Positions 1 to 64,000 of a stretch of DNA of 64,000 nucleotides are shown here, in pieces; positions within the stretch are counted from its first letter, which is position 1; every line of letters begins with the position of its first letter. The notes beneath the pieces were generated by a model. It worked only from the letters and a program-made list of their open reading frames with translations. It did not search any database and had not been told where the DNA came from. Position numbers and translations under genes: made by a program. The stretch is taken from IMG/VR virus record IMGVR_UViG_3300042305_001773, positions 1 to 64,000 of that record, one strand, 5' to 3'.

Positions 1-371
1 ATCACGTAGGTACGCAGCTCGTCGACGTCCTTCACAGCGCGGGGCGACACGATCCGGTCAAACATGACGCGGTAGCGCGGGCCACGGATGTAGAAGTTAA
101 TCGGGAGCGTCGCAAACGGGAGCGACACAGCCGCCGGGGAATCGGGCTCCTTGTCCACCACCTTGACGGGCTTGTCAGTGTCAACCTGACGGTCAAGCTC
201 GTCGTTGGTGATGGTCAGCGGCGGCATAATCCGCCGGTAGAACCCGTCTTCACGCATCTTGGTGCGCGTGAAGTCATTAACCGCGTCGATGGCCTGCTTC
301 TGCATGCCGGGGGTATCGAGCTGCTCAAAAAGCGTTTCGTTGAGCAGTTGGATCTCTTGCTGAGTGGGCAT
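1..371 (-). CDS. Major capsid protein, N-terminal part (runs off window)
   Basis: Manual translation MPTQQEIQLLNETLFEQLDTPGMQKQAIDAVNDFTRTKMREDGFYRRIMPP...; GGAGG RBS at 380-384; follows protease, scaffold-like and decoration-like genes. Confidence 0.7.
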   Translation of the reverse strand, partial: MPTQQEIQLLNETLFEQLDTPGMQKQAIDAVNDFTRTKMREDGFYRRIMPPLTITNDELDRQVDTDKPVKVVDKEPDSPAAVSLPFATLPINFYIRGPRYRVMFDRIVSPRAVKDVDELRTYV

Positions 372-411
372 TTTGGGAACCTCCATGTTCCTTATTTAGT
401 TAGGGATTAGA

Positions 412-993
412 TCACGGATCGATTGTGGCCGCAGTACCGGCGGGCAGGTACACGCACCAGAAGGAAAGCGTGTCCACACCGTTGTGGTTCTTCGACGCGC
501 CACTCGAAACAACACCGCAAACCGGGTTTACGTACTGCACAGCGTTGGCCTTCGTCAGCACGCCCTCAACAGCAGCGCCGCCGCTGGTGGGAGCAGTCAG
601 AAGGTCACCCGGAGCATACGTTACCGCGCTACCGCCGGACGTCTTCACGTACTCGGTGGTGGCGATTTCATAACCACCGGTCGCAACAAGACCCGACAGC
701 TTGCCCGAAGGCGAAACCGCTTGGTGCATGAAGTTACCGGCCGCTGTGGTACCCGGATTGCTGACGTCAGCATCCGTCGAACCGTTCAGCAAGAAAATCG
801 CGACGCCCGTAGCGCTGACACCCGGAACGAACACGTCCTTGCCGCCCTCTTTCGAGAGATGCACGACGCGGCCGCGCGGAACGTCATAAGCGACTGTGCT
901 CAGCAGCTTGGCCGAGTAGTCGAGGGACGCCATATCGAACCAGCCCTTTTTAACGTCAAGGCCGTGTTCAAACATAAGATCAGGAGCAGGCAT
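412..993 (-). CDS. Putative capsid decoration/cement protein
   Basis: 193 aa, beta-rich, immediately upstream of the capsid gene; GGAGG RBS. Confidence 0.5.
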   Translation of the reverse strand: MPAPDLMFEHGLDVKKGWFDMASLDYSAKLLSTVAYDVPRGRVVHLSKEGGKDVFVPGVSATGVAIFLLNGSTDADVSNPGTTAAGNFMHQAVSPSGKLSGLVATGGYEIATTEYVKTSGGSAVTYAPGDLLTAPTSGGAAVEGVLTKANAVQYVNPVCGVVSSGASKNHNGVDTLSFWCVYLPAGTAATIDP

Positions 994-1048
994 TGTTAGA
1001 CCTCCGTGTCTTTCTCAATTGGAAACGTGTTCCGTAAGGGGGACGAAC

Positions 1049-1474
1049 TCAGGTAGTGGGCGGGTTAAGACCAAGGCCCGTAAACAGCTTTACGTCGGAA
1101 GCCTTGAGGCGACCATCGCGGGCACCCACATACCCGCTCGTCAGGCTGGCTCCCGGGTCGTAGCTGGCGGCCTTTGTGGTCACCGGCGTACCCAGACGAG
1201 CCATTTCAGCTGCGTTTTTATGTGCAGCTAATTTGATAACAAGTTCCATCGTGCGCACCGGATCTTGAAGAGCGGCGGCAAGCGCCTCCTTCTGGTGGGC
1301 CTCGATCCGCTCGTTCTCCACGCACGCCTTGACGGCTTCGGGGATCAGGTGAGCCAGCTTCTCGCTGGTTTCAACCTGCGCCTTTTCGGCGGCGGCGGCT
1401 TTGGTCATCGCGGCATCGGAGTAACCGATGTAGTCGATGATTTTCTGTACGAGCGCGTTATTTTCGGTAGACAT
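1049..1474 (-). CDS. Head assembly protein (hypothetical, KxA-rich)
   Basis: Helical 141 aa; GGAGG RBS; position in head operon. Confidence 0.45.
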   Translation of the reverse strand: MSTENNALVQKIIDYIGYSDAAMTKAAAAEKAQVETSEKLAHLIPEAVKACVENERIEAHQKEALAAALQDPVRTMELVIKLAAHKNAAEMARLGTPVTTKAASYDPGASLTSGYVGARDGRLKASDVKLFTGLGLNPPTT

Positions 1475-1490
1475 TAAAACCTCCGTGTGA

Positions 1491-2828
1491 TCAACGATTC
1501 ACGAGTTCGATGACGTGCTGCTTCATCATGTCCCGCAGCTGGCGCGAACGCTTTGTGCGAGCTTCTTTGACTTGGAACTTGCCAGCACGCTTAAAGTTTA
1601 CAACAGCACGACCGATGGCGTCTAAATCTTTAGCGGCCGCCATCTTCGGCTCTTCCATCGGCGGCATGGCGGCTTCAGGCGCAGCACCAGCTTCCGGCGG
1701 CATACCGCCTTCGGCGCCACCACCAGCACCGGACAGCGCCTGCAGTAAAGCTTCCGGCGGAATGCCCAGCTCTTCAAGCGCCATTGCCAGCTCTTGAACA
1801 GCTTCGTCTTCAGACGGCTCACCGGCAGCTTCGGGCGACGGTCCGCCTTCGGCACCCATCATGGCCTCAAGACCAGCGGGTGCGCCGCCAGCAGCAGCGT
1901 CATCAGCCGGAGCGTCGCTCATACCAGAAGCGGCGTCTTCAGGCGCAGAGTGATCCTCACCTTCGGTAGCTTCTTCTGTCGGATCAGCCGCGGCGGCCTT
2001 GGAGTTTACAAAGCCGATGAACAGGTCAGCCATCTCGTCAGCTTCGCGAATCGTGTTAGCGCACACGTCGCGAACAGACGCTTCAGCGGCTTCCTTGTCG
2101 AGACCAAGATGCGCGGCCAACTCGTAACCAGCTTTGAACGCGGCAGCCTTGTCGCTGCGAAGCGCGGCAAGATCAGAACCTTCGATCTTGCCATCGTTGT
2201 CGGTGTCGAGTTTGTGCTGGTCGCCCTTCAGCGCGCCGGTCGACTCGCTTTTTTCTTCAGACTTCTCTTCGGTCTTTTTCTTTAAAAAAGCCGGCATCTC
2301 AGCCGCCTTCTCATTGTTCAGCTTGCTGGCGCCGAAGTTGATGAGGTTAGCGAGAATGTCGTTACCGAGGGCGCCAGCGCGATCGCGGGCTTCCTTGAAC
2401 GTGACCGAGCTGTACTTCTCGCCGTCGTTAGCCTTGACCGGCGACGACGTGCCCGGGTCATCCTTATCGCCCTTGAAATCTTTTTCGTTGGAGGGGTCTT
2501 CGCCAGTGGCCTTGGCCGAGACGCCGATGTTCGTTTGAACTTCGTCTTGGCGGCCCTCTTGCGACATCTCCGGTGTGTTGTCTACAGCAAGAGCACCCTG
2601 CTGCTTCTTGACGTCAGCTTCATACTCGCTGGCGCGCGCACCGGTGCTGGCGTTTTGAACGCCGTTGTCAGCGCTAGTCGTCGGATGCGAAGAAGCACCT
2701 TGGTATCCACCCGGATCAGCGGGCACGGGACCGGCAGACTTCTCAGCCGCAGTCTTAACAGGGCTTTGCGCAATCTCGGCGGCGAGAGCGTTGAGTTGAT
2801 CGAACAGTGAACGTTGCATCCGTGCCAT
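1491..2828 (-). CDS. Putative scaffolding protein
   Basis: Acidic, Ala/Pro-rich, low complexity, many KxA motifs; lies between protease and capsid genes. Confidence 0.55.
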   Translation of the reverse strand: MARMQRSLFDQLNALAAEIAQSPVKTAAEKSAGPVPADPGGYQGASSHPTTSADNGVQNASTGARASEYEADVKKQQGALAVDNTPEMSQEGRQDEVQTNIGVSAKATGEDPSNEKDFKGDKDDPGTSSPVKANDGEKYSSVTFKEARDRAGALGNDILANLINFGASKLNNEKAAEMPAFLKKKTEEKSEEKSESTGALKGDQHKLDTDNDGKIEGSDLAALRSDKAAAFKAGYELAAHLGLDKEAAEASVRDVCANTIREADEMADLFIGFVNSKAAAADPTEEATEGEDHSAPEDAASGMSDAPADDAAAGGAPAGLEAMMGAEGGPSPEAAGEPSEDEAVQELAMALEELGIPPEALLQALSGAGGGAEGGMPPEAGAAPEAAMPPMEEPKMAAAKDLDAIGRAVVNFKRAGKFQVKEARTKRSRQLRDMMKQHVIELVNR

Positions 2829-2871
2829 GACTTTCTCCTTTGGGGTCTAACCGTTTCCGATTAGCTTCCGT

Positions 2872-4329
2872 TCATGTGACATAATTTTGCAATACACAGT
2901 GGTTTGCTGTCAACCAATTGTTTCCGTATTTCTCGCAGATGGCGGCGTAAGCAGCGATCTTATACAACGCGTAATGTTGCGCAAGAGCTGTTTCTGCTTT
3001 TCCACTCGCTTGCTTGTCGGACGGAAACTCAATTGCCCGGGCGTTACGAAGCGCAGCTAAGTATGCACGTTTCTCAACGCTGACGGGTAATACGCTATGT
3101 GTGTGGGCTACCTTTTCAGCCCACACGCGCACGCTTTGCGGCGCCGCATCAGCTGGAAAGTATACATTGTTTTCAAGCGTCGTGACGATATCTACGTCGT
3201 TAGCGAGCTTTGAAAACACGTTAGGCAGCGCATACGCAACTGCACTAACAAGTGTGGCGTTAGCTGACTTAACTGTCAACGCTAAAAAATCTCGCAGCGG
3301 CAAGATTACGCCAGCGTCGGCCAGTCCGCGTAACACCTCAGACATTTTAACAGAAGGGGTGTTATTTGTATCAATAGCCGGCTGTACTTCGCCGGAGCTG
3401 GCGAGCGCGGTCTGGGCCCAGTTACCGTTGGCGCCTGCATCCTTCTCCGCCTGCGCGAGCTGTGTTAACGCCTCTAACTGTGTCTGGACCCGCGCGGCGG
3501 GGGTACGGCCGAGGTCAAACCCAAGCGGCGCTGTAATACCCAGTTGCTCGGCTAACTCGGCGCCGGAAACGCAGCTACTTGAAGCGGCTTTTTGCAGTTG
3601 ACCAGATACATAGGCAATACGGTCGGCCGGGCGAAACACGTGGCTGATATCAAAAAACGTCGGATTCGGGTTATCGGCGTGTAGTACGTGGCCGTCTTCC
3701 AGCACCCGCCCCATGTTGTGCTTTAATCCGCCGGCCTTGCAGTGACCGCCGTTTTCAACCGAGTCGCAATATTCAGCGCGGGTCTTCGCCGTGTTGCCGC
3801 AAGATGAACACTTGTCGAACGGGATCTTGCAGGCCATCGACACGGCGATCTCTTTGTCGTTGGCCAGCTTTTCTAGTTCTTTGTCCGCGATCAACCCGCC
3901 GTTCCTGTCCGCGGCTTCTTTGGAGCCGTTTAGCGCCACGACTAACTCAATGCGTTTCATAGGTTCGTGATAGGCGCTGGCCTTTACGATACCGAAACTC
4001 TTAGCGGGGTTTTTGTTGGCGTGATCACGATAAAAGCGGGAGAATTTCTCAAACGTCTGGTGGTAGTTCCGGCAGCAGTCGCGCGTAAAACCGTCGCCGT
4101 TACGATTCGGGCCGTAGTCTTCCGTAGCGCCAATCGCGATCATGTGGACCGGTACTTCGTCTTTGGCAAACTTGATGTTTTCAAGCTTGTGCGCAAACTC
4201 GGCGCCGGCGCGTTTGACGAGGTCCTGCTTGTCGGCGCCGATAATACCGCGGCTAGATACTTTGATCAGCGCGGCAACGGGCTCGCTAAAATCCTGAGCG
4301 TGCGGCTGAATAACCTTGATCATGCTCAT
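2872..4329 (-). CDS. Putative prohead (capsid maturation) protease
   Basis: NRNGDGF, YRDHAN and VSMAC..DKCSSCG motifs (His/Ser catalytic candidates plus Zn ribbon); position upstream of scaffold and capsid. Confidence 0.65.
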   Translation of the reverse strand: MSMIKVIQPHAQDFSEPVAALIKVSSRGIIGADKQDLVKRAGAEFAHKLENIKFAKDEVPVHMIAIGATEDYGPNRNGDGFTRDCCRNYHQTFEKFSRFYRDHANKNPAKSFGIVKASAYHEPMKRIELVVALNGSKEAADRNGGLIADKELEKLANDKEIAVSMACKIPFDKCSSCGNTAKTRAEYCDSVENGGHCKAGGLKHNMGRVLEDGHVLHADNPNPTFFDISHVFRPADRIAYVSGQLQKAASSSCVSGAELAEQLGITAPLGFDLGRTPAARVQTQLEALTQLAQAEKDAGANGNWAQTALASSGEVQPAIDTNNTPSVKMSEVLRGLADAGVILPLRDFLALTVKSANATLVSAVAYALPNVFSKLANDVDIVTTLENNVYFPADAAPQSVRVWAEKVAHTHSVLPVSVEKRAYLAALRNARAIEFPSDKQASGKAETALAQHYALYKIAAYAAICEKYGNNWLTANHCVLQNYVT

Positions 4330-4331
4330 GT

Positions 4332-5315
4332 TTACTCTCCCGCGGACGAGCCGCCTAAACTGTTAAGAAGTGCCGGTACGCCAAGGGCGCCAAGAACTGG
4401 CAGGCCGATGCCAGCCAGCCGTCCACCAACTCGCGGCATACGACGAAAAGCCTGCTGTAGCTGCGCCGCTGTGAGCTTTTTGCCGGCGCCGCCAACGCCA
4501 GACTTACCCTCAGCCGCGATTGCGGCTAACACGTTAGCGACGTCATCAGCGTTGCGACCCAACGAGCCCCCGAGGAAATTACCGCGGGCCGCGCGTGTTG
4601 CTGTGTTGACGCGGCCGGGTACGGAAGCGGGCGTTGTCATACCAGCTGTTTCTAGCGGTAAACTGACGTCTCGCGGCACGTGGGCCGCCCCACGCAAACG
4701 ACGAATGCTGTTCAAAATTGTTTTTGTAAGCGACGGATCGTTTGTCGCTTCAGGCAGCTTGCCGATGTGTTTTGTCAGATTGTTTGTAATGCGCGTGGGA
4801 CCACTGTTTGCGCGCAACTGCTCAATAGTCGGCTTCAACTGTTTGGCAGTAGCGTCGCCGGAGTCAAGGAAACGGTCGAGTTTGCCGTACGCGTCTAGCG
4901 AGTTAGCGGCTTGGTGGCCGCCGTAAGCGCCAGCACCGGCACCAGCGAGATTTAACAGTGCGCCGGCGGACGAACCGTCTTGATTCTTAGCGGCAGCGAT
5001 AGCCGGCGGCGGTTCCGCGCCCGTCAGCAGCATGTTTTTTGCGGCTGTCGCGCCGAGACCGCCAATACCGCCCATCAGCGCATAATCAAGTATGGCGCGT
5101 CGTTTCTTCTTACCCTGTAGCGCACCGACGACGCCGCCAGCGCCAGCACCGATTGCAGCGTTCTGCAGATACGGGTTACTGAGAATCTGCGACAGGTCGG
5201 CCTGTTTGCCAAGAGCCGCCGCTACACTGGCCACCTTTTCGACCGCGGGGTCGGGTGTGCGGGTAGCAATTGCGGAAAGACCGCGAGCGAGTTCGTGTGT
5301 TTCGGTTGTTTTCAT
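4332..5315 (-). CDS. Gly-rich putative internal virion/ejection protein
   Basis: Glycine-zipper hydrophobic segments; EKVA and GKQA near N-terminus; no Cys seen. Confidence 0.45.
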   Translation of the reverse strand: MKTTETHELARGLSAIATRTPDPAVEKVASVAAALGKQADLSQILSNPYLQNAAIGAGAGGVVGALQGKKKRRAILDYALMGGIGGLGATAAKNMLLTGAEPPPAIAAAKNQDGSSAGALLNLAGAGAGAYGGHQAANSLDAYGKLDRFLDSGDATAKQLKPTIEQLRANSGPTRITNNLTKHIGKLPEATNDPSLTKTILNSIRRLRGAAHVPRDVSLPLETAGMTTPASVPGRVNTATRAARGNFLGGSLGRNADDVANVLAAIAAEGKSGVGGAGKKLTAAQLQQAFRRMPRVGGRLAGIGLPVLGALGVPALLNSLGGSSAGE

Positions 5316-5317
5316 AC

Positions 5318-6697
5318 TTACACCAAACCGCGCGTGTGTAATTGAGATTCGAGGTTATTTTTTAACGCCTCAGCGCGGATCTTCTCCATCTCGATCAGCT
5401 GTTTGACGTCAAAGTCGGCTAACTGTCCTGCTTCAAGTCGCTTCCGAAGCAGGGCCTGCATCGCCGCGCCAGAACCCGTGAAGTTCGGAGCGATCTCGGC
5501 GATTTGGTTGTAAGCCGAGGCGATCTCGTGCGGGTCATAACCGGAAATGACAGGATCGTTCAGGATCAGGTCGTTAAGGACGCCGCGCGATTTAATCTGC
5601 TGTAGTTTGTTTTCATGCTCAGCATCAGACATGCGCGTGAACGCTGTTTGTTTCTGACGCAGCGGATCGGTCGCTTTTGCTTCGTTGGCTTCTAGCTCGC
5701 CGGCCATCCCGGCCGGGCTCATAAGCTTACCGAGATGCCCCATCGTGCCGCTGTATGACGTCAGCGGTGGGGTTGAATCTTGTTTTTTTTTATCTTTAAC
5801 CGCAGCTACCTTGAGGGCGAGCGGGGCCGTCTTTGGGTCATGAAGAATCGAACCTGTGATCGGTTCCGGCGCGACTTTAGGTTCTGCAGCGGGCGGATTT
5901 AACGCAGCTAATTTACTGGCGGCGTTGTTATGTAGCTCAACCGCTTTGATCACATTTTCAACCAGTGTTACCACAGGGAGCGCACCAAAGAAGTTTTCGG
6001 CGGTGGCGGCTTGTTTTGTAAAGTGCGGATAAACAGCCGCAATTTTATTTAACGTAGAAACACCGAGGTCGCCGAGGCGCAGACCCACCTCACGGATCGC
6101 ATCCGGGAACGACATGTTGCCGGGTACGCGGAAATACTGCGCTAGCTCTTCCATCGCCGACGCGGCTTTGTGGTGCATCACCGTGGCGAGGCGACGAATC
6201 TCTTCAGCGTCGCGGCGCGCCGCTTGCTTTTCGCTGTAGGCTCGGCGGGCCGCCGAGTGGTCGTCGCGCGGCGGTGGTACGTATTGCGGCGCCGGAAGAA
6301 CGTTCTTTGCCGCGGCGGCCTTACTGAGACTGGCGTTACGCCGATTAATAAACCCCGTCGGCGATACCGCATACTCTGTCGAGATGATGCTGTTGTTTGT
6401 TAACTCAGCCGATGTTTTGACGTGCTTAGGATACAACGCGTCCATGACAACGTTTACATCAGCCAGTTGAAAGTCAGCCGCTTTCTCTAGTGTTGTTTCA
6501 CCCAGCTCGCGCTGCTTGTTGGTCCGACCGGTGTTATACGCGTGCACCATAAGATTAATGTGCCCGGCTGGAATACTGGCGTCACTCGCGCTTTTGATAA
6601 TCGCGTTGTTCGGGGTGGCGCCTTCGTTTACCAACGTGGCCGCACGCTCAATTGCGCTCAGCAATTTTTGCTCAGCTTCTTTACTTAATGCCCGCAT
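5318..6697 (-). CDS. Putative head core protein, KxA-rich
   Basis: 459 aa with about ten KxA motifs; no Cys seen. Confidence 0.45.
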   Translation of the reverse strand: MRALSKEAEQKLLSAIERAATLVNEGATPNNAIIKSASDASIPAGHINLMVHAYNTGRTNKQRELGETTLEKAADFQLADVNVVMDALYPKHVKTSAELTNNSIISTEYAVSPTGFINRRNASLSKAAAAKNVLPAPQYVPPPRDDHSAARRAYSEKQAARRDAEEIRRLATVMHHKAASAMEELAQYFRVPGNMSFPDAIREVGLRLGDLGVSTLNKIAAVYPHFTKQAATAENFFGALPVVTLVENVIKAVELHNNAASKLAALNPPAAEPKVAPEPITGSILHDPKTAPLALKVAAVKDKKKQDSTPPLTSYSGTMGHLGKLMSPAGMAGELEANEAKATDPLRQKQTAFTRMSDAEHENKLQQIKSRGVLNDLILNDPVISGYDPHEIASAYNQIAEIAPNFTGSGAAMQALLRKRLEAGQLADFDVKQLIEMEKIRAEALKNNLESQLHTRGLV

Positions 6698-7628
6698 TGG
6701 TTTTCTCCGGGTAATGCAGTTCTTGGATCAGACCTTGATTTTGTAAAGAACCGCCAGCCGCAATAATCATCATTTCATCGTTGCGTAATTCTGCAGCGCC
6801 GTCATCAAAGGGTAACATTTTTATAGCTGCGGAATCCAGTTTAGTCCCCACTTTGAACGGCAACGTAGCCAACATGGCGCCAATGTTTTCGACGATTGTG
6901 GCCTGCGATTTTGTGGCGTTGTCGCTGTTTTTCTCGATCTCTACATATTTTACAAAAGAATCGATCAGAGGTAACTGGGTGTGGCTGTTTACCGGCACTG
7001 TAAGACTTGCAATAGCGGCCTTGTACTTCATCGAGTGGATGGCAAAATCTTGGAAGAAAGCCGAAACACCGCCCGCTGAGTCCGGTTTGGGAATCTCTAG
7101 GCAGCGATTAATCGCGGCATCCAACACGTATTGCCCGCCCCGGAAACCAAGTAGCTTCCACAGTAGGTCGTAATGCCGCTCTTGAAGACCGCGCGTTACT
7201 GCGTCCGCCATCACAACGTTCACGACATAGTCTGTGTTTACAAGTTTATCACGCACGTCAAAGAACGTATTCGCGTATGCTTCGATCGTCTCGACCTCAG
7301 TGCCGAGCTTATGCGCAATCTCTTGATCAGATTCGCCGGCCAAAATACGCGCCTCGATGGCCCAGCGCGTCGGTTGCTTGTCGGCGGCCCAGAGCGAGTG
7401 CGCCCAGAACATCGCGCCGTCCCGCAGCATGGCGCCGTATGTAGCCGTCGGGTCGTTGTTTGCCTGCTCGAAATGGCGCTTGAGCCGTAAAGCGCGCCGG
7501 ATCCACACAAAGCCGTCAGCGCCATCCAGCGCGCGTGACGCCTTACGGCCGCCGCTGTCGATTTGGACAGCCCGCAGCCAGCGCCAGTTTGGCGGGCGCA
7601 ACGGGTTAGTACGGAACGCGTTTAACAT
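6681..7628 (-). CDS. Hypothetical protein
   Basis: 315 aa ORF overlapping both neighbours. Confidence 0.6.
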   Translation of the reverse strand: MLNAFRTNPLRPPNWRWLRAVQIDSGGRKASRALDGADGFVWIRRALRLKRHFEQANNDPTATYGAMLRDGAMFWAHSLWAADKQPTRWAIEARILAGESDQEIAHKLGTEVETIEAYANTFFDVRDKLVNTDYVVNVVMADAVTRGLQERHYDLLWKLLGFRGGQYVLDAAINRCLEIPKPDSAGGVSAFFQDFAIHSMKYKAAIASLTVPVNSHTQLPLIDSFVKYVEIEKNSDNATKSQATIVENIGAMLATLPFKVGTKLDSAAIKMLPFDDGAAELRNDEMMIIAAGGSLQNQGLIQELHYPEKTNAGIK

Positions 7629-8011
7629 TAGCGCAACGTCGGCGTATCGACGGTAACGGAGAAGACCAGCGTCTTGGTAGCCGACGGCGTGATCTTGAGG
7701 TAAAGATATCTTTGCGGGTTCGAGGGTGAACCGTCGCGATTAAGATACGACACGTTTAAATCGTTTTTGAACGGCGTCGTTTGGTCAAACGACAACACTT
7801 TAAACGTGTCTGCGGGCAGGTCGCTGTTGGGCGCCTTGTCTTGTTTGCTGGAGTACAGCGCAGCCGTAAAGTTACCGGTCGAGCCGCCGGCTGCTTCCAC
7901 AAGGCTGTAACCTTTCAAAACACCGCGGTGCGGCATGGGTACTGCGACAGTAGTCGCTTCGCCGCTGTTGGCTGTAAACGTGACGCTACCGGACCATACT
8001 GTGCTGGGCAT
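7628..8011 (-). CDS. Hypothetical beta-rich protein, possibly structural
   Basis: 127 aa, operonic. Confidence 0.5.
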   Translation of the reverse strand: MPSTVWSGSVTFTANSGEATTVAVPMPHRGVLKGYSLVEAAGGSTGNFTAALYSSKQDKAPNSDLPADTFKVLSFDQTTPFKNDLNVSYLNRDGSPSNPQRYLYLKITPSATKTLVFSVTVDTPTLR

Positions 8012-8020
8012 ATTTCACCT

Positions 8021-10402
8021 TTACGCGTTAGCGATAGCGCCAAGATCAATATCCTGCGCGGCTTCTTCGGGATACGGCTCGATGGTCTTCTGCTTCAGGA
8101 AGAGGATAACGTCGCCAAGCATTTCAAACGCGTTGCGCAGCGAGTCTTCCAGTTCCGGCATGTCGGCTTTGCCGTAACGTTCGGCAAACCGGTCACCGTG
8201 CCAGTAGAACATAAACAAAATGCGGCCTAACTTATCGAGGCCCTTGGTGAGTTCGCCCATGTAACGATCGACAAGCGAGTCGTCACGTACAGCGCGCAAC
8301 ATAGCTCCTACCATCGCCGTGTCGAACACCTCGCGCTGGCCGCTCTGGGCGGCGTCGATTACGGAGCGCACGTCCTTTTGATCGAGCAGCGTGTTCGGGT
8401 TGTAAACGCTGCGGTCGGTCTGGCTAGCGCTCATACCCGGCACCTGCATCGCGGTATCAATACCGAGTTGCGTGGGGACGTTGGTGCCCATAATGCTTTC
8501 GCCGCCCATCACCGGGCCCGGATCTGTCGGCGCAGATGGCGCGCCGTTGATCATCATCGGGCCGCCGTACGGGTCGGCGTACTTAACTCGGCACTCAAAC
8601 TTGCGCTTGGCGGCCGCCTGTTTCAGGATCTCGCGCGCAGCATCTTCGCGCAACCCGTGGTGTTCCACTAGCGTAACGAGCGCTTTGATCGGGCTCAGGT
8701 TGGCTTCTTTGTTAATCGTTACCGACGAGCCGTTGTGATAAACCGTCAGCGCGGCGGTCTTCTGCATAAGAGCCAGCTGCGCGTCAACGAGGTTACCGGG
8801 CATCAGGGCCGGCGGATCGCTCTCGCCACAGCCGCAGGCGCCTTGATCTTCGGCGTTTTCGGCGTCGTCCTCACCTTTGGTGACCTTGAGCAGCTTGAAA
8901 CCCTCTGGTACATAGATGTCGCCCATGCTCGCGCGGAGGCTGGCACCCTTTTTGCCGTTGAGGTGAATCCGCACGCCGTCACGCCACTTGTCGTAGTTCA
9001 GCGGATCGGTGTAGCAGCAGGCGCCGATAGAGCCCTTCGGCGGATACTTTGAGTGATCTTCGAGATGCGCTTCGTAAACAGTGCTGCCGTTGCTGTCGCC
9101 GTACTCTTTGATCACGCGGAACGGCGCAGTAGTATCGCCGCGCTTGCTGAGCGCAATGTAACGAGCATCCTTGCTGGGGACGCTGTTGGCTTCCGGCAGG
9201 CTGTCAAACCACTTGTCGAACTCTTCGCCTTCGATACGGGCGAGAGCAAAAACTTGGTCAGCACGAGTGTTTAACCAGTTACGCGCGCCATCAACACGCA
9301 CAACAGTGATGAAGTTTTCACGCTTAGCGGCGCCTTGCGGATGCACGGCAACGTAACAACGCTCGATGTTGCCCGGTTTGACCAGAATCTCGTACAGGCC
9401 GCTTTCGGTGGGGTTAAACAGCTTCTTCTCGACCTGAATGTGATACGGAACGGATACGTTGTCGCGGTCACGCTGGTCTTGGATGAGCACACCGTCGCGC
9501 AGCAGCTTTTCCTGATCTTCTTCGCTGTGGCCGACCGGAGCTTTGGTCTGAATCGTGACGTCGTACGTGATAACCGTTAGGCCCTTAACAGACGCCGGCT
9601 CCTTGGGCGCTTCGGACAGCACGCTGGCAATCTTGGTGCTGGCGGCAACTTCGCGGGCGGCGGCGTCAGCAATAGCTTGCTTCACGATATCTAAACCGTG
9701 AAATTCTTCGATTGCGGCGGCCATCTGCGGCGCGTGCTTGCAGGAGTTAATAAGCGCGCCGATCATTTCTCGCCCGGCCTGCTTCAGAAACGTCTTCAGG
9801 TTTAGCGCGTCGCCCATTTCTTTGAATGCCTGCGCTGTGTTTAACGTGGCACTCTTGGCGAGAGCAGGCATCGCAGCCGTCATCATCTCTTTGAGCGTTG
9901 GCTGGGCAGAGCCGAACTTAGCCGGGCTGCGCGAAAGCTGCGTGAAATCCGGCTGGCGCTGGCCGAGACCCGCTAGATTGCGTTGTACGCCGCTACCCAG
10001 AATGTTGGGTTTGCGGTTGATCAGATAGTTAATCCAGTTTTCCTTGAGCGGCACGAACATGTCCTGATTTTTGATATACAGGAGTTCGTGACCCTTGAGG
10101 TCGCCGTTCAGGAAGAATACCGGCGCATACAGCCAGTTCGAGCCCACCTTGAACGCAAACACGCCGACCGCCTTGGTGTTTTCTCGGTTGCGGTCGAGGA
10201 GCTGAAAGCCAATTTCGTGGTCAAGCAGCTTAGGCGCCGAATCGCGCAGATAGGCGTGCGCCAGATTGCTAAACGACTGCTCGAAAGAGGTGTCGTCGCC
10301 TTTGCCGCCTAAATCGGCGTATTTGGTCTGGGTGCGGTCATACGACTGCATCACCTTCAGCCAATGCTTAACAGACGACTCTTTCGCTTTTTTGTTATAC
10401 AC
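8021..10402 (-). CDS. Large putative virion protein
   Basis: GTG start at 10402 after GGAGG; KYA, KSA, KQA, KIA and KTA motifs. Confidence 0.55.
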   Translation of the reverse strand: MYNKKAKESSVKHWLKVMQSYDRTQTKYADLGGKGDDTSFEQSFSNLAHAYLRDSAPKLLDHEIGFQLLDRNRENTKAVGVFAFKVGSNWLYAPVFFLNGDLKGHELLYIKNQDMFVPLKENWINYLINRKPNILGSGVQRNLAGLGQRQPDFTQLSRSPAKFGSAQPTLKEMMTAAMPALAKSATLNTAQAFKEMGDALNLKTFLKQAGREMIGALINSCKHAPQMAAAIEEFHGLDIVKQAIADAAAREVAASTKIASVLSEAPKEPASVKGLTVITYDVTIQTKAPVGHSEEDQEKLLRDGVLIQDQRDRDNVSVPYHIQVEKKLFNPTESGLYEILVKPGNIERCYVAVHPQGAAKRENFITVVRVDGARNWLNTRADQVFALARIEGEEFDKWFDSLPEANSVPSKDARYIALSKRGDTTAPFRVIKEYGDSNGSTVYEAHLEDHSKYPPKGSIGACCYTDPLNYDKWRDGVRIHLNGKKGASLRASMGDIYVPEGFKLLKVTKGEDDAENAEDQGACGCGESDPPALMPGNLVDAQLALMQKTAALTVYHNGSSVTINKEANLSPIKALVTLVEHHGLREDAAREILKQAAAKRKFECRVKYADPYGGPMMINGAPSAPTDPGPVMGGESIMGTNVPTQLGIDTAMQVPGMSASQTDRSVYNPNTLLDQKDVRSVIDAAQSGQREVFDTAMVGAMLRAVRDDSLVDRYMGELTKGLDKLGRILFMFYWHGDRFAERYGKADMPELEDSLRNAFEMLGDVILFLKQKTIEPYPEEAAQDIDLGAIANA

Positions 10403-10483
10403 GGCCAGCCTCCATGCTGCGCTCAAAATTAGACACAGCATTAATTTACTGCGTCGAAGTCCCTATATCCTACAAAAACAGGC

Positions 10484-12364
10484 TCACGGCTTCCACCCGC
10501 TTGTTGCGCCTGTTACACCGAATTGCTCGCCTTGGGCTAAAGCAGGCACATAACTGCTGCCCGCGGTATCGCTGCTTAAACCGCGCTGTACGCTGTTCAT
10601 AAGCCCCTTTTCTTGATACGAACCCAGCATGCGGGTCATCCAATCCGGGTCGTTTGAGATGTTTGCCATGCCGCGCACCATTTCGGGCTGGAACGGCGGC
10701 GGTTCTTTGTGGGCCTGAATTGTTTTTACGCCGTATTTGTTTAAGTTTGTCAGCACGTTTTTACCGATCTTTGTGCCAATTGAATAGTGCAGTACCGGCT
10801 TTTCGAGGTAATGCCCTGTTAAAGTGCTGGGCGCGGCCGATACACTTCCTTCGCGCGGCGTCCAATTACGCTCAATAGTCGAATACGGCACCACGTCATC
10901 TGGTACGTAATCACCGTACTCGTCGGTAAGGCGTACGTGATTTACAAGACCGCGCGCTAACAGCTCGATGTTGCGGCGATGGGCCGTAATACCGCTGTTA
11001 CCCATGACTTGCCGCATGGCCTGCACGAAGTAACGACGGCCTTCGCCTACGCCCTTGTGCCTGACAATTTCTGCCGGATTTGGCATACCCTCTGATATAA
11101 CGTCACCAGCTTCAAGCTCATCGCCCTTTTTGACCGAAAGATTTCTCTCTGTCGGAACATAGTGGTCCTGACCGTTAATCTGCACATAGTGGCCGCCCTG
11201 CGGAGCCGGACGAACTTCCTGTACCCGGCCGTCGAGCTGCGCGTGCACGGCGCCGTCTGGATATTTTTTCGGGACCTGTACAAGCGCGTTGAGCGCTTTA
11301 AAACCAGAAATCGCTCCTGCGCCGCCGACACCGCCAGAATGCTTCGAGCTGATCTGGCTTTGCGTGACTGGTTCCGACAGCGCTTGTGCTGCCGCGATAC
11401 CCACATAATCTCCAATAGGCGGTAAACGCCCTTTTTCCCTGTAACCGACGTCTTTCGCATAAACTCCACCGTCTCCCGGACCGCCGACAATCGGGCTGCG
11501 GACTAAGATATCTTTGGCGCCGCTTTCTTTCAGATCCCGCAGAATCTTTGGCGTCAGCATCGTATTGCGCTTGTACGGCCCGACGGCTCGCGCAAGAAAC
11601 GCGCCTTCGTTATCGGGATCGTCTACGTCGGTCGGGTAGCCGCGCTCTTCTGCCGCCATACGCCGTTCTTCGTCCGTGTCGTCATCATCGTCAGCTGTCA
11701 CAAGCAGGCGGTGCGTCATCTGCGCCAGTTGTTTACCGTAGAAACCGGCGTCAGCTGTAGCCGTCTTGAGGTCGATAACGCCTTTGCGTGTACCGAACGC
11801 GCCGGCGAAATACTCCACCGGGCGCAAACCTTGACTGTAGCCGCGCAGCACCGGAATTGGAATCGGGTCGCCGCGGTGGTCGAGATACTGCATGTCGGCG
11901 CCGAGGATTGAATTCAGCTGAAACTTATTACCGACACCCGACCCGGCAATCTGATGCGCTAAAGGGTTATCTTGGCCCTCAGCTTCCTTGTATACCTTGT
12001 CGAGCAGTTCTTGTTGCGCCGTCTGCGCCAATTCAAGCAGTTTGATATTGCGCTGTTTTTCGTCAAGCCGTTTGTCAGCAAAGATGTCGCGCATCTGACT
12101 CTGTACGCGCAGCTGAACATGCCGCGCGGCCAAAGTCGGCCGAATATCTTTTAACCCAAAAGACAGGCCGTTCGTTGTATATCCGGCGTCACGACCGATA
12201 TCGTGAAGTCGTTTCATAACTTCGCGATATTTTTCTGGGTGATTCTTCGCCAGATCGGTGGCGACGTTTGACATAGTTTTTTTGGTCAATACGCGATCGT
12301 AATCGCGCATCTCTGGCGGCAACGCTTCGTTAATCAGAAGTTGTCCGAGCGTTGTCTTCAGCAT
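10484..12364 (-). CDS. rpoC: RNA polymerase beta' C-terminal subunit
   Basis: Bridge helix (GTRKGVIDLKTATADAGFYGKQL), trigger loop (GIAAAQALSEPVTQSQISSKHSGG), HRRNIELL. Confidence 0.92.
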   Translation of the reverse strand: MLKTTLGQLLINEALPPEMRDYDRVLTKKTMSNVATDLAKNHPEKYREVMKRLHDIGRDAGYTTNGLSFGLKDIRPTLAARHVQLRVQSQMRDIFADKRLDEKQRNIKLLELAQTAQQELLDKVYKEAEGQDNPLAHQIAGSGVGNKFQLNSILGADMQYLDHRGDPIPIPVLRGYSQGLRPVEYFAGAFGTRKGVIDLKTATADAGFYGKQLAQMTHRLLVTADDDDDTDEERRMAAEERGYPTDVDDPDNEGAFLARAVGPYKRNTMLTPKILRDLKESGAKDILVRSPIVGGPGDGGVYAKDVGYREKGRLPPIGDYVGIAAAQALSEPVTQSQISSKHSGGVGGAGAISGFKALNALVQVPKKYPDGAVHAQLDGRVQEVRPAPQGGHYVQINGQDHYVPTERNLSVKKGDELEAGDVISEGMPNPAEIVRHKGVGEGRRYFVQAMRQVMGNSGITAHRRNIELLARGLVNHVRLTDEYGDYVPDDVVPYSTIERNWTPREGSVSAAPSTLTGHYLEKPVLHYSIGTKIGKNVLTNLNKYGVKTIQAHKEPPPFQPEMVRGMANISNDPDWMTRMLGSYQEKGLMNSVQRGLSSDTAGSSYVPALAQGEQFGVTGATSGWKP

Positions 12365-12365
12365 G

Positions 12366-12605
12366 TCACGGCGTCCACATTATTTTTTGCATCGACTTCG
12401 GTTGAAACTCTGACACAACAACCGTTTTGTCGACACCCAGTGCGCGCAGCAGCGAGTGAAATTCTTTTTCGCCGACTGTTGAATAAACAATGGCTTCGTC
12501 AACCTGAATAGCGACAAACAGCGGATTGCCGAGATCGTCTTCGACAATCACGCTGTGTGCTTTTTTTTCAGTCGGCTGCAGACTGTGTTGCGTTTTAACC
12601 AGCAT
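12366..12605 (-). CDS. Hypothetical protein
   Basis: 79 aa, tightly packed. Confidence 0.55.
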   Translation of the reverse strand: MLVKTQHSLQPTEKKAHSVIVEDDLGNPLFVAIQVDEAIVYSTVGEKEFHSLLRALGVDKTVVVSEFQPKSMQKIMWTP

Positions 12606-13323
12606 TGTCCGCTATGCTCCGAATCATGGCGGCGATAGCGTTTGCTTTGATCTGCATTTGCGTCGGCGCATTCGGATTGGAGTAGCCGGGGCCAAAGGGG
12701 CGCCCTATCGAAGAAGCCGACTTTTCGGGGCGGTCCCACCACGCGGCTTTCGACGGGTCGCCTTCCGGCGGCGCGGCATTCGGCGGCATCGGTCCGCCCG
12801 GAGGCATCGGGCCGCCGGGTGGTTGCATGCCACCTTGCGCGTTCGGGTCCTGCGGCGGCGGGGCCATCGGGCCGCCCGGAAGAGCTGTTTCGGCCGGTGG
12901 GGCGCCCGTCGTACCCGGCGGTAGCACCAACGACTCTGGCGGTACCTGAACGCCCATCGCGTTCATGATGGCCGTAAGCTGCTGCTGCATGTTGTACAGC
13001 CGATAATCGAGCATTTGCATCATCTGCTCCGGCTTGAGCTTTTGCTGCGCGCCGGCAGGAGCTGCGCCCGGAGCGGCGGGTGCGGCGGGCGCTGCGGGAG
13101 GTGCAGCGGGAGGCGCCATTCCCATAGCCGCAGGATCCGCTGGCGGTGCGGCTGCTGCAGCAACAGCAGACGGATCGGCCGGCGGCACAGCCCCCATGGC
13201 GGCTGGGTCAACCGGCGGAGCACCACCAGCAGCAGCGGGATCCACCGCCGCTCCGGGCACTAATGCGGATTTCTCAAAACGCGCCTTCGCCAGCGCAATA
13301 AGCTCGGGGTTTACCGTAAACAT
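12595..13323 (-). CDS. Pro/Ala-rich putative virion protein
   Basis: PADPAAMG-like repeats; EKSA twice; GGAGG RBS. Confidence 0.55.
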   Translation of the reverse strand: MFTVNPELIALAKARFEKSALVPGAAVDPAAAGGAPPVDPAAMGAVPPADPSAVAAAAAPPADPAAMGMAPPAAPPAAPAAPAAPGAAPAGAQQKLKPEQMMQMLDYRLYNMQQQLTAIMNAMGVQVPPESLVLPPGTTGAPPAETALPGGPMAPPPQDPNAQGGMQPPGGPMPPGGPMPPNAAPPEGDPSKAAWWDRPEKSASSIGRPFGPGYSNPNAPTQMQIKANAIAAMIRSIADNAG

Positions 13324-13343
13324 ACAACCTCCATGTTTAACAC

Positions 13344-16300
13344 TTACGTATTATCTTCCACAATATGCACCGGGGTGTCCACCTCTATTTCGCCGCGTCG
13401 GTATGCCTGTACGGCATCCTGCTTGCTACGAAACACGCGGGGTTTGGCTTTTTTACTGATCCGACTGGACGCCAAGTATAACCCAGTCTGGTAGTCTTTG
13501 TTCGGAACGTAGTGCGCGCGAAAGGTAGACGCAGCAAACAAATTTTTGCTCGGCAGCATCTTTTCAACGGCTTCTTTCGCGGCGTCTTCTGTACTTGGGA
13601 CGTGATACTGCATCGCGTCTCCGTCGAAGTCGGCGCCAAACCCCTTGGTGATCACGGGGTTTACTTCCATAACTTTGTTCTTCGTCAGCTTAGGGTAAAA
13701 CGCCATCATGCCGTAACGGTGTAAAACAGGCGCGCGATTAATAACAATCGGTCGCGACGACATCTGACGGTCAAGCTCGGCGAACGCTTCTTTATTCTTA
13801 TCTTCAACCGCCTGCATCGCCTGCATGCGCGGGAGGCCCCGACGGACGAGGCCGCGGACGACAAACGGTTTGTAAATGTCCCACGCTTTCTCTTCCGGTA
13901 GCGCAACCTCGTCCATATCCAGATCGGGGTTTGGTGTGATGACAGCGCGGCCGACGAGATCTACCGTCGAGCTAAGCAGTTTGCGCTGAACGGTGCCGTA
14001 CTTTGGCGAGTTACCGAACACGTGCCGCAGGAAACCTTTGACATTACGCTCGACGTTCTTGGGCTGCTGCGGCTCGCCTAACCCGGTAACAGCCTTCATT
14101 GAGTCGTACACACTTAGCCGCTCGTCGCCGTAATCAGTTAGCGCGCCAGATGCTTCTTTCAGCGTGTCGTTGGCGTCGAGCAGTTCTTTGTACAAATAGT
14201 TAGCATCAGCTACGAGCGGGAGCTTTTTACTTCCCATTGTGCTCACGGGACGGAAGAGCGGCGGCAAGACTGGTACTTTACTGATCATCCAGTCTTTAGG
14301 GTGCACGCCGGTTGTTTCAGCACTCTTCAAAAAACCCAGCCGGCGCACGGCAGCGTCGCGTAGCGTCTTGCGCCCGGACTTGATATCTAAACGAGCCTGC
14401 TCAATTGCCTTCGGTAAGTTAATTCTTTCGAGCGCGGCTTTGATCGCTGTCGGGCCGGTTTTATCGCCCAGCTGCTCTCGGCCGGCCAGCACACCGCGGA
14501 ACTGCTTCTCGGTCAGGCCAAGCACACGGCGAATCGGGTCTTCCATGACGGGGTTAGGCAGCGGCTCGTGCAACGTGATCTTGCTCCACCGATTACCGCC
14601 GTGACCGCCTGTTAATGTCTCGTCAAACAGCCCGCCTGCAATAGGCTTGAGCCGCCCTTTCCAGTCCACGGTCTCGGAACTCTTTAGCTCGCGCGCGCCT
14701 GCCAGCTCGTCGACGTCTTTGTCGGTCATCGCCATCAAGTTTGAGCGCGTACCCTTGCGCACAACGTTGATACCCGACGCCTTGAGTTGGGTGACAAACT
14801 TCTCGTAAACGTGCGGTACTTTAGGCAGCGGCGGCGTATATCCGGCCATGAACTGCGACCAGTATTCGGGGTTAGCTTGGCCGCGCACCATCTTGGCATC
14901 GCGAATAACCTTGCCGGCACCGTGTGACAGTAACGCGCCCAGATCCAACATGCCGATGCGCTTGGCGCCTTCGCTGCCACCTTTTGCTGGTGTACCTTCG
15001 GCGGTATACGCGCCCATCGACCGGCCTTGCGCCTTTGACTCGCTGGTGTGGTGCAACTTCATGAAGAACCGGTTGCCAGTGAGGACGCCGCCGATTTTAC
15101 GTCCAGTTTCTGGATCGATAACGTCTTCGGTATCTGACAGGCCGTGCGCTGCTAATTCTTTCTGCGCAAACTCAATCAGGTCGCGTTTGTTATCAAAGTC
15201 CTTGAGCTTGTACGGTTTGCCAGTCTTTGCCGCAACTTTACCCAGCGCAGCCTCGATAACTTGCGTCGGGTTAATGCGGCTGATCAGACCCAGCGGCGAG
15301 ACAAGAACTTCAAACGGGTTACCATCGCGATCCTTGGGCATCTGGTCGTCAGGTACGATCTCGGCAACGACGCCCTTATCACCGAAGCGCCCCGTGAGCT
15401 TATCGCCGACGTCCATGGGTGCTTGGTTCTTCACTACAACGCTCACACCCTTCTTGGTGTGCATAACGTCGGTCACGATACCGGGGGCATGATGCTCCCA
15501 CGTGATTGTCTCGTTGGTGAAGTTACCGGCACGCCCACGATGCACTTTGCCGTACACCGTGTCTTTCTTCTTTGCCACAAGCACAAGTGGATCACCAAAC
15601 TTAACCTCAGTGCCCTTTTTGATGGCGCCGTCGTCGTCAAAGTTGTCGAGATACTTTTTGTCGTACTCAGTCGGGAACAAACTCACGAACGCCTTCTTGC
15701 CAACGTGAGTGTTGTCGTCCCACTCGGCTTCGTGCTGATACATGTGCTCAGACGTCAGCCGCTTGGATGCAGATTCAGAAATAACTACCGCGTCTTCGTA
15801 GTTCTTGCCGCGAAACGGCAGATACGCCGTACGTAGATTAAGCCCTAGCGCGGCGCTGCCGTTTTGGTCAGTAAAGTTTGACCGCGCCAGCAGCTGTCCG
15901 GGTTCGACTGTGTCACCCGGTTTCACAAGCGGCGTCTGGTGTAAAAACGTTTTACGGTTGTACGGCATTTCGTTGTACAGATCGATCGTCTTCTTGTTAC
16001 CATCTTTGTCGCGCAGCACGATACCGTCAGGTGTCACGTCCACTACTTGTGCCCGCTCAGTAGCCCGTGTGGCGCCCAGCTTCTCGCCCATCTCGTCTTC
16101 GTGCGACACGCTTTCGTCGTCAGCCTTGGCAGACTGCAACAGCGGCGCCTCGGCGTTTACGAGCGGAAGCGCCTGCGTAAACATTCGGCTACCCATGATC
16201 ACGCGATGACCTTTGATCATGGATTTAATCGGCACCATGTTTGTGAGCGCCGAAAACGTCGTGTCCATGTTGGGCAGACTGAACTGCGCTTCTTTTTTCG

Positions 16301-17747
16301 GCACGTATTTCAGCTTGCCGTTTACGAGCGCGGCTACAACAGGCAGGTTGTTATCTTCTTCGCCCGGAAATACTAGCGGTGTGTCGGCCAGCTCTTGTGG
16401 TGTCTTGTACACCTTCTCGCCGGTTTTCATATCTATAACCGGCGTATACACCTTGCCGTCGGAGCCCTTCATGGCGCCGCGAGCAAACCGCATGTCGACA
16501 CCCACTTTTCCAGACTCGGGCGTGCGAAGGTAGTCGATAAACCCAAGGTGGCTGGGCTGCACAGAACGCGACTCAGCGGGCACGGCGTCGAGCGAACCGA
16601 TGCCGCCCTCACCCATGCGCGTTACACGGGTCTGGTGGTCAAAGATCTCAGCCGGGTTGATTTCTTCAAGACTCGACCCCAAACCGCTGCCAATAAGCGC
16701 AGCTGAGATTGCCTTGTCGAATACACCCGACGGAATGTGATCAATTGACTTCTTCGCCGTGGCTTTCCAGAGTAGCTTGTTAAGAGACTGCCGGTCTTTG
16801 GTAAACCGCTCGGCAATGAGGTCTTCCGGGCCGACGACGGACTGATACACCATGTTGTCTCGGTCGTCGCTCTCGGCCTCGCGGCGATTCACTGCGATTA
16901 ATTTCTTAGTGATCGCCAGAATCGTCTCCGGCGTCATGTTCTTGTATTCAGAACCCAGTGTGCGCCGGGTGACTTCCGGGTCGAGTTCGGTCTTGGCAAA
17001 CTCGGCCGCGATCGCCTGCGCTTTGGCAATGGCGTCTGCGCCCGCGACTGGTTTATTTACAAGCCGGGCGTAAATTTTATCCAGCGTACCCGCATCGCCC
17101 TTCTCCATGTTGACCGCGGTGATCTCGTTGCCCCATGCTTTGCGAATGTCCTGATCCGACACGCCCATAGATTTGAGCAGCGGCATGAGCGGGATCTGCG
17201 CCTGCCCGATGCTGATCTTAAACACGCCAGTCTTGGGGTCGAGGAAGTACCGGTGCGAGCGACCCTTACCCGGAAGCGTGTTTACATGCGCCTCGATTTC
17301 GCCGTTGTCTTTTTCGCGGGTAAACACGCCGGGACGCAACCGCATTTGGTGCGCAAGGGTGTACTCCACACCGCCGTTCACAAACGTGCCAGAGTCGGTG
17401 AGGTACGGCACGTGAGCGATCGTGGCGCGGCGCTGGCCTACAGGCTGGCCGGTTTTGTTATCTGTAAGCGTCCACGTACCTTGCAATCGCCGGGCGAGTG
17501 TCCCTCTAGAAAGGACAGCTTTCTTTTGATCTGCCCTCGTGAAACGTTCAGGTCCTGTGTACCCGACGTCTTGAAGCTGCAGCGTATACAGGTCGTTCTG
17601 CAGCGGCTTGAGACTCTGCGCGCTGTTCAGCGCCTGATTGAAAATGTTATCGCGCATCATGCCAACATCGCCGAATGTGCGCATTGTGGGCGCAACGGGC
17701 GCGGGCATCATCGACGACTTTAGCTCGGGCAGCTCGGGGGCTGGCAT
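13344..17747 (-). CDS. rpoB: RNA polymerase beta fused to beta' N-terminal half
   Basis: beta motifs RTPESGKVG, NYEDAVVIS, GDKLTGRFGDKGVV, MKLHH; beta' motifs VPVLPPLFRP, NRAPVLHR and catalytic GADFDGDAM. Confidence 0.95.
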   Translation of the reverse strand: MPAPELPELKSSMMPAPVAPTMRTFGDVGMMRDNIFNQALNSAQSLKPLQNDLYTLQLQDVGYTGPERFTRADQKKAVLSRGTLARRLQGTWTLTDNKTGQPVGQRRATIAHVPYLTDSGTFVNGGVEYTLAHQMRLRPGVFTREKDNGEIEAHVNTLPGKGRSHRYFLDPKTGVFKISIGQAQIPLMPLLKSMGVSDQDIRKAWGNEITAVNMEKGDAGTLDKIYARLVNKPVAGADAIAKAQAIAAEFAKTELDPEVTRRTLGSEYKNMTPETILAITKKLIAVNRREAESDDRDNMVYQSVVGPEDLIAERFTKDRQSLNKLLWKATAKKSIDHIPSGVFDKAISAALIGSGLGSSLEEINPAEIFDHQTRVTRMGEGGIGSLDAVPAESRSVQPSHLGFIDYLRTPESGKVGVDMRFARGAMKGSDGKVYTPVIDMKTGEKVYKTPQELADTPLVFPGEEDNNLPVVAALVNGKLKYVPKKEAQFSLPNMDTTFSALTNMVPIKSMIKGHRVIMGSRMFTQALPLVNAEAPLLQSAKADDESVSHEDEMGEKLGATRATERAQVVDVTPDGIVLRDKDGNKKTIDLYNEMPYNRKTFLHQTPLVKPGDTVEPGQLLARSNFTDQNGSAALGLNLRTAYLPFRGKNYEDAVVISESASKRLTSEHMYQHEAEWDDNTHVGKKAFVSLFPTEYDKKYLDNFDDDGAIKKGTEVKFGDPLVLVAKKKDTVYGKVHRGRAGNFTNETITWEHHAPGIVTDVMHTKKGVSVVVKNQAPMDVGDKLTGRFGDKGVVAEIVPDDQMPKDRDGNPFEVLVSPLGLISRINPTQVIEAALGKVAAKTGKPYKLKDFDNKRDLIEFAQKELAAHGLSDTEDVIDPETGRKIGGVLTGNRFFMKLHHTSESKAQGRSMGAYTAEGTPAKGGSEGAKRIGMLDLGALLSHGAGKVIRDAKMVRGQANPEYWSQFMAGYTPPLPKVPHVYEKFVTQLKASGINVVRKGTRSNLMAMTDKDVDELAGARELKSSETVDWKGRLKPIAGGLFDETLTGGHGGNRWSKITLHEPLPNPVMEDPIRRVLGLTEKQFRGVLAGREQLGDKTGPTAIKAALERINLPKAIEQARLDIKSGRKTLRDAAVRRLGFLKSAETTGVHPKDWMISKVPVLPPLFRPVSTMGSKKLPLVADANYLYKELLDANDTLKEASGALTDYGDERLSVYDSMKAVTGLGEPQQPKNVERNVKGFLRHVFGNSPKYGTVQRKLLSSTVDLVGRAVITPNPDLDMDEVALPEEKAWDIYKPFVVRGLVRRGLPRMQAMQAVEDKNKEAFAELDRQMSSRPIVINRAPVLHRYGMMAFYPKLTKNKVMEVNPVITKGFGADFDGDAMQYHVPSTEDAAKEAVEKMLPSKNLFAASTFRAHYVPNKDYQTGLYLASSRISKKAKPRVFRSKQDAVQAYRRGEIEVDTPVHIVEDNT

Positions 17748-17750
17748 GGA

Positions 17751-18611
17751 TCACCCCGCCTGCGATTGCTCAACTTGCTTCTTCAACGCGATGATTTCGT
17801 CGGGGTCTACGTATGTCGGCAAAATACCGGAAATACGGGCCTTCGACTTCGCGGCCTCTTCGACTGCCTTTGCGCGAGAACGCTCGCGAGCGCGGTCATA
17901 CATGAGTTTTGCTGCCAACCCGCCCAAACCGAGCCCAGCTCCGACGTACGCGCCGCCAACAGTAGCCGGCACACGCTTTGCAACGTCGTACGCGCCGGTA
18001 ATCCAATCGAGCAGCGCTGTTTTTTCTGCCGCCGCTTTTTCACTGGCGGTATCGTAAACACTGTCGAGCTGCTTGGCGCCGCCGCCGGTCAGCGCGTCGT
18101 AATATTCTTTTTCGGCTTCGGCAATGGCTGCTTGCTGGTCGCGGCGTTTCTTCCGTTTGTGCATCGCGTCGATCAGTTTGTAACCGCCGTACAGTCCCAG
18201 CGCGCCAGCGCCAACAGTCGCGCCGGTTCCAAACGACGACCGAATCACGTTAGGGTCGTACGAGTTTGGTTTCTTCGGGGCCGCGTCGGGTGTAAACGGG
18301 CGCAAAAAGCTCAAGACAGAATCGGGCAGCGCTTTACCAACGCCTTCCGCCACGGTGTCGTACATCCCGGCGGCTTTCGTTTCAGTAACCTTTGGCAGCT
18401 CTTCCTCGTCTTCTTCTTTGTACTTTGGCTGGTTTAACGCCTGAGACAGCCCGCGGGCCAGATAATAAAGACTAGCGGCGCCAGCACCAAGACCAAGCCC
18501 GCCAAGGCCAGTACGCATAATACGATCGCCCCAAAAACGCTGGTAGTCTTGGGCGGTAGGTTTGCCAACAGGGGCAGCGGGTGGGATGGCATTGTTTGCT
18601 AGTTTTTCCAT
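17751..18611 (-). CDS. Gly-rich putative ejection/membrane protein
   Basis: Three Gly-rich hydrophobic segments; MEKLA, TKAA, EKAA and EKTA motifs. Confidence 0.5.
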   Translation of the reverse strand: MEKLANNAIPPAAPVGKPTAQDYQRFWGDRIMRTGLGGLGLGAGAASLYYLARGLSQALNQPKYKEEDEEELPKVTETKAAGMYDTVAEGVGKALPDSVLSFLRPFTPDAAPKKPNSYDPNVIRSSFGTGATVGAGALGLYGGYKLIDAMHKRKKRRDQQAAIAEAEKEYYDALTGGGAKQLDSVYDTASEKAAAEKTALLDWITGAYDVAKRVPATVGGAYVGAGLGLGGLAAKLMYDRARERSRAKAVEEAAKSKARISGILPTYVDPDEIIALKKQVEQSQAG

Positions 18612-18623
18612 TGGTCACGCTCA

Positions 18624-18971
18624 CTAGTGTTTGGGCGGGATCATGCCATAAACCTGTGCCCACTCAAGCCAGACACGAAAATGCTTATGCTCGTCGTCCC
18701 AGTTGTCGGTTCTTTTTAATAGCCGATACCAGCCGTTGACTATCTTATCATTTATGTCATCAAATTCTGATTTTTGCGCCGGATCCCACAGTTCAAACAT
18801 GTGCGATTTAAAGTCATACTGGATATCAATGTTTTCCAGTTCATCTTGCTTTAAATCTGGCCGTTGACCGCTTCCCAGCACCGGAAACCCGTCGAGTGTT
18901 CCGGGCCAGTTTAACTGGGCGTTGTTGTGCTGCGGACCGCCAATTTCGCCGTGATATTTTCGCAGGCTCAC
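18624..18971 (-). CDS. Hypothetical protein
   Basis: 115 aa operonic ORF. Confidence 0.55.
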   Translation of the reverse strand: MSLRKYHGEIGGPQHNNAQLNWPGTLDGFPVLGSGQRPDLKQDELENIDIQYDFKSHMFELWDPAQKSEFDDINDKIVNGWYRLLKRTDNWDDEHKHFRVWLEWAQVYGMIPPKH

Positions 18972-18974
18972 AGA

Positions 18975-19334
18975 TTACCTTTCTGGCCGGTAGAGACGTA
19001 ACTTCCTGTTTGTCTTGGCGCGGGCCGCGTACGCTTTGTAAGCAGCAGCCAATTCGCGGGCTTTCAGGTCTTCCTCGTCCACGTCGGGCTCCGTCATCTT
19101 GCCGGCAAGATGCCCGGCTAGGCCACCGCCAACCGTGGCTAGCATGAGCGGCGCGTACGCGACGTTACCGAGAGCCTGCCAAGAATCGGACATCGTTGGC
19201 AGCTGGAGCGCGGCGCCCTTTACAAAAGCCTCAGCCGCTTTGATGCGCGACTCCAGCGCAAGACCTGTCAATTGTTCTTCTGCGCAACGCTGAAGAAACC
19301 CCAGCTTGAACGCTTCTTTTTCCGTGACATCCAT
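18975..19334 (-). CDS. Small Gly-rich putative virion protein
   Basis: AFKLGF leader, VKGA, Gly-rich segment. Confidence 0.5.
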   Translation of the reverse strand: MDVTEKEAFKLGFLQRCAEEQLTGLALESRIKAAEAFVKGAALQLPTMSDSWQALGNVAYAPLMLATVGGGLAGHLAGKMTEPDVDEEDLKARELAAAYKAYAARAKTNRKLRLYRPER

Positions 19335-19335
19335 G

Positions 19336-19827
19336 TCAGAAATCTCCGGGCAAAATAAGTTTTTTGGTTGGCGCGCCGACGGCAAAGTCGGGTGTTACAT
19401 GCTTGCCGGTATCCTTACCAAGCGGTAACGCGCCCGGCAGCGCTGATGTAAAATTAGCGCCGCTGGCCAAAGATATCTTACTCTTTCTGCCCGGTCGGTG
19501 TCGCCTAAACCACTCGTCTACTACGGGGTCATTCCGGTCGCCCTGCTCTTTTGCTTCGTGCGTGACGGCAACCATGTTTTCAATCGCCTGCTGTAGCTCA
19601 GCCCTGTCGGCCGATAACCACGCGGCTTTTCCGGGGTTTTCCGCTGCCATGTGGCGCAGGCGCTTAGCCTCGTCACTAATGGCCTGCGCCCGCTGTAAAA
19701 ACTCTTTGCGGGTGAGCACAAAGAATTCGCCTGTCTGCTCGTCGTGCAGGCAGATGAAGCCGTTCTTTGCGTAAAACTTCAACCCCCGATACGAATAGCA
19801 TTTACCTGTTGAACCAGCGGCAGACAT
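19336..19827 (-). CDS. Hypothetical protein
   Basis: 163 aa operonic ORF. Confidence 0.55.
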   Translation of the reverse strand: MSAAGSTGKCYSYRGLKFYAKNGFICLHDEQTGEFFVLTRKEFLQRAQAISDEAKRLRHMAAENPGKAAWLSADRAELQQAIENMVAVTHEAKEQGDRNDPVVDEWFRRHRPGRKSKISLASGANFTSALPGALPLGKDTGKHVTPDFAVGAPTKKLILPGDF

Positions 19828-19835
19828 TCAACACC

Positions 19836-20195
19836 TTACTTACGTGGGAGCGGGCAGCCGTTTTCGTCGCAGTCGGTAGATTTTACTGGCGGCAGCGGAT
19901 GGGCCTGCAAACGCATCGACGGCTTGGGGCCGGTGTTTTTCATTTCGCCAGTCGCGGCGCCTGTCTTAGATTCACAGTCCGGGCAGTCAGTCCACGGGTG
20001 ATTACTGTCGCCCGTGGGAATCTTACCGGTACGATTACACCGCGCGCAATCTTTGGTGTCAATAAGAGGTTTTACTGCCGGCGTATCAGGAAGCAGAGCA
20101 GCGTAAGCAACCTCTGCAGCGACCACCCCGACAAAGTCTTTTTTGGGGGGTTCGACATGCGTCACCGGGGCTAGCGCTAAAAGCCATTCGAACAT
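19836..20195 (-). CDS. Zn-finger protein (CxxC..CxxC)
   Basis: CARCNRTGK...CPDC, DnaJ-like Zn repeat. Confidence 0.55.
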   Translation of the reverse strand: MFEWLLALAPVTHVEPPKKDFVGVVAAEVAYAALLPDTPAVKPLIDTKDCARCNRTGKIPTGDSNHPWTDCPDCESKTGAATGEMKNTGPKPSMRLQAHPLPPVKSTDCDENGCPLPRK

Positions 20196-20220
20196 GGGGT
20201 CACCTATTAAAGTTTACCAA

Positions 20221-21246
20221 TTAGATCCGACCGAGCGCGCCGTAACTGCGCAGCTTCTTCGGCGGCCAACCGTTCACGCCCGAAATCGCCACCATGTAGC
20301 GGTTTTTGATATCAGACCACTTAGCCCAGAATGCGCCGACAGGAATGTCTACTACAGTTCCAAAAATACGGCGACTTCCGGCATTCCACGCACCCCAGCT
20401 GTTTTGGACTAATATCAACGGCTCGCCATATAACTTTTTAATCTCGTCGCGATCGTCGACGCCGAGGTAAGCCATGGCGTGCGCCCAAGAGCCTTTACGC
20501 TTACTGACGCCGTTTAAATCGCGCTCTGATGAAAAACCTTCGCTCCCGCAGCTACTTACGCAGTAACCATTGGCAAGAAGATCTCGAAGCGCTTCAAACT
20601 CTTCGATCTCGGTGATCGTCTGTACAAGATGTGACTTTCCGATAGCGCGCCACGAGTCGGGCGGCGTACGCGAACCATATAGCCCGGCGTTGCGCGACGA
20701 GTATTGCGTAAAGTCGACATCAATCTCGTCATACTTTTTTCGGAGCCACAGGCCGCTGTCGTTAAGCAACACTTGCGCCGCGGCCGCACAGCTCCACCCG
20801 TCGCCGCCATGCCGGCGCCAATTGTAGATAGCTTCAGTCGAGAGCACGCCGTTGAGTCGCGCTGTGTCGCTGACGTCTGGCGCGCCCTCTAACCGGCCGC
20901 TATCGGGGTCAGGTACGCCGCTCGTGATCTCGCAGCACATCGTGCCGAGCGCAGCGTTTCGGCTCGACCAACTGACACAATCACCACGACCTTGTGCTCC
21001 ACCCGGCAGGCAATCCGGGTAGAGCTTCAAGATCTCCAGCACGGGAAGACTTAATTTTCCTTTGCCTGTTTCTTCCAGCGCATATGCCGAGCATGCCATG
21101 GCGCCGTCGGGGATACCACCAGCGGCTTTAATTTGATCGCGGAGCGCTTCAGCGGCCGTGGGATCGCCGTACGCGCCCACAAAGCCCTTTTCATACGCTG
21201 CCACAACGTCATAGACGTTTTCAAAAAACTGCTCGGTATCGGCCAT
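20221..21246 (-). CDS. Papain-like (C1) cysteine peptidase
   Basis: QGRGDCVSW, WAHAM and QNSWG catalytic motifs. Confidence 0.85.
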   Translation of the reverse strand: MADTEQFFENVYDVVAAYEKGFVGAYGDPTAAEALRDQIKAAGGIPDGAMACSAYALEETGKGKLSLPVLEILKLYPDCLPGGAQGRGDCVSWSSRNAALGTMCCEITSGVPDPDSGRLEGAPDVSDTARLNGVLSTEAIYNWRRHGGDGWSCAAAAQVLLNDSGLWLRKKYDEIDVDFTQYSSRNAGLYGSRTPPDSWRAIGKSHLVQTITEIEEFEALRDLLANGYCVSSCGSEGFSSERDLNGVSKRKGSWAHAMAYLGVDDRDEIKKLYGEPLILVQNSWGAWNAGSRRIFGTVVDIPVGAFWAKWSDIKNRYMVAISGVNGWPPKKLRSYGALGRI

Positions 21247-21266
21247 GGTTACTCTCCGGCTTTAAG

Positions 21267-21722
21267 TCACGCAGTCGGTTCTTCGCCCTTGGTTTCGGCA
21301 ACCAACGTCACACCCAACGAACCCGGCTGCGCAGGCGGGAGTGTGTCTTCCGCTACGAACGCCAGTACGGCCGGCTCCGAGCGATTACCCGCGTCGTCAA
21401 TATCAACAACACGCAACTCAACCGATGAACCCTGCTCGACCAGCACGTCACCAAGCTCTGTCACCGTCGGCTCGTACGCGCGGACCTCGCGGGCAACGTC
21501 GGCACCATTTACGTATACAGACAGCTCGCGCGTGACGACGTCCGCATCAACAACCGGCCCGACCGAAACACGATACGTCAGAATATCAGCCATGTTTGTA
21601 TTACTCCTGATTTGAACAACTCTTAACTTTGCGGGCGATAACGGCGCGGCTAAAAATTGCGCCATCACCACCAACAACCACACCACCAAGCACAGTAAAA
21701 CAGCGGCGAGGATAGCGCCCAT
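21267..21722 (-). CDS. Hypothetical protein with Fn3/Ig-like domain
   Basis: DDAGNRSEP motif; N-terminal hydrophobic segment; alternative start at 21593 with AGGAG. Confidence 0.5.
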   Translation of the reverse strand: MGAILAAVLLCLVVWLLVVMAQFLAAPLSPAKLRVVQIRSNTNMADILTYRVSVGPVVDADVVTRELSVYVNGADVAREVRAYEPTVTELGDVLVEQGSSVELRVVDIDDAGNRSEPAVLAFVAEDTLPPAQPGSLGVTLVAETKGEEPTA

Positions 21723-21723
21723 G

Positions 21724-22176
21724 TTATTTGGCCGTCACGACTGAACTCGCGATAATATCGCACGCCTCTCCTAGTTTTTTAAGCGTTTCCGGGGTGCCGG
21801 GCATGACGTCATCAGTGCCGATGGCTGTTTTGAATACGCGCTCGATCGCGGCGTCGAGCCCCGGATACTTGTTGACCTGCTCAATCGCCAGATCAAGTGT
21901 GTGCCCGTGCACTTCTTCCCACTTTTCTGTCGTTGTGATGCGAGCAGGCGCTGTCGGGCGCTGCAACACCTTTTTTAACGACGTATAAACATCGTAGATA
22001 CGCGCGCGGTCGGCCGCGTCGCTGCCCGTGAGCAGCTTCACGATTTCCGCGTCAACCGGAGCCGACGCCACGACCGGACGTACGACCGGCGGTTTGACTA
22101 CGGGTAACTGCGGCCCATTCGGAAAAACGAGCGACAGGAACAGTAGTAGACCAGCCGCAAGCACAAGCTTTTTCAT
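21724..22176 (-). CDS. Membrane-anchored/secreted protein
   Basis: Signal-like N-terminus. Confidence 0.55.
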   Translation of the reverse strand: MKKLVLAAGLLLFLSLVFPNGPQLPVVKPPVVRPVVASAPVDAEIVKLLTGSDAADRARIYDVYTSLKKVLQRPTAPARITTTEKWEEVHGHTLDLAIEQVNKYPGLDAAIERVFKTAIGTDDVMPGTPETLKKLGEACDIIASSVVTAK

Positions 22177-22457
22177 ACAACACCCTTCGACGGTTGTTCG
22201 TACTCCACAATAACACGAAGCAATGCGGTGCAGGCGTCAACACCTTCTTTGCATCCTTCGGCGGCCAGCTTGTCGCGCAGCTTAGTCACCGCCATGATGT
22301 CTTCAACAAGCGGGACCGCAATCGACGACTGCACGTTGGGTGTCGCGGCTACCAACGTGGGGCGCACCCACTTAAGCCGGGTGGCGATTTCTTTACGATA
22401 CGCCACAACTGCAAGCACAACAAACAGAGCAGCACTAAAAAGTTGAAACGATGTCAT
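22173..22457 (-). CDS. Membrane protein
   Basis: N-terminal TM segment; GGAGGAG RBS. Confidence 0.55.
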   Translation of the reverse strand: MTSFQLFSAALFVVLAVVAYRKEIATRLKWVRPTLVAATPNVQSSIAVPLVEDIMAVTKLRDKLAAEGCKEGVDACTALLRVIVEYEQPSKGVV

Positions 22458-22492
22458 AACTCCTCCAGTATGAATTCACTTTTGCTATTTTA

Positions 22493-23320
22493 TCACGTTT
22501 GCGGCACAAGCACATACGGACGGCCGTTAATTACTAACGTGCCGTTTATCTGCAGACCGGCGTCTTTAGTGATGGGATATGCCGTGGTGCGCTTACCATA
22601 TAATTTGATGATTTCAGCCGTGTCGCCGTCTTGTGGCTTTGTTACGTTGGGGTCGTAGTACGGCGCCATCAGGTTACCGTTAGCCAGATGCGGTAAACCG
22701 AGCGCGTGACCAAGTTCGTGGCAAATAACCGCCACAGCCATGTTGAACGACCAGTCTTCGGCTTCGTCAAACATCTGGTCGAGCTGTACGTTTTCTGCGA
22801 CGCCACACGGCAGCTCGCTCCACGCCAGCGTGCCGCCTTTGTTATCTAAACCGCTTTTCTTGCCGGTCCCAGAACGAGCGTAGATATTAGCTTTTTTGTG
22901 CGTGTCAACGCGCACGGGATCAATCGCGCACACCTCAGCCCACTGCGAAAACGCAATGTCGTAAGCCTCGGCCACCTGCGCCGTTGTTAATCCCGGTAAA
23001 TGAATCTCGTGGTAGTACGAGATGTTGGGCATCGGCCATTTGCACGGATCGCCGCCGGGCGCTGTGATGTTGAAATCCGGCAACCCGCAGCGCCGCCGAT
23101 TGATACGATGCGCGGTCTTCGGGCCAACGGTACCTGTCGGATTCAGCCCGTTGAATTCCTGAAACGCCCGAATCGCTTTCTGCAGCTCAGCGCCTTTGAG
23201 CTTTTTAACCTGCGTAAGCGTCTTGTCGCCAAAATACCCCAGCGCATGAAGCCGCCGTAAAATTTCACTAATCGGCAGAACGTGCGGCTCGGGGGTGTGG
23301 TGTGTTGGCTTCCGTGCCAT
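22493..23320 (-). CDS. Matrixin (M10) metallopeptidase with PG-binding-like prodomain
   Basis: AIRAFQEFNGLNPTG, cysteine switch RRCGLPD, HELGHALGLPH, Met-turn LMAPYY. Confidence 0.88.
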   Translation of the reverse strand: MARKPTHHTPEPHVLPISEILRRLHALGYFGDKTLTQVKKLKGAELQKAIRAFQEFNGLNPTGTVGPKTAHRINRRRCGLPDFNITAPGGDPCKWPMPNISYYHEIHLPGLTTAQVAEAYDIAFSQWAEVCAIDPVRVDTHKKANIYARSGTGKKSGLDNKGGTLAWSELPCGVAENVQLDQMFDEAEDWSFNMAVAVICHELGHALGLPHLANGNLMAPYYDPNVTKPQDGDTAEIIKLYGKRTTAYPITKDAGLQINGTLVINGRPYVLVPQT

Positions 23321-23340
23321 AATGCGCTTCCTTGCAGAGG

Positions 23341-23745
23341 TTATTGCGCGGCAGCCAACTCCATAAGCCCTGTTGCCGCGGCGTCATCGATTGTATCACT
23401 CAGCGTATAGACGGCGCCAACAACTGGGTTATCCCGCTGATATTCGACACCTGTTTTTGCGCAGTGTTCACGCCACACGTTATTTAAACGCCGACGTAAA
23501 CGCATCAGCTTGCGCGGGGGCAGGGTACGCAGCTCACGCATGCTCTGCTGAATAGCGTCATCCGTGTTCTGCTCTTTGCAGTGAATGATTACCTGCACAA
23601 TGATCGAGATGATCATGATGATGGTAATCGGATCAAACTGATACGAGTTGTTACCCTGAGCGACAAGCTCGTCCGTGAGCTTGTCTCTCAGGGCTGCCAG
23701 CGCAGGCGACTCGTTCACGCGGCGCTGCAGTTCTTCTGTAGTCAT
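23341..23745 (-). CDS. Membrane protein
   Basis: Ile-rich TM segment. Confidence 0.55.
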   Translation of the reverse strand: MTTEELQRRVNESPALAALRDKLTDELVAQGNNSYQFDPITIIMIISIIVQVIIHCKEQNTDDAIQQSMRELRTLPPRKLMRLRRRLNNVWREHCAKTGVEYQRDNPVVGAVYTLSDTIDDAAATGLMELAAAQ

Positions 23746-24116
23746 CAGTTGGCCGTCCGTTCGGCGCGCATCTTCTCGACGGCAACCGCTTCCATGTAGC
23801 GATACCGCGCGTCAATCATCTGGGCGCGGATCTCGGTCCGGCCGGCGATGTACTTCCAAATCAGCGCGCTGTTGAGCACGACAATCTGCGTAGCGCCGAT
23901 AATTGCGGTAATCGCCTTGGTCAGCGTCTCGGCTTGCGATTGATCCACCCAGCCAATGAGCACAGCTACCGCCACCAGATTCGTCAGCGCACCGACAGCC
24001 ATCGTCCAAAACTCGGGCGTCAACCAGTTACCGGAGTCAACGTTGGCGTCATCGGCGGCAGCGTTTAAAACACGAAGCTCTTCGCGAACAGTCTCAACAC
24101 TTTTTTTGGTAGCCAT
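23745..24116 (-). CDS. Holin-like membrane protein
   Basis: Two TM helices after TPEFW motif; AGGAG RBS. Confidence 0.5.
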   Translation of the reverse strand: MATKKSVETVREELRVLNAAADDANVDSGNWLTPEFWTMAVGALTNLVAVAVLIGWVDQSQAETLTKAITAIIGATQIVVLNSALIWKYIAGRTEIRAQMIDARYRYMEAVAVEKMRAERTAN

Positions 24117-24179
24117 AACTTCTCCTAGAAAAAAGACGTGGTCGTATTGTACCGAACCCAAAATAACATGCAACACAAG

Positions 24180-25220
24180 TTACCGGCCGAATAAACTAGG
24201 TACAATTGCGTGCATCATTCCGCCCCACAGGCCCATATCCTGTAATTTCGCCTGCCCGGCTGGTGTTAAGCCGGCCATGGCCGAAAGCGCTTTCCCGGCA
24301 ACCGTCGCCGTGGCCAGCCCGACACCGGCGGAGGCAATGCCGTTAATAACGTCTACGGGGCGGATAATGGGCGACCGCATATTTGTACTGATCCCGCTCA
24401 TCAGCCCGGTAGTGGCCGCAGCAAACTGCGGCGGCGTATGGTTTTGAAACCCGCGATACATGCCCATGTTTACGTCCTGCCACGCCGCGCTATTGAACTG
24501 CGGCACTGACACCGTCGGCGCAAACATCGGCTCGTTTGAAAACGCGCCCGTCTGCCCGCCAAGCGGTGAAAAAGATTTTTTCATCATCTCTTCTTCGTAC
24601 GGGTACGTGACGGGTGTTTTGTTATTTGTAAGCAATCCGCGCAACATGCTTGTGCGCAGCGCTTTGGCGTTGGCGTACGAGTTGAGCCCGGCCAACCCTA
24701 CGCCGCTCAACGCGCCCATCAACCCCAGCGTGCGGCGCAATTTCCCGCGCTCCAGATAGCGCTCCGGGAAAAATTGTTCAGCGAGGGTGCCGGCGCCGTA
24801 ACCCAACCCACCCGCCAGTAAACCAGTCATCAACCCGTTAGATAGCGGCGTCGGACCCCCGAGCAGCTTATTGCCGGTGTTCCAGACCGTAGATAAGCCC
24901 GGAATCATTGACCCGACTTTAATAATGATTTCTTCTGCCGGATCTGGCTGCGCCGGGCCGTACGTCACAACAGCAGAACTATAACCAGCGTCGCGCATCG
25001 AAGAGATGTAGTTCTCTGCCGCCTGTTTCGTCGTGCACTCGGGCGCGTACAGCGTCACAAGCCCGACATCTGGTTCCCACGTAGCAACCGTGGTGGCCAA
25101 AAGCCCGGTATTTAGTGCAGATCGTTCGTGCGCTGCTTTCAACTGCAAGGCGACCGGCAAGAGCGTTACAACGCGCTCTGGTACAGCCTGCCACTCGTAA
25201 ATCGTTGGCGTCACGTTCAT
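24180..25220 (-). CDS. Gly-rich putative virion protein
   Basis: Gly-rich hydrophobic segments; LKAA and TKQA motifs. Confidence 0.45.
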   Translation of the reverse strand: MNVTPTIYEWQAVPERVVTLLPVALQLKAAHERSALNTGLLATTVATWEPDVGLVTLYAPECTTKQAAENYISSMRDAGYSSAVVTYGPAQPDPAEEIIIKVGSMIPGLSTVWNTGNKLLGGPTPLSNGLMTGLLAGGLGYGAGTLAEQFFPERYLERGKLRRTLGLMGALSGVGLAGLNSYANAKALRTSMLRGLLTNNKTPVTYPYEEEMMKKSFSPLGGQTGAFSNEPMFAPTVSVPQFNSAAWQDVNMGMYRGFQNHTPPQFAAATTGLMSGISTNMRSPIIRPVDVINGIASAGVGLATATVAGKALSAMAGLTPAGQAKLQDMGLWGGMMHAIVPSLFGR

Positions 25221-25224
25221 TGCG

Positions 25225-25494
25225 TCAGCTTAAACCCATTAAAAACCGCACAAACACAAAAATCCACGCAAGCAAGCCGCTAATAGCAAAAAAAACCACA
25301 ACCGCGCTCAGGCTGACAACACGCCCGAGCTGCTGAATCGGAATTTCGCGCAACAACCGCCACGCTTTGAGGTAATCAATCGCGCCCGGTTGTTTAGGTG
25401 GCTCCGGCGTAGGTTCGGGGTTCGGTTCCGGCGTTACCGGATCTTTTTTACGCCCAAGGAGGTCACGTAATTTATCAAACAGCGCGTTAGCCAT
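25225..25494 (-). CDS. Membrane protein
   Basis: PE-rich linker, C-terminal TM segment. Confidence 0.5.
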   Translation of the reverse strand: MANALFDKLRDLLGRKKDPVTPEPNPEPTPEPPKQPGAIDYLKAWRLLREIPIQQLGRVVSLSAVVVFFAISGLLAWIFVFVRFLMGLS

Positions 25495-27325
25495 TCTTTT
25501 TACTCCAGCTTTGAATGGTGTCAAAGACGTCGTTGCCGTACAGCTGCGTCGCTTTGTCCAGCATGTTCATCTGCGGCAGTGTTCCAGTCGCGGCAGCCTG
25601 CGCCATTTGATATCTGTACTGCGGATCGAGCATCGAGCGATACAGGTGCGACTTCTGACGCGCGGCCAGAATGAAATCGCCGCGCTGCTTGGCCTTAAGC
25701 AGGTGATCGGTCACGTTTGCAAAGACCGGTTTGTTGTGGTCGTAGACAAACGGCGTCCGCAAATCGAGCAGGTTGCGGAACTGCTGCGCATATACGCTGC
25801 CTGTTGCTGCTTTCACGTGCGAACCTACGACTCCGGCCGGCGCATGAAACCGAAACTTCGTCGGTGTGTGCGTGATACCCTTGTATTTCGGCTTTGGATC
25901 GTCCACGTGCCAGTCTTGCGGTGATTGCGCAATTAATCGCCGCAAGATCTCGTGCTTTCGGTCATATTCGCGGCGATCAGAGTGCGTTTTCGCCGCACGT
26001 AACTCGTCCAGCGTGTTTGGTTTCTTTGTGCTGGGCTCTTCTTCTGCGCCCTTCTCTATTTCTTTGACTTTTTCGTAGTACAGGGGGTCTTCTTGCAGAT
26101 GATCCTTGGCAATTTCTTTGGCGACTTGATCGTTTCTTGTGTGCTCGTGCTCATGTTTAGCTCCTTCGGCTAAAGCTGGGGCAGAAAAATCCCGATCGGG
26201 TAAATTATCGGCTTCACCGCCCGGTAACAGGTCTTTTTGTCCCGAGCGGGAAAGTTCGGTGGCGGCTGTCTTAGCGACCACGGGCGCAAGCAGCTTTTTG
26301 ATGTCGGGGCCGATGTAGTCGTCGCCTTCGGGCAGGCCGGGCGCCAACGTGATGTAAGGATCGGAGCCGACTGTCGCTTTAAACACTCCCGGCTTGAGTT
26401 TGTGTTTTGCCAGCTCTAAGTAATGCTCATGCGTTTTTGACGGGTCGTTGCCCAGTGCGCGAAACGCGGTCGGTTTTACTTTGACGCCAAGTTCTTCGAA
26501 CAACTCGCGCGCCGCGGCTTGCTCCGGCGTCTCTCCTGTTTCCACGCCACCGCCGATAAAACGCCGTTTTCCGAGATTGTCGGGCCATTTTGGATTAGTA
26601 AGCGTTTCAAGCAAGTACTTATTTTCGTACGGTAACACAACGCGCACGCGAGGTTGTGGTGCGTCGGCAGCGGCTTTTAGCTCCCCCCTACTGATGGGGT
26701 TACTAAACCTATGCTCTTCCGTCGTTTCGGCAGGGGTTTCGTAACCCTTGGACTTACCGTTGTCGAGCAACACGCCTTTGCGGCGGGCGGCGACGGTAAT
26801 GTGGAACGGATGGTCGTCGTTGGGAAGTGCGGATAGGCCGTAACTCTTGCGCAGCGCCGAAAGCGCCGGACTGCTGACTTGCACGGCCCAGACTTTGCTT
26901 ACGCCATCTACGTTTTTGACGTCGATTTCTTTCAGGCCGCCCAGCGTGTAGCCGAACATGTGGCCGCGCTCATTGATCTTGTCAGCACCGATAGATGCTA
27001 CCTCATCCGCCGTCATCACCGATATATGCGCATTTACGAGATCGCCCTTAACGTTTGGAACGTTAAACACGCCCGCTGTCGGTAATTCAGCGCCGGGCTC
27101 GGTCAGGGCGTCGAACACACCGCGGACGAGCGCGTTCGGTACAGATAACAAAAGCCAGCCAGATTTGGCGAGATAGAGACGGCCGGCGAGCGGATAACTC
27201 GTGGCGGCCTGCTTGTTGCCGCTGCGATAGAGCCAGCCGAGCGCGTTACCGGCAATATAGGCAGGATGCTCGCGAAAGTAATGCGGTTCCCAAGCGAGCG
27301 GGTCGAGTGCTGAGAGGCTATCCAT
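25487..27325 (-). CDS. Multidomain protein: 2H phosphoesterase + Nudix hydrolase + DUF5661-like + unknown domains
   Basis: HISV/HITV pair; Nudix box GGVETGETPEQAAARELFEELG; EHEH...EIAKDHLQEDPLYY; domains separated by KQA, KAA, KTA, KGA, KAA. Confidence 0.8.
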   Translation of the reverse strand: MDSLSALDPLAWEPHYFREHPAYIAGNALGWLYRSGNKQAATSYPLAGRLYLAKSGWLLLSVPNALVRGVFDALTEPGAELPTAGVFNVPNVKGDLVNAHISVMTADEVASIGADKINERGHMFGYTLGGLKEIDVKNVDGVSKVWAVQVSSPALSALRKSYGLSALPNDDHPFHITVAARRKGVLLDNGKSKGYETPAETTEEHRFSNPISRGELKAAADAPQPRVRVVLPYENKYLLETLTNPKWPDNLGKRRFIGGGVETGETPEQAAARELFEELGVKVKPTAFRALGNDPSKTHEHYLELAKHKLKPGVFKATVGSDPYITLAPGLPEGDDYIGPDIKKLLAPVVAKTAATELSRSGQKDLLPGGEADNLPDRDFSAPALAEGAKHEHEHTRNDQVAKEIAKDHLQEDPLYYEKVKEIEKGAEEEPSTKKPNTLDELRAAKTHSDRREYDRKHEILRRLIAQSPQDWHVDDPKPKYKGITHTPTKFRFHAPAGVVGSHVKAATGSVYAQQFRNLLDLRTPFVYDHNKPVFANVTDHLLKAKQRGDFILAARQKSHLYRSMLDPQYRYQMAQAAATGTLPQMNMLDKATQLYGNDVFDTIQSWSKKNG

Positions 27326-27339
27326 AGCGCGCTTTCAAA

Positions 27340-27411
27340 CTGCCTGAGTAGGACTCGAACCTACAACCCCAGCATTAACAGTGCCGTGCACTACCATTGT
27401 GCTATCAGGCA
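27340..27411 (-). tRNA. tRNA-Asn(GUU)
   Basis: Cloverleaf; TGCCTGA/TCAGGCA acceptor; CTGTTAA anticodon loop; GTTCGAG T-loop; CCA not encoded. Confidence 0.92.
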
Positions 27412-27548
27412 ATGCGTGTCACGGGGTCGCGCTAATACTTGGTGTCGTCATACCCCTGACAGCGTGATGTGAAACTGCCGCGTAGGCCGACACTAGCAGC
27501 AAGAGGCAAAACACAGCGGAAGCGCCCCAAGCGGCTACGCTCAATTGT

Positions 27549-27905
27549 TTACGGACGGTCATTGTCATGCTCGTGCTCCAGTTCGCGGTCACGTTCGTGC
27601 ACAATGGTTACTTTAATTCCGGCTCCAGCTAACAAAGAGATAGCAAGATCAGTTAAAGTGGACCCGCCCATGCCCGCCAGCACGCAAATGCCGATCAGGC
27701 CGTAGACGTTTTCGGATTTCCGATAGTTTTGATACCAAATCAGAGCGATAGCCAAGCCGAGAAATCCGGCGTTTAGCATCGCGCTGACTATCGCTAGTTT
27801 AGACAGTTTCTTGGCAAACCGCAAAAGGGTTGCCAACCCGGCAAACGCAGCTGCGCCAAACGCGCTCAAAAGCACCGACAACGAATGTAATGTTTCGTCG
27901 CCCAT
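27549..27905 (-). CDS. Putative holin
   Basis: Three TM helices, GICVLAGMGG, charged C-terminal tail. Confidence 0.6.
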   Translation of the reverse strand: MGDETLHSLSVLLSAFGAAAFAGLATLLRFAKKLSKLAIVSAMLNAGFLGLAIALIWYQNYRKSENVYGLIGICVLAGMGGSTLTDLAISLLAGAGIKVTIVHERDRELEHEHDNDRP

Positions 27906-27939
27906 GGTTTTAACCGCCTGTAATTGTTAGTGTTGTAAA

Positions 27940-28163
27940 TTGTGTCAAAAGCCCCTGCGATCCCCTGTCCGCAGGACCTATCACGGCCGAAGCCGCGATT
28001 CTGCAGCAACTTTCAAGGACATAATTTCGTCCCGTGTGGCATTTGCTGCTCCTCCGCCCGTGAGCCCGACAAAATCTGACCACGGAACCTGTAACCCCCG
28101 CGGCATCCCTGCCTTAGAAGCTACGCCTAACCAGCCGACCACCACGGCTAACTTTTGACACAA
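27940..28163 (-). ncRNA. Structured ncRNA candidate
   Basis: 12-bp terminal stem TTGTGTCAAAAG/CTTTTGACACAA; UUCG hairpin; several internal stems. Confidence 0.55.
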
Positions 28164-28178
28164 CTCTAGTTTAACATG

Positions 28179-28211
28179 TTTTATCCGGCACAAGATAATG
28201 CCGGATAAAAC
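28179..28211. terminator. Perfect 13-bp hairpin, likely terminator
   Basis: GTTTTATCCGGCA-loop-TGCCGGATAAAAC. Confidence 0.5.
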
Positions 28212-28241
28212 TGCAGCGACAAATTGTCAAAGAGCGCGCTG

Positions 28242-28694
28242 CTAAATGTACCGTGCCGGAGAATTGCTGCACAGACCAGCTGGTTCAAACTGGTCGAGCC
28301 AGCCCGGGGCGTTTTCAGGAAGAAACGCAATCGCTCGCGGCGGCAATTCTCTTGGCGCCGGAGTCCAAATAAATTGCGCGCTAGTCAGCGTCGGCGTTTC
28401 GCTGTCGAAGAACGCGTGCGCGCCAACATTGCACAAAGCGTCGAGTGTGTCGCCGTCAAAGCACCGCGACCAGACGCGCTGCTTGGAGAAAAACCCGGGC
28501 GGGGCAATGTTAAACCCGCCGTCAAAAGGCAGCAGAAAACTACCCTGATGAAACACGACGTTTACGCACACATGCCAACCAGCGTTTAACGTCGCGGTAA
28601 CGTACGCCAGCCGATTTTCTTTTTCGGGCTGTGCGCCATGAATGTTGCCGAGATTGGCAATTAAAATACCATCAAACCGCGTGTTGCGCGCCAT
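28242..28694 (-). CDS. Degenerate glycerophosphodiester phosphodiesterase-like protein
   Basis: IANLGNIHG..EN..Y...LNAGWHVCVNV aligns with HRGN..EN..Y..AL..G.DVEID. Confidence 0.55.
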   Translation of the reverse strand: MARNTRFDGILIANLGNIHGAQPEKENRLAYVTATLNAGWHVCVNVVFHQGSFLLPFDGGFNIAPPGFFSKQRVWSRCFDGDTLDALCNVGAHAFFDSETPTLTSAQFIWTPAPRELPPRAIAFLPENAPGWLDQFEPAGLCSNSPARYI

Positions 28695-28781
28695 ACCGAC
28701 TTCCTTGACTTGTTAACAATTGCCACGTGTTTGTATGTGGCGTATCGTACCCGTGACCACGATCAGTGTCCACGAGTTGCG

Positions 28782-29816
28782 TCAAAGAATCTTGGCGGCG
28801 ATCAGGCAGCCCCGCGCGACAGCGTGCAGCGGATCTTTGGCGTGGCGAACTTCTTTCACCGGCAGCGGAAAACCATTCTCCGCAAGTTTCTTAGTGAACA
28901 TCTCCACGAAACCTTTGGCACGCGTTGTTCCGCCGGCTAGAGATATCAAAATCGGCTCTTTGAACTTGGGCAGCGCCTTGTGGTCACGGAGCGCAGAGGC
29001 GAGCTGCTTTGTCGTGTAATCGATTAAACGCTCGTAGTACACGCTCACGGCAGCAAGGATCGCGTTGTCTCCGCCGCCCTCACCAATCACAAACGTGCCG
29101 TGCTCTTTCTCCGCCTGAACTACCGAGTCCGGCTCGTTAGTTGCCACCGCGGTCATGCGGTCGATCCAGTCACCTGACTTGGTCGTCGAGAACAGCACCG
29201 TGGGCTCGCCGTTGAGCATCACGCACACGTTCACCATACCGGCGCCCCACGACAGGCCGATGCCGGTATAGTCGTCGTGCTCTAGCTCCGAGTAGCACAG
29301 CGCTTCGGCTTCGTTGATAGCCCGGGCGGCGTATCCCTGCTCAGCCAGCACCGTGCGCACCACGTCTTCGTGATACGCCACGTCGAAGTCGTCGTCTTCT
29401 TGGTCGACGGGCTGTGCCGGCACACAGAAGATCAGCTTTTCGTGGGGTGTGCTAGCCGTGCCGACCACTTCCTTGAGGATAAACGCCAGCACGCGCTTGG
29501 CTTCCTTTTCCTTGGGGCTGACGACACCACGGTACATGGGACGCTTGGCCGAGTCATTGCGCTCGACAGCTTTCTCGATGGCGTCTTGGCCGAGAATGAT
29601 AAAACTCCCGTCGGCGTCCTTTACGAAGACTTTGCCCTGCAGCCCCTTTTCGATCATCTTCGTGGCCACGGGCGTCGTCGGCTTGATGACGTAGAACGCA
29701 TCGCGAAAGTCTTTGTACTGCACGTTGCCGACCGTGTGCGGATCGGTCGTGGAGTTTGCGGTGGCGTCTTGGGCCAGCACGATAAACGATGTTCCGACGT
29801 CTAAACCTTTAGCCAT
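28782..29816 (-). CDS. Actin-like ATPase (MreB/MamK-related fold)
   Basis: Phosphate-1 GLDVGTS, connect INEAEA, phosphate-2 SWGAGMVN, adenosine LAGGTT. Confidence 0.85.
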   Translation of the reverse strand: MAKGLDVGTSFIVLAQDATANSTTDPHTVGNVQYKDFRDAFYVIKPTTPVATKMIEKGLQGKVFVKDADGSFIILGQDAIEKAVERNDSAKRPMYRGVVSPKEKEAKRVLAFILKEVVGTASTPHEKLIFCVPAQPVDQEDDDFDVAYHEDVVRTVLAEQGYAARAINEAEALCYSELEHDDYTGIGLSWGAGMVNVCVMLNGEPTVLFSTTKSGDWIDRMTAVATNEPDSVVQAEKEHGTFVIGEGGGDNAILAAVSVYYERLIDYTTKQLASALRDHKALPKFKEPILISLAGGTTRAKGFVEMFTKKLAENGFPLPVKEVRHAKDPLHAVARGCLIAAKIL

Positions 29817-29818
29817 GA

Positions 29819-29935
29819 TTACTTACCTTTTCGTTTAAGATTCTTCTCTAACTTTTTGATGTACTTCTCTTGCTCGTGCAATTTTTTACACTGCTGTTTG
29901 ACCTTCTTTTTCGTCCACTTGTCCCAGAAGCCCAT
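29819..29935 (-). CDS. Small basic protein, 38 aa
   Basis: MGFWDKWTKKKVKQQCKKLHEQEKYIKKLEKNLKRKGK; fills the gap with TGATG coupling. Confidence 0.5.
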   Translation of the reverse strand: MGFWDKWTKKKVKQQCKKLHEQEKYIKKLEKNLKRKGK

Positions 29936-30297
29936 CACTTTCCCTTTAGCTGCGCAAGCTTCGACACGGACGAACTAATATCATCCTGTGTCTGCGTTGT
30001 TTTGCCAAGTTCGAGTTGTTGCGTTTTTTGCAACGTCTCGGTGTTAATTGCGCCCACGTATTTACCAGTGTCGATTTCAATCTTACCTTTGCCGGACGCA
30101 CTTTCTTTCATGGCCGCGCGCAGAGTATTTGTCGCGGGAAGTACAGATGTTGTCGGCGCGTATGTCGGCACAATACCGGCCATGCGTGCCACGAGCCAGT
30201 CCAGCCGGCCGATTGCGTAACCCAGCGCCACGCTTCCGGCGACAATTAACGCGACAACAGAGTAAGGCAGAATTAACATGTTTCCGGCTTGCGCCAT
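29935..30297 (-). CDS. Membrane-anchored protein
   Basis: N-terminal TM segment; just upstream of the actin-like gene. Confidence 0.55.
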   Translation of the reverse strand: MAQAGNMLILPYSVVALIVAGSVALGYAIGRLDWLVARMAGIVPTYAPTTSVLPATNTLRAAMKESASGKGKIEIDTGKYVGAINTETLQKTQQLELGKTTQTQDDISSSVSKLAQLKGK

Positions 30298-30977
30298 CCC
30301 CGGTGTGATTTGATGCGCCCGGCGTTCACACTGCGCATATGACAGTCACTGAGTCCGTTATGGCGACAAAAGTCTTTCAGATTGTGAATGATAACGACGT
30401 CGCCGTCTGGGTTGAGAAAGTTGTAGGTCTTGGCGTACTTTTCGCGAATCACGTTGCGCCCGCGCTCACGCAACTCTTCCATGCGCTGTTCGGGAATGCC
30501 GTGCACACCCGTTTTCATTTCGACTGATTTGGTGCCGCCAATGCTCGCCCATTTTTGCCGGGTTTCTGCGTCCATGCCCGCAAACCCAGACCCGTTGTCG
30601 TGCGAGCGCTGAGTGGCTAGTTTGCGCTGCGCGGGCGTGAGCAGAAATCGCCCGGCCGCGTTGCGATTTAAACAGACCTCTGGGCCCAAATGATCGGTGT
30701 CGGCGTGCGCTGTTTTAATCAGTTCTGTTTCTGCTTTTGATAACTCCACCGCGGCTTTTTTCGACTCCCGACGATATTGCGCCTGTAGCACAACTTTCAC
30801 GGCGTCTGCCTGATATTCGGCGTGCTCGGGATCGTTGTAGTGCGCAAACGTAACCGGCGACCCAAAGTAATAATGGTCATCTTCGGGGCTGCGGTCGGTA
30901 ATGCGCGAGCCGTAATAGAACTTGTACCCCAGCGACGGGTACAGGATTACGTACAAATAGTACCAGCGTTTACGCAT
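30273..30977 (-). CDS. Free-standing GIY-YIG/Seg-like homing endonuclease
   Basis: YLY...YYGSR...YFGS, CLNRN, C-terminal NUMOD-like NLKDFCRHNGL...HRGW. Confidence 0.7.
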   Translation of the reverse strand: MRKRWYYLYVILYPSLGYKFYYGSRITDRSPEDDHYYFGSPVTFAHYNDPEHAEYQADAVKVVLQAQYRRESKKAAVELSKAETELIKTAHADTDHLGPEVCLNRNAAGRFLLTPAQRKLATQRSHDNGSGFAGMDAETRQKWASIGGTKSVEMKTGVHGIPEQRMEELRERGRNVIREKYAKTYNFLNPDGDVVIIHNLKDFCRHNGLSDCHMRSVNAGRIKSHRGWRKPETC

Positions 30978-31051
30978 ACACTGAATCCGTTCAGTGCTGG
31001 TTTTCAGCCAAATCCGTTTGGCTGCCGATAACTTACATCACCGGACTGCGG

Positions 31052-31264
31052 CTATTGTAACAATTTACGGACAATAAACGGAATTGTTGTATAGGTAAAC
31101 ACGCCGGCAAATAACCACAAAATAGAAAACACCGCGCGCCGAATACGCATATTTGTGTGCCAATAGCGCGCGCGAATCTCGTCAGGATCGTGGAGCTGCA
31201 TGCACCGCGCGTTATGCTCAATACGCTCTTCAACCGTTCGAAATACGGGCGGCTCCCAAGGCAT
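31052..31264 (-). CDS. Small membrane protein
   Basis: C-terminal TM segment. Confidence 0.45.
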   Translation of the reverse strand: MPWEPPVFRTVEERIEHNARCMQLHDPDEIRARYWHTNMRIRRAVFSILWLFAGVFTYTTIPFIVRKLLQ

Positions 31265-31267
31265 AAC

Positions 31268-31756
31268 TCACACTTCAATCTGCTGACCATCGCGCAACAC
31301 AAAGACGCCCAGCTTTTCTTCCAGCCGGCGATACACCACGCCCGCTTCGCGCAACATCTCGTCGCCGCGGTCGCAGCTCTCTTGCCACGGGCCGTGTGCG
31401 GGTGGATGCGCGAGCCCAATAACTTCGGTGATTCCGGCGCAGATAATCGCCCGCGCACAGTCGGCACAGGCAAACCACGGGCAGTACAGCGTGGCATGCT
31501 TCGTCGGCATACCCATCTTGGCGGCGCGATAAATAACGCTGCGCTCGGCATGCTCGATGTACGAATACTTGAGCGGGCGCTGGAGTCGGTCGGTGTTTTT
31601 GATGACGTCCAGCGGTAGGCGATTGGCCTCGGAGACAATTTCGCCGCGTGGCGTGACCAGCACAGCGCCGTTTTGCGTGTGAATGTCGTCCGATTGTGTC
31701 GTCGCGACGTGGCATGCAATGCGCAGATAAAACAGTGGATTAACGACGTTTGACAT
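31268..31756 (-). CDS. dCMP deaminase
   Basis: EHAER and PWFACADCARAII motifs. Confidence 0.88.
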   Translation of the reverse strand: MSNVVNPLFYLRIACHVATTQSDDIHTQNGAVLVTPRGEIVSEANRLPLDVIKNTDRLQRPLKYSYIEHAERSVIYRAAKMGMPTKHATLYCPWFACADCARAIICAGITEVIGLAHPPAHGPWQESCDRGDEMLREAGVVYRRLEEKLGVFVLRDGQQIEV

Positions 31757-31766
31757 AGATATAAAA

Positions 31767-32015
31767 ACGCGGGCTGGATACTGGCAGCAGAACCGCTCGT
31801 GTTCTGCTTGTGCTCGTGTGACGTTGGGGCGAAGGAGGCGCTTGGAAACGTTTGAAACCCAGCAACCAGTATCCGGCACCACGGCTAACCAAGTGTGGTG
31901 CGAACACCGGGAGGACGACCGGTGTTCTGCGGCGTCACGTCCGGGATGGCGCAGAACGGACGGGAGTGATCCGTTCGCAGCGCATTCCGACCACCATGCC
32001 GCAACTCTCCCGCAT
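31767..32015 (-). ncRNA. Structured ncRNA or leader candidate
   Basis: Closing stem plus stems GGATACTGGT/GCCAGTATCC and GAACACCGG/CCGGTGTTC; G-U pairs favour the minus strand. Confidence 0.5.
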
Positions 32016-32017
32016 GT

Positions 32018-32560
32018 TCAGCTCCGTGAGTCCATGTTGTTTAACTTCCGTGCTTGCCGCAGATCGACGTCGGCCAGAATGCGCTGGATGTGCCGAGCGT
32101 CTTCGTAGCTATCCTGCAACTGATCTTCGTAGAACACTTCGAGATACGCTGCGGCGACTTTGTCGTCGAGCGACTTGAGTTGTTCAAGCCGTTTGGCGTA
32201 GGTCACAACCACTTGGCGTTCCAGCGTGTGCGCCTCAATTAAGATATCTTCGACGCGCGTGTACGTCTGGAACGGATGGCCGCCGGCACAAGGCTGAACG
32301 AAGTTAAACCCGTACAAGCAGTCCAGAAACTGCTGCACGTGATTTAGCTCGCCTTTGGCTGCTTCTGTGAGGAATTCTTTGTACTCTTCAGCGTGCAGGC
32401 CAGTGACAGCGCTGGCGTGATACAGATAGAACTGCAGATGCGTCCACTCGTTCTGCAGGTCTTCATTAATTAGTGTGACGAACTGGCCAATTGTGTATAC
32501 GCCCGGCTCGCCTTCGGGTCCGGGTTCGCCACTGTGGTTCGTTACTCCTGCGTCGGACAT
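32018..32560 (-). CDS. Ferritin-like/bacterioferritin-like protein
   Basis: NEW...Y, ELNH, LE..Y and EDARH diiron pattern. Confidence 0.75.
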   Translation of the reverse strand: MSDAGVTNHSGEPGPEGEPGVYTIGQFVTLINEDLQNEWTHLQFYLYHASAVTGLHAEEYKEFLTEAAKGELNHVQQFLDCLYGFNFVQPCAGGHPFQTYTRVEDILIEAHTLERQVVVTYAKRLEQLKSLDDKVAAAYLEVFYEDQLQDSYEDARHIQRILADVDLRQARKLNNMDSRS

Positions 32561-33084
32561 AGCAACTGCTCCTTCAGGTAAGCCGCAAGGCGTTGGGCCT
32601 GCGGTGTTTCTTCACGAATGATTTGTTCGTAACAGACTGCGCCGTACTGCCGAAAGATCTGCACGTTATTGACGAACCAGCCCATATGGTAACCAGCACG
32701 CATAAAGTTGACCAGATGATTTGTGGCCTCTTCGTCATACACATAGTTCTGACAGCCGAACTTGTGCGCCCAGTACTCTTTGGGTTGGCAGTTAATGTGC
32801 CCGTGTCCGCCCTGCCCCGGAAGTGCCGCGCTAAAGATAATCGTGGGCGCCGTCTGCACTAACTTCTGCACAAACAGGTCCGCGAGTTCCGGGTTAATAT
32901 GCTCAGCAACTTCAAGGCATAGGCAGATATCATAACCCCGGCACATGTCGAACTGCGGGTCAAACACGCTGAACTTATCGTGCGGACAGGCTGGATCAGG
33001 GTCGACGCCGTCTACGATGAAACCAGCGGCGCGGAGTGCGTCGACGTAAATACCGGGACCGCAGCCGACATCAATAATTTCCAT
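32542..33084 (-). CDS. SAM-dependent methyltransferase
   Basis: DVGCGPG, CLEVAEHI, PGQGGHGHIN. Confidence 0.85.
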   Translation of the reverse strand: MEIIDVGCGPGIYVDALRAAGFIVDGVDPDPACPHDKFSVFDPQFDMCRGYDICLCLEVAEHINPELADLFVQKLVQTAPTIIFSAALPGQGGHGHINCQPKEYWAHKFGCQNYVYDEEATNHLVNFMRAGYHMGWFVNNVQIFRQYGAVCYEQIIREETPQAQRLAAYLKEQLLCPTQE

Positions 33085-33685
33085 GCGTGTACGTCTCCGG
33101 CAGCTGATGTAATCCGGGCAGATCAACAGGCGGCCGGATCACCTTAGACACCGGCACGTTCCAGCAGTCCCACTTGTACTTCCAGCCGTTGTGGCTCGTG
33201 GGGTCGACCTCGCCTTTGCGCCCGAACGTGGCGATATCAAAGAACGCTTTTTTAGGCATGAATCCCAGCAACCACGCGCGCTCGCAGTCTTTGTGAATGC
33301 GCGCAAAACAGTACCAGTCACAGAGCTGCCGGACATTCGCGTCGCAGACCGTGCAGTTGTAGAAGTCCCGCGGAACCTCGTCATAGTTCTGCAGCTTCGT
33401 TTTGACGTCAATACGCCCCAAGAGCGTGTCGCGCAGATCCCAGTGATATACATCGTCGCCAGTCGAGCGTTCCCACTGTTGCGCATAGAAGTCATGCACA
33501 ACTTCCTCGCCCAAGAGTCCCGTAAACACGCCGTAGCCAGCGCGAATCGAGTCGTTTAAATGCGCGCGGCCGTATTTTTTCAGCAGCCGCGCCTCCATCT
33601 CGTCCACCCGCGCCAGTGCCCGCTCTAGCTGCTCGGATGTAATAAACACTTCAATAACATGCTGCGTTAATACAGCAGAAGTCAT
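33071..33685 (-). CDS. Hypothetical protein, PD-(D/E)xK-like
   Basis: GLLGE...D...IDVKT pattern. Confidence 0.5.
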   Translation of the reverse strand: MTSAVLTQHVIEVFITSEQLERALARVDEMEARLLKKYGRAHLNDSIRAGYGVFTGLLGEEVVHDFYAQQWERSTGDDVYHWDLRDTLLGRIDVKTKLQNYDEVPRDFYNCTVCDANVRQLCDWYCFARIHKDCERAWLLGFMPKKAFFDIATFGRKGEVDPTSHNGWKYKWDCWNVPVSKVIRPPVDLPGLHQLPETYTHGNY

Positions 33686-33749
33686 ACGCGTCCTTTCACT
33701 TCGGGGTGGGCGAAGTGTAGCGCGTATATTCACCGCGTGCAATACGCCG

Positions 33750-34457
33750 CTACAGCTTTTTAAGCATGGCAGCGACAAGCGGATGACGCACGACGTCACT
33801 GTGGGCAAACTGCACAACATCAATGCCCGCGATGCCCTTGAGTTTCGTCACCACTTCATTCATCGGCGGCGGTGAGATTGGTAAGTCCGTCTGCTGCGGA
33901 TCACCGGTCACGATAATCTTCGAGTTCTGCCCGAAGCGCGACAGAAACAGCTTGAACTGCGTATACGTGGCGTTTTGGGCCTCGTCAAATACGCAGATTG
34001 AATCATTGAATGTCCGGCCGCGTAGATAACATAACGGCGCGAGCACCACCGCCCGATTTACAAACTCACGCTTGGGGCCGAACTTGCCGAGTAGCGTGTC
34101 CATGGCGTCGTACAGCGGTTGCATGTACGGATTGACCTTCTCACCAAACGAGCCCGGAAGATAGCCGAGCTTTTCGCCGGCGTCCACGATTGGCCGGGTG
34201 AGCACGATTGAGGTGGCACGTCTGGCCAGCACCTCATTGATAGCAAAAGCCATCGCCAGAAACGTCTTGCCAGAACCAGCCGAGCCGAGCAAGAACGTGA
34301 TGTCGTTTTCGTTTAATGTTTTCCACGCGCGGCGCTGTGTTTCCGTGCGCCATTCAATATCACACGGCGTCAGCGCAGCTTTAACTTTTTCTTGCTGGTC
34401 TTGGCGTTTCTTCTCTTTTTTCTCGGCGCGGCGGGTAGGCCGTGATTTGGGCGCCAT
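33750..34457 (-). CDS. phoH: PhoH-family ATPase
   Basis: GSAGSGKT, LGYLPG, RGRTF, DEAQN, TGDPQQTD, RHPLV. Confidence 0.95.
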   Translation of the reverse strand: MAPKSRPTRRAEKKEKKRQDQQEKVKAALTPCDIEWRTETQRRAWKTLNENDITFLLGSAGSGKTFLAMAFAINEVLARRATSIVLTRPIVDAGEKLGYLPGSFGEKVNPYMQPLYDAMDTLLGKFGPKREFVNRAVVLAPLCYLRGRTFNDSICVFDEAQNATYTQFKLFLSRFGQNSKIIVTGDPQQTDLPISPPPMNEVVTKLKGIAGIDVVQFAHSDVVRHPLVAAMLKKL

Positions 34458-34516
34458 AGAGTAGTGCCTTCCTTGGTGTAGTGCGTGTAGAACTGCGGCG
34501 TGAAGACTCCTCTAGA

Positions 34517-36781
34517 TTACAGGTCGGCGAGATCGCTCACGCGGCCGGACTGAAGCGGTTCAACACCGCCGGCCGGAGCTTGATTCGGCTGCGGCGATTG
34601 CGGGCCGTAGTAGAACGGGTTTCGTACGTTGGGCACGTATGACCGCGCTGTTTGAGCGGCATTCGTCACGCCACGACGGACGTCATTGGCTGTATTTACT
34701 ACAGTGTTTCGCGCCGTGCCGTAGGCTGTACCGACCGCGTCGCCCATCGCAGATCCGGCGTCGTGAACGCCTTGGCCGATAGCGCGCGGAACAGCCATCG
34801 CGGCTTGTCCGGCCTGCTGTAAACCAGCGCCGGCGCGGTTGGCCATGTCCGAACCAAACTGCTGCGCAGAGCTAACATAAGGATCCACGGCCGGCGCTGT
34901 GGCACGATATGCGCCGTAGGTAGCTCCAGCCGCAATCGGCATGGCCACGGCTGTGCGAGCGGCGTTCATGGCTGTGCTGCCCGGAACCTGTGTGCCGGCC
35001 CAGCGCGCGACGTTTCCAGCGCCGCGAGCGACTTGCCCAGCGCCGTACATACCAGCGCCAGTCGCCGCACGAATACCGCCGCCGACAGCGTTACCCACAC
35101 CGCCGCGCATCATTTGTTGTGCGCCGCCGGTCGCCATCTGAGCGCCGCGATTTACAGCCGCATTACCAAGTTCGCCGGCCGCCGCGCCGGTAGCGCGACT
35201 TACTGTGCGAGCGCCGCCAGCAACGGCACGACCGCCGCCACGAGCCATCGCGCCGAGCCCTTTGGCGCCAGCGCCGATTAAACCACTCACGAGCCCAGCA
35301 GCTTCTTTTTCGCCGTGCGGCTGTTGCGCGTTCGCTGCGTCTGTCGGTACGGGGTTGGGCGCCGAGCGTTGCTTGTCGTCGATGATCTTGTTACTGCCGC
35401 GCGCACTCGGTGTGCAGCTCATCTCGGTCTTGCCGCGAGGCGCACTGGAGACAGCTTTCTTTTCTTTCTTGTCTTTCTTGTCTTTCTTTTTCTTGCTGCC
35501 GCCCGGTCGGCACGAATCGTTGCTGTACGGCTTCTTGCCCGGCACCGGTTCATAACCAGTCCAGCACCGGCCCGCTGCTTTACCGAACTCCAGCGCCGAG
35601 CCCTGCTTCATACCGTTCGTGCTCGCATTCTGCAGCTGCGGCATAAGCTGTTCAATGATATTTCTATTGTGGGTCAAAAAGTCATACATCTGCCGCCCCT
35701 GTCCGCTGCTCATGTTAGGATCGCGCCCCATGAGCATTGTCGTGCCAAACTCAGGGCTCAACTGGCTCAGCGCGTTGATCTGATCCATCGGGTTCCCGCC
35801 ACCACCGCCAAGCATGCTGTACAACCCGTTGGCGCCCTGACCGACCATGCGCCGGGGCCCGTCACCAAACATGCCGGCACCCGCGGCGCCAAGACCAGCG
35901 GCGCCGAGACCCAGTGCGCCCATACCGGCACCCAAACCAGTGTTGCCGCGCCCGCCCATGAACGCACCAGCTAGCGCCAGCGGAACACCGGCGCCGATAG
36001 CGTAGCGGGCTTCGATCGGCAGGCTGTTCCACATGCCCATCAAGCCGCCGTTGTTGGGATTTGCTTCAGCGTGCTGCGCCATAGACATCTGCGTATTCAT
36101 CTGCTGCGCATCGACGTTTTCCGGCGTCGGTTCGCTGCCAATGCCCATGGCTTTTCCGGCGTAGTGCATGCCAGCAGCACCGGTACCAGCACCCACAGCG
36201 AGATTTAGCGGATTGCGCGCATTCGTCATCGCCGACGAACCGCCGCCCATCCACTCGGGCAGATTCTTCGCCGCAGCCTGTGTCCGGCCGATTGTCTGAT
36301 CGCCGAAACGCTGGCCGGCAGCACGCGGATCTAACCCGCGCACGCCCTGCACCATGTCGTCAGCCTTGTTAAGCCCGCGACGCATGACATTCATTGTGCC
36401 GCGGCCGAGCCCGCCGACAGCGTCTACAGCTTGGCCTGCGAGTCGGCCGGGTGCGCCGTGATACAAAGAAGCGGCCTGACCTTGCGCAGCGCGGGCAGCA
36501 GCATCGAGCCGGCTGGGCCCTGTCGGTTTTGCCGTGAGCGGCACTGCTTTGTAACGATCCTTGAGCGGAATAGTCAGCGGATCAACAACGTTTTGTTGCA
36601 TGCCGCGCTGATAGCCGCGCGTGGCGCTCGTGCCGCGATTGACGAGCTGTTTTCCGCCGCGCACCGCATCATCGGCAAGACCTTTTACGGCTTTAGTACC
36701 CGCGCCAAGCAAGCCGCTGAGTAATTTATTGGCTTCTTTTTCGTGGCCGCCGATGTGCTGACCAAACTCATATGCGTTCAT
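34517..36781 (-). CDS. Gly-rich putative virion polyprotein
   Basis: MNAYEFG..EKEA leader; repeated KEA-xxL.SGL.GAG modules; CWTGY..C micro-domain. Confidence 0.6.
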   Translation of the reverse strand: MNAYEFGQHIGGHEKEANKLLSGLLGAGTKAVKGLADDAVRGGKQLVNRGTSATRGYQRGMQQNVVDPLTIPLKDRYKAVPLTAKPTGPSRLDAAARAAQGQAASLYHGAPGRLAGQAVDAVGGLGRGTMNVMRRGLNKADDMVQGVRGLDPRAAGQRFGDQTIGRTQAAAKNLPEWMGGGSSAMTNARNPLNLAVGAGTGAAGMHYAGKAMGIGSEPTPENVDAQQMNTQMSMAQHAEANPNNGGLMGMWNSLPIEARYAIGAGVPLALAGAFMGGRGNTGLGAGMGALGLGAAGLGAAGAGMFGDGPRRMVGQGANGLYSMLGGGGGNPMDQINALSQLSPEFGTTMLMGRDPNMSSGQGRQMYDFLTHNRNIIEQLMPQLQNASTNGMKQGSALEFGKAAGRCWTGYEPVPGKKPYSNDSCRPGGSKKKKDKKDKKEKKAVSSAPRGKTEMSCTPSARGSNKIIDDKQRSAPNPVPTDAANAQQPHGEKEAAGLVSGLIGAGAKGLGAMARGGGRAVAGGARTVSRATGAAAGELGNAAVNRGAQMATGGAQQMMRGGVGNAVGGGIRAATGAGMYGAGQVARGAGNVARWAGTQVPGSTAMNAARTAVAMPIAAGATYGAYRATAPAVDPYVSSAQQFGSDMANRAGAGLQQAGQAAMAVPRAIGQGVHDAGSAMGDAVGTAYGTARNTVVNTANDVRRGVTNAAQTARSYVPNVRNPFYYGPQSPQPNQAPAGGVEPLQSGRVSDLADL

Positions 36782-36928
36782 GAGTGTTCTCTTCCTGTTT
36801 TGTTATTTGTGTCGGCGCTGGGTAATCACACCGGCCGCCTTCGCAACATGTTTCCAGAATAATGCGGCAAAACGGACAAACTAGCTTGCCGCGAATCTCA
36901 ATTCCCGGGCTTTCGCACTGCGGGCACA

Positions 36929-37561
36929 TTACCACTCAAACTCCACTGGCTTGCGCGTCTTGTAGCTGAAGTCGACATCGAGCGGCGACTGAAACCGTAC
37001 GTTGGGAAGCGGCAGCTTGGGGGCTACCGCCGCTGTACCGCCAAGTAACCCAGCAGCTGCAAGTGTCGGTACGCCAAGCGGCGCGTCGCCTACCGCGCGC
37101 ACGCCCTTGCCAACAGCCTGCAGCCCTTCGCCGGCCAAGTTCACGGCATGACCAGCGCCGCGCACAGCCGACCCGCCGAGTCGCATGCCGTGGCCAAGCA
37201 CGCCGCGAATGTCTCGCGTGGTGCGTGTGCTGCCGCTGCCAATATTGTTAATCATGCTCTTGCCGGTCGTCTGCATGCCGCGGCCGGTACCCAACAGCAG
37301 GCCGCCAAGTCCAGTCGAGTTCCCAAGGCTGGTGCCGTCTTTAGGGCTAAATGTGGGCCGCGCCTTGGAGCCAATGATCTCGCCAGCGCCCTGCAAACCG
37401 CGCCCGAAACCCTTGACGATATGCTGCGAGCCGCGATTGATCGTCTGCGCGCCGCGACCAATACCAGACGCCGCGTTGGCAAGCCGCGCGACAATCTTTT
37501 CAAAGCCGGCGCCCTGCTTTTCTAGCTGGCCGACGTTGTATCCAAACTCATACGCGTTCAT
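36929..37561 (-). CDS. Gly-rich putative virion protein
   Basis: MNAYEFGYNVGQLEKQG leader. Confidence 0.6.
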   Translation of the reverse strand: MNAYEFGYNVGQLEKQGAGFEKIVARLANAASGIGRGAQTINRGSQHIVKGFGRGLQGAGEIIGSKARPTFSPKDGTSLGNSTGLGGLLLGTGRGMQTTGKSMINNIGSGSTRTTRDIRGVLGHGMRLGGSAVRGAGHAVNLAGEGLQAVGKGVRAVGDAPLGVPTLAAAGLLGGTAAVAPKLPLPNVRFQSPLDVDFSYKTRKPVEFEW

Positions 37562-37581
37562 ACTTCCTGCTCCTTTTGATA

Positions 37582-38268
37582 TTAAAAGCTGGCCAGCGGG
37601 GTGTTGGCCTGTCCGCCGCCGTAGATGCCGGGGCCGCTAGGCTGGAACTGTTGTGCCGGCTGCCCGCCGCCAATGCCCATCGCGCTCATGCCCAAACTTC
37701 CGGCTGCGCCGGCAATCGGCAGAGCAATCGGGGCAGACTGCAGCGGATTTTTAATTCCGGCGTTATACATTTTGCCCATCATGCCCGGGTTTTGAACTGT
37801 CGGCATTACCTTCTGAATACCACCGCTGAGCGCGCGATTGGCGTTCGTGACCGCGGTGGTGCCCTTGGTCAAAAACTGCTGCGAACCGCGGGTAAGCGCT
37901 TTGCCTGTGTTCGTAAAACCGGCGCGGGCTAGCTGCTTACCGCCGCCAGCAATCGCGCGGCCGACGCCCTTGGCAGCAAAACCCCATCCGGGAATGAAAC
38001 TCAGCGCGCCGCTCAAGCCAGACATACCTGCGTCCATAAGTCGGCCGTTATACAGATGGCGCGATACGTCATTAATCGCTGTGGGTACGCCCGTAAACGG
38101 ATTCGAATACAGCGCCGTGTCAGCAACCAACCCGCGCTGCGTCGGGTCGCCTAGCGGGTTGATTTGACCCATTGCTGACCCCGTACCAAGTACTGCATCG
38201 CCAAGGGCGTTCTGCGCACGCTTCTCTGTCGCCAGCCCGACGCGATATCCAAACTCATACGGCTGCAT
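37582..38268 (-). CDS. Gly-rich putative virion protein
   Basis: MQPYEFGYRVGLATEKRA leader. Confidence 0.6.
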   Translation of the reverse strand: MQPYEFGYRVGLATEKRAQNALGDAVLGTGSAMGQINPLGDPTQRGLVADTALYSNPFTGVPTAINDVSRHLYNGRLMDAGMSGLSGALSFIPGWGFAAKGVGRAIAGGGKQLARAGFTNTGKALTRGSQQFLTKGTTAVTNANRALSGGIQKVMPTVQNPGMMGKMYNAGIKNPLQSAPIALPIAGAAGSLGMSAMGIGGGQPAQQFQPSGPGIYGGGQANTPLASF

Positions 38269-38298
38269 ATTAAAACTCCGCGCCAACGCGATGACGGA

Positions 38299-38835
38299 TT
38301 ATTTGTTTGAGCATTCCCGACTGCACCGAAATACCAGCGAATAGCGTGTATCCGCGACTGGGAGTATTTCATGGTTCCAATTGTAGCGAATTTCGTCGCG
38401 CAGTTGTACAAGACTTCGGGGCGGCAGTTCTACGGAAAACGCACGCTTCTGTAACGTAAATACCATCGTGGCCGGCGTAAGTAAGCTTAATACTGTGATT
38501 ACCGCGCCGCCTTCCGGTAAATCCACGTGCGGTTTGATCACCTGTTTTTCCAAATATTGATTCAGCGTAATGGAGTCCGGGCGCTGTTCTACAAGGTTCT
38601 GCGCCACAAGCCTGTCCAGCACAAACTGAAAATGTTCTGGAATCGTGTCCGACAAAATATCATTGGGATACGGAACTGGCGAACCCCAACGCTGAATCAC
38701 ATTTCGTGTACGGACGTGTCGGCGTGTGTGCCCTGTTGGAATACCGGCCTCGATGTGCGCGAGTAATACCTGCTCCTCAGCCGGAGACAAAAACTCGTTT
38801 ATTAGCGTGAGCGTGCTGACGTCGGATGGAAGCAT
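38299..38835 (-). CDS. AlkB-family 2OG-Fe(II) oxygenase
   Basis: NQY, HVD, WNHEI and RYSLVFR motifs. Confidence 0.88.
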   Translation of the reverse strand: MLPSDVSTLTLINEFLSPAEEQVLLAHIEAGIPTGHTRRHVRTRNVIQRWGSPVPYPNDILSDTIPEHFQFVLDRLVAQNLVEQRPDSITLNQYLEKQVIKPHVDLPEGGAVITVLSLLTPATMVFTLQKRAFSVELPPRSLVQLRDEIRYNWNHEILPVADTRYSLVFRCSRECSNK

Positions 38836-38850
38836 GGCTGGCGCTGACGT

Positions 38851-39225
38851 TTATTTGTTTGGCTTGACCGGGCAGCGACGATTGTTAAGCATTTCTCGGC
38901 GAAACGCTGCCGCCGTTTTGCGTACGTTCTTGTTGTAGCAATGATAGTTAAAAAAGTGCCCAAACATAAAGTGACACGGCGACTCACACAACGTCATGAG
39001 ATTGCTTTCAGTCAATTCCAACTCCGGCGCAACACTCACCGGAAAAACATGGTGCACGGCAAGGTTTTTTGTCCGCCCGCAAACTTCACACGCCGGATGT
39101 TTTTTTAAATGTTCGGCTCTGACTCGCCGCCACTCGCCTGCTCGCTGCCGCAGATCGAGGATGTATTTGGGGCGCAACCAGAGCGGCAGGCCGCGGTAGA
39201 AATAGCCGAAAAGTTTTGCAAACAT
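38851..39225 (-). CDS. HNH endonuclease
   Basis: CEVCG..VHH...NLMTLC..CH..GH. Confidence 0.85.
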   Translation of the reverse strand: MFAKLFGYFYRGLPLWLRPKYILDLRQRAGEWRRVRAEHLKKHPACEVCGRTKNLAVHHVFPVSVAPELELTESNLMTLCESPCHFMFGHFFNYHCYNKNVRKTAAAFRREMLNNRRCPVKPNK

Positions 39226-39347
39226 GGCCGGACTTTCGTGCTGCCGCGAACATACGGCGGATCATAGGGGCAGTTTTTACATTTTTTGCCGCAGCACATA
39301 CGCTGCGCCAGAAGGATGTCGCGAGACAAGGGCTGATACTTACTCAC
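39105..39347 (-). CDS. Small Cys-rich protein (CCG..C..CPY)
   Basis: MCCGKKCKNCPY; tail overlaps the HNH gene. Confidence 0.5.
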   Translation of the reverse strand: MSKYQPLSRDILLAQRMCCGKKCKNCPYDPPYVRGSTKVRPCLQNFSAISTAACRSGCAPNTSSICGSEQASGGESEPNI

Positions 39348-39603
39348 ACTCGTTGTACTTCACGACAAGATACGTCCCGAGAAATGCGCCCAACGCCAAC
39401 GGAACCACATAGAGCGGATTCTTGGAGTACGAGATCACGCCGTATGCGCCGAGGCTATACAAAAAAGAACTCACCACGGCGGCATTGATTGGTTGCCGCT
39501 TGCTGACGCAGATCACGTACATGGCATACAAGATATCAATGACCACATAGGTCACGAAGATTACGCCGGCCGTGCCCCAGTGAAAGTCTTGCCACATGTT
39601 CAC
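39340..39603 (-). CDS. Membrane protein
   Basis: Three TM segments. Confidence 0.6.
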   Translation of the reverse strand: MNMWQDFHWGTAGVIFVTYVVIDILYAMYVICVSKRQPINAAVVSSFLYSLGAYGVISYSKNPLYVVPLALGAFLGTYLVVKYNECE

Positions 39604-39604
39604 C

Positions 39605-39958
39605 TCACTTCACTGTTGCGGCGTGAGTGAACTTCTTCTCGTAGTGGGAGTAAATTTCCGCAAACGCAACGCCCCACGCAGCGTCATGGGCTAACTTATT
39701 AAACGCTTCGTCCGTCGTGGCTTCGTCAAGCCGATGGTTCCACGCCCGCGCATGTGCCCACTCGTGGATCAAGACGTCCATGGCGCGGGATTCATCCAGA
39801 CTCTTGTCGATCTGGATGTGGAACTTCTTGCCCTGTTTCCAGCAGCGGCCCTCTAATTTAGATAGCTTTACCCGGCGTACGCTCACGGGAAAAGCCGCGG
39901 GACACTCGTTTTTGAGCATCCGCAGGAGGGCTTGATAATATTTAAAACGAGCCGCCAT
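39605..39958 (-). CDS. SprT-like HExxH metallopeptidase
   Basis: LIHEWAH...HDAAW. Confidence 0.65.
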   Translation of the reverse strand: MAARFKYYQALLRMLKNECPAAFPVSVRRVKLSKLEGRCWKQGKKFHIQIDKSLDESRAMDVLIHEWAHARAWNHRLDEATTDEAFNKLAHDAAWGVAFAEIYSHYEKKFTHAATVK

Positions 39959-40033
39959 GCTCTATCCTCCTGAAGGGCGTCCTTGCCACAACGGAGTGAT
40001 TATACTTGAGCCGGCGGAGTTTGGCGGCAGCGA

Positions 40034-41218
40034 TTATTTCGCGTTATTTTGCAGCTGCGCTAACACAGCCGCGGCGCTTTCTTTAACTTCCTCGTCACCC
40101 GAGTCTTCCGACTTTTCCTCGGACTTTTCTTCTTTTTCGTCGCTCTCGGGCTTTTTCTTTTTCTTACCGATACTGGAGCCGATGTTACTGCCCAGATGCG
40201 CGCCGGCACCCAGACCAGCAGCGCCGCCGGCTAACAGGCCAATACCGGCACCCGGACCGCCGCCCAGCGCGCCGCCAGCGAGAGCGCCCATGATGCCACC
40301 GCCAGCGCCGCCAGCCAGCCCACCAATACCACCGCCCGCGACACCCCCCAACGTAGAAAGCAGCGACGATTGTTTTTGCGCGCCACGAAGCCGCATGGGC
40401 TCGGGTGTGCCGCTCAAAAATCGCAGCGCCGGGGCCATCATCTGTTCAAACGACGACGAGCCGTCGCGGTCGAGACCGGTGAAAACGGTTGGTCCAAGTT
40501 TTGGTTTTTGCAGCGGCGTTTTATTTACAGGCGCGGCGGGTGTTGCCTTTGGTTTGTTAAGCGATCGGTAGGCTTCGCTCGCGGCCAGCGCCCCGCTGGC
40601 CCCAATAGTGCCGCCAATAGCCGGATAAAACACGTCATCACTGGCTAACGTTTTTGCCGCAGTGCCCAATCCTTTGCGGATGCTATTTAAAACTGACGAG
40701 GCGGCCCCGGCTTCTTTATTTTCCCACGACGGCTTGCCAATGGCAGCGCTGGCGCCGGCATAGCCCAGCCCGGCACCACCGACCGCGCCTGTCGTACCGC
40801 CGCGCACAATCGCGTTGCGCAGATACGCGTCGGTGTACGGCGACAGCGAGCCCGGGCTGCGAATCGGGACCTTCTTGCCGCCGCGTGACATCGTCCGACC
40901 ACCGCGCTGTACAAACCGCTTGAGCGCGTCGGCTAATTGCGCTGCGCTCGGGCCAAAGAGTGTTTTGCCGATACGAGGACTTGCCGCCGCGAGCGCAAGA
41001 GCCCCCAGCGCTCCGCCTACACCACCGCCAATCATGCCAGCACCTGTGCCAGTGCCTTTGACAGCCCCACGGCCCAGTCCTTCCATGCGGTGTCCAGACG
41101 GCGACGTGACTGCGCCCAGACCAGCGCCCACACCCGCTGTGATCGGCAGCGTCACGAACGCCTGCTTGCCGACCTGTTTCCCAACCTGCATGCCAAATTG
41201 TTCGGGCGTAACACTCAT
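40034..41218 (-). CDS. Glycine-zipper putative virion polyprotein (alternative start 41344)
   Basis: PEQFGMQVGKQVGKQA leader; long GxxxG tracts; KEA and KQS sites. Confidence 0.55.
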   Translation of the reverse strand: MSVTPEQFGMQVGKQVGKQAFVTLPITAGVGAGLGAVTSPSGHRMEGLGRGAVKGTGTGAGMIGGGVGGALGALALAAASPRIGKTLFGPSAAQLADALKRFVQRGGRTMSRGGKKVPIRSPGSLSPYTDAYLRNAIVRGGTTGAVGGAGLGYAGASAAIGKPSWENKEAGAASSVLNSIRKGLGTAAKTLASDDVFYPAIGGTIGASGALAASEAYRSLNKPKATPAAPVNKTPLQKPKLGPTVFTGLDRDGSSSFEQMMAPALRFLSGTPEPMRLRGAQKQSSLLSTLGGVAGGGIGGLAGGAGGGIMGALAGGALGGGPGAGIGLLAGGAAGLGAGAHLGSNIGSSIGKKKKKPESDEKEEKSEEKSEDSGDEEVKESAAAVLAQLQNNAK

Positions 41219-41321
41219 GCGAGCACCTGTGGCTTGAATATGGTTTTGAAGTTTGCGCGTAGTCACGTGCTGCATGATCTTTTCAAACAGCTTGCGCCGC
41301 GACAGCGCCAACTCCGTTAGT

Positions 41322-43511
41322 TTACTTACTGGAATCGGCGGCATCGTCGTCGTCCAGAATGCTTTTGCTGGCTTGGGGTTTGGCGTCTGGATATTTTAAC
41401 AGCCGCCGCTTCTTCTTTGAAAGCGGGCGTTTGGGCGGCGTTAATTTGAGCGTTTGAAACACAGCGCTCGCCTTTTCTTGCACTTCTTTGTCTTCTGTTA
41501 ACTCTCCTCGCCGCCGCTTGAGATACTTCTTTAATTCCTGCTCCTGATAGGCTTGGAGCATAGTTTTTACTTTGTCAGACCGGGTGCGCGCAACTAACTT
41601 CGCGGGGTCAATCGCCCAGTGCTGCAGCGCCCAGCCTCGTCTTGGCGTAGGATTAGTCATAAACGGCCCGCCATGACGCGCTTTGAAGCTCGCCCAGCGC
41701 TTGATCTGGCGCGCATCTTCGTCGGGAAGCCTGCGGCCCGAATTGTAGTTCTGGTACCACTCCAGCCAGCCCTTCGGGTCATGTTCTGTCACCCATTCCG
41801 GCTTCCATTCGCCTAAACTCGCGAGCCGTGGGCCCTCTTTTTCGTATAACGACTTGTACACACCCATGCGATGCAGCTGGCCGGGCGTGAAGTCAGGCTG
41901 AAACTCAGGAAGATCCGCGCTCTGCTTCTCCTGCTCTCTTTGCTTGCGGTATTTATCGCCCTCGTCTTGCAGGATCTTGCGGAAGATCTCGTTGAGCTGT
42001 TCTTTCTCGGCGGTAAGGTGTTCAAGTACTTCGTCACCTGTGCGCTCGCGCTTGTACCCCATGAGCTTGCCGATGAAGCTCGGGTCTTGGCTGGCACTTA
42101 GATATCTTTGCACTTGGACGTTCTTGAGTTCTTCAGGGAGATCTCGATGCGAGTCAAAGCGCAGACCACGACCACGAGCTTGCTGGCTGCGCGACTCATG
42201 CCAGTGCGGATCTAAAAGCTGAATGAGACTGGTGCCCTTGGTAGACAAACCCTCGGCGCCAGCAGGGCCAATTAAGAGCGCCCGGAGCTTGCCTTGGTTG
42301 TATGCGTCCACAGCGGCTTGGCGCGCCTTTGAGCTAACGCCGCCATGGAAAAACGCATGCGGGATCTTGGCTTTCTCTAGACCAGCTGCGTAGGGCGCCA
42401 AGCCAGAGTCAATGAAGTTGGAATAGATAATCGCCTTCTTGCGCTTGTCTTCACCCAGTGTCTTCTGCAGGTTCTGAAACGCGGCTTGTAATTTGGCGCT
42501 CTGCTGAAACGCCTTGGCCGGATCTTTGTCGGCGCGGAACGGCTGCGTGGATAAGCTCACTTGGCGCAGGCCCGTGAGAAAGCTATTTAACTTGGCCAGC
42601 TCGTCGCGGGACAACGGAAACTCTTGATCCAGCTTCCACAAAAACCCCGGCGGAATCTTCGTGCGAATAGCTTTTTGAATCTTGTCCTGCGCGTTGGACA
42701 ACGGTACGCGCACGACCTCTTCTTTAACATTTACACCTTCGGGCGTTTTGCTGGGCTGGTAATCTACTTTGCCTGCAAGCAACTGCCGCAGTTCTTTTTC
42801 GTTCTTGACGACTGGCTTGACGCCGGGCTTCACGCCACGCAGCCAACCAAACAAACCCGGCCGCACGGTTTTGTAGTCGATATACCGCTTCTCGAATTCT
42901 TCCGGCGTAATCTCTTTGTTATGGAGCATCGAGAGCAGATTGGCGAGATCCGTAGGCGAATTCGTGATCGGCGAACCAGTAAGTAACATTAAACGCTTCG
43001 CCTGCGCGGCGGCTTCAGCAGCTCCGGCCGAACTCGCGCTCCCCGGATTACGGAGCCTGTGCGCCTCGTCCATGATCAGCGTGCTGGGCGGCTTTTGAAA
43101 CTTCTTGCCCAGCGCCAGCCCCGTGTAGCTCATGATCTCGGGGTTAGAGTTCTGCGTGAACTTCTTGATTTCTTTGTCGAAATTACCCCTGAGACTAGCC
43201 GGGACTACCACGCCATACTCTTCGCCGTCTTGCTTCTTCGCTTCTTCAGCGGCGGCCAGTGAAGACAGCGATTTACCAGAACCTAAGCCGTGATAGACCA
43301 GTAAGCGCGGATCAGTGGTAGAAATACGGTCGGCGATTCTCTGCTGATGTTCCTGCAGCTGGATCTCGGGAAGAAGTTCAGCTTGTTTTTCGCTGCCGTT
43401 TTGGCGCTCGGAATTCCCGGCTGCCAAATTGGCCACTTTGTGCCATACGCTATCGGGCAGTGCGGATGGCTTGGGAGTGCTGCCGAGAATGCTATTTATT
43501 TCTGCGCTCAT
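41322..43511 (-). CDS. SF2/SNF2-like helicase of D6/D11 type with C-terminal W-rich domain
   Basis: LLVYHGLGSGKS, DEAH, TGSP, GAEGLS, DPHW..SR..QARGRGLR.DSH..LP. Confidence 0.88.
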   Translation of the reverse strand: MSAEINSILGSTPKPSALPDSVWHKVANLAAGNSERQNGSEKQAELLPEIQLQEHQQRIADRISTTDPRLLVYHGLGSGKSLSSLAAAEEAKKQDGEEYGVVVPASLRGNFDKEIKKFTQNSNPEIMSYTGLALGKKFQKPPSTLIMDEAHRLRNPGSASSAGAAEAAAQAKRLMLLTGSPITNSPTDLANLLSMLHNKEITPEEFEKRYIDYKTVRPGLFGWLRGVKPGVKPVVKNEKELRQLLAGKVDYQPSKTPEGVNVKEEVVRVPLSNAQDKIQKAIRTKIPPGFLWKLDQEFPLSRDELAKLNSFLTGLRQVSLSTQPFRADKDPAKAFQQSAKLQAAFQNLQKTLGEDKRKKAIIYSNFIDSGLAPYAAGLEKAKIPHAFFHGGVSSKARQAAVDAYNQGKLRALLIGPAGAEGLSTKGTSLIQLLDPHWHESRSQQARGRGLRFDSHRDLPEELKNVQVQRYLSASQDPSFIGKLMGYKRERTGDEVLEHLTAEKEQLNEIFRKILQDEGDKYRKQREQEKQSADLPEFQPDFTPGQLHRMGVYKSLYEKEGPRLASLGEWKPEWVTEHDPKGWLEWYQNYNSGRRLPDEDARQIKRWASFKARHGGPFMTNPTPRRGWALQHWAIDPAKLVARTRSDKVKTMLQAYQEQELKKYLKRRRGELTEDKEVQEKASAVFQTLKLTPPKRPLSKKKRRLLKYPDAKPQASKSILDDDDAADSSK

Positions 43512-43513
43512 GC

Positions 43514-43759
43514 TCAGTTCACCATGAGATTGCGCGCAGTTTGATACATCGCCCACAGCCCCAAGCCGGCGGACACCAAGCCCAGATATTTAAACGACGT
43601 GTACACCGTGACAAAGAAGTAAATGCCGAGCCAACACGCCAACGCACCCGTCACAACTGCGGCGATTATCCATTTTTTCACCGCAAACAATGCGGCGATT
43701 GGCCCGCACAGCAGCACGGCGCACACGATGAAAAAGACCAGTAACGCCAGACTTTCCAT
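43514..43759 (-). CDS. Membrane protein
   Basis: Three TM segments. Confidence 0.6.
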   Translation of the reverse strand: MESLALLVFFIVCAVLLCGPIAALFAVKKWIIAAVVTGALACWLGIYFFVTVYTSFKYLGLVSAGLGLWAMYQTARNLMVN

Positions 43760-43766
43760 GTCGTGC

Positions 43767-44615
43767 CTATTCCGCAGGAGTGCTGTTTACGCTGGCTTTC
43801 GGCTCTGGCCCTAATGTAGCCTGACCGACCAGCGCGTGCTCGTGTTGTCGGATCTGCAATTCTACCCAATCCCGGTACATACTCACACGCGTAAATGCGC
43901 TGTCGTCGCCATAGGTCCCGTCTGGTTTTCCGTCGGCGTGCGCCAAAAAAGAGTTAATCCCGGCCAGTTCGTTGCCGATAAACATGCCGCCCCCTGAATC
44001 TCCGGGCGCAATCATGAACTCCAGCGGAAACCGCCCATCTCGCCGTGGTGAGCAGGCCACCACCGAGAGAAACGCTGACGAAAGTTTGTTTTGCCCCGCG
44101 CGCCGTTTGTTGTCGGACGTGGTAGCGCCTGTAGTAAAATTCCCCGTTGAACCCCAGCCCGCAATGGTGACCGACTTCCCGTTTTCATCTGCTTTGCTGT
44201 ACAGCGGCACGTAAAAGTCCAGTTTGAAATCTTCTTCCACGTAGCACAGCGCGATGTCGTGCAGGCCCACTTTGTCTTCGTTGTAATCTTTGTGCCGAAC
44301 TTTGTATGCCACCGGGTGTTTCTTCTCGCCAACGTAAATCACATCGTGTTTTGATTCGTTAATAACATGCGCCGCGGTCAATGCCCAATGCGGTCGAATA
44401 ATCACCGCCGACGCTAGTTGCTCGTGGGTTTTCTCGCACTTCTTGCAGTCCACAATGTTCGTGATGCGGACGACAAAGGGAAACTGCTTGCCAAATTCGA
44501 CGTACTTGGCGTCCGGCGTGTTGGGGTCGATCGTGCCAGCCATCGCTACCCGAGAGGCAGCGATCAGAATAATCACGTAGCGTAGCAGGCGGGCGAATAG
44601 TTCTTGCGCGTTCAT
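43767..44615 (-). CDS. Secreted trypsin-like (S1) serine protease
   Basis: Signal peptide, LTAAH, DIAL, GDSGG. Confidence 0.9.
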   Translation of the reverse strand: MNAQELFARLLRYVIILIAASRVAMAGTIDPNTPDAKYVEFGKQFPFVVRITNIVDCKKCEKTHEQLASAVIIRPHWALTAAHVINESKHDVIYVGEKKHPVAYKVRHKDYNEDKVGLHDIALCYVEEDFKLDFYVPLYSKADENGKSVTIAGWGSTGNFTTGATTSDNKRRAGQNKLSSAFLSVVACSPRRDGRFPLEFMIAPGDSGGGMFIGNELAGINSFLAHADGKPDGTYGDDSAFTRVSMYRDWVELQIRQHEHALVGQATLGPEPKASVNSTPAE

Positions 44616-44653
44616 GGCAAGCCCCCAGTCTTTGATATGTAAGTGTTGCTATC

Positions 44654-46669
44654 TCATGCTTGTGGTTGTTGTGGTTTCAAGAGTGTCATGGCCTTGGCAA
44701 ACATGTGCGGATCGAGCTTGGGCCGCGGCGGAAGCTTGGGCGAGCGCCACAGGCTCTGATTAAACCCAGTCAAACCGTAACCAGCGGCGCCCATCAGGCC
44801 CATGGCGCCAATCCCGGCGCCCACGCGGCCTCGGAAGCCCTTGGCGAGGTCTTTCATCGCTTGGCCTTTGTGCGTGACTAGCACCGGCTCGAAGATATCG
44901 CTGAGCGCCACGCGATTGGGCAGCCACGCATTGGGATCGCCTTTGAATTTGCCGCCAATCAGGCGTTCATACAAGCTCGCTGGGCCGCCGCCGCAATGTG
45001 TACCATAGCAGTTGGTGCGGCCAAACATGCGGCGGAATGTATTTAATCCAGCAACTTCGCCCACCGCGGTCTGACCAGCAGCGACGCCAGCGTAGGGATC
45101 AACACCCATACGCTTGGCGGCCTGTAAAAACTCTGCCTCGTTGTTAATCTTGGCGCGATACGGCTCTTTGACGCGCATCCATAACGTCGGCTTGTGTCCG
45201 ACTGGCTCTTTCTTGCCGCGATAGTATCCACGCGGATTCTGGCTGGAACCCTCAGTCACCGTGTGCTTGTACACCGTGTCGGCGCCGTGCGGGACCAGTC
45301 TTTGCGGGCGCTCTTCTAATTGGCGCTCCACGGTTTTGATCCAGCCGTCGTCATGTAACCCGGTGTTGTCGCGAAAGCCGTCCAGCCAGTCACGCACAGC
45401 ATCGCGCGCGCCGCCCAGACCCTTTTGCCACCAGCCCTTGATGGCGTCTTTGGGTAAGTCAGCGCCGTGCGCAGCGATGTAATCAGCCGGCGTGCGCCCA
45501 GCATTCGTGGCGCTCATGCCGCCGTGAAGCAAGCTCGGCACGAACGTCTCAAACTGCTTGGGTTTAAATAGCTTTGACTTGGGGAGCGCAGCAGGATTAC
45601 CACCGGCGGCTTCTAAGAGCGCTTCCACCGTGCGCTTCTGCGTCGGCGTCTGTGGGCCGCGTGCTTCCATGCTGCGCGCCAGATTATCCCACCGCTCTGG
45701 AGCTGTACGCCTGAGATCCTGTGCGATCTGCTTGAACTTGGGATTCTTCGCAGCCATCTCATCGAAGCGCTTCGCCAGTGCTTCTTGACGGTCTGCGCTG
45801 CCTGTTAACTGTGTTAATTCACGCTCAAAGTTCTGCGCTTTTGTATCTGGCCCGTCAAAGAAGCCGCCTTCAAACGTCGGCGACCATGTCTCGCGTAAGC
45901 CACCACGCGGGCCAGTTTTTAACTCGCCGGTCTGTGTCTTACTGGCATCTTCTGAGACCCGTGCAAGAAAACGCTTGAAGCCTTTGACAGCTTTTGTCTT
46001 GGCGCCGACAGCTTTGTTTACTTCGGCGAGATCAGGGCGCGGGACTTTTGGCGGCGTGGCAGATTTCCCAGCACTGACCGCTGCGTCATAGGCGTCCCAC
46101 GCTTTCTGTCGGGCTTGGAGCTGCGCTAACTGTTTTGTTCGGCCCCGCAAGCGTTCCTTTGCGTTGCCGTAGGACTCTGTGCCCTGCATGTTCTCTTTGG
46201 CATCAGCAGCGACAGACTTGCGCCACGCTTCCGGGTCACGCATCTGGGGAGAATACAGCTCGCCGCGGTCGTTGATTAAGTAGGGCAGTGGCGCGCCTAA
46301 CTCACCCTTGGGTACGCCCGTGACGCTCCAATGTGGACGCACGTAGGGCCCGGCGACTTGGCCGTGGGCGCCCGGGCCGCCAGATGCTGCATGCGACCCA
46401 CGCACCAGCGTGTTCGTAAATAAATCGCCGCCGCCCTGTAAGCCAGACAGGCCAAAGTCGCCCGGCTGGACTTCTTTCATGACCTTTTTGAGGTCCACGA
46501 GGCCGTTGGCGAGCGTAGCATCTGGGGCTGATTCGAGAATCTTGCGGTACTGCGGGTACTCGCGAAAGATGTATTCCAGCAGGCTCACGCCGGGCGGAAG
46601 GGCGGCGATACCGGCGCCAACGGGGCGGTAGTCAAACGGCGCTTTGGAGGAAGACTCTTGTGCGGGCAT
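44654..46669 (-). CDS. Large hypothetical protein, possibly permuted papain-like amidase with insertion
   Basis: PGD...H near the N-terminus and Y...HCGG...LP near the C-terminus; Gly-rich tail. Confidence 0.4.
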   Translation of the reverse strand: MPAQESSSKAPFDYRPVGAGIAALPPGVSLLEYIFREYPQYRKILESAPDATLANGLVDLKKVMKEVQPGDFGLSGLQGGGDLFTNTLVRGSHAASGGPGAHGQVAGPYVRPHWSVTGVPKGELGAPLPYLINDRGELYSPQMRDPEAWRKSVAADAKENMQGTESYGNAKERLRGRTKQLAQLQARQKAWDAYDAAVSAGKSATPPKVPRPDLAEVNKAVGAKTKAVKGFKRFLARVSEDASKTQTGELKTGPRGGLRETWSPTFEGGFFDGPDTKAQNFERELTQLTGSADRQEALAKRFDEMAAKNPKFKQIAQDLRRTAPERWDNLARSMEARGPQTPTQKRTVEALLEAAGGNPAALPKSKLFKPKQFETFVPSLLHGGMSATNAGRTPADYIAAHGADLPKDAIKGWWQKGLGGARDAVRDWLDGFRDNTGLHDDGWIKTVERQLEERPQRLVPHGADTVYKHTVTEGSSQNPRGYYRGKKEPVGHKPTLWMRVKEPYRAKINNEAEFLQAAKRMGVDPYAGVAAGQTAVGEVAGLNTFRRMFGRTNCYGTHCGGGPASLYERLIGGKFKGDPNAWLPNRVALSDIFEPVLVTHKGQAMKDLAKGFRGRVGAGIGAMGLMGAAGYGLTGFNQSLWRSPKLPPRPKLDPHMFAKAMTLLKPQQPQA

Positions 46670-46764
46670 AGTGCGGCCGTCGCGTTGCTAACAATATTCC
46701 GCCATTCTACTGCGCTTTATTCTATTACAAAAGCTGCGTTGGGCTGAAAACTCATTACGGCGCT

Positions 46765-46802
46765 GTAAAAACAGTTACCAGAGGTAAAAACAGTTACCAG
46801 AG
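46765..46802. repeat. 19-bp tandem direct repeat, 2 copies
   Basis: GTAAAAACAGTTACCAGAG twice. Confidence 0.9.
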
Positions 46803-46855
46803 CGCTGATAGCTAAAAAAACGCTTAGCAGCCGGGAGTGGTTAGCTCCCGGCTGC
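46802..46855 (-). terminator. Hairpin plus T-tract fused to boundary motif
   Basis: GCAGCCGGGAG/CTCCCGGCTGC stem, then TTTTTTTAGCTATCAGC on the minus strand. Confidence 0.7.
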
Positions 46856-46870
46856 GTCTGCGTTCTTCGC

Positions 46871-47485
46871 TCACACTTCGGCGTCGTCGGGAAACAGGTC
46901 GTGTTCCGACCGTTCCCAATCGTTGTCGAAGCAGTTATCCTCGATCAGCTGCTCGAACTCGGCCTCGGCATCGTCTTCGTCTGCGGCGCCGTACAACTCT
47001 TCTTCGAGTTCACGGCGGGCGCGGGCGAAGCGAGCCTTGACCTTTTCCAGACCCTCGGCGTCGGTTTCCTGCACACCGTTGTTGGGGTACAGGCCGCCGT
47101 ACTGGGCCGCGCGGTCTTCGATCCGCCGGAGGTAGACCACAGCGGCACGGTAACTGGTGAACGTTGCGTCCCAGTCGCCATAGCCGTCGTAGTTCGTGCC
47201 TTCGGAGATGTAGAAGAAACCAGCGCGGTCCTCGACGTCGAGCGCAGCTTCGTAGCTGCTGGCCTCGCCATCGGACTTGGCGAGGCAGTCATCGCAGTAG
47301 TAGACGGGCTCCCATCCGAAGGAGTCCGTTTCACCTTTTACGATGACAGTCGCGTCGTTTGTGCACAGGCAGTTGTAGCCCTCGCACTTTTCGGTGGCGA
47401 CGACGAAAGTACCACCGGGGCCGGCTCCGAACTGCAAGGTTTTGCCATTGTCAGCGGGGATGCGGGCCTTAATCGTCAGTGCCAT
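46871..47485 (-). CDS. Acidic putative early protein
   Basis: AGGAG RBS; own promoter and terminator. Confidence 0.7.
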   Translation of the reverse strand: MALTIKARIPADNGKTLQFGAGPGGTFVVATEKCEGYNCLCTNDATVIVKGETDSFGWEPVYYCDDCLAKSDGEASSYEAALDVEDRAGFFYISEGTNYDGYGDWDATFTSYRAAVVYLRRIEDRAAQYGGLYPNNGVQETDAEGLEKVKARFARARRELEEELYGAADEDDAEAEFEQLIEDNCFDNDWERSEHDLFPDDAEV

Positions 47486-47565
47486 GGTTATCTCCTTTGG
47501 AGGTTATGGCGATGAAACGGCTGGAGACACAACACGTGGCTTACCAGCAAAGAGCTAGGCTCCTT

Positions 47566-47598
47566 ACTAGATATACCCGGTTTTGGCCGTTTATTTAG
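47566..47598 (-). promoter_or_regulatory. Phage promoter P1
   Basis: CTAAATAAA-N14-TATATCTAGT. Confidence 0.75.
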
Positions 47599-47601
47599 AT
47601 A

Positions 47602-50199
47602 TCAGCGCCCGGGCTTGCCGGCCGGCTGTTGTCTGGCCGCGGCGTCAGCTTTAAAGCCGCCCAGTGTCTTCTTGCCATAGTGCGCGAGCAGAGGCGCAGA
47701 AGACGCCAGCATGTACGTGGGCAGGCCAATGAACGCCGACCGGCCGCCCTTGAGCTTCATCTGGCGCATGAGCTTGGCGCCCCGACGAGACGCATCAAAC
47801 TCAGACGCTAACATCGGCATAGAACCGACTGTGCCCGCAATCGCCGAGTTCCGAGAGTTGTCCTCGTTGTTTGAAAGCAGCGCGCCGGCCGTACCTAATC
47901 CAAGCGCGGGCCGGCCGATTTGATTACCGCGCATGAGCCACTTGCCGCCCATGTGGTGTCCCAGCTCGTGCGCCAAAACACCCGGATTTTTCATTCGCCA
48001 GATGTGCCCAATCGTGGGTTTTGATATCCCGATTCCCGGATTCGCTGGTGTATAAAACGCTGGAGAATTACGCACAATATCAGCAGCTGACCGGCGCATT
48101 CTGTACTTGATGTTATTCATGAGATCGCCAATCCAGTTGCCCGTTGTTTTAGGCGCTATTTTCGGGTCAATCTTGCTGGCGACGGTCAAATTATCTACGA
48201 CATCTACGCCCTGACTCTTCGCGTAGTCACTGATTTGCTGCCACGCTCTGTTCCTTTCCATCGTTACCGGGGTGTCAAACAATTCAGGGCGCGCCACACG
48301 GTTCATGTACGCAGTTAATGGCAAGCCAATCGCAGCATTTGTCGCGGGCATGCCACCGAGATACCAGCCCATCGAGTGCCCTAGACCGGGCTTAGCGGGT
48401 TCTTTTTTTTTAACTTCGGCTGCGCTTTTTTTACCAAAGCGCGCGGCAAAATCTGCGGGCGAGACCGGGCGCAATTGAAACGGCGCGGCGGGTGTAGCGG
48501 GTGCTGGGGTTGCTGCGGGCGGGGCTGGTGGTGCAGTAACCGGAGCTGCCGGGCGCTGAACAACCGGCGCAGGTTTAGCCTGCGGCGCAACAACCGGGGC
48601 CTGACGAACTGCTTGAACTGGCGCTGGTTTCGGCTGGGTTACGGCGGGGGCAGCAGGGCGTGGCGTCGGGGCTTGTGACGGCAAGCTCGTCGCGGCACCG
48701 CGTTGACTCATGTAAACGTCGCGCATTTTTTGATAAGTTTGCATTTTTTGCCATTCCGGCACGCCGTTGTTTACGTTTACCACATTCTTCATGTAGTTAG
48801 TGAGGTCTGCGGACGTGGGTCTGGCGGGCATCTTGAACGCTGTCTGCGCGGCGGCGGCCACCGGCTTTTTCGCAACCCCGCTGACCGCTTTACCGGCCAT
48901 GCGACCAATTGAGCCGAGTAAACCGGCCAGCTTCTCGCCGCCGACAGAATTAGCCGTCCCAAACGCTGCGTTACCTGTAATATCACCCGTCGAAGACAAC
49001 GCGCCGTATGAATTAATGGGATTGGCGTTGGGAGACGATCCGCCGCCAACAGGGGGTAGTTGGCCAGACGGGGCCGGGGAGCCCATGTTTGCTGGCTGGG
49101 CGGCGGGAGCCTGTGGTTGGGCCTGTGGCGCCTGTGCCTGCATGCCCATAGGCAGCGGCGTACCCATCGCAGGCATGGCGTAACGTTTAATTCCGGCGTT
49201 TGCAGGCATGCGGGCAGCCTCTCGGGCCTCAATTTCAGCCCTTTCATTCTCTATCGCCTGCATAATGGGCTGCGACAAAACCGCTGAGATCTTCGCTAAC
49301 AAGGGATTTATTACGTTATTTGGCTTTGTTTCCGAGTTACACCTTTCGCCCTTGGTTTTGACGACCTTGGGTGGATTTTCGCCTGCAACTGTTGGCTTAT
49401 CACTGGCCGGCTGCTCGATATAGACCTCTTTAGTATCCGCTTGCTTGGATAATTTCCTGTAAATATCGAGGGCTACAGAGTTTACAGCCGATTGTTTATA
49501 AGTTGTCATATTGGGTTTATTTGCAAAGGCTGCGTTAATGGGGGATTGGCTTGCGGTACCGGTGACATGGGGCAAAAACCCGACAACTCCACCAACACCA
49601 AGGTTCATGACACCGTTTGCGACCCCGATACCCTTCTCTAATGTCTCGGTGGGGAGTTCGCCGTACTGTGTGACATAGCGCTGGGTCTGATTCTGAAGCT
49701 GCTGGACGTCATTGAAGGCTTTAGTGGCCTTGTTGACGGTACTTTTATTAACGCCAGCGATTGTTTTAGGTAGTTTCGCGTTTACGAGCTTATCGGAGAG
49801 TTCTAATTGGCGCGCAGACAGAACAGCGGCGTTTGGGAGGCGCTTGAGTAGCCTGTACGAGCGCATGGGGTTAAAGAACAGCACGCTTTCCCTTGCCGCG
49901 TTGTTAAATAACTGCTGCAACATCGGCGAGCCAACCCGTTTTGATAGCATTCCGGCAGCTGCAAGGCCGGCGGTTGTGCCCAGAGTGCTTAATCCGGCGG
50001 CAGCGGCAGTGTCTCGGGCTGCGGCACCGGGAGAAAAGTCGGCTTTTTTGCTATCTGTATCTGACTCGGGCTCTTTTTTACTGTCAGACGCGTACATGGG
50101 GAGTTTCTTTTTGGTCGGATACTCATGCGCCCAGCGTTTAGCGATCTCTGGATGCTCGGCCCACAGAAACCTACGCTGTTTTTCAGACTTAAACGGCAT
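47602..50199 (-). CDS. Putative virion polyprotein with C-terminal Zn-metallopeptidase
   Basis: MPFKSEKQRRFLWA N-module; KKA, KQSA, KQA, KLA and KSA sites; LAHELGHH...EFDAS. Confidence 0.65.
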   Translation of the reverse strand: MPFKSEKQRRFLWAEHPEIAKRWAHEYPTKKKLPMYASDSKKEPESDTDSKKADFSPGAAARDTAAAAGLSTLGTTAGLAAAGMLSKRVGSPMLQQLFNNAARESVLFFNPMRSYRLLKRLPNAAVLSARQLELSDKLVNAKLPKTIAGVNKSTVNKATKAFNDVQQLQNQTQRYVTQYGELPTETLEKGIGVANGVMNLGVGGVVGFLPHVTGTASQSPINAAFANKPNMTTYKQSAVNSVALDIYRKLSKQADTKEVYIEQPASDKPTVAGENPPKVVKTKGERCNSETKPNNVINPLLAKISAVLSQPIMQAIENERAEIEAREAARMPANAGIKRYAMPAMGTPLPMGMQAQAPQAQPQAPAAQPANMGSPAPSGQLPPVGGGSSPNANPINSYGALSSTGDITGNAAFGTANSVGGEKLAGLLGSIGRMAGKAVSGVAKKPVAAAAQTAFKMPARPTSADLTNYMKNVVNVNNGVPEWQKMQTYQKMRDVYMSQRGAATSLPSQAPTPRPAAPAVTQPKPAPVQAVRQAPVVAPQAKPAPVVQRPAAPVTAPPAPPAATPAPATPAAPFQLRPVSPADFAARFGKKSAAEVKKKEPAKPGLGHSMGWYLGGMPATNAAIGLPLTAYMNRVARPELFDTPVTMERNRAWQQISDYAKSQGVDVVDNLTVASKIDPKIAPKTTGNWIGDLMNNIKYRMRRSAADIVRNSPAFYTPANPGIGISKPTIGHIWRMKNPGVLAHELGHHMGGKWLMRGNQIGRPALGLGTAGALLSNNEDNSRNSAIAGTVGSMPMLASEFDASRRGAKLMRQMKLKGGRSAFIGLPTYMLASSAPLLAHYGKKTLGGFKADAAARQQPAGKPGR

Positions 50200-50416
50200 G
50201 GCGTAGCTCAAACGATAGTGAACTCAGAGGAATTCCCGGATAGTTGGAGTTCGAACTAGTCGGAAAAACCTACGAGTTGGGCGGCGCGGCTGTTCCCAAG
50301 CTGAATACGCCCCATTTTGGCATACAAGGGCTGAGAAGAAAAGGGCGCTCGACGCGTCTGATACACTAGAGGGTGGCTTGGGGAATGCAATCAGGCGTTT
50401 CGACAAGGAGGTCGCC

Positions 50417-50746
50417 ATGAAAGTTCTAAGAATTATGTTATTTAGCCTGCTGTGCGTGCTGAATACGGGACTAGCCTGCGCCGATACCGTGTTAATGTTC
50501 TCCGCAGAATGGTGCAAATACTGCCAGATCGCCAAAAGGGATCTCTTGGAGAACAAAGACGAGGTGGCAGAGTGGAATGTTGAGGTGGTCGATGCTGATG
50601 CGAGCCGAGAAATGGTGCAGCAGTATGGCGTGAAAACGCTCCCGACGTTTATCTATCTAAATGACGCCGGGGAAGAAGTCGACCGGGTGGCTGGCTATAA
50701 GGGCTACAACCGGCTGAAGCGCTGGGTCGAGCGAAATAAGCGCTGA
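50417..50746 (+). CDS. Secreted thioredoxin-family protein
   Basis: Signal peptide, WCKYC, LPTF; AAGGAGG RBS; only convincing plus-strand gene. Confidence 0.9.
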   Translation: MKVLRIMLFSLLCVLNTGLACADTVLMFSAEWCKYCQIAKRDLLENKDEVAEWNVEVVDADASREMVQQYGVKTLPTFIYLNDAGEEVDRVAGYKGYNRLKRWVERNKR

Positions 50747-50844
50747 TATCTAAAGAAAGCGCTCGCAGCCCCGGGGCTTAGGCGGCACCCGGGGCTGCAA
50801 TACGCTTCCGCGCAGCAGTTAAGTTATTAACTACTGCGCACACA

Positions 50845-51501
50845 TCAGGTCGTCGCCGTGGCGAGGGCGGTGGCGGCCTTCACGGCCCGCCGGCCCTTGC
50901 TGTTCTTGATCGCCGTGGCGCGGGCCTTGGCGATCTCCTCTTTGTCCACACCCGCTGTGAAGAGGGTGTAGCAGGTCTCGGCGAGGACGCCGGCGGTGAC
51001 CGCGCAGGTGAGCACGCTCACCAGCTTGGCCGTGCCGACCGTCGCGCCAGCAGCGACCGCGAGGCCGCCGATGGTCGAGCCGACGATCACACCGCCGGTC
51101 ACGGCAACGCCGATGGCCGCGGCGCCGCACAGGATCTTGATGGCGTAGGTGTTCACCTTCAGCCAGTCCACGCTCTTCGTCGAGACGAGGTTGCGGACAT
51201 AGGCCAACGCCAACTTGGCATCCCCGGCGGCGCGCTTCATCTGGGTACCGATCCACGAGACGACCGAAGCCGCCCATTCGTAGATGGTGCTGAAGATGCG
51301 CCCCATGAACTCCCAGACCGACCGCCCGACCGCCAGCAGCGAGTCGAGCAGATTGTCGAGGGAGGAACCGAGACCCTTGCCGGCCGTCTCGCAGAAGCCC
51401 GGCTCGCGCCGCGGTGCTCGGGTGATCTTGCCAGTCTTGGACTTGGCTTTCACACCAGCGTGACCACCGACAGCGGGAGCAGCAGAAACTTGAACCGTCA
51501 T
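50845..51501 (-). CDS. Putative early membrane protein
   Basis: Hydrophobic Gly/Ala segments; own promoter and terminator. Confidence 0.65.
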   Translation of the reverse strand: MTVQVSAAPAVGGHAGVKAKSKTGKITRAPRREPGFCETAGKGLGSSLDNLLDSLLAVGRSVWEFMGRIFSTIYEWAASVVSWIGTQMKRAAGDAKLALAYVRNLVSTKSVDWLKVNTYAIKILCGAAAIGVAVTGGVIVGSTIGGLAVAAGATVGTAKLVSVLTCAVTAGVLAETCYTLFTAGVDKEEIAKARATAIKNSKGRRAVKAATALATATT

Positions 51502-51594
51502 CGCAACCTCTTCTTTCTATGGAGAGGAGTAAAGCTACACCTTACCCGGGTAACATGCGGGAGTATCGACAACACGCCGATACCAGAGAGGGTC

Positions 51595-51627
51595 ACTAGA
51601 TATACCCGGTTTTTCGGGTTTATTTAG
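51595..51627 (-). promoter_or_regulatory. Phage promoter P2
   Basis: CTAAATAAA-N14-TATATCTAGT. Confidence 0.75.
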
Positions 51628-51630
51628 TTA

Positions 51631-52140
51631 TCAGCCGTCCACGGTCTCCAGCGCGGGGGTGTTCTTGCTTCCCACGCGCATGTAGACCGCTTCCACCTGC
51701 AGTTCCGCTGCAGCCCGGACGTCGGCGACTTCCCTGCGGAGGTCACTGACGTTCTGCTGGATGGCAACCAGCATCTTGGCGATGTCCGACAGGCTCAGCT
51801 GATTGTTATCAGCCGGCGCTTGCGGATTGATCACCGAGAGCGTGTCCACCACCGACTCCAGCGCAGTCGTCACGGTCTCCGTCATCTCGGCGCGGGCGCG
51901 CTGTTCCCACGTCGCGATCATCTGCTTGGTCTCGGCCGCGTGAATGAACACGGCGCCGATACCCGCCTCGCTCGCCCGGCGAATCAGCTTGTACGCCGAC
52001 AGCTTGCCTCTTCGCTGCGCCGTCGACAGGTACTGCAGAATCGTCGACCGCTTGGGGTAATCCGCCGGGACCGCGTCGGCCAGCCGGATATACCCTGCGG
52101 GGACAGCATCAACACTCGTCACGATCTGTGCGCCATTCAT
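51631..52140 (-). CDS. Hypothetical protein, possible DNA-binding plus coiled coil
   Basis: AAGGAG RBS. Confidence 0.6.
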   Translation of the reverse strand: MNGAQIVTSVDAVPAGYIRLADAVPADYPKRSTILQYLSTAQRRGKLSAYKLIRRASEAGIGAVFIHAAETKQMIATWEQRARAEMTETVTTALESVVDTLSVINPQAPADNNQLSLSDIAKMLVAIQQNVSDLRREVADVRAAAELQVEAVYMRVGSKNTPALETVDG

Positions 52141-52219
52141 GCGCTCGTTCTCCTTAACAGAAAGATCCAGACCACACCCTGAAAACACATCAGGGCGTTC
52201 CCGGCGGCTGATTTAGATA

Positions 52220-53362
52220 TCAACCTAGAGACCGGGTCTTTAGCACCAGCTTTTCCTGCGCGGGCCATAACAGCATCTGCTGCATGGTGTCCGTGCTGGT
52301 GACATCCTTGAGCAGCTTGAGGGCTGCCTGCGGATTCGCCTGTATTACCTCGGGAGCTGGCTTCTCTTCTTTGCACGCCCGAGATAAGTCTTCATACCGC
52401 GTATACGTATCCCACACCCAATCCTCGCCGTTCTCGGGGTTGTGTTTTTTCAGCTCCCCGGTCACGTAATGATTGGTTTGCACAAGGCCGTGTTTCCTTG
52501 TGCGAATGTAGGTATGTTCCCCGGTATGTGTTACGACCGCGTGTTCTTTACTCTCGGTACCGACCACGTGCGCGAAGAATGGCACCATGGTTTGCTGCGT
52601 ACGGAGATGAAAGACAAGCTTCTCGTAACTTGGCATCTTGTCGCAGACTGCTCGGACCCGGTGTAACGCAGGCCACGCTTGGAGCAGGTCTTTAACAGAT
52701 GCCGCGGTGTTTGTCACGTAGGCAAACGCCGAAGTTAACGAACGCCACCAGCTCGTGTCTGTGTCGTCTTCGTCTTCTTCTTCGACGAGCGACTTCACAA
52801 TCGGAGCTTGGTTGACCACCAGCCCCCACTGGTCTGACATCGCGCTGACGACGCCCACCATGCCCGCTACGCCCACCGAAGTGTAGCTTTTGCGGCCACG
52901 ATGAAAGCGAATCAGCTTGGTGTGCTTCCCAGTGGAGGGAGGCGTCACCCAGTCCATGTTGCGCACAATGACTGGGCTAGAATTCACATCGAAGCTGGCG
53001 GAACTGCAGCCACAACCATACATCTCTGCGAGAGACGTAAAGTCGTAGATTAAGTTTCCCAGCAGGAGCTTGCCGACAGGAACTTCGGCGTGCCGCGCAA
53101 TGCACTGAAGTTCCTGCGGATACTCAAGGTCTGTACCCGTAAGGATCCAGCCCCCGAGTCGTCCGCCGCCGCTTGTCACGCTCTTTACGACACTTTTCAT
53201 GGTGTCAGAAAGGTGTGGCAGGATTTCCTCGTCGACATGGGTTTCCACGTCTTCAAGGATGGCCTGAATCGCGTCGCCGTTCTGACGCGCGAATCCAGCC
53301 CAGCGTTCGTCTGGAGGAGCATCCAGATCGATGTCGTGAATCTTCCCGGTGTAAAGTTTCAT
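52220..53362 (-). CDS. Acid ceramidase/NAAA-like Ntn hydrolase
   Basis: IDLDAPPDERW, nucleophile GCSS, RNMDW, VQTNH. Confidence 0.8.
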   Translation of the reverse strand: MKLYTGKIHDIDLDAPPDERWAGFARQNGDAIQAILEDVETHVDEEILPHLSDTMKSVVKSVTSGGGRLGGWILTGTDLEYPQELQCIARHAEVPVGKLLLGNLIYDFTSLAEMYGCGCSSASFDVNSSPVIVRNMDWVTPPSTGKHTKLIRFHRGRKSYTSVGVAGMVGVVSAMSDQWGLVVNQAPIVKSLVEEEDEDDTDTSWWRSLTSAFAYVTNTAASVKDLLQAWPALHRVRAVCDKMPSYEKLVFHLRTQQTMVPFFAHVVGTESKEHAVVTHTGEHTYIRTRKHGLVQTNHYVTGELKKHNPENGEDWVWDTYTRYEDLSRACKEEKPAPEVIQANPQAALKLLKDVTSTDTMQQMLLWPAQEKLVLKTRSLG

Positions 53363-53757
53363 GACTCGGCCTGCTCTTTCTTGGGCTTGGGCGACAGACC
53401 GAAGTCGTCGTCTTGGCCCGGAAAGGGGACAGGGATGTCGAGCTTGGCACAGCACTGCGCGACCAGATTTTCCAGCCGCTCGATGTACGCCAAGTGCAAC
53501 GCAGCCCGAGCGTCCACGATTTTTTGGAAGCGTTCTTCCAGCAGCCGTCGTGCGACCATCAGCTCTTCCGCTGACACGAGACTCAGCCGCAACCGATTAG
53601 TCGCTTCTTCGGCTTGCTCGATCCGCTCGAAGGCTTTGTTCAGCGTGACGGTTAGAAAACCGACCACTCTGCCCAACTCTTCGACCCTGTCCTCTGCCGG
53701 CTTCGACGGGTCTTCCGGCAACCACTTGTTGATGTCCGTCTCAAATGTCTGGCTCAT
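53359..53757 (-). CDS. Coiled-coil hypothetical protein
   Basis: AAGGAG RBS; ATGA coupling to the next gene. Confidence 0.65.
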   Translation of the reverse strand: MSQTFETDINKWLPEDPSKPAEDRVEELGRVVGFLTVTLNKAFERIEQAEEATNRLRLSLVSAEELMVARRLLEERFQKIVDARAALHLAYIERLENLVAQCCAKLDIPVPFPGQDDDFGLSPKPKKEQAES

Positions 53758-53826
53758 CGGTCATTCTCCTTGGCCGCGCAAAGCGGCGAAAAGACACAGA
53801 ACACCCCGACACACTACCGGGGTACC

Positions 53827-53859
53827 AGTAAATATGACGCGAATTACGCGTTTATTTAG
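53827..53859 (-). promoter_or_regulatory. Phage promoter P3
   Basis: CTAAATAAA-N14-CATATTTACT. Confidence 0.7.
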
Positions 53860-53919
53860 CTGCCGCTGATAGCTAAAAAAAGCGCCCGCAAGCGGCGGTC
53901 AAACCTGCGGGCGCTCTGC

Positions 53920-54144
53920 CTACTGGGCCGAGAGGGTAGTCCACTCGCCGCTGTAGGTCTCTTCCAGCGGATTGATGATCCGCGGCTTGGCTGCGTGGGA
54001 GACAGGCTTGGCGACAGAACGAGGCGCCGTGAGCGGAGCCGTCATTCTGTGCTGCATGTCGCGCCACGCCGGCGAGGGTTGGAGCTTGTCAGAGATCCAG
54101 CCGATCGCCGCAAGACCGCCAAAGATCATGAGGGCCGTGGTCAT
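53920..54144 (-). CDS. Small membrane protein
   Basis: N-terminal TM segment; own promoter and terminator. Confidence 0.6.
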   Translation of the reverse strand: MTTALMIFGGLAAIGWISDKLQPSPAWRDMQHRMTAPLTAPRSVAKPVSHAAKPRIINPLEETYSGEWTTLSAQ

Positions 54145-54208
54145 GGCTATTTCCTTTCCTATTAAGCACGACGGGCAAAGCGTAATTTTTGGCTTACGCC
54201 TATCCGTC

Positions 54209-54241
54209 ACTTAATATGACCGGAAATAGCATGTTATTTAG
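54209..54241 (-). promoter_or_regulatory. Phage promoter P4
   Basis: CTAAATAAC-N14-CATATTAAGT. Confidence 0.65.
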
Positions 54242-54329
54242 TGCGCATCCAGATGATGATATCTAAACCCGTATCTTCTTCTTCGTCGTCGTATTCGGTG
54301 GTCAGGATGTTGGGGCCGGCGTAATTCAT
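54234..54329 (-). CDS. Small acidic ORF, 31 aa
   Basis: MNYAGPNILTTEYDDEEEDTGLDIIIWMRTK; AGGAGG RBS. Confidence 0.4.
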   Translation of the reverse strand: MNYAGPNILTTEYDDEEEDTGLDIIIWMRTK

Positions 54330-54435
54330 CTGTACCTCCTGACGACATAAACGCAGAACGTGGCGCAATTATACGATTTTGATAACACGTCCCCTATTCT
54401 GTAAGAAAAAGCGATCAAATTTCTTACAACTAATT

Positions 54436-54520
54436 GACGTAACATATTGATACATAAGGACTTAGAGTATCTAAGCTTTTCTTGGTTGTTCTAAGTCCTT
54501 ATTTGACAGGTAGTTACGTC
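54436..54520. repeat. Pair of inverted 31-bp sites in an AT-rich gap
   Basis: GACGTAAC-N10-ATAAGGACTTAGA at 54436-54466 and its reverse complement at 54490-54520. Confidence 0.75.
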
Positions 54521-54764
54521 TAATAGCTAAAAAAAGGAGCGGCTGGCTTGTGCCGTGCGCGCTCCTGAGAACCGCTCATTACTGAACGGCTCTTGTTTGG
54601 AGGGCGCATGGCCCACCTCCTTTCTGCTGAAAGGTAAAAAACCTCGCCGGGAATTGCACCCGGCCTGCCACAAGCTTTTAAGGCTCGCTGTCGCGCACCG
54701 AACGTGGGCGACTGGCAGTGTCTCTAGTGAGATTCAGCCGCGTGGCCACGCAGCTTGACTAGCT

Positions 54765-54992
54765 CTAGACGGACTCGAACTCGGCGTCGATGACAGTGCA
54801 GTGCTCGAACTCGTCATCGTTGAGAATCGCGCGCTCGGCCGGAATGCACTCGCACACTCCGATCTCGCGGTGGCAGTGACAGCAGCGCTCTGTGTCGGTG
54901 TCGGGCACCGGCATTGCAAGCGCCACCATCCAATCCCGGTAGTCGTCCACGTTGACTTTGACCTTCGGGTTATTGCGCAACTGAGCCATCAT
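54765..54992 (-). CDS. Small Cys-containing hypothetical protein
   Basis: AAGGAGG RBS; CCHC..CEC. Confidence 0.6.
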   Translation of the reverse strand: MMAQLRNNPKVKVNVDDYRDWMVALAMPVPDTDTERCCHCHREIGVCECIPAERAILNDDEFEHCTVIDAEFESV

Positions 54993-55161
54993 CTCGTCCT
55001 CCTTGAGGAGATAAAACGCCACCGTTCTCGTTGGTGGCCTACGCTTGCAGGTCGTCTGCAAGACCGCCCTGTTAGACCCGAACAGGAGACAGGTAGGGAT
55101 TGCTTAGCGAGTACGTAAAGCACGTGGCTATACCACGGCCGCGGCACCGCTATAGGTCCCT

Positions 55162-55194
55162 ACTAGATATGCCCGCTTTTTTGGGTTTATTTAG
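55162..55194 (-). promoter_or_regulatory. Phage promoter P5
   Basis: CTAAATAAA-N14-CATATCTAGT. Confidence 0.75.
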
Positions 55195-55306
55195 CTGGGC
55201 CGGGATAGCTAAAAAAAAGCCGGCAGGGGAGCGCACCCCTGCCGACTCTTGGCGAATTAACGAGTCGCCACCCGTGCCGAAGCGACCAACCGGTCGCCAA
55301 AAGAAT

Positions 55307-55657
55307 CGTTAGCACATGTCATGCCTGTAAGGACAGGTATCACTACCCGCCTACGGTCTGCAGCCGTTTGTTAGGTCACAGACAAACAGGTGGTGTACGG
55401 CCACTTGTTTTTGTTATTTAAAACTAGTCTGGCAGGTCTTTCACCTGCACCGCTCGCTCCCCTAGCCATAATGTTAGCGTAGTCGAACGGAGTCGCTTGT
55501 AGTAGCCACGAGGCCCGGGCGGGGCTGCCCGCTACTACGTAATCTACCCTAACGGTTCCTGCAAAACATTTCACCGCGCCTGCTCGTTACAAACGCGTAC
55601 GTGCACCTAGAGATAGGTTCATACACACGCTTCTTACAGGCATGACATGTGCCAACG
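55307..55657 (-). ncRNA. Large structured ncRNA candidate, about 350 nt
   Basis: 27-bp terminal inverted repeat with 2 mismatches; internal stems GTAGTAGC/GCTACTAC and GCAGGT-GAAAG-ACCTGC. Confidence 0.6.
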
Positions 55658-55681
55658 TCTGGATTCTAGCATCCATGTTGG

Positions 55682-55966
55682 CTACGTCAACGTGTCAATA
55701 TAGTGCTGTAGGGCACAGGCATGACGCGTGACGATATCCTCGGCTTCGCTTCCGGGGCACTTCTGATCCAGCTCTTGGACCAGACTGACAACTGAACGCC
55801 GAATGTTTAACAACGCCCGGCGCAGTTGTTTCACTTCCACCTCGGTGTCAGTTTTGTATCTATTCCCTTCCTTCGTCGTCACCATCGGTTCTAGCGCCTC
55901 CTTCTTGTGTACAACCTCGTCCCACCACTGATTGTTCCACTTCACTGCTGCCGGTCTCGCTGGCAT
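55682..55966 (-). CDS. Hypothetical protein
   Basis: ORF track; AAGGA RBS. Confidence 0.55.
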   Translation of the reverse strand: MPARPAAVKWNNQWWDEVVHKKEALEPMVTTKEGNRYKTDTEVEVKQLRRALLNIRRSVVSLVQELDQKCPGSEAEDIVTRHACALQHYIDTLT

Positions 55967-56135
55967 TGGTTTCCTTTTTTAACTCTTCAAACGTTAGCTC
56001 TGTGACACGATCGACAAGATCGTTCGCAAGCCCGTCAACCCTGCGGCGAAGATAGTTGATCTTTGATTCCATCTCCGCTAGCTCGTCTCTGGTTTTAATC
56101 AGACTTCTGACCAAGTCAAGCATGTAGCTGCTCAT
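55860..56135 (-). CDS. Coiled-coil hypothetical protein
   Basis: ATGA coupling; AAGGAG RBS. Confidence 0.55.
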   Translation of the reverse strand: MSSYMLDLVRSLIKTRDELAEMESKINYLRRRVDGLANDLVDRVTELTFEELKKETNASETGSSEVEQSVVGRGCTQEGGARTDGDDEGRE

Positions 56136-56428
56136 GTCGGCTCCTTCAGGTCGTCGAGCGTTGTCTTCAAACCAAAACCACGATCGGTCAGATATCGCCC
56201 GACCAGATCGCCGACATCCATGACGCTCAGGTTTTCATACACCCGCTGCGACTCCGTCGGGCTGTATGCGCCAAAGCACGTCACCTTCAGCATGATGGGT
56301 GATCCATTGTCAGTCACTTCGATATCCTCGATGTGCCCCAGCTGGTCGCCCACCATGCCGTCTTCCAGCGCGTGATTGCAGGCGTCACGCAGCGCCTCCA
56401 CGAACCAACGAACTGTGTGCTTGCTCAC
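56132..56428 (-). CDS. Hypothetical protein
   Basis: GTGA-coupled start VSKHTVRWF. Confidence 0.55.
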   Translation of the reverse strand: MSKHTVRWFVEALRDACNHALEDGMVGDQLGHIEDIEVTDNGSPIMLKVTCFGAYSPTESQRVYENLSVMDVGDLVGRYLTDRGFGLKTTLDDLKEPT

Positions 56429-56712
56429 AGCGCCGCCTCTTTGGGTTTGGGATTCGCCTCGTTCTCCAGCTGCTGCCGGATCTGGTACATCCGGTCGATC
56501 AGCAACTCGGCCACGCCGCCGTGAGTTGAACACATTTGCAGGAAGTCCATCACCTCGGGCATGAGCGCCGTGAACGCCAGCACCGCCTCGTTGACCGTGG
56601 CGTGGTTGTGGAACTCCAGCAAGGTATTGCCGGTCTTGGGGTCTTCCACCCAGCCGCGTAGATGGGCCGGCGTGGCCTGACTTCCGAGCGGTTTGAGCCG
56701 AATATTGAGCAT
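56425..56712 (-). CDS. Hypothetical protein
   Basis: ORF track; operonic. Confidence 0.6.
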   Translation of the reverse strand: MLNIRLKPLGSQATPAHLRGWVEDPKTGNTLLEFHNHATVNEAVLAFTALMPEVMDFLQMCSTHGGVAELLIDRMYQIRQQLENEANPKPKEAAL

Positions 56713-56730
56713 AATTATTCCTCTTTAAAA

Positions 56731-57390
56731 TCACCCGATCGGTCCAATTGCCTGCTGCACGCGAGCAGGCAACACGACGTACTTCAGCATATTGATAGCT
56801 TTGTAGTCGTAACCTTCGACCTTCGGTTCTTCGTAGTTCAGCAGCCACAAAAACGGCTGATGAAACCAGTTGGCCAGAAAATGCCCGTGCTCGCGCAACT
56901 GCTTGAGATGCGTGAGTAGTCCTTCCCGGCCGTCGTAATATCCGGCCCACACCATCGTGCCGTCGGCCATCTCTTCGTATTCGCCAGATGACGTGTACTG
57001 ATACGCGCCATCCAGACTGGTCGGCACCCAGTTGTAATACACCTGAATTTTGTTAACAACAAATCTGTGGTTCATCTCAAACGATTCAGACGTTAACAAT
57101 AAGCCGGCTGGGTGCCACCAAATTTCGAACACATCTTCCGCGTAGTTGTGCGTCTCGTGGTATACCTTGTCAAACCCGTTGCGCTCAAACAGCTGCTGCG
57201 CGCCGGCGTAGCTCATGCTGAAGTGCGTGTCGCCCAACACAGAAAGCGCGTCTTCTTTTTCCTGCGCCAGCTGCTGCATCATGACAATGCCCAGCTTCGT
57301 GGCGTCATCACCGGGGCCGACGATCTTTTCTGCCTCGTCAAGCGTATCGCGCTTCAGCAGCTCCAGCGCATGTGTTTCCAATGCGTTCAA
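56731..57390 (-). CDS. Hypothetical protein
   Basis: 219 aa; AAGGAG RBS. Confidence 0.65.
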   Translation of the reverse strand: MNALETHALELLKRDTLDEAEKIVGPGDDATKLGIVMMQQLAQEKEDALSVLGDTHFSMSYAGAQQLFERNGFDKVYHETHNYAEDVFEIWWHPAGLLLTSESFEMNHRFVVNKIQVYYNWVPTSLDGAYQYTSSGEYEEMADGTMVWAGYYDGREGLLTHLKQLREHGHFLANWFHQPFLWLLNYEEPKVEGYDYKAINMLKYVVLPARVQQAIGPIG

Positions 57391-57393
57391 TTT

Positions 57394-57612
57394 CTACTCC
57401 TTTGTGAAAAGAAACGTATCGTTCACCAATTCAATCTTTGACGGCATGTTTGTATTGTTAACAAGCCGTACACTTGGGTCGTCCACCATCTGACCGTTGA
57501 TCTTGCACCGACCCGTCACAATCTCGCGCCGAATCAACGACTCCGGCATGTCTGTCTTTGTCGCCAGCCAGTCCACGAGCGACACCCCGACAATCGGCTC
57601 TGCTTCGCTCAT
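57394..57612 (-). CDS. S4-like RNA-binding small protein
   Basis: IRREIVTGRCKINGQMVDDP resembles an S4 motif. Confidence 0.5.
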   Translation of the reverse strand: MSEAEPIVGVSLVDWLATKTDMPESLIRREIVTGRCKINGQMVDDPSVRLVNNTNMPSKIELVNDTFLFTKE

Positions 57613-58226
57613 TAGTCCCACAACCCCTGATAGTACTTACCGAACAGAGTCGTCCCGCGGCGGATACGCTCCTCGTGGGCTTTCAAACCTTCGATATCGA
57701 CCTTCAAATTGCTGTAGTGCTTTTCAAAGTTATCAATATCGGCCAGCTCCTCGCGGCCAGTGTAAAACGGGTCGTCGTGGTCTGGGTCATTGAGCTGTTC
57801 AAACGCCCAGATCATTTCGCCTAAAATCCAGTTCCACCGCGCCTCGTGGTTAGCGTCGGTGGGGTCGTAGCGCTGCTCTTTCGCTGTACGAGGCGTGGCA
57901 GCTGTTGACCGAAGCTCTTCAGGCACATCGTCGTCGTCCGTAAACGGGCTGCCATGCTGGGTATCCCGCAGCTGCTTGAGCAGCGGCAGGATAATTGGCG
58001 CCAGCGTGGCATCGACACTCCACGTGTCGTAGTAGTGGAGTTTTATGACTTTCTTCTGCTCGCGGAACCGACCATGAAACCACTCGCAGAACGGGCCGAA
58101 CCACGTTTTGTTCAAGCGTTCGCCGAGCTTGTCGCAGCGGTCTTCCGAAAAGCCGACGTACTGCAGCAAGTTTGCCAGCTGATATGGACCCCACCATTTC
58201 TTGGGCGGGCCGATGTAAACTTTCAC
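57612..58226 (-). CDS. Phage hypothetical protein
   Basis: YDTWSVDATLAPII..., LFGKYYQGLWD. Confidence 0.7.
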   Translation of the reverse strand: MKVYIGPPKKWWGPYQLANLLQYVGFSEDRCDKLGERLNKTWFGPFCEWFHGRFREQKKVIKLHYYDTWSVDATLAPIILPLLKQLRDTQHGSPFTDDDDVPEELRSTAATPRTAKEQRYDPTDANHEARWNWILGEMIWAFEQLNDPDHDDPFYTGREELADIDNFEKHYSNLKVDIEGLKAHEERIRRGTTLFGKYYQGLWD

Positions 58227-58525
58227 GATGCACTCCTTGCGGGTTTACTAAATCTTGGAAACGCGTGCTTACAGTCCGGGCACATCCAGTACGAAACACC
58301 GTCGTAGTGATCTGGATGGTCGTAGGGCAACTCGACGCCAATGATGCGCGAGAATTTGTGCGGCGGCGGATAGCACTCTTGAATGTACGCCCGCAACTCG
58401 TCGTCACTCTTGTCCTTGCACCAGTCCTGCGGGCGCAACACGTCAAAGATATCTCCGGCGCACCAGTTAGCGCCGCACTCGGGACACCGACCGTGGTGAT
58501 CAAGTTTTAGAGGTTCAACTGACAT
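58223..58525 (-). CDS. Zn-ribbon hypothetical protein
   Basis: CPECG...YDGVSYWMCPDC. Confidence 0.65.
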   Translation of the reverse strand: MSVEPLKLDHHGRCPECGANWCAGDIFDVLRPQDWCKDKSDDELRAYIQECYPPPHKFSRIIGVELPYDHPDHYDGVSYWMCPDCKHAFPRFSKPARSAS

Positions 58526-58784
58526 TTGCAGCTCCTTCTTCTTTGGGAAGCACTACGTAGTTATCGACTCCCGGCAGCAGCATCAGCCGTCTGCCGTTAT
58601 CCCACGCGACACCAATCTGATGCCACTCTTTTGGCCCGTCCATATTGACAAGCGTTATCGTGCCCTCCAATCCCGCAGACATGCCCTCTTCTTCAGGCAT
58701 CCACGTCGAGTTGGCATTAATCATTTTGCTTAGCAGTCTTATCCGCCGGCCTACTAACGGATGATCTTGTCCGTCCAGAATCAT
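58515..58784 (-). CDS. DUF4314-like protein
   Basis: GRRIRLLSM-like start, GLEGTI, QIGVAWDNGRRLMLLPGVD. Confidence 0.6.
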   Translation of the reverse strand: MILDGQDHPLVGRRIRLLSKMINANSTWMPEEEGMSAGLEGTITLVNMDGPKEWHQIGVAWDNGRRLMLLPGVDNYVVLPKEEGAANVS

Positions 58785-58794
58785 GACGCGCTCC

Positions 58795-59097
58795 TCACTC
58801 GGTTTCGCCAAAATCACACAGATCTTCCAGCGGCACGCGCGCGCCGTACCCGGTTTCTTTTGTCAGATCCTCAGTGATACCCACGTCGCCAAAGCGCGAA
58901 ACCATCACAATTTTGACGCGGGTACCGGCTGGGCACATGACCTTATCAAACTGCGGTTCGTTGCCAACCCACCTCTGTTTGTAGTTCCACATCTCCACGG
59001 GTTTGCGGAGCGTGGCAAACTTGTACTGCCACGTGTCGGGCTTGTGCGGCACCCAACCCTGATCCATCGCGTGTCCTTCCAGCGTTTCAGCAGGCAT
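58795..59097 (-). CDS. Hypothetical protein
   Basis: AAGGAG RBS. Confidence 0.6.
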   Translation of the reverse strand: MPAETLEGHAMDQGWVPHKPDTWQYKFATLRKPVEMWNYKQRWVGNEPQFDKVMCPAGTRVKIVMVSRFGDVGITEDLTKETGYGARVPLEDLCDFGETE

Positions 59098-59133
59098 TGC
59101 GCCCTCCTTGGTTACAGCCAATAGAAAAAAAGA

Positions 59134-59265
59134 AACCGGGCTGGGCCATTTACGCCCCGGCCCATTATCTAAGCCCAGCTGCAGCTGTTCTTAGTACTCC
59201 CCCACGTCGGCAGCACGCCACGAGATTCCCCGCAGCGGTATCCGAAGGCAAGGAGTCACCCGGTT
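59134..59265 (-). ncRNA. Structured ncRNA candidate (multi-way junction)
   Basis: AACCGGG/CCCGGTT closing stem, three internal stems, followed by a T-tract. Confidence 0.5.
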
Positions 59266-59466
59266 AAACAACGTTGTGCTCAGGTATGCTAGCTGGCACG
59301 GGATATCGGTCTTGGGGCTCGGGCATACCATACCACCCTAGTTTCCTAATCCGCTACGTTGTGTGTTCTAAATGCCGATGCTGGGCACTACTCCAGCAGT
59401 TTTAATCGCGTGCTCGGCATTCACACACACGACGATAAAGGGCAACGCTAGCTAGTCGTGCCCTCA

Positions 59467-59807
59467 TGGAGGCGGCGGGAATCGAACCCGCGTCCAGAAT
59501 GGTTTCCACGTAAACGTCTACATCGTTAGCGCGTTGTTCTCACACTACGCGCAAAGCCAGCCGATTATCGGCGTCAGGTGGGCTACCACCATCTTTGGCT
59601 GTCTCTCCAGCCTGTCCGCCGTCTTCCCGGCTTCCAGCGTGATGGGCGATAACGTCACGCGCGTTACCCGGTCACTGCTCAGGCAGCGAGAGCGGGGACA
59701 CTGTTGAAAGTGCCAATTAACATGTAATCGATTTTTATGCTGGCCCTTCGATCAACCAGCCGATGCAATCTACGCTTCTCTCCATCTGTCGATACCAGTA
59801 CGCCCCC
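59467..59807 (-). ncRNA. ssrA: tmRNA; tag (A)GTFNSVPALAA*
   Basis: GGGGGCG/CGCCTCCA acceptor with G3-U70; GGACGCGGGTTCGATTCCCGC T-arm; tag ORF ending ALAA-TGA. Confidence 0.93.
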
Positions 59808-60031
59808 TTAAGTTGTTGGCTGTATTCCCATTGTGAGCTTACGGCGGGTAGACCCGCCTTCATTTACCGCTGGCTCTTTTGTACGTAATTTATCCAGCAG
59901 CACCAACAACTAAATCGAAAAAGCCTCGCCGCAGGGCTGTGGTCATATCGAGTATGTTGTACCCTCCCACAATTTAAGGTAGTTAACTTTCCCCTGCATT
60001 TCGCAGCGCTGTACACACGCTGCCGAGACAA

Positions 60032-60105
60032 TAACCCGGGTGGGAGTCGAACCCACAACAAGTAGATCCTAAGTCTACCGCCTCTGCCAGTTGGGCTACC
60101 GAGTT
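60032..60105 (-). tRNA. tRNA-Leu(UAG), short variable loop
   Basis: Cloverleaf; GTAGA-CTTAGGA-TCTAC. Confidence 0.88.
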
Positions 60106-60109
60106 ATAT

Positions 60110-60182
60110 TGACCCCACGGGGATTCGAACCCCGGTAAACGGAACGAAAATCCGTTGTCCTAGGCCACTAGACGATGGGGCC
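60110..60182 (-). tRNA. tRNA-Glu(UUC)
   Basis: Cloverleaf; ACGGA-TTTTCGT-TCCGT. Confidence 0.9.
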
Positions 60183-60190
60183 GCGTGCGC

Positions 60191-60331
60191 CTAAGTATTG
60201 TCCGCGCACTCTTTCTTTTCAAGCAGCCGCTCTGTTTTCCAGAACAGACGCTTTCCGAACTTCTTCATGTGCTTGTTCCAGCCCATAATTTTTGGGCGCA
60301 CATGCAGCAGTCCGCGCTTTTTTGTGGTCAT
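60191..60331 (-). CDS. Small basic protein, 46 aa
   Basis: MTTKKRGLLHVRPKIMGWNKHMKKFGKRLFWKTER...; AAGGA RBS. Confidence 0.5.
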   Translation of the reverse strand: MTTKKRGLLHVRPKIMGWNKHMKKFGKRLFWKTERLLEKKECADNT

Positions 60332-60357
60332 GCTGTTCCTTTGATAACAAAACCCAG

Positions 60358-60428
60358 TAGCCCGCCGAGGAGTCGAACCCCGCGTTGCGAGTTAATAAGA
60401 CTCGCTTGCCAACCGGTTTCCGCGGGCC
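60358..60428 (-). tRNA. Atypical tRNA-like RNA, anticodon UAU (Ile?)
   Basis: Good acceptor stem and T-arm; 6-bp anticodon stem; U37; degenerate D-arm. Confidence 0.55.
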
Positions 60429-60491
60429 GCGTGGGTGGGGCGCCAGAGGCTTGGGCTACCTCCAGCGCCCCACCGTCAGCGAGTCTAACGC

Positions 60492-60854
60492 TTACCGGTA
60501 GCGCTTGCACGCATACCAGCGGCCATCCCTGCCACGCGCGACCCCTTGGTCAACGACCGCTCTGCCGCTATTGCTGTAGCAGCAGTTTCCCAGCGCCTGC
60601 TCGGGTGTTGAGCCCATGCCGACGCCCTCCATTCCAGAGTTTCCCCCGTAATGTCCCATGCGGCCATTGCTGGCCTGCAGCTCGGCTACGCCCTGCGCCG
60701 AACCGGTGTGCCCGGCATAAGACGTAGCGTACGAGTAGGACTTTGCAGGAGCCTGAACCTGAGACGGTGTGTAGGAACGACGGTGTCGCGGGGCAGCATG
60801 CGCAACGCTGACCAGCGAAAGAACGACGGCTACACACATGAGAAAACGGAACAT
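60492..60854 (-). CDS. Secreted protein with minimal CAP/SCP-like domain
   Basis: Signal peptide; MGH...EGVG...CCY...WYACKRY. Confidence 0.6.
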   Translation of the reverse strand: MFRFLMCVAVVLSLVSVAHAAPRHRRSYTPSQVQAPAKSYSYATSYAGHTGSAQGVAELQASNGRMGHYGGNSGMEGVGMGSTPEQALGNCCYSNSGRAVVDQGVARGRDGRWYACKRYR

Positions 60855-60921
60855 AACGATCCTCCGTGACCCCGCTGCGGGTGTGCGCAGCGTGAAAAGA
60901 AACAGGCCCCACACCGGGCAG

Positions 60922-60995
60922 TAGGCGCAAAGGGACTCGAACCCCTAACCCCCTGCGTGTAAAGCAGGTGCTCTGACCAATTGAGCTATGCGCCT
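60922..60995 (-). tRNA. tRNA-Val(UAC)
   Basis: Cloverleaf; CCTGC-TTTACAC-GCAGG. Confidence 0.92.
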
Positions 60996-61001
60996 ACAGG
61001 T

Positions 61002-61388
61002 CTAGCTGTACTTGCCACGCCATTTGTCAAAGCGCAGCATGTACCAGTTCCACCGGTCACGAACGCGCCGACCCTGTCGTCGGAGGCCACGGCAAAACCG
61101 CAGCCACGGCGTGTTCAAGCCGTTTTCGGTGAGGTACTTTCGGTACGACCATTGAACAGCCTCGTCTGATCCGGCATCAGTTATCGCCAGATCACACGCG
61201 TCGCAACGCAGGCACGGCACAGCATACACCGGTACCTGATGTATCTTACCGTCAATGCGCATGTCGTACACGTCTTTGAACGTATACGCTCTCATGGTCT
61301 CGCCGCACTGGTAACAGCAAACCGGCCTGTATACACAGGTGGACTGCTTTAACAAGTTGGGCGACAGAATGTTTTGATCCACTGACAA
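61002..61388 (-). CDS. MqsA/YgiT-type Zn-ribbon protein
   Basis: CYQCG...VPCLRCDAC. Confidence 0.55.
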   Translation of the reverse strand: MSVDQNILSPNLLKQSTCVYRPVCCYQCGETMRAYTFKDVYDMRIDGKIHQVPVYAVPCLRCDACDLAITDAGSDEAVQWSYRKYLTENGLNTPWLRFCRGLRRQGRRVRDRWNWYMLRFDKWRGKYS

Positions 61389-61404
61389 CTCCTTTCTATC
61401 AGAT

Positions 61405-61477
61405 TAGGATCGGTGGGACTCGAACCCACACTGGGAGGATTTTAAGTCCTCTGCCTCTGCCATTGGGCTACGATCCC
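61405..61477 (-). tRNA. tRNA-Leu(UAA), short variable loop
   Basis: Cloverleaf; GAGGA-CTTAAAA-TCCTC. Confidence 0.9.
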
Positions 61478-61487
61478 CCGCCGCTGT

Positions 61488-61775
61488 TCACACCAGCGTG
61501 GTTTCTTCGGGCGCCGGGTACTGCTCAGGATGAGCGATGTGCCGGAACAACGCACGCCCAGTGTCGCTGTGCGTGCCGAACATATCCCGGCGGTGCATCG
61601 TCTGCTCAACCATCTCGAACGCCTGCCGCAGGTGCAGGTATTGCGAGTAGGTTAACGGCATCCCGTTATCCAGCAGCGGCTCCAGCGCGTCGCGCAGTTT
61701 GCGCAGCTCGACGGGCAGGCGGTCGTTGTAATAGCTCGCCGTTCGTTCAAATTCATCGCGTTCGTGTGTCACCAT
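61488..61775 (-). CDS. Hypothetical protein
   Basis: ORF track. Confidence 0.5.
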   Translation of the reverse strand: MVTHERDEFERTASYYNDRLPVELRKLRDALEPLLDNGMPLTYSQYLHLRQAFEMVEQTMHRRDMFGTHSDTGRALFRHIAHPEQYPAPEETTLV

Positions 61776-61986
61776 TCCAGACGTACCTCTTGTCGCCAAT
61801 CTGGCACCACCACCGCTGCCCGTCGTTCCAGTAGACGGGAGTCACAGACGGCGATGGGGGTTGCAGCGTTGTCGGCGCGGGATGCGCCTTCTGATACTCT
61901 TCATAGCTCTGCCACGCGATTCCCGCAAGCATCAGCAACGCCGTCACCAAACCAATCACATTGCCCTTGATTTCAATACCCTTCAT
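61753..61986 (-). CDS. Small membrane protein
   Basis: AAGGAGG RBS; TM segment. Confidence 0.6.
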   Translation of the reverse strand: MKGIEIKGNVIGLVTALLMLAGIAWQSYEEYQKAHPAPTTLQPPSPSVTPVYWNDGQRWWCQIGDKRYVWNGDTRTR

Positions 61987-62031
61987 TTCAAAACCTCCTT
62001 GTTTGGAAATGACCTTCAAACAACAAAACAT

Positions 62032-62102
62032 TGGGACCGCTGGGAATCGAACCCAGACCGAGGGATTAAAAGTCCCCTGCTCGACCTTCGAGCTACGGTC
62101 CC
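62032..62102 (-). tRNA. tRNA-Lys(UUU)
   Basis: Cloverleaf; GGGGA-CTTTTAA-TCCCT. Confidence 0.9.
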
Positions 62103-62108
62103 CCGCGT

Positions 62109-62693
62109 TTAACGCACGCGTGCGTTCGTGAGTCGGCACGACCCGTCCGCGCAGTCACGGCCTTCCGATTGCGCCTGCAAAGCTTCACGCGTCACTTCTT
62201 GCGGCATGCTACCCATTTCGTGGATGCGCCACTTACCGCGGACCTTGTGCATGATCAGTTTGAACTCGCACAACTCCCACGGCGGCAGCATAGCGCTCCG
62301 CTCCCGAAACTCCGAGTACGGCAGTTCTTCGCCGTCTTTGCCGGCCATTGTTTCTTGGACGACATTGACGACCACAACCTGACCGCGATCATCAGCCTCG
62401 ACGAAATCGACGCGCACGACGCGCATGTAGCAGTCGACTTCGTCAAAGAACTGCTTCAGCTCGTCGGTGAACTGTTCCTGATTCGGAAAGTTCGGAGTCA
62501 TCGTACCAATCACACCCTCAACACTTTCCATGTTGCTGGCGTGAAAGTTCTCCTGCACGACGGTCTCGATCAACTGCATTTCTTTGCGGCCGCGGGCGTT
62601 CAGCTCGCCACCGAAAGAGATGCCTGACCACATCATGAAAACCGCGAACGTCAACAAAACCACAGAACCCATGAGCTTGAACAACTTAATCAT
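62109..62693 (-). CDS. Membrane-anchored NTF2-like protein
   Basis: N-terminal TM segment; ..HKVRGKWRI end motif. Confidence 0.55.
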   Translation of the reverse strand: MIKLFKLMGSVVLLTFAVFMMWSGISFGGELNARGRKEMQLIETVVQENFHASNMESVEGVIGTMTPNFPNQEQFTDELKQFFDEVDCYMRVVRVDFVEADDRGQVVVVNVVQETMAGKDGEELPYSEFRERSAMLPPWELCEFKLIMHKVRGKWRIHEMGSMPQEVTREALQAQSEGRDCADGSCRLTNARVR

Positions 62694-62874
62694 CTCGCTG
62701 ACTCCTTGTTAAGCACATCTCAGCAAAACCGCCTAAAGCGGCCCAACCAAGAAATGCACCTGTTAGGTCTACTGCGTCTCCCATTTGGAAGGACCGCGCC
62801 GCAAATAGCCCAAGTACGGCGCCGGCCACAGTACACGTAACAATCAAGATCTCACGCATAATCGGGTATGGCAT
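62686..62874 (-). CDS. Small membrane protein
   Basis: Two TM segments; GAGGAGG RBS. Confidence 0.55.
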   Translation of the reverse strand: MPYPIMREILIVTCTVAGAVLGLFAARSFQMGDAVDLTGAFLGWAALGGFAEMCLTRSQRDD

Positions 62875-62975
62875 GGCATCCTCCTCGCATAGCCCGAATG
62901 TGTGTGCTCAATCCCGCAAACACGTATTTGCGGGGCACAAAGAATATGCCTTGATATTGCCAGATATTTAGGCAA

Positions 62976-64000
62976 TCAGGCGGGGGCGCAAACAGGCCCG
63001 TCACAGCGTTTTTGCTCAACCCAATTGGGCGGCAACGTATACCAGCCTTTGTCGTAAAGCTGGTAGATCTTTTGAAACGCTTCGTCATACATAGCGCCGC
63101 ATGCTTCAAGACTGTAGGTGCTGCGGGCGGCTTTTGCAATTGCAGCGCGGTCAAGGTCGCGTACTTTGGTGAGGGCCTGCATCCAGTCAGCCAACGTCTT
63201 GCAGCGAAATCCGTTGACGCCGTTTTGTACCGTTTCAGTGAACGCGCCGTAATCTGTTGCGATGAGCGGCGTACCGCACAGCAGACCCTCGACACCAGAG
63301 CCGCCAAACGGCTCAATAAAGTTAGTGGGCATGAGCGAGCAAATAGCGTTGCGCATAAAATCACTGCGCTCGCGACCAGCCAGCGGACCCTTGTACACGA
63401 TGTTCGGGTGCGCCCAACGTGTGTGATCGCCCTGCCCGCACAGCACGATCTTGGCGCTGCGATCTATGTTGGGTAAAAACTTGGCAATTTCATATAGCGT
63501 GTCGAGCCCTTTGCAAGCGTCAATACGACCGAGAAACGCGTAATACGAGCCGGGCTTGAAGCTGGGCTGCCAGTCTTCGATATCAAAATAGTTCGGGATC
63601 ACGAACTCGTAGTGCGCACCTTGCCGCCCATCTTTACCGGCGTGATAGTGCCGCCACGCGTAGCTCTCAAATATCTTAATCGTGCCGTCAACCAGTGTGG
63701 GGTAGCCAATGCCAGTTTCAACGTGAGTGTTGTCAGGGAAGTCTTGCAGCAGCCGTGAGTGCGCGTGGCCGAACGGGTGGCAGATGATGTCGCGCGGTTT
63801 GACCCGTTGCTTCATCGCCGGAACAAGGCGTTCTTCAAACAACCGATGATGCGGCGCGCCGACTGTGGCGTTGTCTCCATGAAACGCTTTCTTGTCACGA
63901 TTGCCCAGCATGTTTTCAAATTCGTCATGCGTGAGCATTTCTACTTTCTCGTCAGCCAGACTTTCACTGCCGGCGTTCGCGTACTCAATGACGCGATACC
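62976..64000 (-). CDS. GT4-family glycosyltransferase (starts outside window)
   Basis: FLGRIDACKG; EPFGGSGVEGLLCGTPLIATDYGAFTETV. Confidence 0.9.
   Translation of the reverse strand, partial: YRVIEYANAGSESLADEKVEMLTHDEFENMLGNRDKKAFHGDNATVGAPHHRLFEERLVPAMKQRVKPRDIICHPFGHAHSRLLQDFPDNTHVETGIGYPTLVDGTIKIFESYAWRHYHAGKDGRQGAHYEFVIPNYFDIEDWQPSFKPGSYYAFLGRIDACKGLDTLYEIAKFLPNIDRSAKIVLCGQGDHTRWAHPNIVYKGPLAGRERSDFMRNAICSLMPTNFIEPFGGSGVEGLLCGTPLIATDYGAFTETVQNGVNGFRCKTLADWMQALTKVRDLDRAAIAKAARSTYSLEACGAMYDEAFQKIYQLYDKGWYTLPPNWVEQKRCDGPVCAPA

What the first reader, a model, noticed from the sequence alone, without database searches (positions are those of the whole stretch)
46802..55218. Gene cassettes bounded by an inverted GCTGATAKCTAAAWAAA motif that merges stop codon, promoter and terminator
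Seen: motif on + at 46806, 50744, 53867, 54257, 54521 and 55203, and on - at 47604, 51633 and 52222 (partial at 53860, 54241, 55195). Unit 46802-47608 has a 21-bp terminal inverted repeat with 2 mismatches (GCGCTGATAGCTAAAAAAACG vs GCGCTGATATCTAAATAAACG). One end supplies the promoter upstream box; the other supplies the terminator T-tract after a hairpin. The motif TGA is the stop codon of four flanking genes (47602, 50746, 51631, 52220). Inference: either integron-like or invertible self-contained expression cassettes, or one protein site used for both initiation and termination. No recombinase gene is visible in the window.
Basis: partly seen in the sequence, partly recalled or inferred. 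Interest (0 to 1): 0.82.

Follow-up and report, generated by a model that had tools for sequence, protein, structure and literature searches.

The report
Shuffled promoter-terminator gene cassettes in jumbo phage
A repeated 17-base motif marks the promoters and terminators around small accessory-gene units in an uncultured 205-kb phage that encodes its own RNA polymerase, and related phages have gained, lost and moved these units with breakpoints at the motif, much as described for PeSL elements of T4-like phages.

Summary
GCTGATAKCTAAAWAAA occurs 7 times (at most 2 mismatches) against 0.01 expected, and six of the seven copies lie in 46.8-55.2 kb. Nearly all genes are on the minus strand. Read on that strand, the motif is the shared A/T-rich edge of two signals:
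- **Terminators (five):** a strong GC hairpin, T7-8, then AGCTATCAGC.
- **Promoter-like elements (five):** (GCTGATAK)CTAAATAAA-N15-ATATYTAGTG. They do not match the sigma-70 consensus.

The window is the first 64 kb of a 205-kb IMG/VR jumbo-phage contig that encodes a fused beta/beta' RNA polymerase.

About ten relatives keep the same elements, but gene content differs. One cassette is absent from the IMG/VR relatives, two are extra, one is replaced or missing, and a two-gene block with 19-bp inverted ends has moved. In all these cases the junctions fall inside motif copies. I found no inversion at the motif and no recombinase among the roughly 70 window ORFs scanned.

The best reading is portable promoter/terminator cassettes shuffled by short-homology recombination, a new variant of T4 PeSLs.

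One result was unexpected. The terminator tail T7-AGCTATYAGC is conserved across a wide clade of phages with this polymerase, spanning GC 38-61%. A dedicated protein site is therefore not excluded.

The parts
55201..55250 (-). Terminator T5: hairpin, T8, tail AGCTATCCCGG. It ends the upstream non-coding RNA unit.
   Evidence: Fold -28.4 kcal/mol, z -5.75. Called terminator-like by the scan. Conserved in relatives.
55162..55194 (-). Promoter-like element P1: CTAAATAAA-N15-ATATCTAGT
   Evidence: Repeat families D1/D2. Duplicated in L010, where the two copies flank an extra small cassette.
54765..54992 (-). Cassette gene: 75-aa Cys-rich protein
   Evidence: Translation. Homologues in L029, L010, L057 and L093.
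54519..54570 (-). Terminator T4: hairpin, T7, tail AGCTATTAGA
   Evidence: Fold -19 kcal/mol, z -4.6. In relatives the hairpin is replaced but the T-tract and tail are kept.
54209..54241 (-). Promoter-like element P5 (class 2: ...CCGGTCATATTAAGT). The stop codon of the 31-aa micro-ORF 54234-54329 lies inside it.
53920..54144 (-). Cassette gene: 74-aa protein (g96)
53865..53917 (-). Terminator T3: hairpin, T7, tail AGCTATCAGC. It is a junction of the translocated block in relatives.
   Evidence: Fold -26.7 kcal/mol, z -3.5. In L010 and L057 homology switches from window 53864 to 50768.
53827..53859 (-). Promoter-like element P2
   Evidence: Homology in L010, L057, L093 and L108 begins at 53859-53861.
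52220..53757 (-). Two coupled genes: g132 (53359-53757) and an Ntn-hydrolase-like protein of 380 aa (52220-53362). Their stop and start overlap as ATGA.
   Evidence: Pfam AAT / NAAA-beta hits. Coordinates read.
51637..52222 (-). g185 cassette (gene 51631-52140), flanked by direct copies TGATATCTAAAT and TGATAACTAAAT. Absent from L029, L010, L019/L085, L057 and L108; present in L150 and L148.
51595..51635 (-). Promoter-like element P3 with the full motif. The g185 stop codon lies inside it.
   Evidence: Footprint in 9 orthologues: the block from GGCTGATA to TGA is nearly invariant while the flanks diverge.
50845..51501 (-). Cassette gene g218 (218 aa, hydrophobic C-terminal half)
50742..50806 (-). 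Terminator T2: hairpin, TTTCTTT, tail AGATATCAGCGC. On the plus strand the same bases hold the thioredoxin stop codon.
   Evidence: Fold -37.3 kcal/mol, z -5.55..
47590..50758 (.). Two-gene block X. It holds a thioredoxin-like gene (50417-50746, plus strand) and an 865-aa protein with an HELGH motif (47602-50199, minus strand). It is bounded by a 19-bp inverted repeat and sits at a different motif junction in most relatives.
   Evidence: Inverted repeat I5, 95%. Pfam Thioredoxin. Position in relatives. HELGH.
47566..47606 (-). Promoter-like element P4 with the full motif. The stop codon of the 865-aa gene lies inside it. Its leader is 94% identical in L010, where different genes follow.
46871..47485 (-). 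Cassette gene g204. Replaced by two other small genes in L010; the whole cassette is absent in L032/L057 and L108.
46804..46862 (-). Terminator T1: hairpin, T7, tail AGCTATCAGCGC
   Evidence: Fold -26.6 kcal/mol, z -5.9..
25279..25335 (-). Terminator of the same design outside the cassette region (T8, GCTATTAGC). Relatives have the exact motif here.

Best explanation
The motif is not one site. It is the common A/T-rich edge of two transcription signals of a phage whose genes run on the minus strand. A unit starts with a promoter-like element: an optional GCTGATAK that often holds the stop codon of the preceding gene, then CTAAATAAA, a 15-nt spacer ending in CCGG, and ATATYTAGTG. A 65-170 nt leader follows and opens with a hairpin. 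A unit ends with an intrinsic-type terminator: a GC hairpin, T7-8, then AGCTATCAGC. The A-rich upstream box of the promoter is almost the reverse complement of the T-tract plus tail, so every unit looks as if it has terminal inverted repeats, and each terminator-promoter junction is a loose palindrome. The promoter-like elements do not fit sigma-70. They are most likely read by phage-specified transcription machinery; the phage encodes a fused beta/beta' RNA polymerase. The repeated signals also act as portable regulatory cassettes. Recombination between copies in the same orientation (terminator with terminator, promoter with promoter) has deleted, inserted, replaced and transposed the genes between them while leaving each gene with working signals. 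Shown: the motif copies and their statistics, the hairpins, the conservation, and the breakpoints. Inferred: promoter activity, which polymerase reads it, and the recombination pathway.
For: - **Motif enrichment and families:**
- **Terminators:** five strong hairpins abut the T-tracts.
- **No sigma-70 promoters at the elements:** only one sigma-70-like site lies in 46-56 kb, and it is not at any of them.
- **Paralogue and orthologue conservation:** 33 non-redundant promoter copies from the window and relatives share both boxes at fixed spacing. In nine orthologues of P3 the block from GGCTGATA to TGA is nearly invariant while coding and leader flanks diverge.
- **Window identity:** it is IMGVR_UViG_3300042305_001773 positions 1-64000. 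ORF 13344-17747 carries Rpb2 and Rpb1 domains, and ORF 10484-12364 carries Rpb1 domain 5.
- **Breakpoints against relatives:**
  - The g185 cassette (51637-52210) is missing in L029 with a 15-bp overlap inside the motif.
  - A 550-bp cassette is extra in L029 between two terminator tails.
  - A 275-bp cassette is extra in L010 between two promoter copies.
  - Block X lies between 53864 and 53861 in L010, L057, L093 and L108, but between 50744 and 47598 in the window.
  - The P4-g204-T1 cassette has other genes in L010 and is absent in L057 and L108.
- **Mechanism fit:** excision by terminator-terminator exchange followed by reinsertion by promoter-promoter exchange predicts exactly the chimeric promoters seen. 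Window P2 has a junction-type upstream part on the L010 Pa body, and P4 has the GCGCTGATA upstream part on the L010 Pb body.
- **Patchy distribution of g185:** it is present in L150 and L148, whose Ntn-hydrolase gene is 85-86% identical to the window's, but absent in L029 at 91%.
- **Published parallels:** PeSL elements have the same layout of stop codon, AT-rich box, promoter and stem-loop, and the same role in hyperplastic regions (PMC2839356; PMC4122927). Jumbo-phage early promoters are AT-rich blocks of about 10 nt near -10 (PMC7598289).
Against: - There are no transcript data, so the promoter call rests on position and conservation only.
- The leaders are long, and the element is a quasi-palindrome (CTAAATA ... 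TATYTAG), which would also suit an operator.
- Shared sequence at some crossovers is only 9-19 bp, which is short for ordinary homologous recombination.
- In this region almost every intergenic space holds a motif copy, so viable breakpoints would fall there anyway.
- The neighbouring 55.7-58.8 kb also gains and loses genes without any motif.
- The terminator tail is conserved far beyond what recombination or termination by hairpin plus U-tract needs.
Confidence: 0.62

Rival explanations
1. The 10-17 nt core (AGCTATCAGC with its A/T run) is the binding site of one phage protein, either a polymerase subunit or a separate factor. Placed after a hairpin and T-tract it helps stop or block the polymerase. 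Placed inverted just upstream of a promoter it helps start. This would resemble Reb1/TTF-I sites at both ends of rDNA units.
For: Terminators found from hairpin and T-run alone carry AG[CA]TAT right after the T-run in 22 of 26 cases in family loci and in 5 of 6 strong cases in the window. The exact 17-mer T7-AGCTATYAGC hits at least 120 IMG/VR stretches (capped), against 16 for a scrambled tail. Carriers span GC 0.38-0.61, and many share only a 35-55% identical RNA polymerase with the window. A few copies lack a hairpin, for example two of three in L200. In orthologues of P3, GCTGATA is kept although the preceding codons differ, and L150 has a full forward copy with no ORF in front of it.
Against: The forward GCTGATA part is missing from the three promoters that follow a terminator directly (P1, P2, P5). 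The distance from the tail to the promoter box varies from 7 to 10 nt. The promoter-orientation copies were seen only in the close family, while the terminator-orientation copies are clade-wide. No candidate binding protein was identified.
Confidence: 0.17
2. The motif is a site for a dedicated site-specific recombinase or nuclease, giving a phage cassette-exchange system analogous to an integron. Block X and the small units would be true mobile cassettes with terminal inverted repeats.
For: All cassette-scale rearrangements have junctions inside the motif, some within 9-12 bp of shared sequence. Block X keeps 17-19 bp inverted ends wherever it sits. Terminator-promoter junctions are loose palindromes, for example TTTAGCTATCCGGGCTGATATCTAAA in L150.
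Against: No integrase, resolvase or transposase family matched any of about 70 window ORFs; only two HNH endonucleases were found. There are no target-site duplications. No inversion between the many inverted copies occurs in ten genomes. The cassettes have their own promoters, and the sites bear no likeness to attC. Every junction is explained by exchange between same-orientation copies. The motif also occurs at a terminator in the conserved gene block at 25.3 kb, which shows no rearrangement.
Confidence: 0.08
3. The promoter-like elements act mainly at other levels. On the plus strand they read as a short hairpin followed by TTTATTTAG-TATCAGC, that is, weak copies of the family terminator that stop antisense transcription. 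In read-through RNA, the inverted ends of a unit could pair into a duplex of about 20 bp for RNase III processing.
For: The simple scan calls 51604-51619 and 55171-55186 terminator-like on the plus strand. The ends of the g204 unit could form a 21-bp duplex with 2 mismatches.
Against: The spacer hairpin is weak or absent in many copies (0 to -10 kcal/mol), and its right half is invariant while the left half drifts, which points to sequence rather than structure. Only one plus-strand gene exists to produce antisense RNA. Long inverted ends exist for only two units.
Confidence: 0.08

Closest known systems
PeSL (promoter-early stem-loop) regulatory cassettes of T4-like phages (Arbiol et al. 2010, PMC2839356; Comeau et al. 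2014, PMC4122927)
   Same: Both are composite intergenic motifs that combine the upstream gene's stop codon in an AT-rich stretch, a promoter and a stem-loop or terminator. Both are concentrated in a hyperplastic region in front of small genes of unknown function. In both, insertions, deletions and replacements between close relatives are bounded by the motif, and each shuffled gene keeps its own signals.
   Different: The host genome is not T4-like; it is a jumbo phage with its own multisubunit RNA polymerase. The promoter does not match sigma-70. The terminator is a separate strong hairpin with a clade-wide invariant tail AGCTATCAGC. The promoter's upstream box is the reverse complement of the terminator tail. 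Shared sequence is shorter (about 17-45 bp against about 100 bp). Mini-circles are untested.
Early promoters of jumbo phages that encode multisubunit RNA polymerases (phiKZ, AR9; PMC7598289, PMC8244752)
   Same: Both are conserved AT-rich blocks of about 10 nt near -10 with an A/T-rich upstream part. Both are found bioinformatically in front of many small operons and do not match the host consensus.
   Different: The sequence is unrelated. This element has two boxes and is quasi-palindromic. The polymerase here is a beta/beta' fusion whose closest isolate is the orphan Salmonella phage Arash at 33% identity. No transcript mapping exists.
Integron gene cassettes with attC sites
   Same: Both are arrays of small, mostly same-direction genes separated by imperfect palindromes at which cassettes are gained and lost.
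   Different: No IntI-type recombinase was seen. The sites are unlike attC. The cassettes carry their own promoter and terminator instead of depending on Pc. The element is in a lytic-type phage genome.
Morons of lambdoid phages
   Same: Both are extra genes flanked by their own promoter and terminator, inserted between neighbouring genes.
   Different: Morons do not share one repeated boundary sequence, and they are not arrayed.

Membership tests
PeSL-type regulatory cassettes | Repeated intergenic motif that combines a promoter with a stem-loop or terminator | tested here: met
   Five promoter-like and five terminator copies in 8.4 kb, three of them as direct terminator-promoter junctions. 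Promoter activity itself is inferred.
PeSL-type regulatory cassettes | Concentrated in a hyperplastic region, in front of small genes without known function | tested here: met
   Within the 64-kb window, the promoter copies occur only in 46.8-55.2 kb. Most genes there have no Pfam or PHROG family. Gene content varies among ten relatives.
PeSL-type regulatory cassettes | Insertions, deletions and replacements between close relatives are bounded by the motif | tested here: met
   Five cassette-scale events, about 11 of 12 junctions inside motif copies. Caveat: other indels in the region and next to it are not motif-bounded.
PeSL-type regulatory cassettes | Promoter matches the host sigma-70 early consensus | tested here: not met
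   The sigma-70 scan finds no site at any of the five elements. The boxes CTAAATAAA and ATATYTAGTG do not resemble TTGACA and TATAAT.
PeSL-type regulatory cassettes | Carried by a T4-like myovirus | tested here: not met
   No match in 50,697 phage records at nucleotide level. The nearest isolate by RNA polymerase is the unclassified phage Arash at 33%. The phage encodes its own beta/beta' polymerase.
PeSL-type regulatory cassettes | Excised mini-circles carrying one chimeric motif | not testable with these tools
   Needs reads or PCR.
Integron | IntI tyrosine recombinase next to the array | tested here: inconclusive
   None among about 70 ORFs of the window. The other 141 kb of the genome could not be read.
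Integron | attC sites and promoterless cassettes expressed from a common Pc | tested here: not met
   The sites are 17-45 bp regulatory signals. The units have their own promoter-like element and terminator.
Transposon or MITE with terminal inverted repeats | Target-site duplication and a transposase, or a related autonomous copy | tested here: not met
   No duplication flanks 46802-47608 or 47590-50758. No transposase family was found (calls above).
Intrinsic (factor-independent) terminator | GC-rich hairpin directly followed by a T-tract, downstream of a gene on the coding strand | tested here: met
   Compensatory hairpin replacement with the T-tract kept in relatives.

The most novel reading that the evidence does not exclude
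The invariant tail AGCTATCAGC after the T-tract is a sequence-specific signal read by the non-canonical multisubunit RNA polymerase of this phage clade, or by a factor bound to double-stranded DNA. It would be needed for termination or insulation. Its inverted copy at promoters would couple the end of one unit to the start of the next, and could also serve as the address for cassette exchange.
Probability: 0.2. Interest if true: 0.8.

Novelty: new variant of a known kind. Interest (0 to 1): 0.55.

Why it matters
It extends PeSL-type modular shuffling from T4-like phages, which use host sigma-70 promoters, to an uncultured clade of jumbo phages that bring their own RNA polymerase. Repeated regulatory cassettes may therefore be a general route by which large phages trade accessory genes. 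It also provides a ready-made promoter consensus and an unusually specific terminator consensus for a polymerase family whose signals are unknown. Both could be tested directly in vitro or in metatranscriptomes.

Tried and rejected
- **Cultured relatives:** nucleotide searches of the region and of a terminator-promoter junction against 50,697 phage records found nothing, so no cultured close relative is available.
- **Phage Arash:** this is the nearest isolate by polymerase. Its first 50 kb shows no terminators of this design, and its sigma factor has no homologue in the window. I dropped this route.
- **Rfam:** no family matches at or near the motif.
- **Literature:** the 13-mers appear in no paper of the library.
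- **Hairpin-type promoter (N4-like, or a PeSL stem-loop between the boxes):** the spacer stem is weak or absent in many copies, and orthologues keep the right half by sequence rather than by pairing. Rejected as a defining feature.
- **Tail as the upstream half of a promoter with a TATAAT-like -10 box 5-8 nt later:** only about 33 of 138 copies have such a box, while 98 have the hairpin. The tail therefore goes with the terminator first.
- **Inversion at the motif:** none found.
- **Independent movement of g185:** its homologues elsewhere sit at the same locus, so this is presence/absence, not movement to new contexts.
- **Limits:** Family loci were fetched by the motif itself, so counts in them are biased upward. 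The window counts are not.
Full report
**What the sequence shows**

The pattern GCTGATAKCTAAAWAAA has 7 matches at up to 2 mismatches in the 64-kb window, against 0.01 expected from shuffles. Six lie in 46.8-55.2 kb and one at 25.3 kb. Almost all long ORFs are on the minus strand, so I read the region in that direction. The motif then resolves into two families, which repeat finder also returns on its own (families D1/D2 and D4/D5).

- **Terminator family.** This is a GC-rich hairpin, T7-8, then AGCTATCAGC. There are five copies, ending at 55201, 54519, 53865, 50742 and 46804. Their hairpins fold at -19 to -37 kcal/mol with z-scores of -3.5 to -5.9.
- **Promoter-like family.** This is CTAAATAAA, a 15-nt spacer that ends in CCGG, then ATATYTAGTG. 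There are five copies, at 55194-55162, 54241-54209, 53859-53827, 51627-51595 and 47598-47566. Each lies 65-170 nt upstream of a start codon.
- **GCTGATAK extension.** Where a long gene ends just in front of a promoter copy, GCTGATAK precedes the box and its TGA is the stop codon (ORFs ending at 47602, 51631 and 52220). The fourth stop, at 50746, belongs to the only plus-strand gene, which runs into a terminator tail from the other side.

The A-rich box with GCTGATAK is the reverse complement of the T-tract with its tail. That is why each unit appears to have terminal inverted repeats: 21 bp with 2 mismatches around 46802-47608, and 19 bp at 95% around 47590-50758.

**What the genome is**

The window is identical to positions 1-64000 of IMGVR_UViG_3300042305_001773, a 205-kb viral contig.

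- ORF 13344-17747 (1467 aa) carries Rpb2 domains 2, 3 and 6 followed by Rpb1 domains 1 and 2. ORF 10484-12364 carries Rpb1 domain 5. The phage therefore encodes a multisubunit RNA polymerase with a beta/beta' fusion.
- Its nearest isolate is the orphan Salmonella phage Arash at 33% identity. Arash packages polymerase subunits and a sigma factor in its virion (PMC10585845).
- There is no nucleotide match to any of 50,697 phage records.
- The cassette genes are mostly of unknown function. The exceptions are a thioredoxin-like protein, an Ntn-hydrolase-like protein, and an 865-aa protein with an HELGH motif.

**Are these really a promoter and a terminator?**

The terminators meet the usual definition, and relatives replace the hairpins with unrelated ones while keeping the T-tract and tail.

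The promoter call is an inference from four points:
- Every copy is correctly placed and oriented in front of a gene or small operon, often directly after a terminator.
- Thirty-three non-redundant copies share both boxes at fixed spacing.
- In nine orthologues of P3, the block from GGCTGATA through TGA is nearly invariant while the coding sequence before it and the leader after it diverge.
- The sigma-70 scan finds only one site in 46-56 kb, and it is not at any of these elements, so the units would otherwise have no promoter.

The AT-rich block of about 10 nt fits what is described for early promoters of jumbo phages with their own polymerases (PMC7598289; PMC8244752).

Pattern and protein searches of IMG/VR returned about ten relatives at 70-95% nucleotide identity that cover this region. 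All keep the two element families at intergenic positions, but gene content differs:

- **g185 cassette (51637-52210).** It is absent from L029, L010, L019/L085, L057 and L108. In L029 the two flanks overlap by 15 bp inside the motif.
- **Extra cassette in L029.** A 550-bp cassette sits between two terminator tails at the position of 50740-50774.
- **Extra cassette in L010.** A 275-bp cassette sits between two promoter copies at 55154-55195.
- **The unit between P4 and T1.** It holds g204 in the window and L029 and two other small genes in L010. It is missing in L032/L057 and L108, where one terminator remains.
- **Block X.** The two-gene block (thioredoxin plus the 865-aa gene) lies between the terminator at 53864 and the promoter at 53861 in L010, L057, L093, L108 and L085. 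In the window and L029 it lies between 50744 and 47598.

A two-step exchange between same-orientation copies explains the last case. A terminator-terminator exchange gives a circle or a tandem duplication, and a promoter-promoter exchange follows. This predicts the chimeric promoters actually seen: window P2 has a junction-type upstream part on the body of the L010 promoter that follows X, and window P4 has the GCGCTGATA upstream part on the body of the other promoter.

g185 homologues in other assemblies sit at the same locus. They are present in relatives more distant from the window than L029, which lacks the gene. That pattern means repeated gain or loss.

Promoters with about 75 nt of leader are often kept while the gene behind them changes (L010 after P4, 94% identical leader; L148 after P3).

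**Limits of that test**

- In this region nearly every intergenic space holds a motif copy, so viable breakpoints would tend to fall there anyway.
- Other differences are not motif-bounded: the replacement of g132 by another small gene, length variation inside the 865-aa gene, and gene indels in the tightly packed 55.7-58.8 kb region next door.
- The shared sequence at some crossovers is only 9-19 bp.
- No inversion between the many inverted copies was found; the single inversion among the relatives lies elsewhere and has no motif at its ends.
- About 70 window ORFs were scanned against Pfam or PHROGs. None matches an integrase, resolvase or transposase family, and two are HNH endonucleases. 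The other 141 kb could not be read.

**Comparison with what is known**

The closest described system is the PeSL of T4-like phages. It is a repeated composite of the upstream stop codon in an AT-rich stretch, an early promoter and a stem-loop. It is concentrated in hyperplastic regions in front of orphan genes, and recombination between copies deletes, inserts and swaps genes (PMC2839356; PMC4122927).

The present elements work like PeSLs and meet three of the defining features. They fail two: the promoter is not sigma-70-like, and the phage is not T4-like. I therefore file this as a new variant of that kind, not a member. It is not an integron in any tested respect except the array-like layout.

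**An unexpected extension**

Terminators found in family loci from hairpin and T-run alone are followed by AG[CA]TAT in 22 of 26 cases. The same holds for 5 of 6 strong terminators in the window, including one at 25.3 kb outside the cassette region.

The exact 17-mer T7-AGCTATYAGC hits at least 120 IMG/VR stretches, where the scan stopped, against 16 for a scrambled tail of the same composition.

The carriers span GC 0.38-0.61. Many have no nucleotide similarity to the window but encode a 35-55% identical copy of its RNA polymerase and other shared proteins.

About a quarter of the copies are followed 5-8 nt later by a TATAAT-like box. In the window's family, CTAAATAAA occupies that position.

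The tail is therefore an old feature of this polymerase-encoding clade. It is conserved far more than hairpin-plus-U-tract termination would require.

**Verdict**

The most likely mechanism is portable promoter/terminator cassettes shuffled by short-homology recombination (confidence about 0.6). A protein-site reading of the conserved tail is the most interesting alternative.

Noticed in passing
window 55215-55657, minus strand: A gene-free stretch of about 430 nt encodes a candidate large structured RNA. It has a sigma-70-like promoter (TTGACG-16-TAGAAT with TG) at 55690-55663, a 25-bp closing helix (55633-55657 with 55307-55331), and terminator T5 at its end. RNAalifold on six relatives gives 151 pairs, 24 of them with compensatory double changes (7 in the closing helix). 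It has no Rfam family and is better conserved (82-95%) than its neighbours.
   Followed up: partly
IMG/VR loci such as L075, L065, L143, L200, L190, L138, L156, L169: The terminator tail T7-AGCTATYAGC is shared by a wide clade of large phage contigs (GC 0.38-0.61) that have only the RNA polymerase and a few other proteins in common with the window. L143 and L200 carry three copies within 1-2 kb, which looks like cassette arrays of their own.
   Followed up: partly
window 46765-46802: A perfect tandem duplication of a 19-nt unit (GTAAAAACAGTTACCAGAG) lies between terminator T1 and the 671-aa gene. Relatives have one copy of the conserved CTCTGGTAACTGTTTT, which may be a different kind of promoter or operator.
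   Followed up: no
window 54234-54329, minus strand, and the AT-rich 54330-54518: A conserved acidic 31-aa micro-ORF (MNYAGPNILTTEYDDEEEDTGLDIIIWMRTK) has its stop codon inside promoter P5. The AT-rich spacer before it holds an 11-bp perfect inverted repeat, AAGGACTTAGA / TCTAAGTCCTT.
   Followed up: no
window 13344-17747 and 10484-12364, minus strand: The RNA polymerase genes are a 1467-aa fusion of beta with the N-terminal part of beta', plus a separate 626-aa beta' C-terminal part. This differs from the four or five split subunits described for phiKZ-like phages.
   Followed up: partly
window 47602-50199, minus strand: The 865-aa protein has an HELGH motif at residue 744 and a Pro/Ala/Gln-rich middle. 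Its length ranges from 346 to 865 aa among relatives through internal deletions.
   Followed up: no
leaders downstream of each promoter-like element, e.g. window 53800-53826, 51560-51585, 54170-54205: Each leader opens with a hairpin a few nt after ATATYTAGTG. Stems differ between copies, and loops are often G/U-rich (GTGT). The mean z-score is -1.45 over 30 leaders.
   Followed up: partly
window 55700-58800: A tightly packed run of small genes with overlapping stop and start codons also differs in content among relatives but has no motif copies. Junctions lie at gene starts that share short similar N-terminal coding sequence.
   Followed up: partly
window 59464-62102: The phage carries a tmRNA (tag GTFNSVPALAA) and five tRNA genes in a cluster, plus a tRNA-Asn at 27339-27412.
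   Followed up: no
window 30273-30977 and 38851-39225, minus strand: Two HNH or homing endonuclease genes. These are the only nuclease-type mobile-element genes seen in the window.
   Followed up: no
L113 8573-8920 (in the gene orientation used; homologue of window 39605-39958): A SprT-like gene is inverted and relocated next to the 865-aa gene homologue in one distant relative, with no motif at the breakpoints.
   Followed up: partly

What the first reader, a model, noticed from the sequence alone, without database searches (positions are those of the whole stretch)
47566..55194. Five-copy non-sigma70 promoter with invariant 14-nt, often self-complementary spacer
Seen on the minus strand: CTAAATAAA-N14-YATATYTAGT consensus at 47566, 51595, 53827, 54209 and 55162, each upstream of a small gene. 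Spacers differ in sequence, yet four keep dyads (CCCG..CGGG, ACGCG..CGCGT, CGG..CCG, CCC..GGG); P4 does not. Established: N4 vRNAP uses hairpin promoters. Inference: early promoters for the phage RNAP, possibly structure-dependent.
Basis: partly seen in the sequence, partly recalled or inferred. Interest (0 to 1): 0.8.

Follow-up and report, generated by a model that had tools for sequence, protein, structure and literature searches.

The report
Conserved bipartite jumbo-phage promoter motif
An uncultured 205-kb freshwater phage that encodes its own multisubunit RNA polymerase carries six copies of a rigid, 35-bp, non-sigma70 promoter-like signal in front of short terminator-bounded gene cassettes; the signal is real and conserved across a whole clade, but it is read as sequence, not as an N4-style DNA hairpin.

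Summary
The five sites exist exactly as described (chance expectation 0.01). A sixth, weaker site lies at 62939-62971. The motif is conserved at orthologous positions in at least 10 related ~200-kb IMG/VR phage contigs, always with the same spacing (62 unique sites at N14, 0-1 at any other spacing). With a strict pattern, it is confined to one cluster of 15 kb or less per genome. It fails a lenient sigma70 test and never occurs more than once in any of 185,579 bacterial species genomes.

The "spacer" is not free: positions 15-17 (AAW) and 19-23 (CCGGK) are conserved. The dyads are barely above what composition predicts, have no fixed register, and are absent from many relatives. The N4-like hairpin idea is therefore rejected.

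The geometry is CTAAAT-17 nt-YATATY, followed by conserved T33-G34-A35. Covarying 5'-terminal RNA hairpins begin at position 34, which places the start at about G34.

The phage RNAP (a beta-beta'N fusion plus beta'C) is homologous to that of Salmonella phage Arash, where beta, beta' and a sigma-family protein were detected in virions. The best reading is a lineage-specific early promoter for the phage's own RNAP. This is a new member of a known kind and of moderate interest.

The parts
55162..55194 (-). Promoter-like site P1 (CTAAATAAA-CCCAAAAAAGCGGG-CATATCTAGT). It drives a 75-aa Cys-rich ORF at 54765-54992.
   Evidence: Exact match; PWM 48.7 bits; orthologs in L008, L010, L012, L013, L014. 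RNA contig 54910-55151 starts 10 nt after position 34, with no RNA coverage across the motif itself.
54209..54241 (-). Promoter-like site P2 (CTAAATAAC-ATGCTATTTCCGGT-CATATTAAGT), with no dyad. It overlaps the stop codon of a 30-aa acidic ORF and drives a 74-aa ORF at 53920-54144.
   Evidence: 2 mismatches; PWM 43.0 bits; orthologs in all relatives. The 5' hairpin starts at position 34 (group B).
53827..53859 (-). Promoter-like site P3 (CTAAATAAA-CGCGTAATTCGCGT-CATATTTACT). It drives an operon of a 132-aa ORF (53359-53757), a 380-aa Ntn-hydrolase-like ORF (52220-53362) and a ~170-aa DUF7262-like ORF.
   Evidence: The L008 ortholog has CGTGT instead of CGCGT, an uncompensated change in the dyad.
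51595..51627 (-). Promoter-like site P4 (CTAAATAAA-CCCGAAAAACCGGG-TATATCTAGT). There is no terminator upstream. It drives a 218-aa ORF at 50845-51501.
   Evidence: Exact match; PWM 53.1 bits. RNA contig 51567-51766 reads through it. Orthologs replace the CCCG..CGGG dyad by AGCC..CCGGG or GCCG..CCGGG.
47566..47598 (-). Promoter-like site P5 (CTAAATAAA-CGGCCAAAACCGGG-TATATCTAGT). It drives a 204-aa ORF at 46871-47485.
   Evidence: Exact match; PWM 51.0 bits. In L012-L014 its ortholog lies only ~900 nt after the P4 ortholog, so 47.6-50.75 kb is an insertion.
62939..62971 (-). Sixth, weaker site P6 (CTAAATATC-TGGCAATATCAAGG-CATATTCTTT), upstream of a 194-aa NTF2/SnoaL-like ORF at 62109-62693.
   Evidence: PWM 23.8 bits. 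Conserved orthologs in L008, L133, L025, with a 5' hairpin starting at position 34 (group D). Fold lead only for the protein.
55204..55250 (-). Intrinsic terminator with the conserved tail T8-AGCTATC. It ends the abundant ncRNA and is phased with P1.
   Evidence: hairpin dG about -24 to -27 kcal/mol. Depth drops from 441 to 0 across it.
54522..54566 (-). Intrinsic terminator with tail T7-AGCTATT.
53868..53914 (-). Intrinsic terminator with tail T7-AGCTATC, phased with P3.
50745..50798 (-). Terminator between convergent genes, with tail TTTCTTT-AGATATC.
   Evidence: dG -31.5 kcal/mol; thioredoxin gene on the + strand at 50378-50746.
46807..46855 (-). Intrinsic terminator with tail T7-AGCTATC, ending the P5 cassette.
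13344..17747 (-). Phage RNAP beta fused to the N-terminal half of beta' (1467 aa). This is the candidate enzyme that reads the motif.
   Evidence: Pfam Rpb2 domains 2, 3, 6 plus Rpb1 domains 1, 2; 32.6% identity over 1508 aa to Arash gp206.
10484..12364 (-). Phage RNAP beta' C-terminal half (626 aa).
   Evidence: Pfam Rpb1 domain 5; homolog of Arash gp216.

Best explanation
The sites are copies of one lineage-specific, rigid, bipartite promoter. Its consensus is A-G-CTAAATA(W)(N) - N4 - A-A-W - N - CCGG(G/T) - (C/T)ATAT(C/T)TA - N - T - G(+1)-A.

Its upstream block (CTAAAT) and downstream block (YATATY) are separated by exactly 17 bp, which is the geometry of a -35/-10 promoter. Transcription most likely starts at G34 (34-36), and the RNA immediately folds into a 5'-terminal stem-loop.

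Each promoter heads a short cassette of accessory or early-type genes that ends in an intrinsic terminator with a conserved tail (T-run + AGCTATC). Where a terminator and a promoter adjoin, they are phased: AGCTA to C1 is 15-17 nt.

The signal is read as double-stranded sequence, not as an extruded hairpin. It is not the host sigma70 holoenzyme.

Shown: the motif, its significance, rigid spacing, conservation, clustering and non-sigma70 character, its absence from bacterial genomes, the terminator phasing, the onset of RNA structure at position 34, and RNAP homology to Arash.

Inferred: that it is a promoter, the exact start site, which polymerase reads it, early timing, and virion delivery.
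For: - **Real and rigid.** Five exact or near-exact sites against 0.01 expected. PWM scores of 43-53 bits with a clean gap to background. Spacing is invariant in 62 unique sites.
- **Conserved.** The motif sits at orthologous positions in relatives whose neighbouring protein is only 54-94% identical, and in much more distant ~200-kb contigs. Summed information is about 49 bits over 37 columns (my sum of the table; an upper bound because sites were found by pattern).
- **Clustered.** An uncapped strict scan finds it only at 47-55.2 kb of the 205-kb source contig, and in one cluster of 15 kb or less in each related genome.
- **Not sigma70, not host.** None of the sites passes a lenient sigma70 scan, and C replaces the -7 T in half of the sites. 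By contrast, a true sigma70-type promoter 500 nt upstream shows the classic footprint of conserved hexamers with a free spacer. The motif gives 20 single hits in 596 Gb of bacterial genomes, about the chance level and never two in one genome. Only one hit is clade-type, and it is a mis-binned phage fragment.
- **Start site.** G34/A35 are conserved. Stems that begin at the first base of a sliding window jump from 0.10-0.14 (shuffle baseline 0.14) at positions 33 and below to 0.31-0.33 at positions 34-37. In ortholog group A, 15 pairs start at column 1 and 5 have compensatory double changes. A metatranscriptome contig covers 54910-55151, the motif itself has no coverage, and the upstream RNA (441x) stops at the terminator.
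- **Polymerase.** The RNAP genes are in the window. Beta, beta'C, helicase, a structural protein and the major capsid protein are syntenic homologs of Arash gp206, gp216, gp217, gp222 and gp226. In Arash virions, gp206 was the protein with the most spectra, and gp216 and the sigma-family protein gp10 were also detected (PMC10585845; gp10 Pfam Sigma70_r3 9e-9).
- **Precedent.** RNAP-encoding jumbo phages each have their own conserved AT-rich early-promoter motif near -10 (PMC7598289; PMC5312081; PMC8244752).
Against: - No transcription start has been mapped. The only RNA data are low-depth metatranscriptome contigs without strand information.
- No sigma-family gene was found in the window or in about 400 kb of clade loci. 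Three profile scans of IMG/VR reached sigma homologs only in Arash-like and other contigs, not in this clade. The other 141 kb of the genome could not be read.
- Known vRNAP early promoters of phiKZ/AR9 are single AT-rich blocks and number 28-41 per genome, not a bipartite signal in 5-7 copies.
- Sigma70-type promoters in the same region (55690-55663, conserved) show that host RNAP is probably also used, so a host core redirected by a phage factor cannot be excluded.
- Arash's own repeated motifs look nothing like this one.
- The clustering claim rests on a strict pattern that misses variants such as P3 and P6.
Confidence: 0.6

Rival explanations
1. Host RNA polymerase core reads the sites after being redirected, either by a phage-encoded sigma or activator (as with T4 MotA/AsiA or gp55, or SPO1 gp28) or by an alternative host sigma. 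The phage's own RNAP would serve other gene classes.
For: The -35/-10-like geometry with a 17-bp gap is the hallmark of sigma70-family recognition. Conserved sigma70-type promoters nearby suggest host RNAP is active on this DNA. The small regulon of 5-7 sites in one cluster resembles a delayed-early or middle class.
Against: No bacterial species genome carries the motif more than once, so it is not a known host sigma regulon. No sigma or activator gene was found in the window. In the related Arash, the sigma-family protein was detected in purified virions together with the phage beta and beta'. About 49 bits and absolutely rigid spacing are unusual for primary-sigma promoters.
Confidence: 0.2
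2. N4-like, structure-dependent promoters: the spacer dyad is extruded as a hairpin that the virion RNAP recognises.
For: Four of the five window sites contain 3-5 bp dyads. Mean stem length is slightly above the null (P 0.02-0.03). Like N4 (three early promoters), the promoters are few and clustered.
Against: N4 hairpins have 5-7 bp stems with a 3-nt loop centred at -11, with interchangeable stem bases that keep pairing. Here the stems are 2-5 bp, the loops 4-8 nt, the centre is near -17, and there is no fixed register. 8 of 27 sites have no fold. Orthologous sites lose the dyad without compensation (CCCG..CGGG to AGCC..CCGGG; CGCGT to CGTGT). Distant clade members have dyad-free spacers (GACAGAAAACACGG, AGCATAAATTACGG). 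The 3' arm is a conserved sequence block. The RNAP is multisubunit, with no N4-type giant vRNAP gene in the window.
Confidence: 0.04
3. The sites are not promoters. They would be operators for a dimeric phage regulator (the outer blocks CTAAATA / TATCTAG are near-palindromic), or weak antisense terminators or insulators. On the plus strand they read as a short GC hairpin followed by TTTATTTAG(CT), mimicking the terminator tail TTTTTTTAGCT.
For: The plus strand at 51596 matches the motif with 3 mismatches. The terminator scan flags the plus-strand reading of P4 and P1. The promoter's upstream half, AGCTAAATAAA, is the reverse complement of TTTATTTAGCT, one base away from the real tails.
Against: All 62+ sites have one orientation relative to genes. 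Conservation is asymmetric: A-1/G0 on one side, T33-G34-A35 plus an RNA hairpin on the other. Inner positions are not symmetric (i+j tables). Antisense stems of 3-5 bp are too weak for intrinsic termination, and there are almost no plus-strand genes to insulate. Cassettes bounded by a terminator upstream need a promoter, and no other candidate is present in those gaps.
Confidence: 0.08

Closest known systems
[quoted passage not shown]
   Same: A phage with its own multisubunit beta/beta' RNAP. A highly conserved, phage-specific, AT-rich element of about 10 nt lies near -10, with the start a few nt downstream at a conserved G (AR9: AAATATATATTAT-N6-G+1). The phiKZ motif is described as an extended -10 box plus a T-rich tract upstream of -19; here there is an A/T tract at -19..-17. 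The motif is easy to find bioinformatically upstream of operons of small genes.
   Different: Here there is an additional invariant upstream block (AGCTAAATA at -35..-27) at a rigid distance and a conserved GC block (CCGGK). There are only 5-7 copies in one cluster of 15 kb or less, against 28-41 dispersed copies. The RNAP is one set with a beta-beta'N fusion rather than two sets of split subunits. The nearest cultured relative packages a sigma-family protein, which phiKZ-like phages lack. Virion location and early timing are untested for this phage.
Sigma70-family promoters of phage-encoded or alternative sigma factors (e.g. SPO1 gp28 and gp33/34, T4 gp55, FliA/sigma28 TAAA-N15-GCCGATAA)
   Same: Two sequence blocks with a fixed gap of about 17 bp, no match to the primary-sigma consensus, and a small dedicated regulon. 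The upstream block contains TAAA, as in sigma28 -35 elements (comparison from my own knowledge).
   Different: No sigma gene has been identified in this clade. The -10-like block (CGGKYATATYTA) matches none of the consensus sequences I know. If a sigma is involved, it would partner a phage RNAP core rather than the host core, judging from the Arash virion proteome.
N4 virion-RNAP hairpin promoters
   Same: Few, clustered promoters in front of early-type genes of a phage that probably carries its RNAP in the virion. Short inverted repeats occur upstream of the start in some copies.
   Different: N4 uses a single-subunit T7-like enzyme inside a ~3500-aa protein and a 5-7 bp / 3-nt-loop hairpin centred at -11, extruded with the help of gyrase and SSB. 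None of these features is met here (see the membership test).
T7-type single-subunit RNAP promoters
   Same: A long, rigid, high-information, contiguous recognition site of about 23-35 bp, with conserved initiating G and each promoter followed by a structured 5' leader.
   Different: No T7-like RNAP gene was seen in the window. The site is longer and has a low-information gap.

Membership tests
N4-type vRNAP hairpin promoter | Inverted repeat giving a 5-7 bp stem with a 3-nt loop, centred at about -11 | tested here: not met
   Best stems are 2-5 bp and loops 4-8 nt. The dyad centre is near motif position 16-17, which is -17/-18 relative to G34. There is no fixed register, and 8 of 27 sites have no fold. 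The N4 definition comes from PMC4496689.
N4-type vRNAP hairpin promoter | Non-conserved stem bases vary but keep pairing (covariation) | tested here: not met
   Column-shuffle and half-swap nulls: mean stem 3.04 vs 2.74-2.77; stems of 4 bp or more 6 vs 3.6-3.8 (P 0.11-0.17). Orthologs lose dyads without compensation. Distant relatives lack them.
N4-type vRNAP hairpin promoter | Phage encodes a giant (~3500 aa) single-subunit virion RNAP | tested here: not met
   The largest ORF in the window is 1467 aa and is a multisubunit-type beta/beta' protein. The remaining 141 kb of the genome was not examined.
N4-type vRNAP hairpin promoter | Activity depends on supercoiling (gyrase) and SSB | not testable with these tools
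   Needs biochemistry.
Jumbo-phage vRNAP early promoter (phiKZ/AR9 kind) | Phage encodes multisubunit beta/beta'-like RNAP | tested here: met
   13344-17747 and 10484-12364: Pfam Rpb2_6 2e-50, Rpb1_2 2e-24, Rpb1_5 5e-24.
Jumbo-phage vRNAP early promoter (phiKZ/AR9 kind) | Highly conserved phage-specific AT-rich element near -10, with the start a few nt downstream | tested here: inconclusive
   YATATYTA is invariant or nearly so and lies at -10..-3 relative to the inferred G34. However, the start site is inferred, not mapped.
Jumbo-phage vRNAP early promoter (phiKZ/AR9 kind) | The RNAP is a virion component and transcription is independent of new protein synthesis (early) | not testable with these tools
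   Only indirect evidence: homologs gp206 and gp216 were detected in purified Arash virions (PMC10585845; homology).
Jumbo-phage vRNAP early promoter (phiKZ/AR9 kind) | Two separate RNAP sets (virion and non-virion) | tested here: inconclusive
   One set is present in the window. Arash is annotated with one beta, one beta' and two sigma genes. The rest of this genome is unseen.
Primary sigma70 (host) promoter | TTGACA-16..18-TATAAT with A at -11 and T at -7 | tested here: not met
   None of the sites passes the lenient scan. The best register gives CTAAAT (2/6) and YATATY with C at -7 in 14 of 27 sites. Spacing never varies.
Sigma70-family promoter of a phage-encoded sigma | Two blocks about 17 bp apart | tested here: met
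   CTAAAT(1-6)-17 nt-YATATY(24-29), invariant in 62 sites.
Sigma70-family promoter of a phage-encoded sigma | A sigma-family gene in the phage | tested here: inconclusive
   None found in the window or clade loci by tblastn, profile HMM or Pfam, nor on clade contigs by three IMG/VR scans. 141 kb of the genome remains unread. The relatives Arash and Vibrio D69/D148/D181 do have one.

The most novel reading that the evidence does not exclude
This widespread clade of ~200-kb freshwater phages would inject a multisubunit RNAP together with a sigma-like factor. That holoenzyme would read a rigid ~35-bp bipartite promoter found nowhere else. It would be a hybrid between bacterial sigma-type and phiKZ-type early transcription. 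Terminators and promoters would be fused into phased, exchangeable 'cassette boundary' modules, with the promoter's -35 block being the reverse complement of the terminator tail. One such module sits directly downstream of a novel, highly abundant ~440-nt structured RNA made from a host-type promoter.
Probability: 0.3. Interest if true: 0.6.

Novelty: new member of a known kind. Interest (0 to 1): 0.4.

Why it matters
The motif gives a concrete, testable promoter consensus and a predicted +1 for an uncultured but widespread lineage of large freshwater phages that carry their own cellular-type RNA polymerase. Nothing has been published on promoters for this lineage or for its cultured relatives Arash and the Vibrio D phages.

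The -35/-10-like geometry, together with the sigma-family protein found in Arash virions, suggests that some phage multisubunit RNAPs use sigma-type promoter recognition. phiKZ and AR9 do not, so this would bear on how these enzymes evolved.

In practice, the motif and the phased terminator tail mark the early or accessory gene cluster in metagenomic contigs of this clade. They also provide compact orthogonal promoter and terminator parts to try with the phage RNAP.

It is also useful as a negative result. Apparent 'self-complementary spacers' in five copies were a by-product of conserved GC-rich blocks around an A/T tract.

Tried and rejected
- **Hairpin model.** Rejected by shuffling nulls, register tables, folding and comparative data.
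- **Host sigma70 and host regulon.** Rejected by the consensus scan and the bacterial-genome scan.
- **Near-identical phages in INPHARED.** None found. The nearest RNAP is 32% identical.
- **Search for a sigma factor in this clade.** No result from tblastn or a profile HMM on the window and loci, Pfam/PHROGs on about 50 proteins, or three profile-guided IMG/VR scans. Walking off the window start was blocked because no DNA is served for the extending contig.
- **First design of the 5'-hairpin test.** Discarded. Including promoter bases in the fold let the GC block pair spuriously. Replaced by a sliding-window control.
- **X1 DNA 'loose ends' at 53864 and 55307.** These looked like rearrangements, but they are cross-matches of the shared terminator tail and of a 25-nt inverted repeat. 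No inversion is claimed.
- **Loose-pattern IMG/VR scan.** Only the strict pattern is uncapped, and it misses variants such as P3 and P6.
- **Arash motifs.** GGTATAAGTA and the AACGTTGTAACC elements are unrelated to this motif, so there is no cross-lineage consensus.
- **Rfam.** It gives nothing for the promoter region or for the upstream ncRNA.
- **ESM Atlas.** It gave no functional lead for the 204-aa cassette protein and only an NTF2/SnoaL-like lead for the 194-aa one.

Full report
**Observation**

They are at 47566, 51595, 53827, 54209 and 55162, with 0, 0, 1, 2 and 0 mismatches, against 0.01 expected from shuffles. A sixth hit on the plus strand at 51596 reflects the partial palindromy of the motif. 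Each site lies 64-169 nt upstream of an ATG with a Shine-Dalgarno sequence.

**Context**

All long ORFs are on the minus strand. The window is the first 64 kb of IMGVR_UViG_3300042305_001773, a 205,044-bp contig, and window coordinates equal contig coordinates. The same contig is deposited as GCA_043528545.1 JBFDFD010002928.1. The DNA runs that hold it are lake-water and freshwater metagenomes.

The window encodes a multisubunit RNA polymerase:
- a 1467-aa beta fused to the N-terminal half of beta' (13344-17747);
- a 626-aa C-terminal beta' (10484-12364).

There is no close relative in INPHARED. The nearest RNAPs, at about 32% identity, are those of Salmonella phage Arash and Vibrio phages D69/D148/D181. 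The beta, beta'C, a helicase, a structural protein and the major capsid protein (cut by the window start) are homologs of Arash gp206, gp216, gp217, gp222 and gp226.

**Conservation and distribution**

Pattern and protein-guided scans of IMG/VR brought in syntenic regions of relatives whose neighbouring Ntn-hydrolase-like protein is 54-94% identical. The motif is present at orthologous positions in all of them. It is also present in far more divergent contigs of about 200 kb.

- A-1, G0, C1-T-A-A-A-T-A7;
- A15, A16, W17;
- C19, C20, G21, G22, K23;
- Y24, A-T-A-T28, Y29, T30, A31;
- T33, G34, A35.

Only positions 10-12, 14, 18 and 32 are free. These columns sum to about 49 bits, which is an upper bound because sites were ascertained by pattern.

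A PWM separates the five window sites (43-53 bits) from everything else. It reveals a sixth, weaker site at 62939-62971 (23.8 bits), which has conserved orthologs. It finds nothing in 1-47 kb.

Spacing is absolutely rigid: 62 unique sites at N14 and 0-1 at any other spacing.

An uncapped strict scan (CTAAATA-N12-CGGKYATATYNANT) found 30 stretches in all of IMG/VR. Within the source contig, all hits lie in 47-55.2 kb. Within each related ~200-kb genome, they form one cluster of 15 kb or less. The strict pattern misses variants such as P3 and P6, so this is a lower bound.

**The hairpin idea**

Four of the five window spacers do contain 3-5 bp dyads. Across 27 unique sites, however:
- the mean best stem is 3.04 bp, against 2.74-2.77 in nulls that keep column composition (P 0.02-0.03, not corrected for relatedness);
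- stems of 4 bp or more number 6, against 3.6-3.8 expected (P 0.11-0.17);
- no pairing register is preferred;
- 8 sites fold to 0 kcal/mol even with RNA parameters.

Orthologous sites exchange CCCG..CGGG for AGCC..CCGGG or GCCG..CCGGG, and CGCGT for CGTGT, without compensation. Distant clade members have spacers such as GACAGAAAACACGG or AGCATAAATTACGG. The 3' 'arm' is simply the conserved block CCGGK.

N4 promoters are defined by a 5-7 bp stem with a 3-nt loop centred at -11. Their stem bases are interchangeable so long as they pair. They are read by a single-subunit enzyme with help from gyrase and SSB (PMC4496689). None of the sequence-level features is met here, and the polymerase is of a different kind. 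I therefore reject structure dependence.

**Not a host promoter**

None of the sites passes a lenient sigma70 scan. In the best register the -35-like hexamer is CTAAAT, and the -10-like hexamer has C at -7 in half of the sites.

A useful internal contrast lies 500 nt upstream. TTGACG-16-TG-TAGAAT at 55690-55663 is conserved in relatives in the classic sigma70 manner: an invariant -35, TAGAAT alternating with TACAAT, and a freely varying spacer.

In one genome for each of 185,579 bacterial and archaeal species, the strict motif gives 20 single hits, about what chance predicts and never two in one genome. Only one of these is a clade-type site, and it is a 2-kb phage fragment binned into a MAG.

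**Where transcription starts**

Three lines of evidence agree on position 34 (34-36):
- G34 and A35 are conserved.
- With a sliding 45-nt window, the fraction of 51 non-redundant sites in which a helix of 4 bp or more begins at the very first base is 0.04-0.14 for starts at positions 26-33 (shuffle baseline 0.14). It jumps to 0.31-0.33 at positions 34-37.
- Within orthologous groups, these 5'-terminal hairpins start at column 1 and covary. Group A has 15 pairs, 5 with compensatory double changes.

There is also some RNA evidence. The single available metatranscriptome (X14, contigs only, low depth) shows an RNA contig at 54910-55151, zero coverage over the P1 motif, and a 441x RNA that stops at the upstream terminator. 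Another contig (51567-51766) reads through P4, which has no terminator upstream.

With +1 at G34, the layout is:
- AGCTAAATA at -35..-27;
- the A/T tract at -19..-17;
- CCGGK at -15..-11;
- YATATYTA at -10..-3.

**Terminator-promoter modules**

The window has exactly five strong intrinsic terminators (dG -19 to -31 kcal/mol) with a conserved tail, T5-8-AG(C/A)TAT(C/T). All are on the sense strand and all lie within 46.8-55.2 kb.

Across the clade there are 77 unique promoter contexts. In 30 of them such a tail precedes the promoter. The AGMTA-to-C1 distance is 15-17 nt in 24 of those 30. In another 21 contexts..CTGAYAN abuts the motif.

The promoter's upstream block, AGCTAAATAAA, is the reverse complement of TTTATTTAGCT, one base from the terminator tail TTTTTTTAGCT. 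This is why the terminator scan flags the antisense reading of P1 and P4. I regard this resemblance as unexplained. The antisense hairpins are too weak to terminate, and there is nothing on that strand to insulate.

**Who reads it**

The literature states that every RNAP-encoding jumbo phage has its own conserved AT-rich early-promoter motif near -10, recognised by the virion RNAP (PMC7598289, PMC5312081, PMC8244752).

The decisive lead comes from Arash. In purified virions, the beta homolog gp206 was the protein with the most spectra. Beta' (gp216), the helicase gp217 and a protein annotated as a sigma factor (gp10) were also detected (PMC10585845). gp10 is a genuine sigma70-family protein (Sigma70_r3 9e-9), and the alignment shows a region-2 motif and a C-terminal segment resembling a region-4 HTH. 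The Vibrio phages that share the RNAP also share this sigma. Arash has a second sigma gene, gp196, that is not in the virion list.

A virion-borne phage core with a sigma-type factor would naturally read a rigid -35/-10-like signal such as this one. I could not find a sigma gene in the window, in about 400 kb of clade loci, or on clade contigs by three profile scans. The other 141 kb of the genome was out of reach. This step therefore remains an inference. A host core redirected by a phage factor remains the main rival.

**Comparison and novelty**

This works like the early promoters of phiKZ/AR9-type phages: a phage-specific, high-information signal for a phage multisubunit RNAP in front of small-gene operons. 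It differs in several ways:
- it is bipartite, with rigid spacing;
- it has a conserved GC block;
- it occurs in only 5-7 clustered copies;
- it is fused in phase to terminators.

No paper in the library contains this motif in a phage-promoter context. The Arash paper and the paper on RNAP-encoding Caudovirales say nothing about promoters. It is a new member of a known kind. The feature that would have been surprising, a hairpin promoter, is not there.

Noticed in passing
window 55215-55690 (-): A ~440-nt non-coding RNA gene lies directly upstream of P1. It has a conserved sigma70-type promoter (TTGACG-16-TG-TAGAAT at 55690-55663) and ends in the terminator at 55204-55250. It is 82-93% identical in six relatives, and 93% in L014, whose neighbouring protein is only 54% identical. 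The consensus fold has 164 pairs, 28 with compensatory double changes, including a 25-bp closing helix (55307-55331 / 55633-55657). Metatranscriptome depth is 441x against 0-13x nearby. There is no Rfam family at gathering score or at E<=1. It looks like a novel, abundant, large structured phage RNA.
   Followed up: partly
window 59464-59807 (-); tRNAs at 27339, 60031, 60110, 60921, 61405, 62032: The phage encodes a tmRNA (tag GTFNSVPALAA) and six tRNAs (Asn, Leu x2, Glu, Val, Lys), mostly just upstream of the promoter cluster.
   Followed up: no
window 28782-29816 (-): A 344-aa protein matches the Pfam Volactin family (actin-like, PF25216, E 8e-62) with a weak MreB hit. This is an actin-like protein in a large phage.
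   Followed up: no
window 47602-50746: An 869-aa low-complexity, peptidase-like ORF and an oppositely oriented thioredoxin gene (50378-50746, +) form a ~3-kb insertion with reversed GC skew. L008 also has it. L012-L014 lack it: there the P4 and P5 orthologs are only ~900 nt apart.
   Followed up: partly
window 54236-54530 (-): An AT-rich stretch with an inverted repeat (aaggacttag...ctaagtcctt) and a TATAAT-like box precedes a conserved 30-aa acidic ORF (MNYAGPN...IIIWMRTK). The ORF's stop codon lies inside the CTAAATAA of P2.
   Followed up: no
window ~46753-46792 (-): A tandem 19-nt repeat (ctctggtaactgtttttac x2) lies right after the terminator tail at 46807-46820, followed by a TAGAAT box ahead of the 671-aa ORF. 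It may be a different promoter class or a regulator site.
   Followed up: no
window 52205-52225 (-): An orphan upstream half-motif (GATATCTAAATCAGCC) without a downstream block lies between the Ntn-hydrolase-like gene and the DUF7262-like gene. It may be a decayed promoter.
   Followed up: no
L185-L188 (Salmonella phage Arash OQ632216): Arash has two over-represented elements of its own. The first is about 28 copies of (T)GGTATAAGTA(AAGT), 20-35 nt upstream of start codons in the minus-strand gene block. The second is five divergent pairs of ~75-nt AACGTTGTAACC... elements at about 26.7, 66.4, 100.2, 138.5 and 173.3 kb. It also has two sigma genes, gp10 (in virions) and gp196. These are candidate promoter classes for its virion RNAP-sigma holoenzyme.
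   Followed up: partly
L193 (RGVZ01000463.1, MAG 'bacterium isolate WB9_2_064'): A 2-kb contig in a bacterial MAG is identical to the phage locus L010/L011, including a promoter site. It is a phage fragment mis-binned into a MAG.
   Followed up: no

Follow-up and report, generated by a model that had tools for sequence, protein, structure and literature searches.

A new structured non-coding RNA, abundant in lake metatranscriptomes, from an uncultivated freshwater jumbo phage

A 25-bp inverted repeat in the genome of an uncultivated 205-kb freshwater phage closes a roughly 350-nucleotide, intricately folded non-coding RNA gene. The RNA matches no known RNA family and is far more abundant than its one covered neighbouring gene in the best-covered lake metatranscriptome, while its function is inferred only. 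The window analysed here, a stretch of 64,000 nucleotides, is the first 64 kb of a 205,044-bp IMG/VR virus record rated complete (IMGVR_UViG_3300042305_001773). Nearly every gene in this genome is on the minus strand and the element sits in a 620-bp gap between two small minus-strand ORFs. The phage itself is novel. It encodes multisubunit RNA polymerase proteins (a beta/beta'-N fusion-like protein and a beta'-C-like protein), and its nearest isolates, Salmonella phage Arash and Vibrio phages D181, D148 and D69, are only about 32% identical in that protein. Its host has not been identified.

The first-pass annotation had described an RNA of about 350 nt closed by a 27-bp stem, with no convincing ORF, several internal stems including a T-loop-like hairpin, and a terminator and boundary motif nearby. 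This observation is confirmed, with small corrections. The arms are 25 nt each, 96% complementary and separated by 301 nt, and the helix (P1) is 25 bp rather than 27, because 55332-55333 and 55631-55632 do not pair. The single DNA-level mismatch is a G-U pair on the minus strand and is kept in all 11 aligned homologue sequences (pair 12/362). A 19-nt piece of the arm, allowing up to three mismatches, is expected 0.01 times by chance in the window and occurs only as the two arms. A 16-nt near-copy of the P1 5' arm (14 of 16) lies inside the upstream ORF but is present in none of nine relatives. It is probably fortuitous and was rejected as an alternative pairing partner. The GGUGAAAGACC hairpin, with a GAAAG loop, is real (it is the hairpin that had been called T-loop-like), as are the terminator and the boundary motif. 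However, the element had been placed on the plus strand, whereas the RNA strand is the minus strand.

Flanking proteins and conserved motifs retrieved the same locus from related contigs of about 200 kb from IMG/VR and JGI. Exact-motif scans gave 8 true and 4 chance loci among viral contigs, 4 true and 1 chance among JGI metagenomes, and a single 5-kb contig with phage synteny among 185,579 species genomes. This contig (RGVZ01000266.1, 5161 bp), binned as "MAG: bacterium isolate WB9_2_064", carries the RNA and the same phage gene order. It is most likely a phage contig mis-binned into a bacterial MAG, although it could be a clue to the host. The resulting alignment includes 11 sequences, 10 of them distinct, which are 80–93% identical to the window across the RNA. 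BLASTN of the locus against 50,697 GenBank phage records gave no match. A covariance model of the inner domain (R1) found no relatives in 76 loci of more distant phages that share the neighbouring phrog_11543 protein, nor in five whole distant phage genomes. The family is therefore confined to this phage clade.

Covariation among homologues had been proposed at the outset as a test of the RNA, and it is present. RNAalifold predicts 145–147 consensus pairs, of which 99.0% of all cells are canonical. Thirty-one pairs carry compensatory double substitutions, against 2–8 when the 3' partners are slid by 1–3 columns. For the 217-nt inner domain, 99% of cells are paired and 12 pairs are changed on both sides, against 1–3 in slid controls, and none of 500 shuffles reaches the observed percentage paired, double changes or covariation score. 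P1 has nine pairs with double changes. Its outer 10 bp are sequence-invariant apart from the first pair, which is U-A instead of C-G in one homologue, L018, while the inner 15 bp carry eight of these pairs. Hairpin A has one compensatory pair, hairpin B several, the second tail hairpin three and the terminator one. Statistical power is nevertheless limited, since the family is narrow (all sequences at least 80% identical) and much of the P1 covariation lies on a single branch separating two haplotype groups. P2, P3 and two short helices never vary, so that for these the support is thermodynamic only. Read 5' to 3' on the minus strand, the predicted fold has two tiers. P1 is followed by a junction carrying hairpins A, B and G. 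P2, an internal loop and P3 then lead to a second, multi-way junction carrying hairpins C, D, E and F. Hairpin G is stacked next to P1. Two loop complementarities could represent tertiary or intermolecular contacts, RRCGAG of hairpin B with CUCGUU of the second tail hairpin and CCGUACA of hairpin F with the GUAUG bulge of hairpin A, but neither has covariation to support it. The coordinates of these and other features are collected in the table.

Features of the RNA gene and of the surrounding genome (positions are those of the window unless stated).
Feature	Position	Strand	Description
Sigma-70-like promoter	55663-55690	-	-35 TTGACG (55690-55685), 16-nt spacer, TG-n-TAGAAT -10 (55668-55663); predicted start within about 2 nt of the first base of P1
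P1 5' arm	55633-55657	-	25 nt
Hairpin A	55599-55630	-	invariant 5' bulge GUAUGA; UCUC loop
Hairpin B	55575-55597	-	variable stem; conserved loop RRCGAGC
Inner domain	55353-55569	-	P2, invariant 5x6 internal loop (GAACC/AAACGG), P3 and multi-way junction with hairpins C to F
P2	55569-55559 with 55363-55353	-	
P3	55553-55548 with 55375-55370	-	
Hairpin C	55538-55499	-	
Hairpin D	55490-55450	-	
Hairpin E	55448-55432	-	the GGUGAAAGACC hairpin
Hairpin F	55431-55379	-	invariant CCGUACA loop
Hairpin G	55332-55351	-	invariant GUGA (GNRA-type) tetraloop
P1 3' arm	55307-55331	-	25 nt
Linker	55299-55306	-	U-rich, single-stranded (AUUCUUUU), immediately 3' of P1; candidate endonuclease site
3' tail	55251-55298	-	two conserved hairpins, 55298-55281 and 55269-55251 (loop CUCGUUAA)
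Intrinsic terminator	55208-55250	-	15-bp GC-rich hairpin plus T8 run, followed by AGCTAT
Upstream ORF	55682-55966	-	
Near-copy of P1 5' arm	55715-55730		16 nt, inside the upstream ORF
Downstream gene	54765-55061	-	76/98 codons
T6-7 + AGCTAT motif	46808-46819, 53869-53880, 54523-54534, 55205-55216; genome (G000) near 93299	-	directly follows five terminator hairpins
tmRNA followed by five tRNA genes	59464-59807 and 60031-62102	-	tag peptide GTFNSVPALAA; Leu-TAG, Glu, Val, Leu-TAA, Lys
RNA polymerase proteins	13344-17747 and 10484-12364	-	1467-aa beta/beta'-N fusion-like and 626-aa beta'-C-like
Three-domain protein	25487-27325	-	612 aa; NUDIX, 2H-phosphoesterase ("Swiss Army Knife") and DUF5661
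tRNA-Asn	27339-27412		beside the three-domain protein
Second gene-poor gap	54211-54764		z = -6.2
Intergenic gap	50557-50830	-	stable fold, z = -4.7
Intergenic gap outside the window	130470-130824 of the genome (G000)	-	stable fold, z = -9.0

Forty pairs (181 cells) are G-U on the minus strand and would become A-C mismatches on the plus strand, where the mirrored structure is only 86.9% canonical. The alignment folds at -213 kcal/mol on the minus strand and -150 on the plus strand, and the single-sequence folds agree (-158.8 kcal/mol, z = -7.95, and -141.7 kcal/mol, z = -5.55, respectively). No ORF is conserved: the 67-codon frame in the window is broken by frameshifts in relatives and one-nucleotide indels shift every candidate frame among the homologues. 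The RNA is a local peak of nucleotide identity (0.79–0.92 with full coverage, against 0.62–0.78 for most flanking windows), whereas the flanking proteins are 33–81% identical. It is retained in every relative, while the genes at 56250-57500 are absent from some. The phage tmRNA segment aligns poorly or not at all in three of the four relatives compared, whereas the structured RNA is always kept.

The gene appears to have its own transcription signals. The promoter-like site has 10 of 12 matches plus the TG and ends about 6 nt before the first base of P1. The -35 TTGAC, the -10 TAnAAT and their spacing are kept in the homologues (the -10 of L018 is TAAACT), even though the upstream protein of L018 is only 47% identical and its flank does not align. 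The strict pattern TTGAC-N16-19-TAnAAT occurs only here in the 205-kb genome. However, looser sigma-70-like sites are not enriched (6 on the minus strand and 2 on the plus strand, against 7.4 +/- 2.4 per strand in shuffles), and the -35 element overlaps the end of the upstream ORF. The start site is therefore inferred, not measured, and the RNA could instead be cut out of a phage-polymerase read-through transcript. The terminator lies on the same strand about 95 nt after P1. The T-run/AGCTAT motif which follows it recurs at four other terminators of the genome and looks like a transcription-unit boundary. In two cases it continues with CAGCTAAATAAAC, and it may be a combined terminator and phage-polymerase promoter cassette.

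Expression, whose absence had been set out beforehand as evidence against the RNA, was examined in metatranscriptomes. Twenty-four runs from 19 studies of freshwater, river, wastewater, aquaculture and sediment samples include 8–50% of the sampled 31-mers of the core. Eight of these were compared with the window and in every one the contigs are confined to the core, none crossing the U-rich linker. In the best-covered run (X15), contigs identical to the window and contigs from a second variant have word depths of 806–1950, against 8–12.6 for the two contigs on the adjacent gene (54774-55151) and zero over the tail and terminator (55170-55303) and the 860 nt upstream (55639-56500). Because the flanks are silent, the signal is RNA and not contaminating DNA. 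The high-coordinate boundary is sharp, at 55630-55635, the inner base of P1, in seven of the eight runs (the X15 contigs stop earlier, at 55574), while the low-coordinate boundary varies between 55318 and 55358. In another run, X25, an Illumina adapter abuts 55322, marking a fragment end. These are unstranded assembled contigs, so that the strand, the exact ends and removal of the tail are not directly shown, and the sharp boundary could equally be a reverse-transcriptase stop at the stable helix. The data show high abundance of the core and suggest, without proving it, that the tail is not attached to it.

An Rfam search had also been named in advance, since a hit to a known family would have removed the novelty. 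Rfam 15 (including RNase P, tmRNA, 6S, SRP, YrlA, group I/II introns, GOLLD, ROOL, OLE, HEARO, raiA and riboswitches) gave no match at the locus at gathering thresholds. At E up to 10 there were only scattered sub-threshold hits to the terminator and to one segment, none of which recurred in three homologues. Resemblances to the B12 box, RNase P CR-I/CR-V, the sarcin-ricin loop and the 11-nt GAAA receptor were considered by eye and dropped because the models do not match or the motif is not conserved. Literature searches found no description of this RNA. Neighbouring proteins, scanned against Pfam, PHROGs and the ESM Atlas, gave no informative function, and no complex was modelled since no partner is well enough motivated. 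Elsewhere in the genome, the three-domain protein beside tRNA-Asn may be an RNA-end-modifying or RNA-repair enzyme. The second gene-poor gap holds two terminators and two ORFs of about 31 codons with strong ribosome-binding sites and may contain micro-genes or further small RNAs, although its conservation among relatives is patchy. Of the two other intergenic gaps with unusually stable folds, the one outside the window is a candidate for another structured RNA, which R1 shows is not a paralogue of this one.

We interpret the locus, with reasonable confidence, as an independent gene for a stable, highly expressed, structured non-coding RNA belonging to a new family. That it is a real structured RNA gene is very likely, and that the RNA is stable and trans-acting rather than a leader is likely, whereas any one specific molecular role is at best possible. 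The analysis demonstrates the conserved fold, in which the first 25 nt pair with a segment about 325 nt downstream to form a rigid clamp around a compact two-tier multi-branch body, and the high abundance of the core; that this is a stand-alone minus-strand gene of a new family is at least strongly supported. How the RNA is started, processed and used is inference. In this view, host RNA polymerase would start from the sigma-70-like promoter at the first base of P1 and the transcript would run from about 55657 to about 55208. The roughly 95-nt tail would be cut off, either by a single-strand endonuclease at the U-rich linker or inside P1 by a host double-strand RNase, leaving a core of about 310–350 nt whose ends are protected by what remains of P1. 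The RNA would act in trans as a folded particle rather than by antisense pairing, either binding and sequestering or re-using a host protein or machine, or self-assembling as ROOL and GOLLD do. This is favoured because the conserved parts are junctions and loops of a compact fold, the RNA vastly out-accumulates its neighbours and the unit is bounded by a terminator. No partner protein, target or activity has been identified.

The interpretation offered by the first-pass annotation, which listed a large phage ncRNA, an RNase III-processed or circularised RNA, a retron-like decoy and a small non-autonomous element, is partly supported. The first is strongly supported. Processing at the stem is plausible: P1, 25 bp with one G-U, exceeds the perfect duplex of at least about 20 bp expected around an RNase III-matured RNA and is a classical RNase III substrate, and contigs beginning at about 55635 and one ending at 55322 are roughly compatible with a staggered cut about 8–10 bp from the inner end of P1. 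The contig ends at about 55630-55635 and 55318-55327, being unstranded and open to a reverse-transcriptase stop, do not settle whether mature ends carry a 2-nt 3' overhang. The phage has no RNase III gene. The stronger version, that the RNA is excised from a longer phage-polymerase transcript and the promoter-like site is fortuitous, is consistent with the phage polymerase and the lack of enrichment of host-type promoters. It is doubtful, since the conserved hexamers and spacing are positioned exactly at the 5' end of P1 in all homologues and the upstream flank has zero depth in every run. It concerns how the RNA is made, not what it is. Circularisation appears very unlikely. P1 juxtaposes the ends and the core is unusually stable and abundant, but no back-joined contig was seen in eight runs, a weak and undecided result given that contigs reveal circular junctions poorly, and the phage has no RtcB ligase. 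A search for a reverse transcriptase, which had been suggested as a check, found no RVT_1 (PF00078) match in the complete genome although control genomes matched, and no Rfam retron or group II model matches the RNA. The end-pairing of P1 does resemble the a1/a2 repeats of retrons but is not specific to them, and a retron-like template is contradicted as far as a phage-encoded enzyme is concerned. A MITE or a DNA-level element (origin, pac site or cruciform), suggested by terminal inverted repeats around about 300 bp of non-coding DNA, is also contradicted. The element is single-copy by BLAST and covariance model in the whole genome and by pattern search, its flanks (AGAAT and TCTGG) are not a target-site duplication, and it occupies the same syntenic site in every relative. 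Moreover, the compensatory changes and G-U pairs are meaningful only for RNA, and the element is massively represented in RNA libraries while its flanks are not.

Two further readings are unlikely. A cis-regulatory leader (giant riboswitch or attenuator) could control read-through into the downstream gene, which follows the terminator by about 150 nt, and the CUCGUU loop can pair with several upstream segments as an expression platform might. However, the core is about 100 times more abundant than this gene and no contig joins them, a 350-nt aptamer plus a 665-nt leader for a 76-codon gene would be unprecedented, and no riboswitch model matches. With a terminator and downstream gene present but a boundary motif shared with other terminators and no anti-terminator pairing conserved in both sequence groups, the attenuator criterion is neither fulfilled nor excluded. 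A ribozyme, self-processing or acting on RNAs such as the phage tRNA or tmRNA precursors, is suggested by the size, the invariant junctions and internal loop, the GNRA tetraloop, candidate long-range pairings, contig ends inside P1 and the tmRNA and tRNA island 3.8 kb away. Nevertheless, no RNase P, group I, group II or small-ribozyme model matches even at E = 10, there is no P4-like pseudoknot or exon context, and no cleavage junctions are visible. This reading overlaps with the favoured one rather than excluding it.

Going beyond the favoured interpretation, and more tentatively, the RNA could be the founding member of a new class of large phage RNA with an activity of its own, made in very large amounts early in infection, apparently by the host polymerase in a phage that otherwise brings its own, and acting as a new ribozyme, an RNA-only multimeric assembly or a high-affinity decoy that disables a host defence, translation or RNA-decay component.

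Large, intricately folded non-coding RNAs without a known function are rare and have historically turned out to be ribozymes, RNP cores or, recently, RNA-only nanocages. This one is compact enough for cryo-EM and chemical probing, has strong comparative support and is among the most abundant phage-derived RNAs in the lake metatranscriptomes examined. It therefore probably matters quantitatively during infection by a widespread group of uncultivated freshwater jumbo phages. It carries one of the few near-consensus host-type promoters in a genome encoding its own RNA polymerase, conserved in all relatives, which suggests a host-takeover or counter-defence role. For annotation, it shows that an "empty" intergenic gap in these phages is in fact a gene.

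Among known systems, the csRNA catalogue of IMG/VR intergenic regions (Fremin et al. 2023, PMC10690425) draws on the same data source and the same logic of covariation. It contains motifs of only 29–151 nt and so cannot describe this RNA as a whole; whether single hairpins are listed there was not examined. Retron msr-msd RNAs also enclose a structured RNA in a terminal inverted repeat, but this RNA is far larger and more branched and is a lytic-phage gene with its own terminator. Y RNA/YrlA-Ro60 and 6S RNA are abundant RNAs whose ends form a long helix and which act by binding a protein (Ro60/PNPase or RNA polymerase). The phage has no TROVE/Ro60 gene, although a host-encoded Ro60 cannot be excluded, and no YrlA or 6S model matches. 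The body is a two-tier multi-branch fold with seven hairpins rather than a rod of about 150–200 nt with a central bubble or a tRNA-like module, and it is two to three times larger. Stable RNAs matured from long end-pairing helices (precursors of 16S/23S rRNA, phage T7 early RNAs cut by RNase III) share the long duplex flanking the functional RNA, with RNA-seq boundaries here inside or at the base of that duplex. This RNA is, however, neither an rRNA nor an mRNA, cleavage is inferred only, and its 5' arm seems to begin at the transcription start rather than inside a longer precursor. Closest in kind are the "ornate" phage and prophage RNAs ROOL and GOLLD, of unknown function, often found near tRNA islands and shown to form RNA-only nanocages (PMC12286853). 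Like them, this RNA is phage-encoded, stand-alone, elaborately branched and without coding potential or an identified protein partner, lies near a tRNA island and has conserved loops that could form kissing contacts. The complementary RRCGAG and CUCGUU loops are only a lead in this respect, as multimerisation was not assayed. It differs from ROOL and GOLLD in showing no sequence or structure homology to them, in being confined to one narrow phage clade and in its much smaller size, about half or less (a 351-nt core against about 580 nt and more than 800 nt), with ends clamped by a 25-bp helix. It thus represents a new RNA family, with unusually good comparative and expression support, a narrow distribution and no demonstrated function, within a general kind that ROOL and GOLLD already exemplify.
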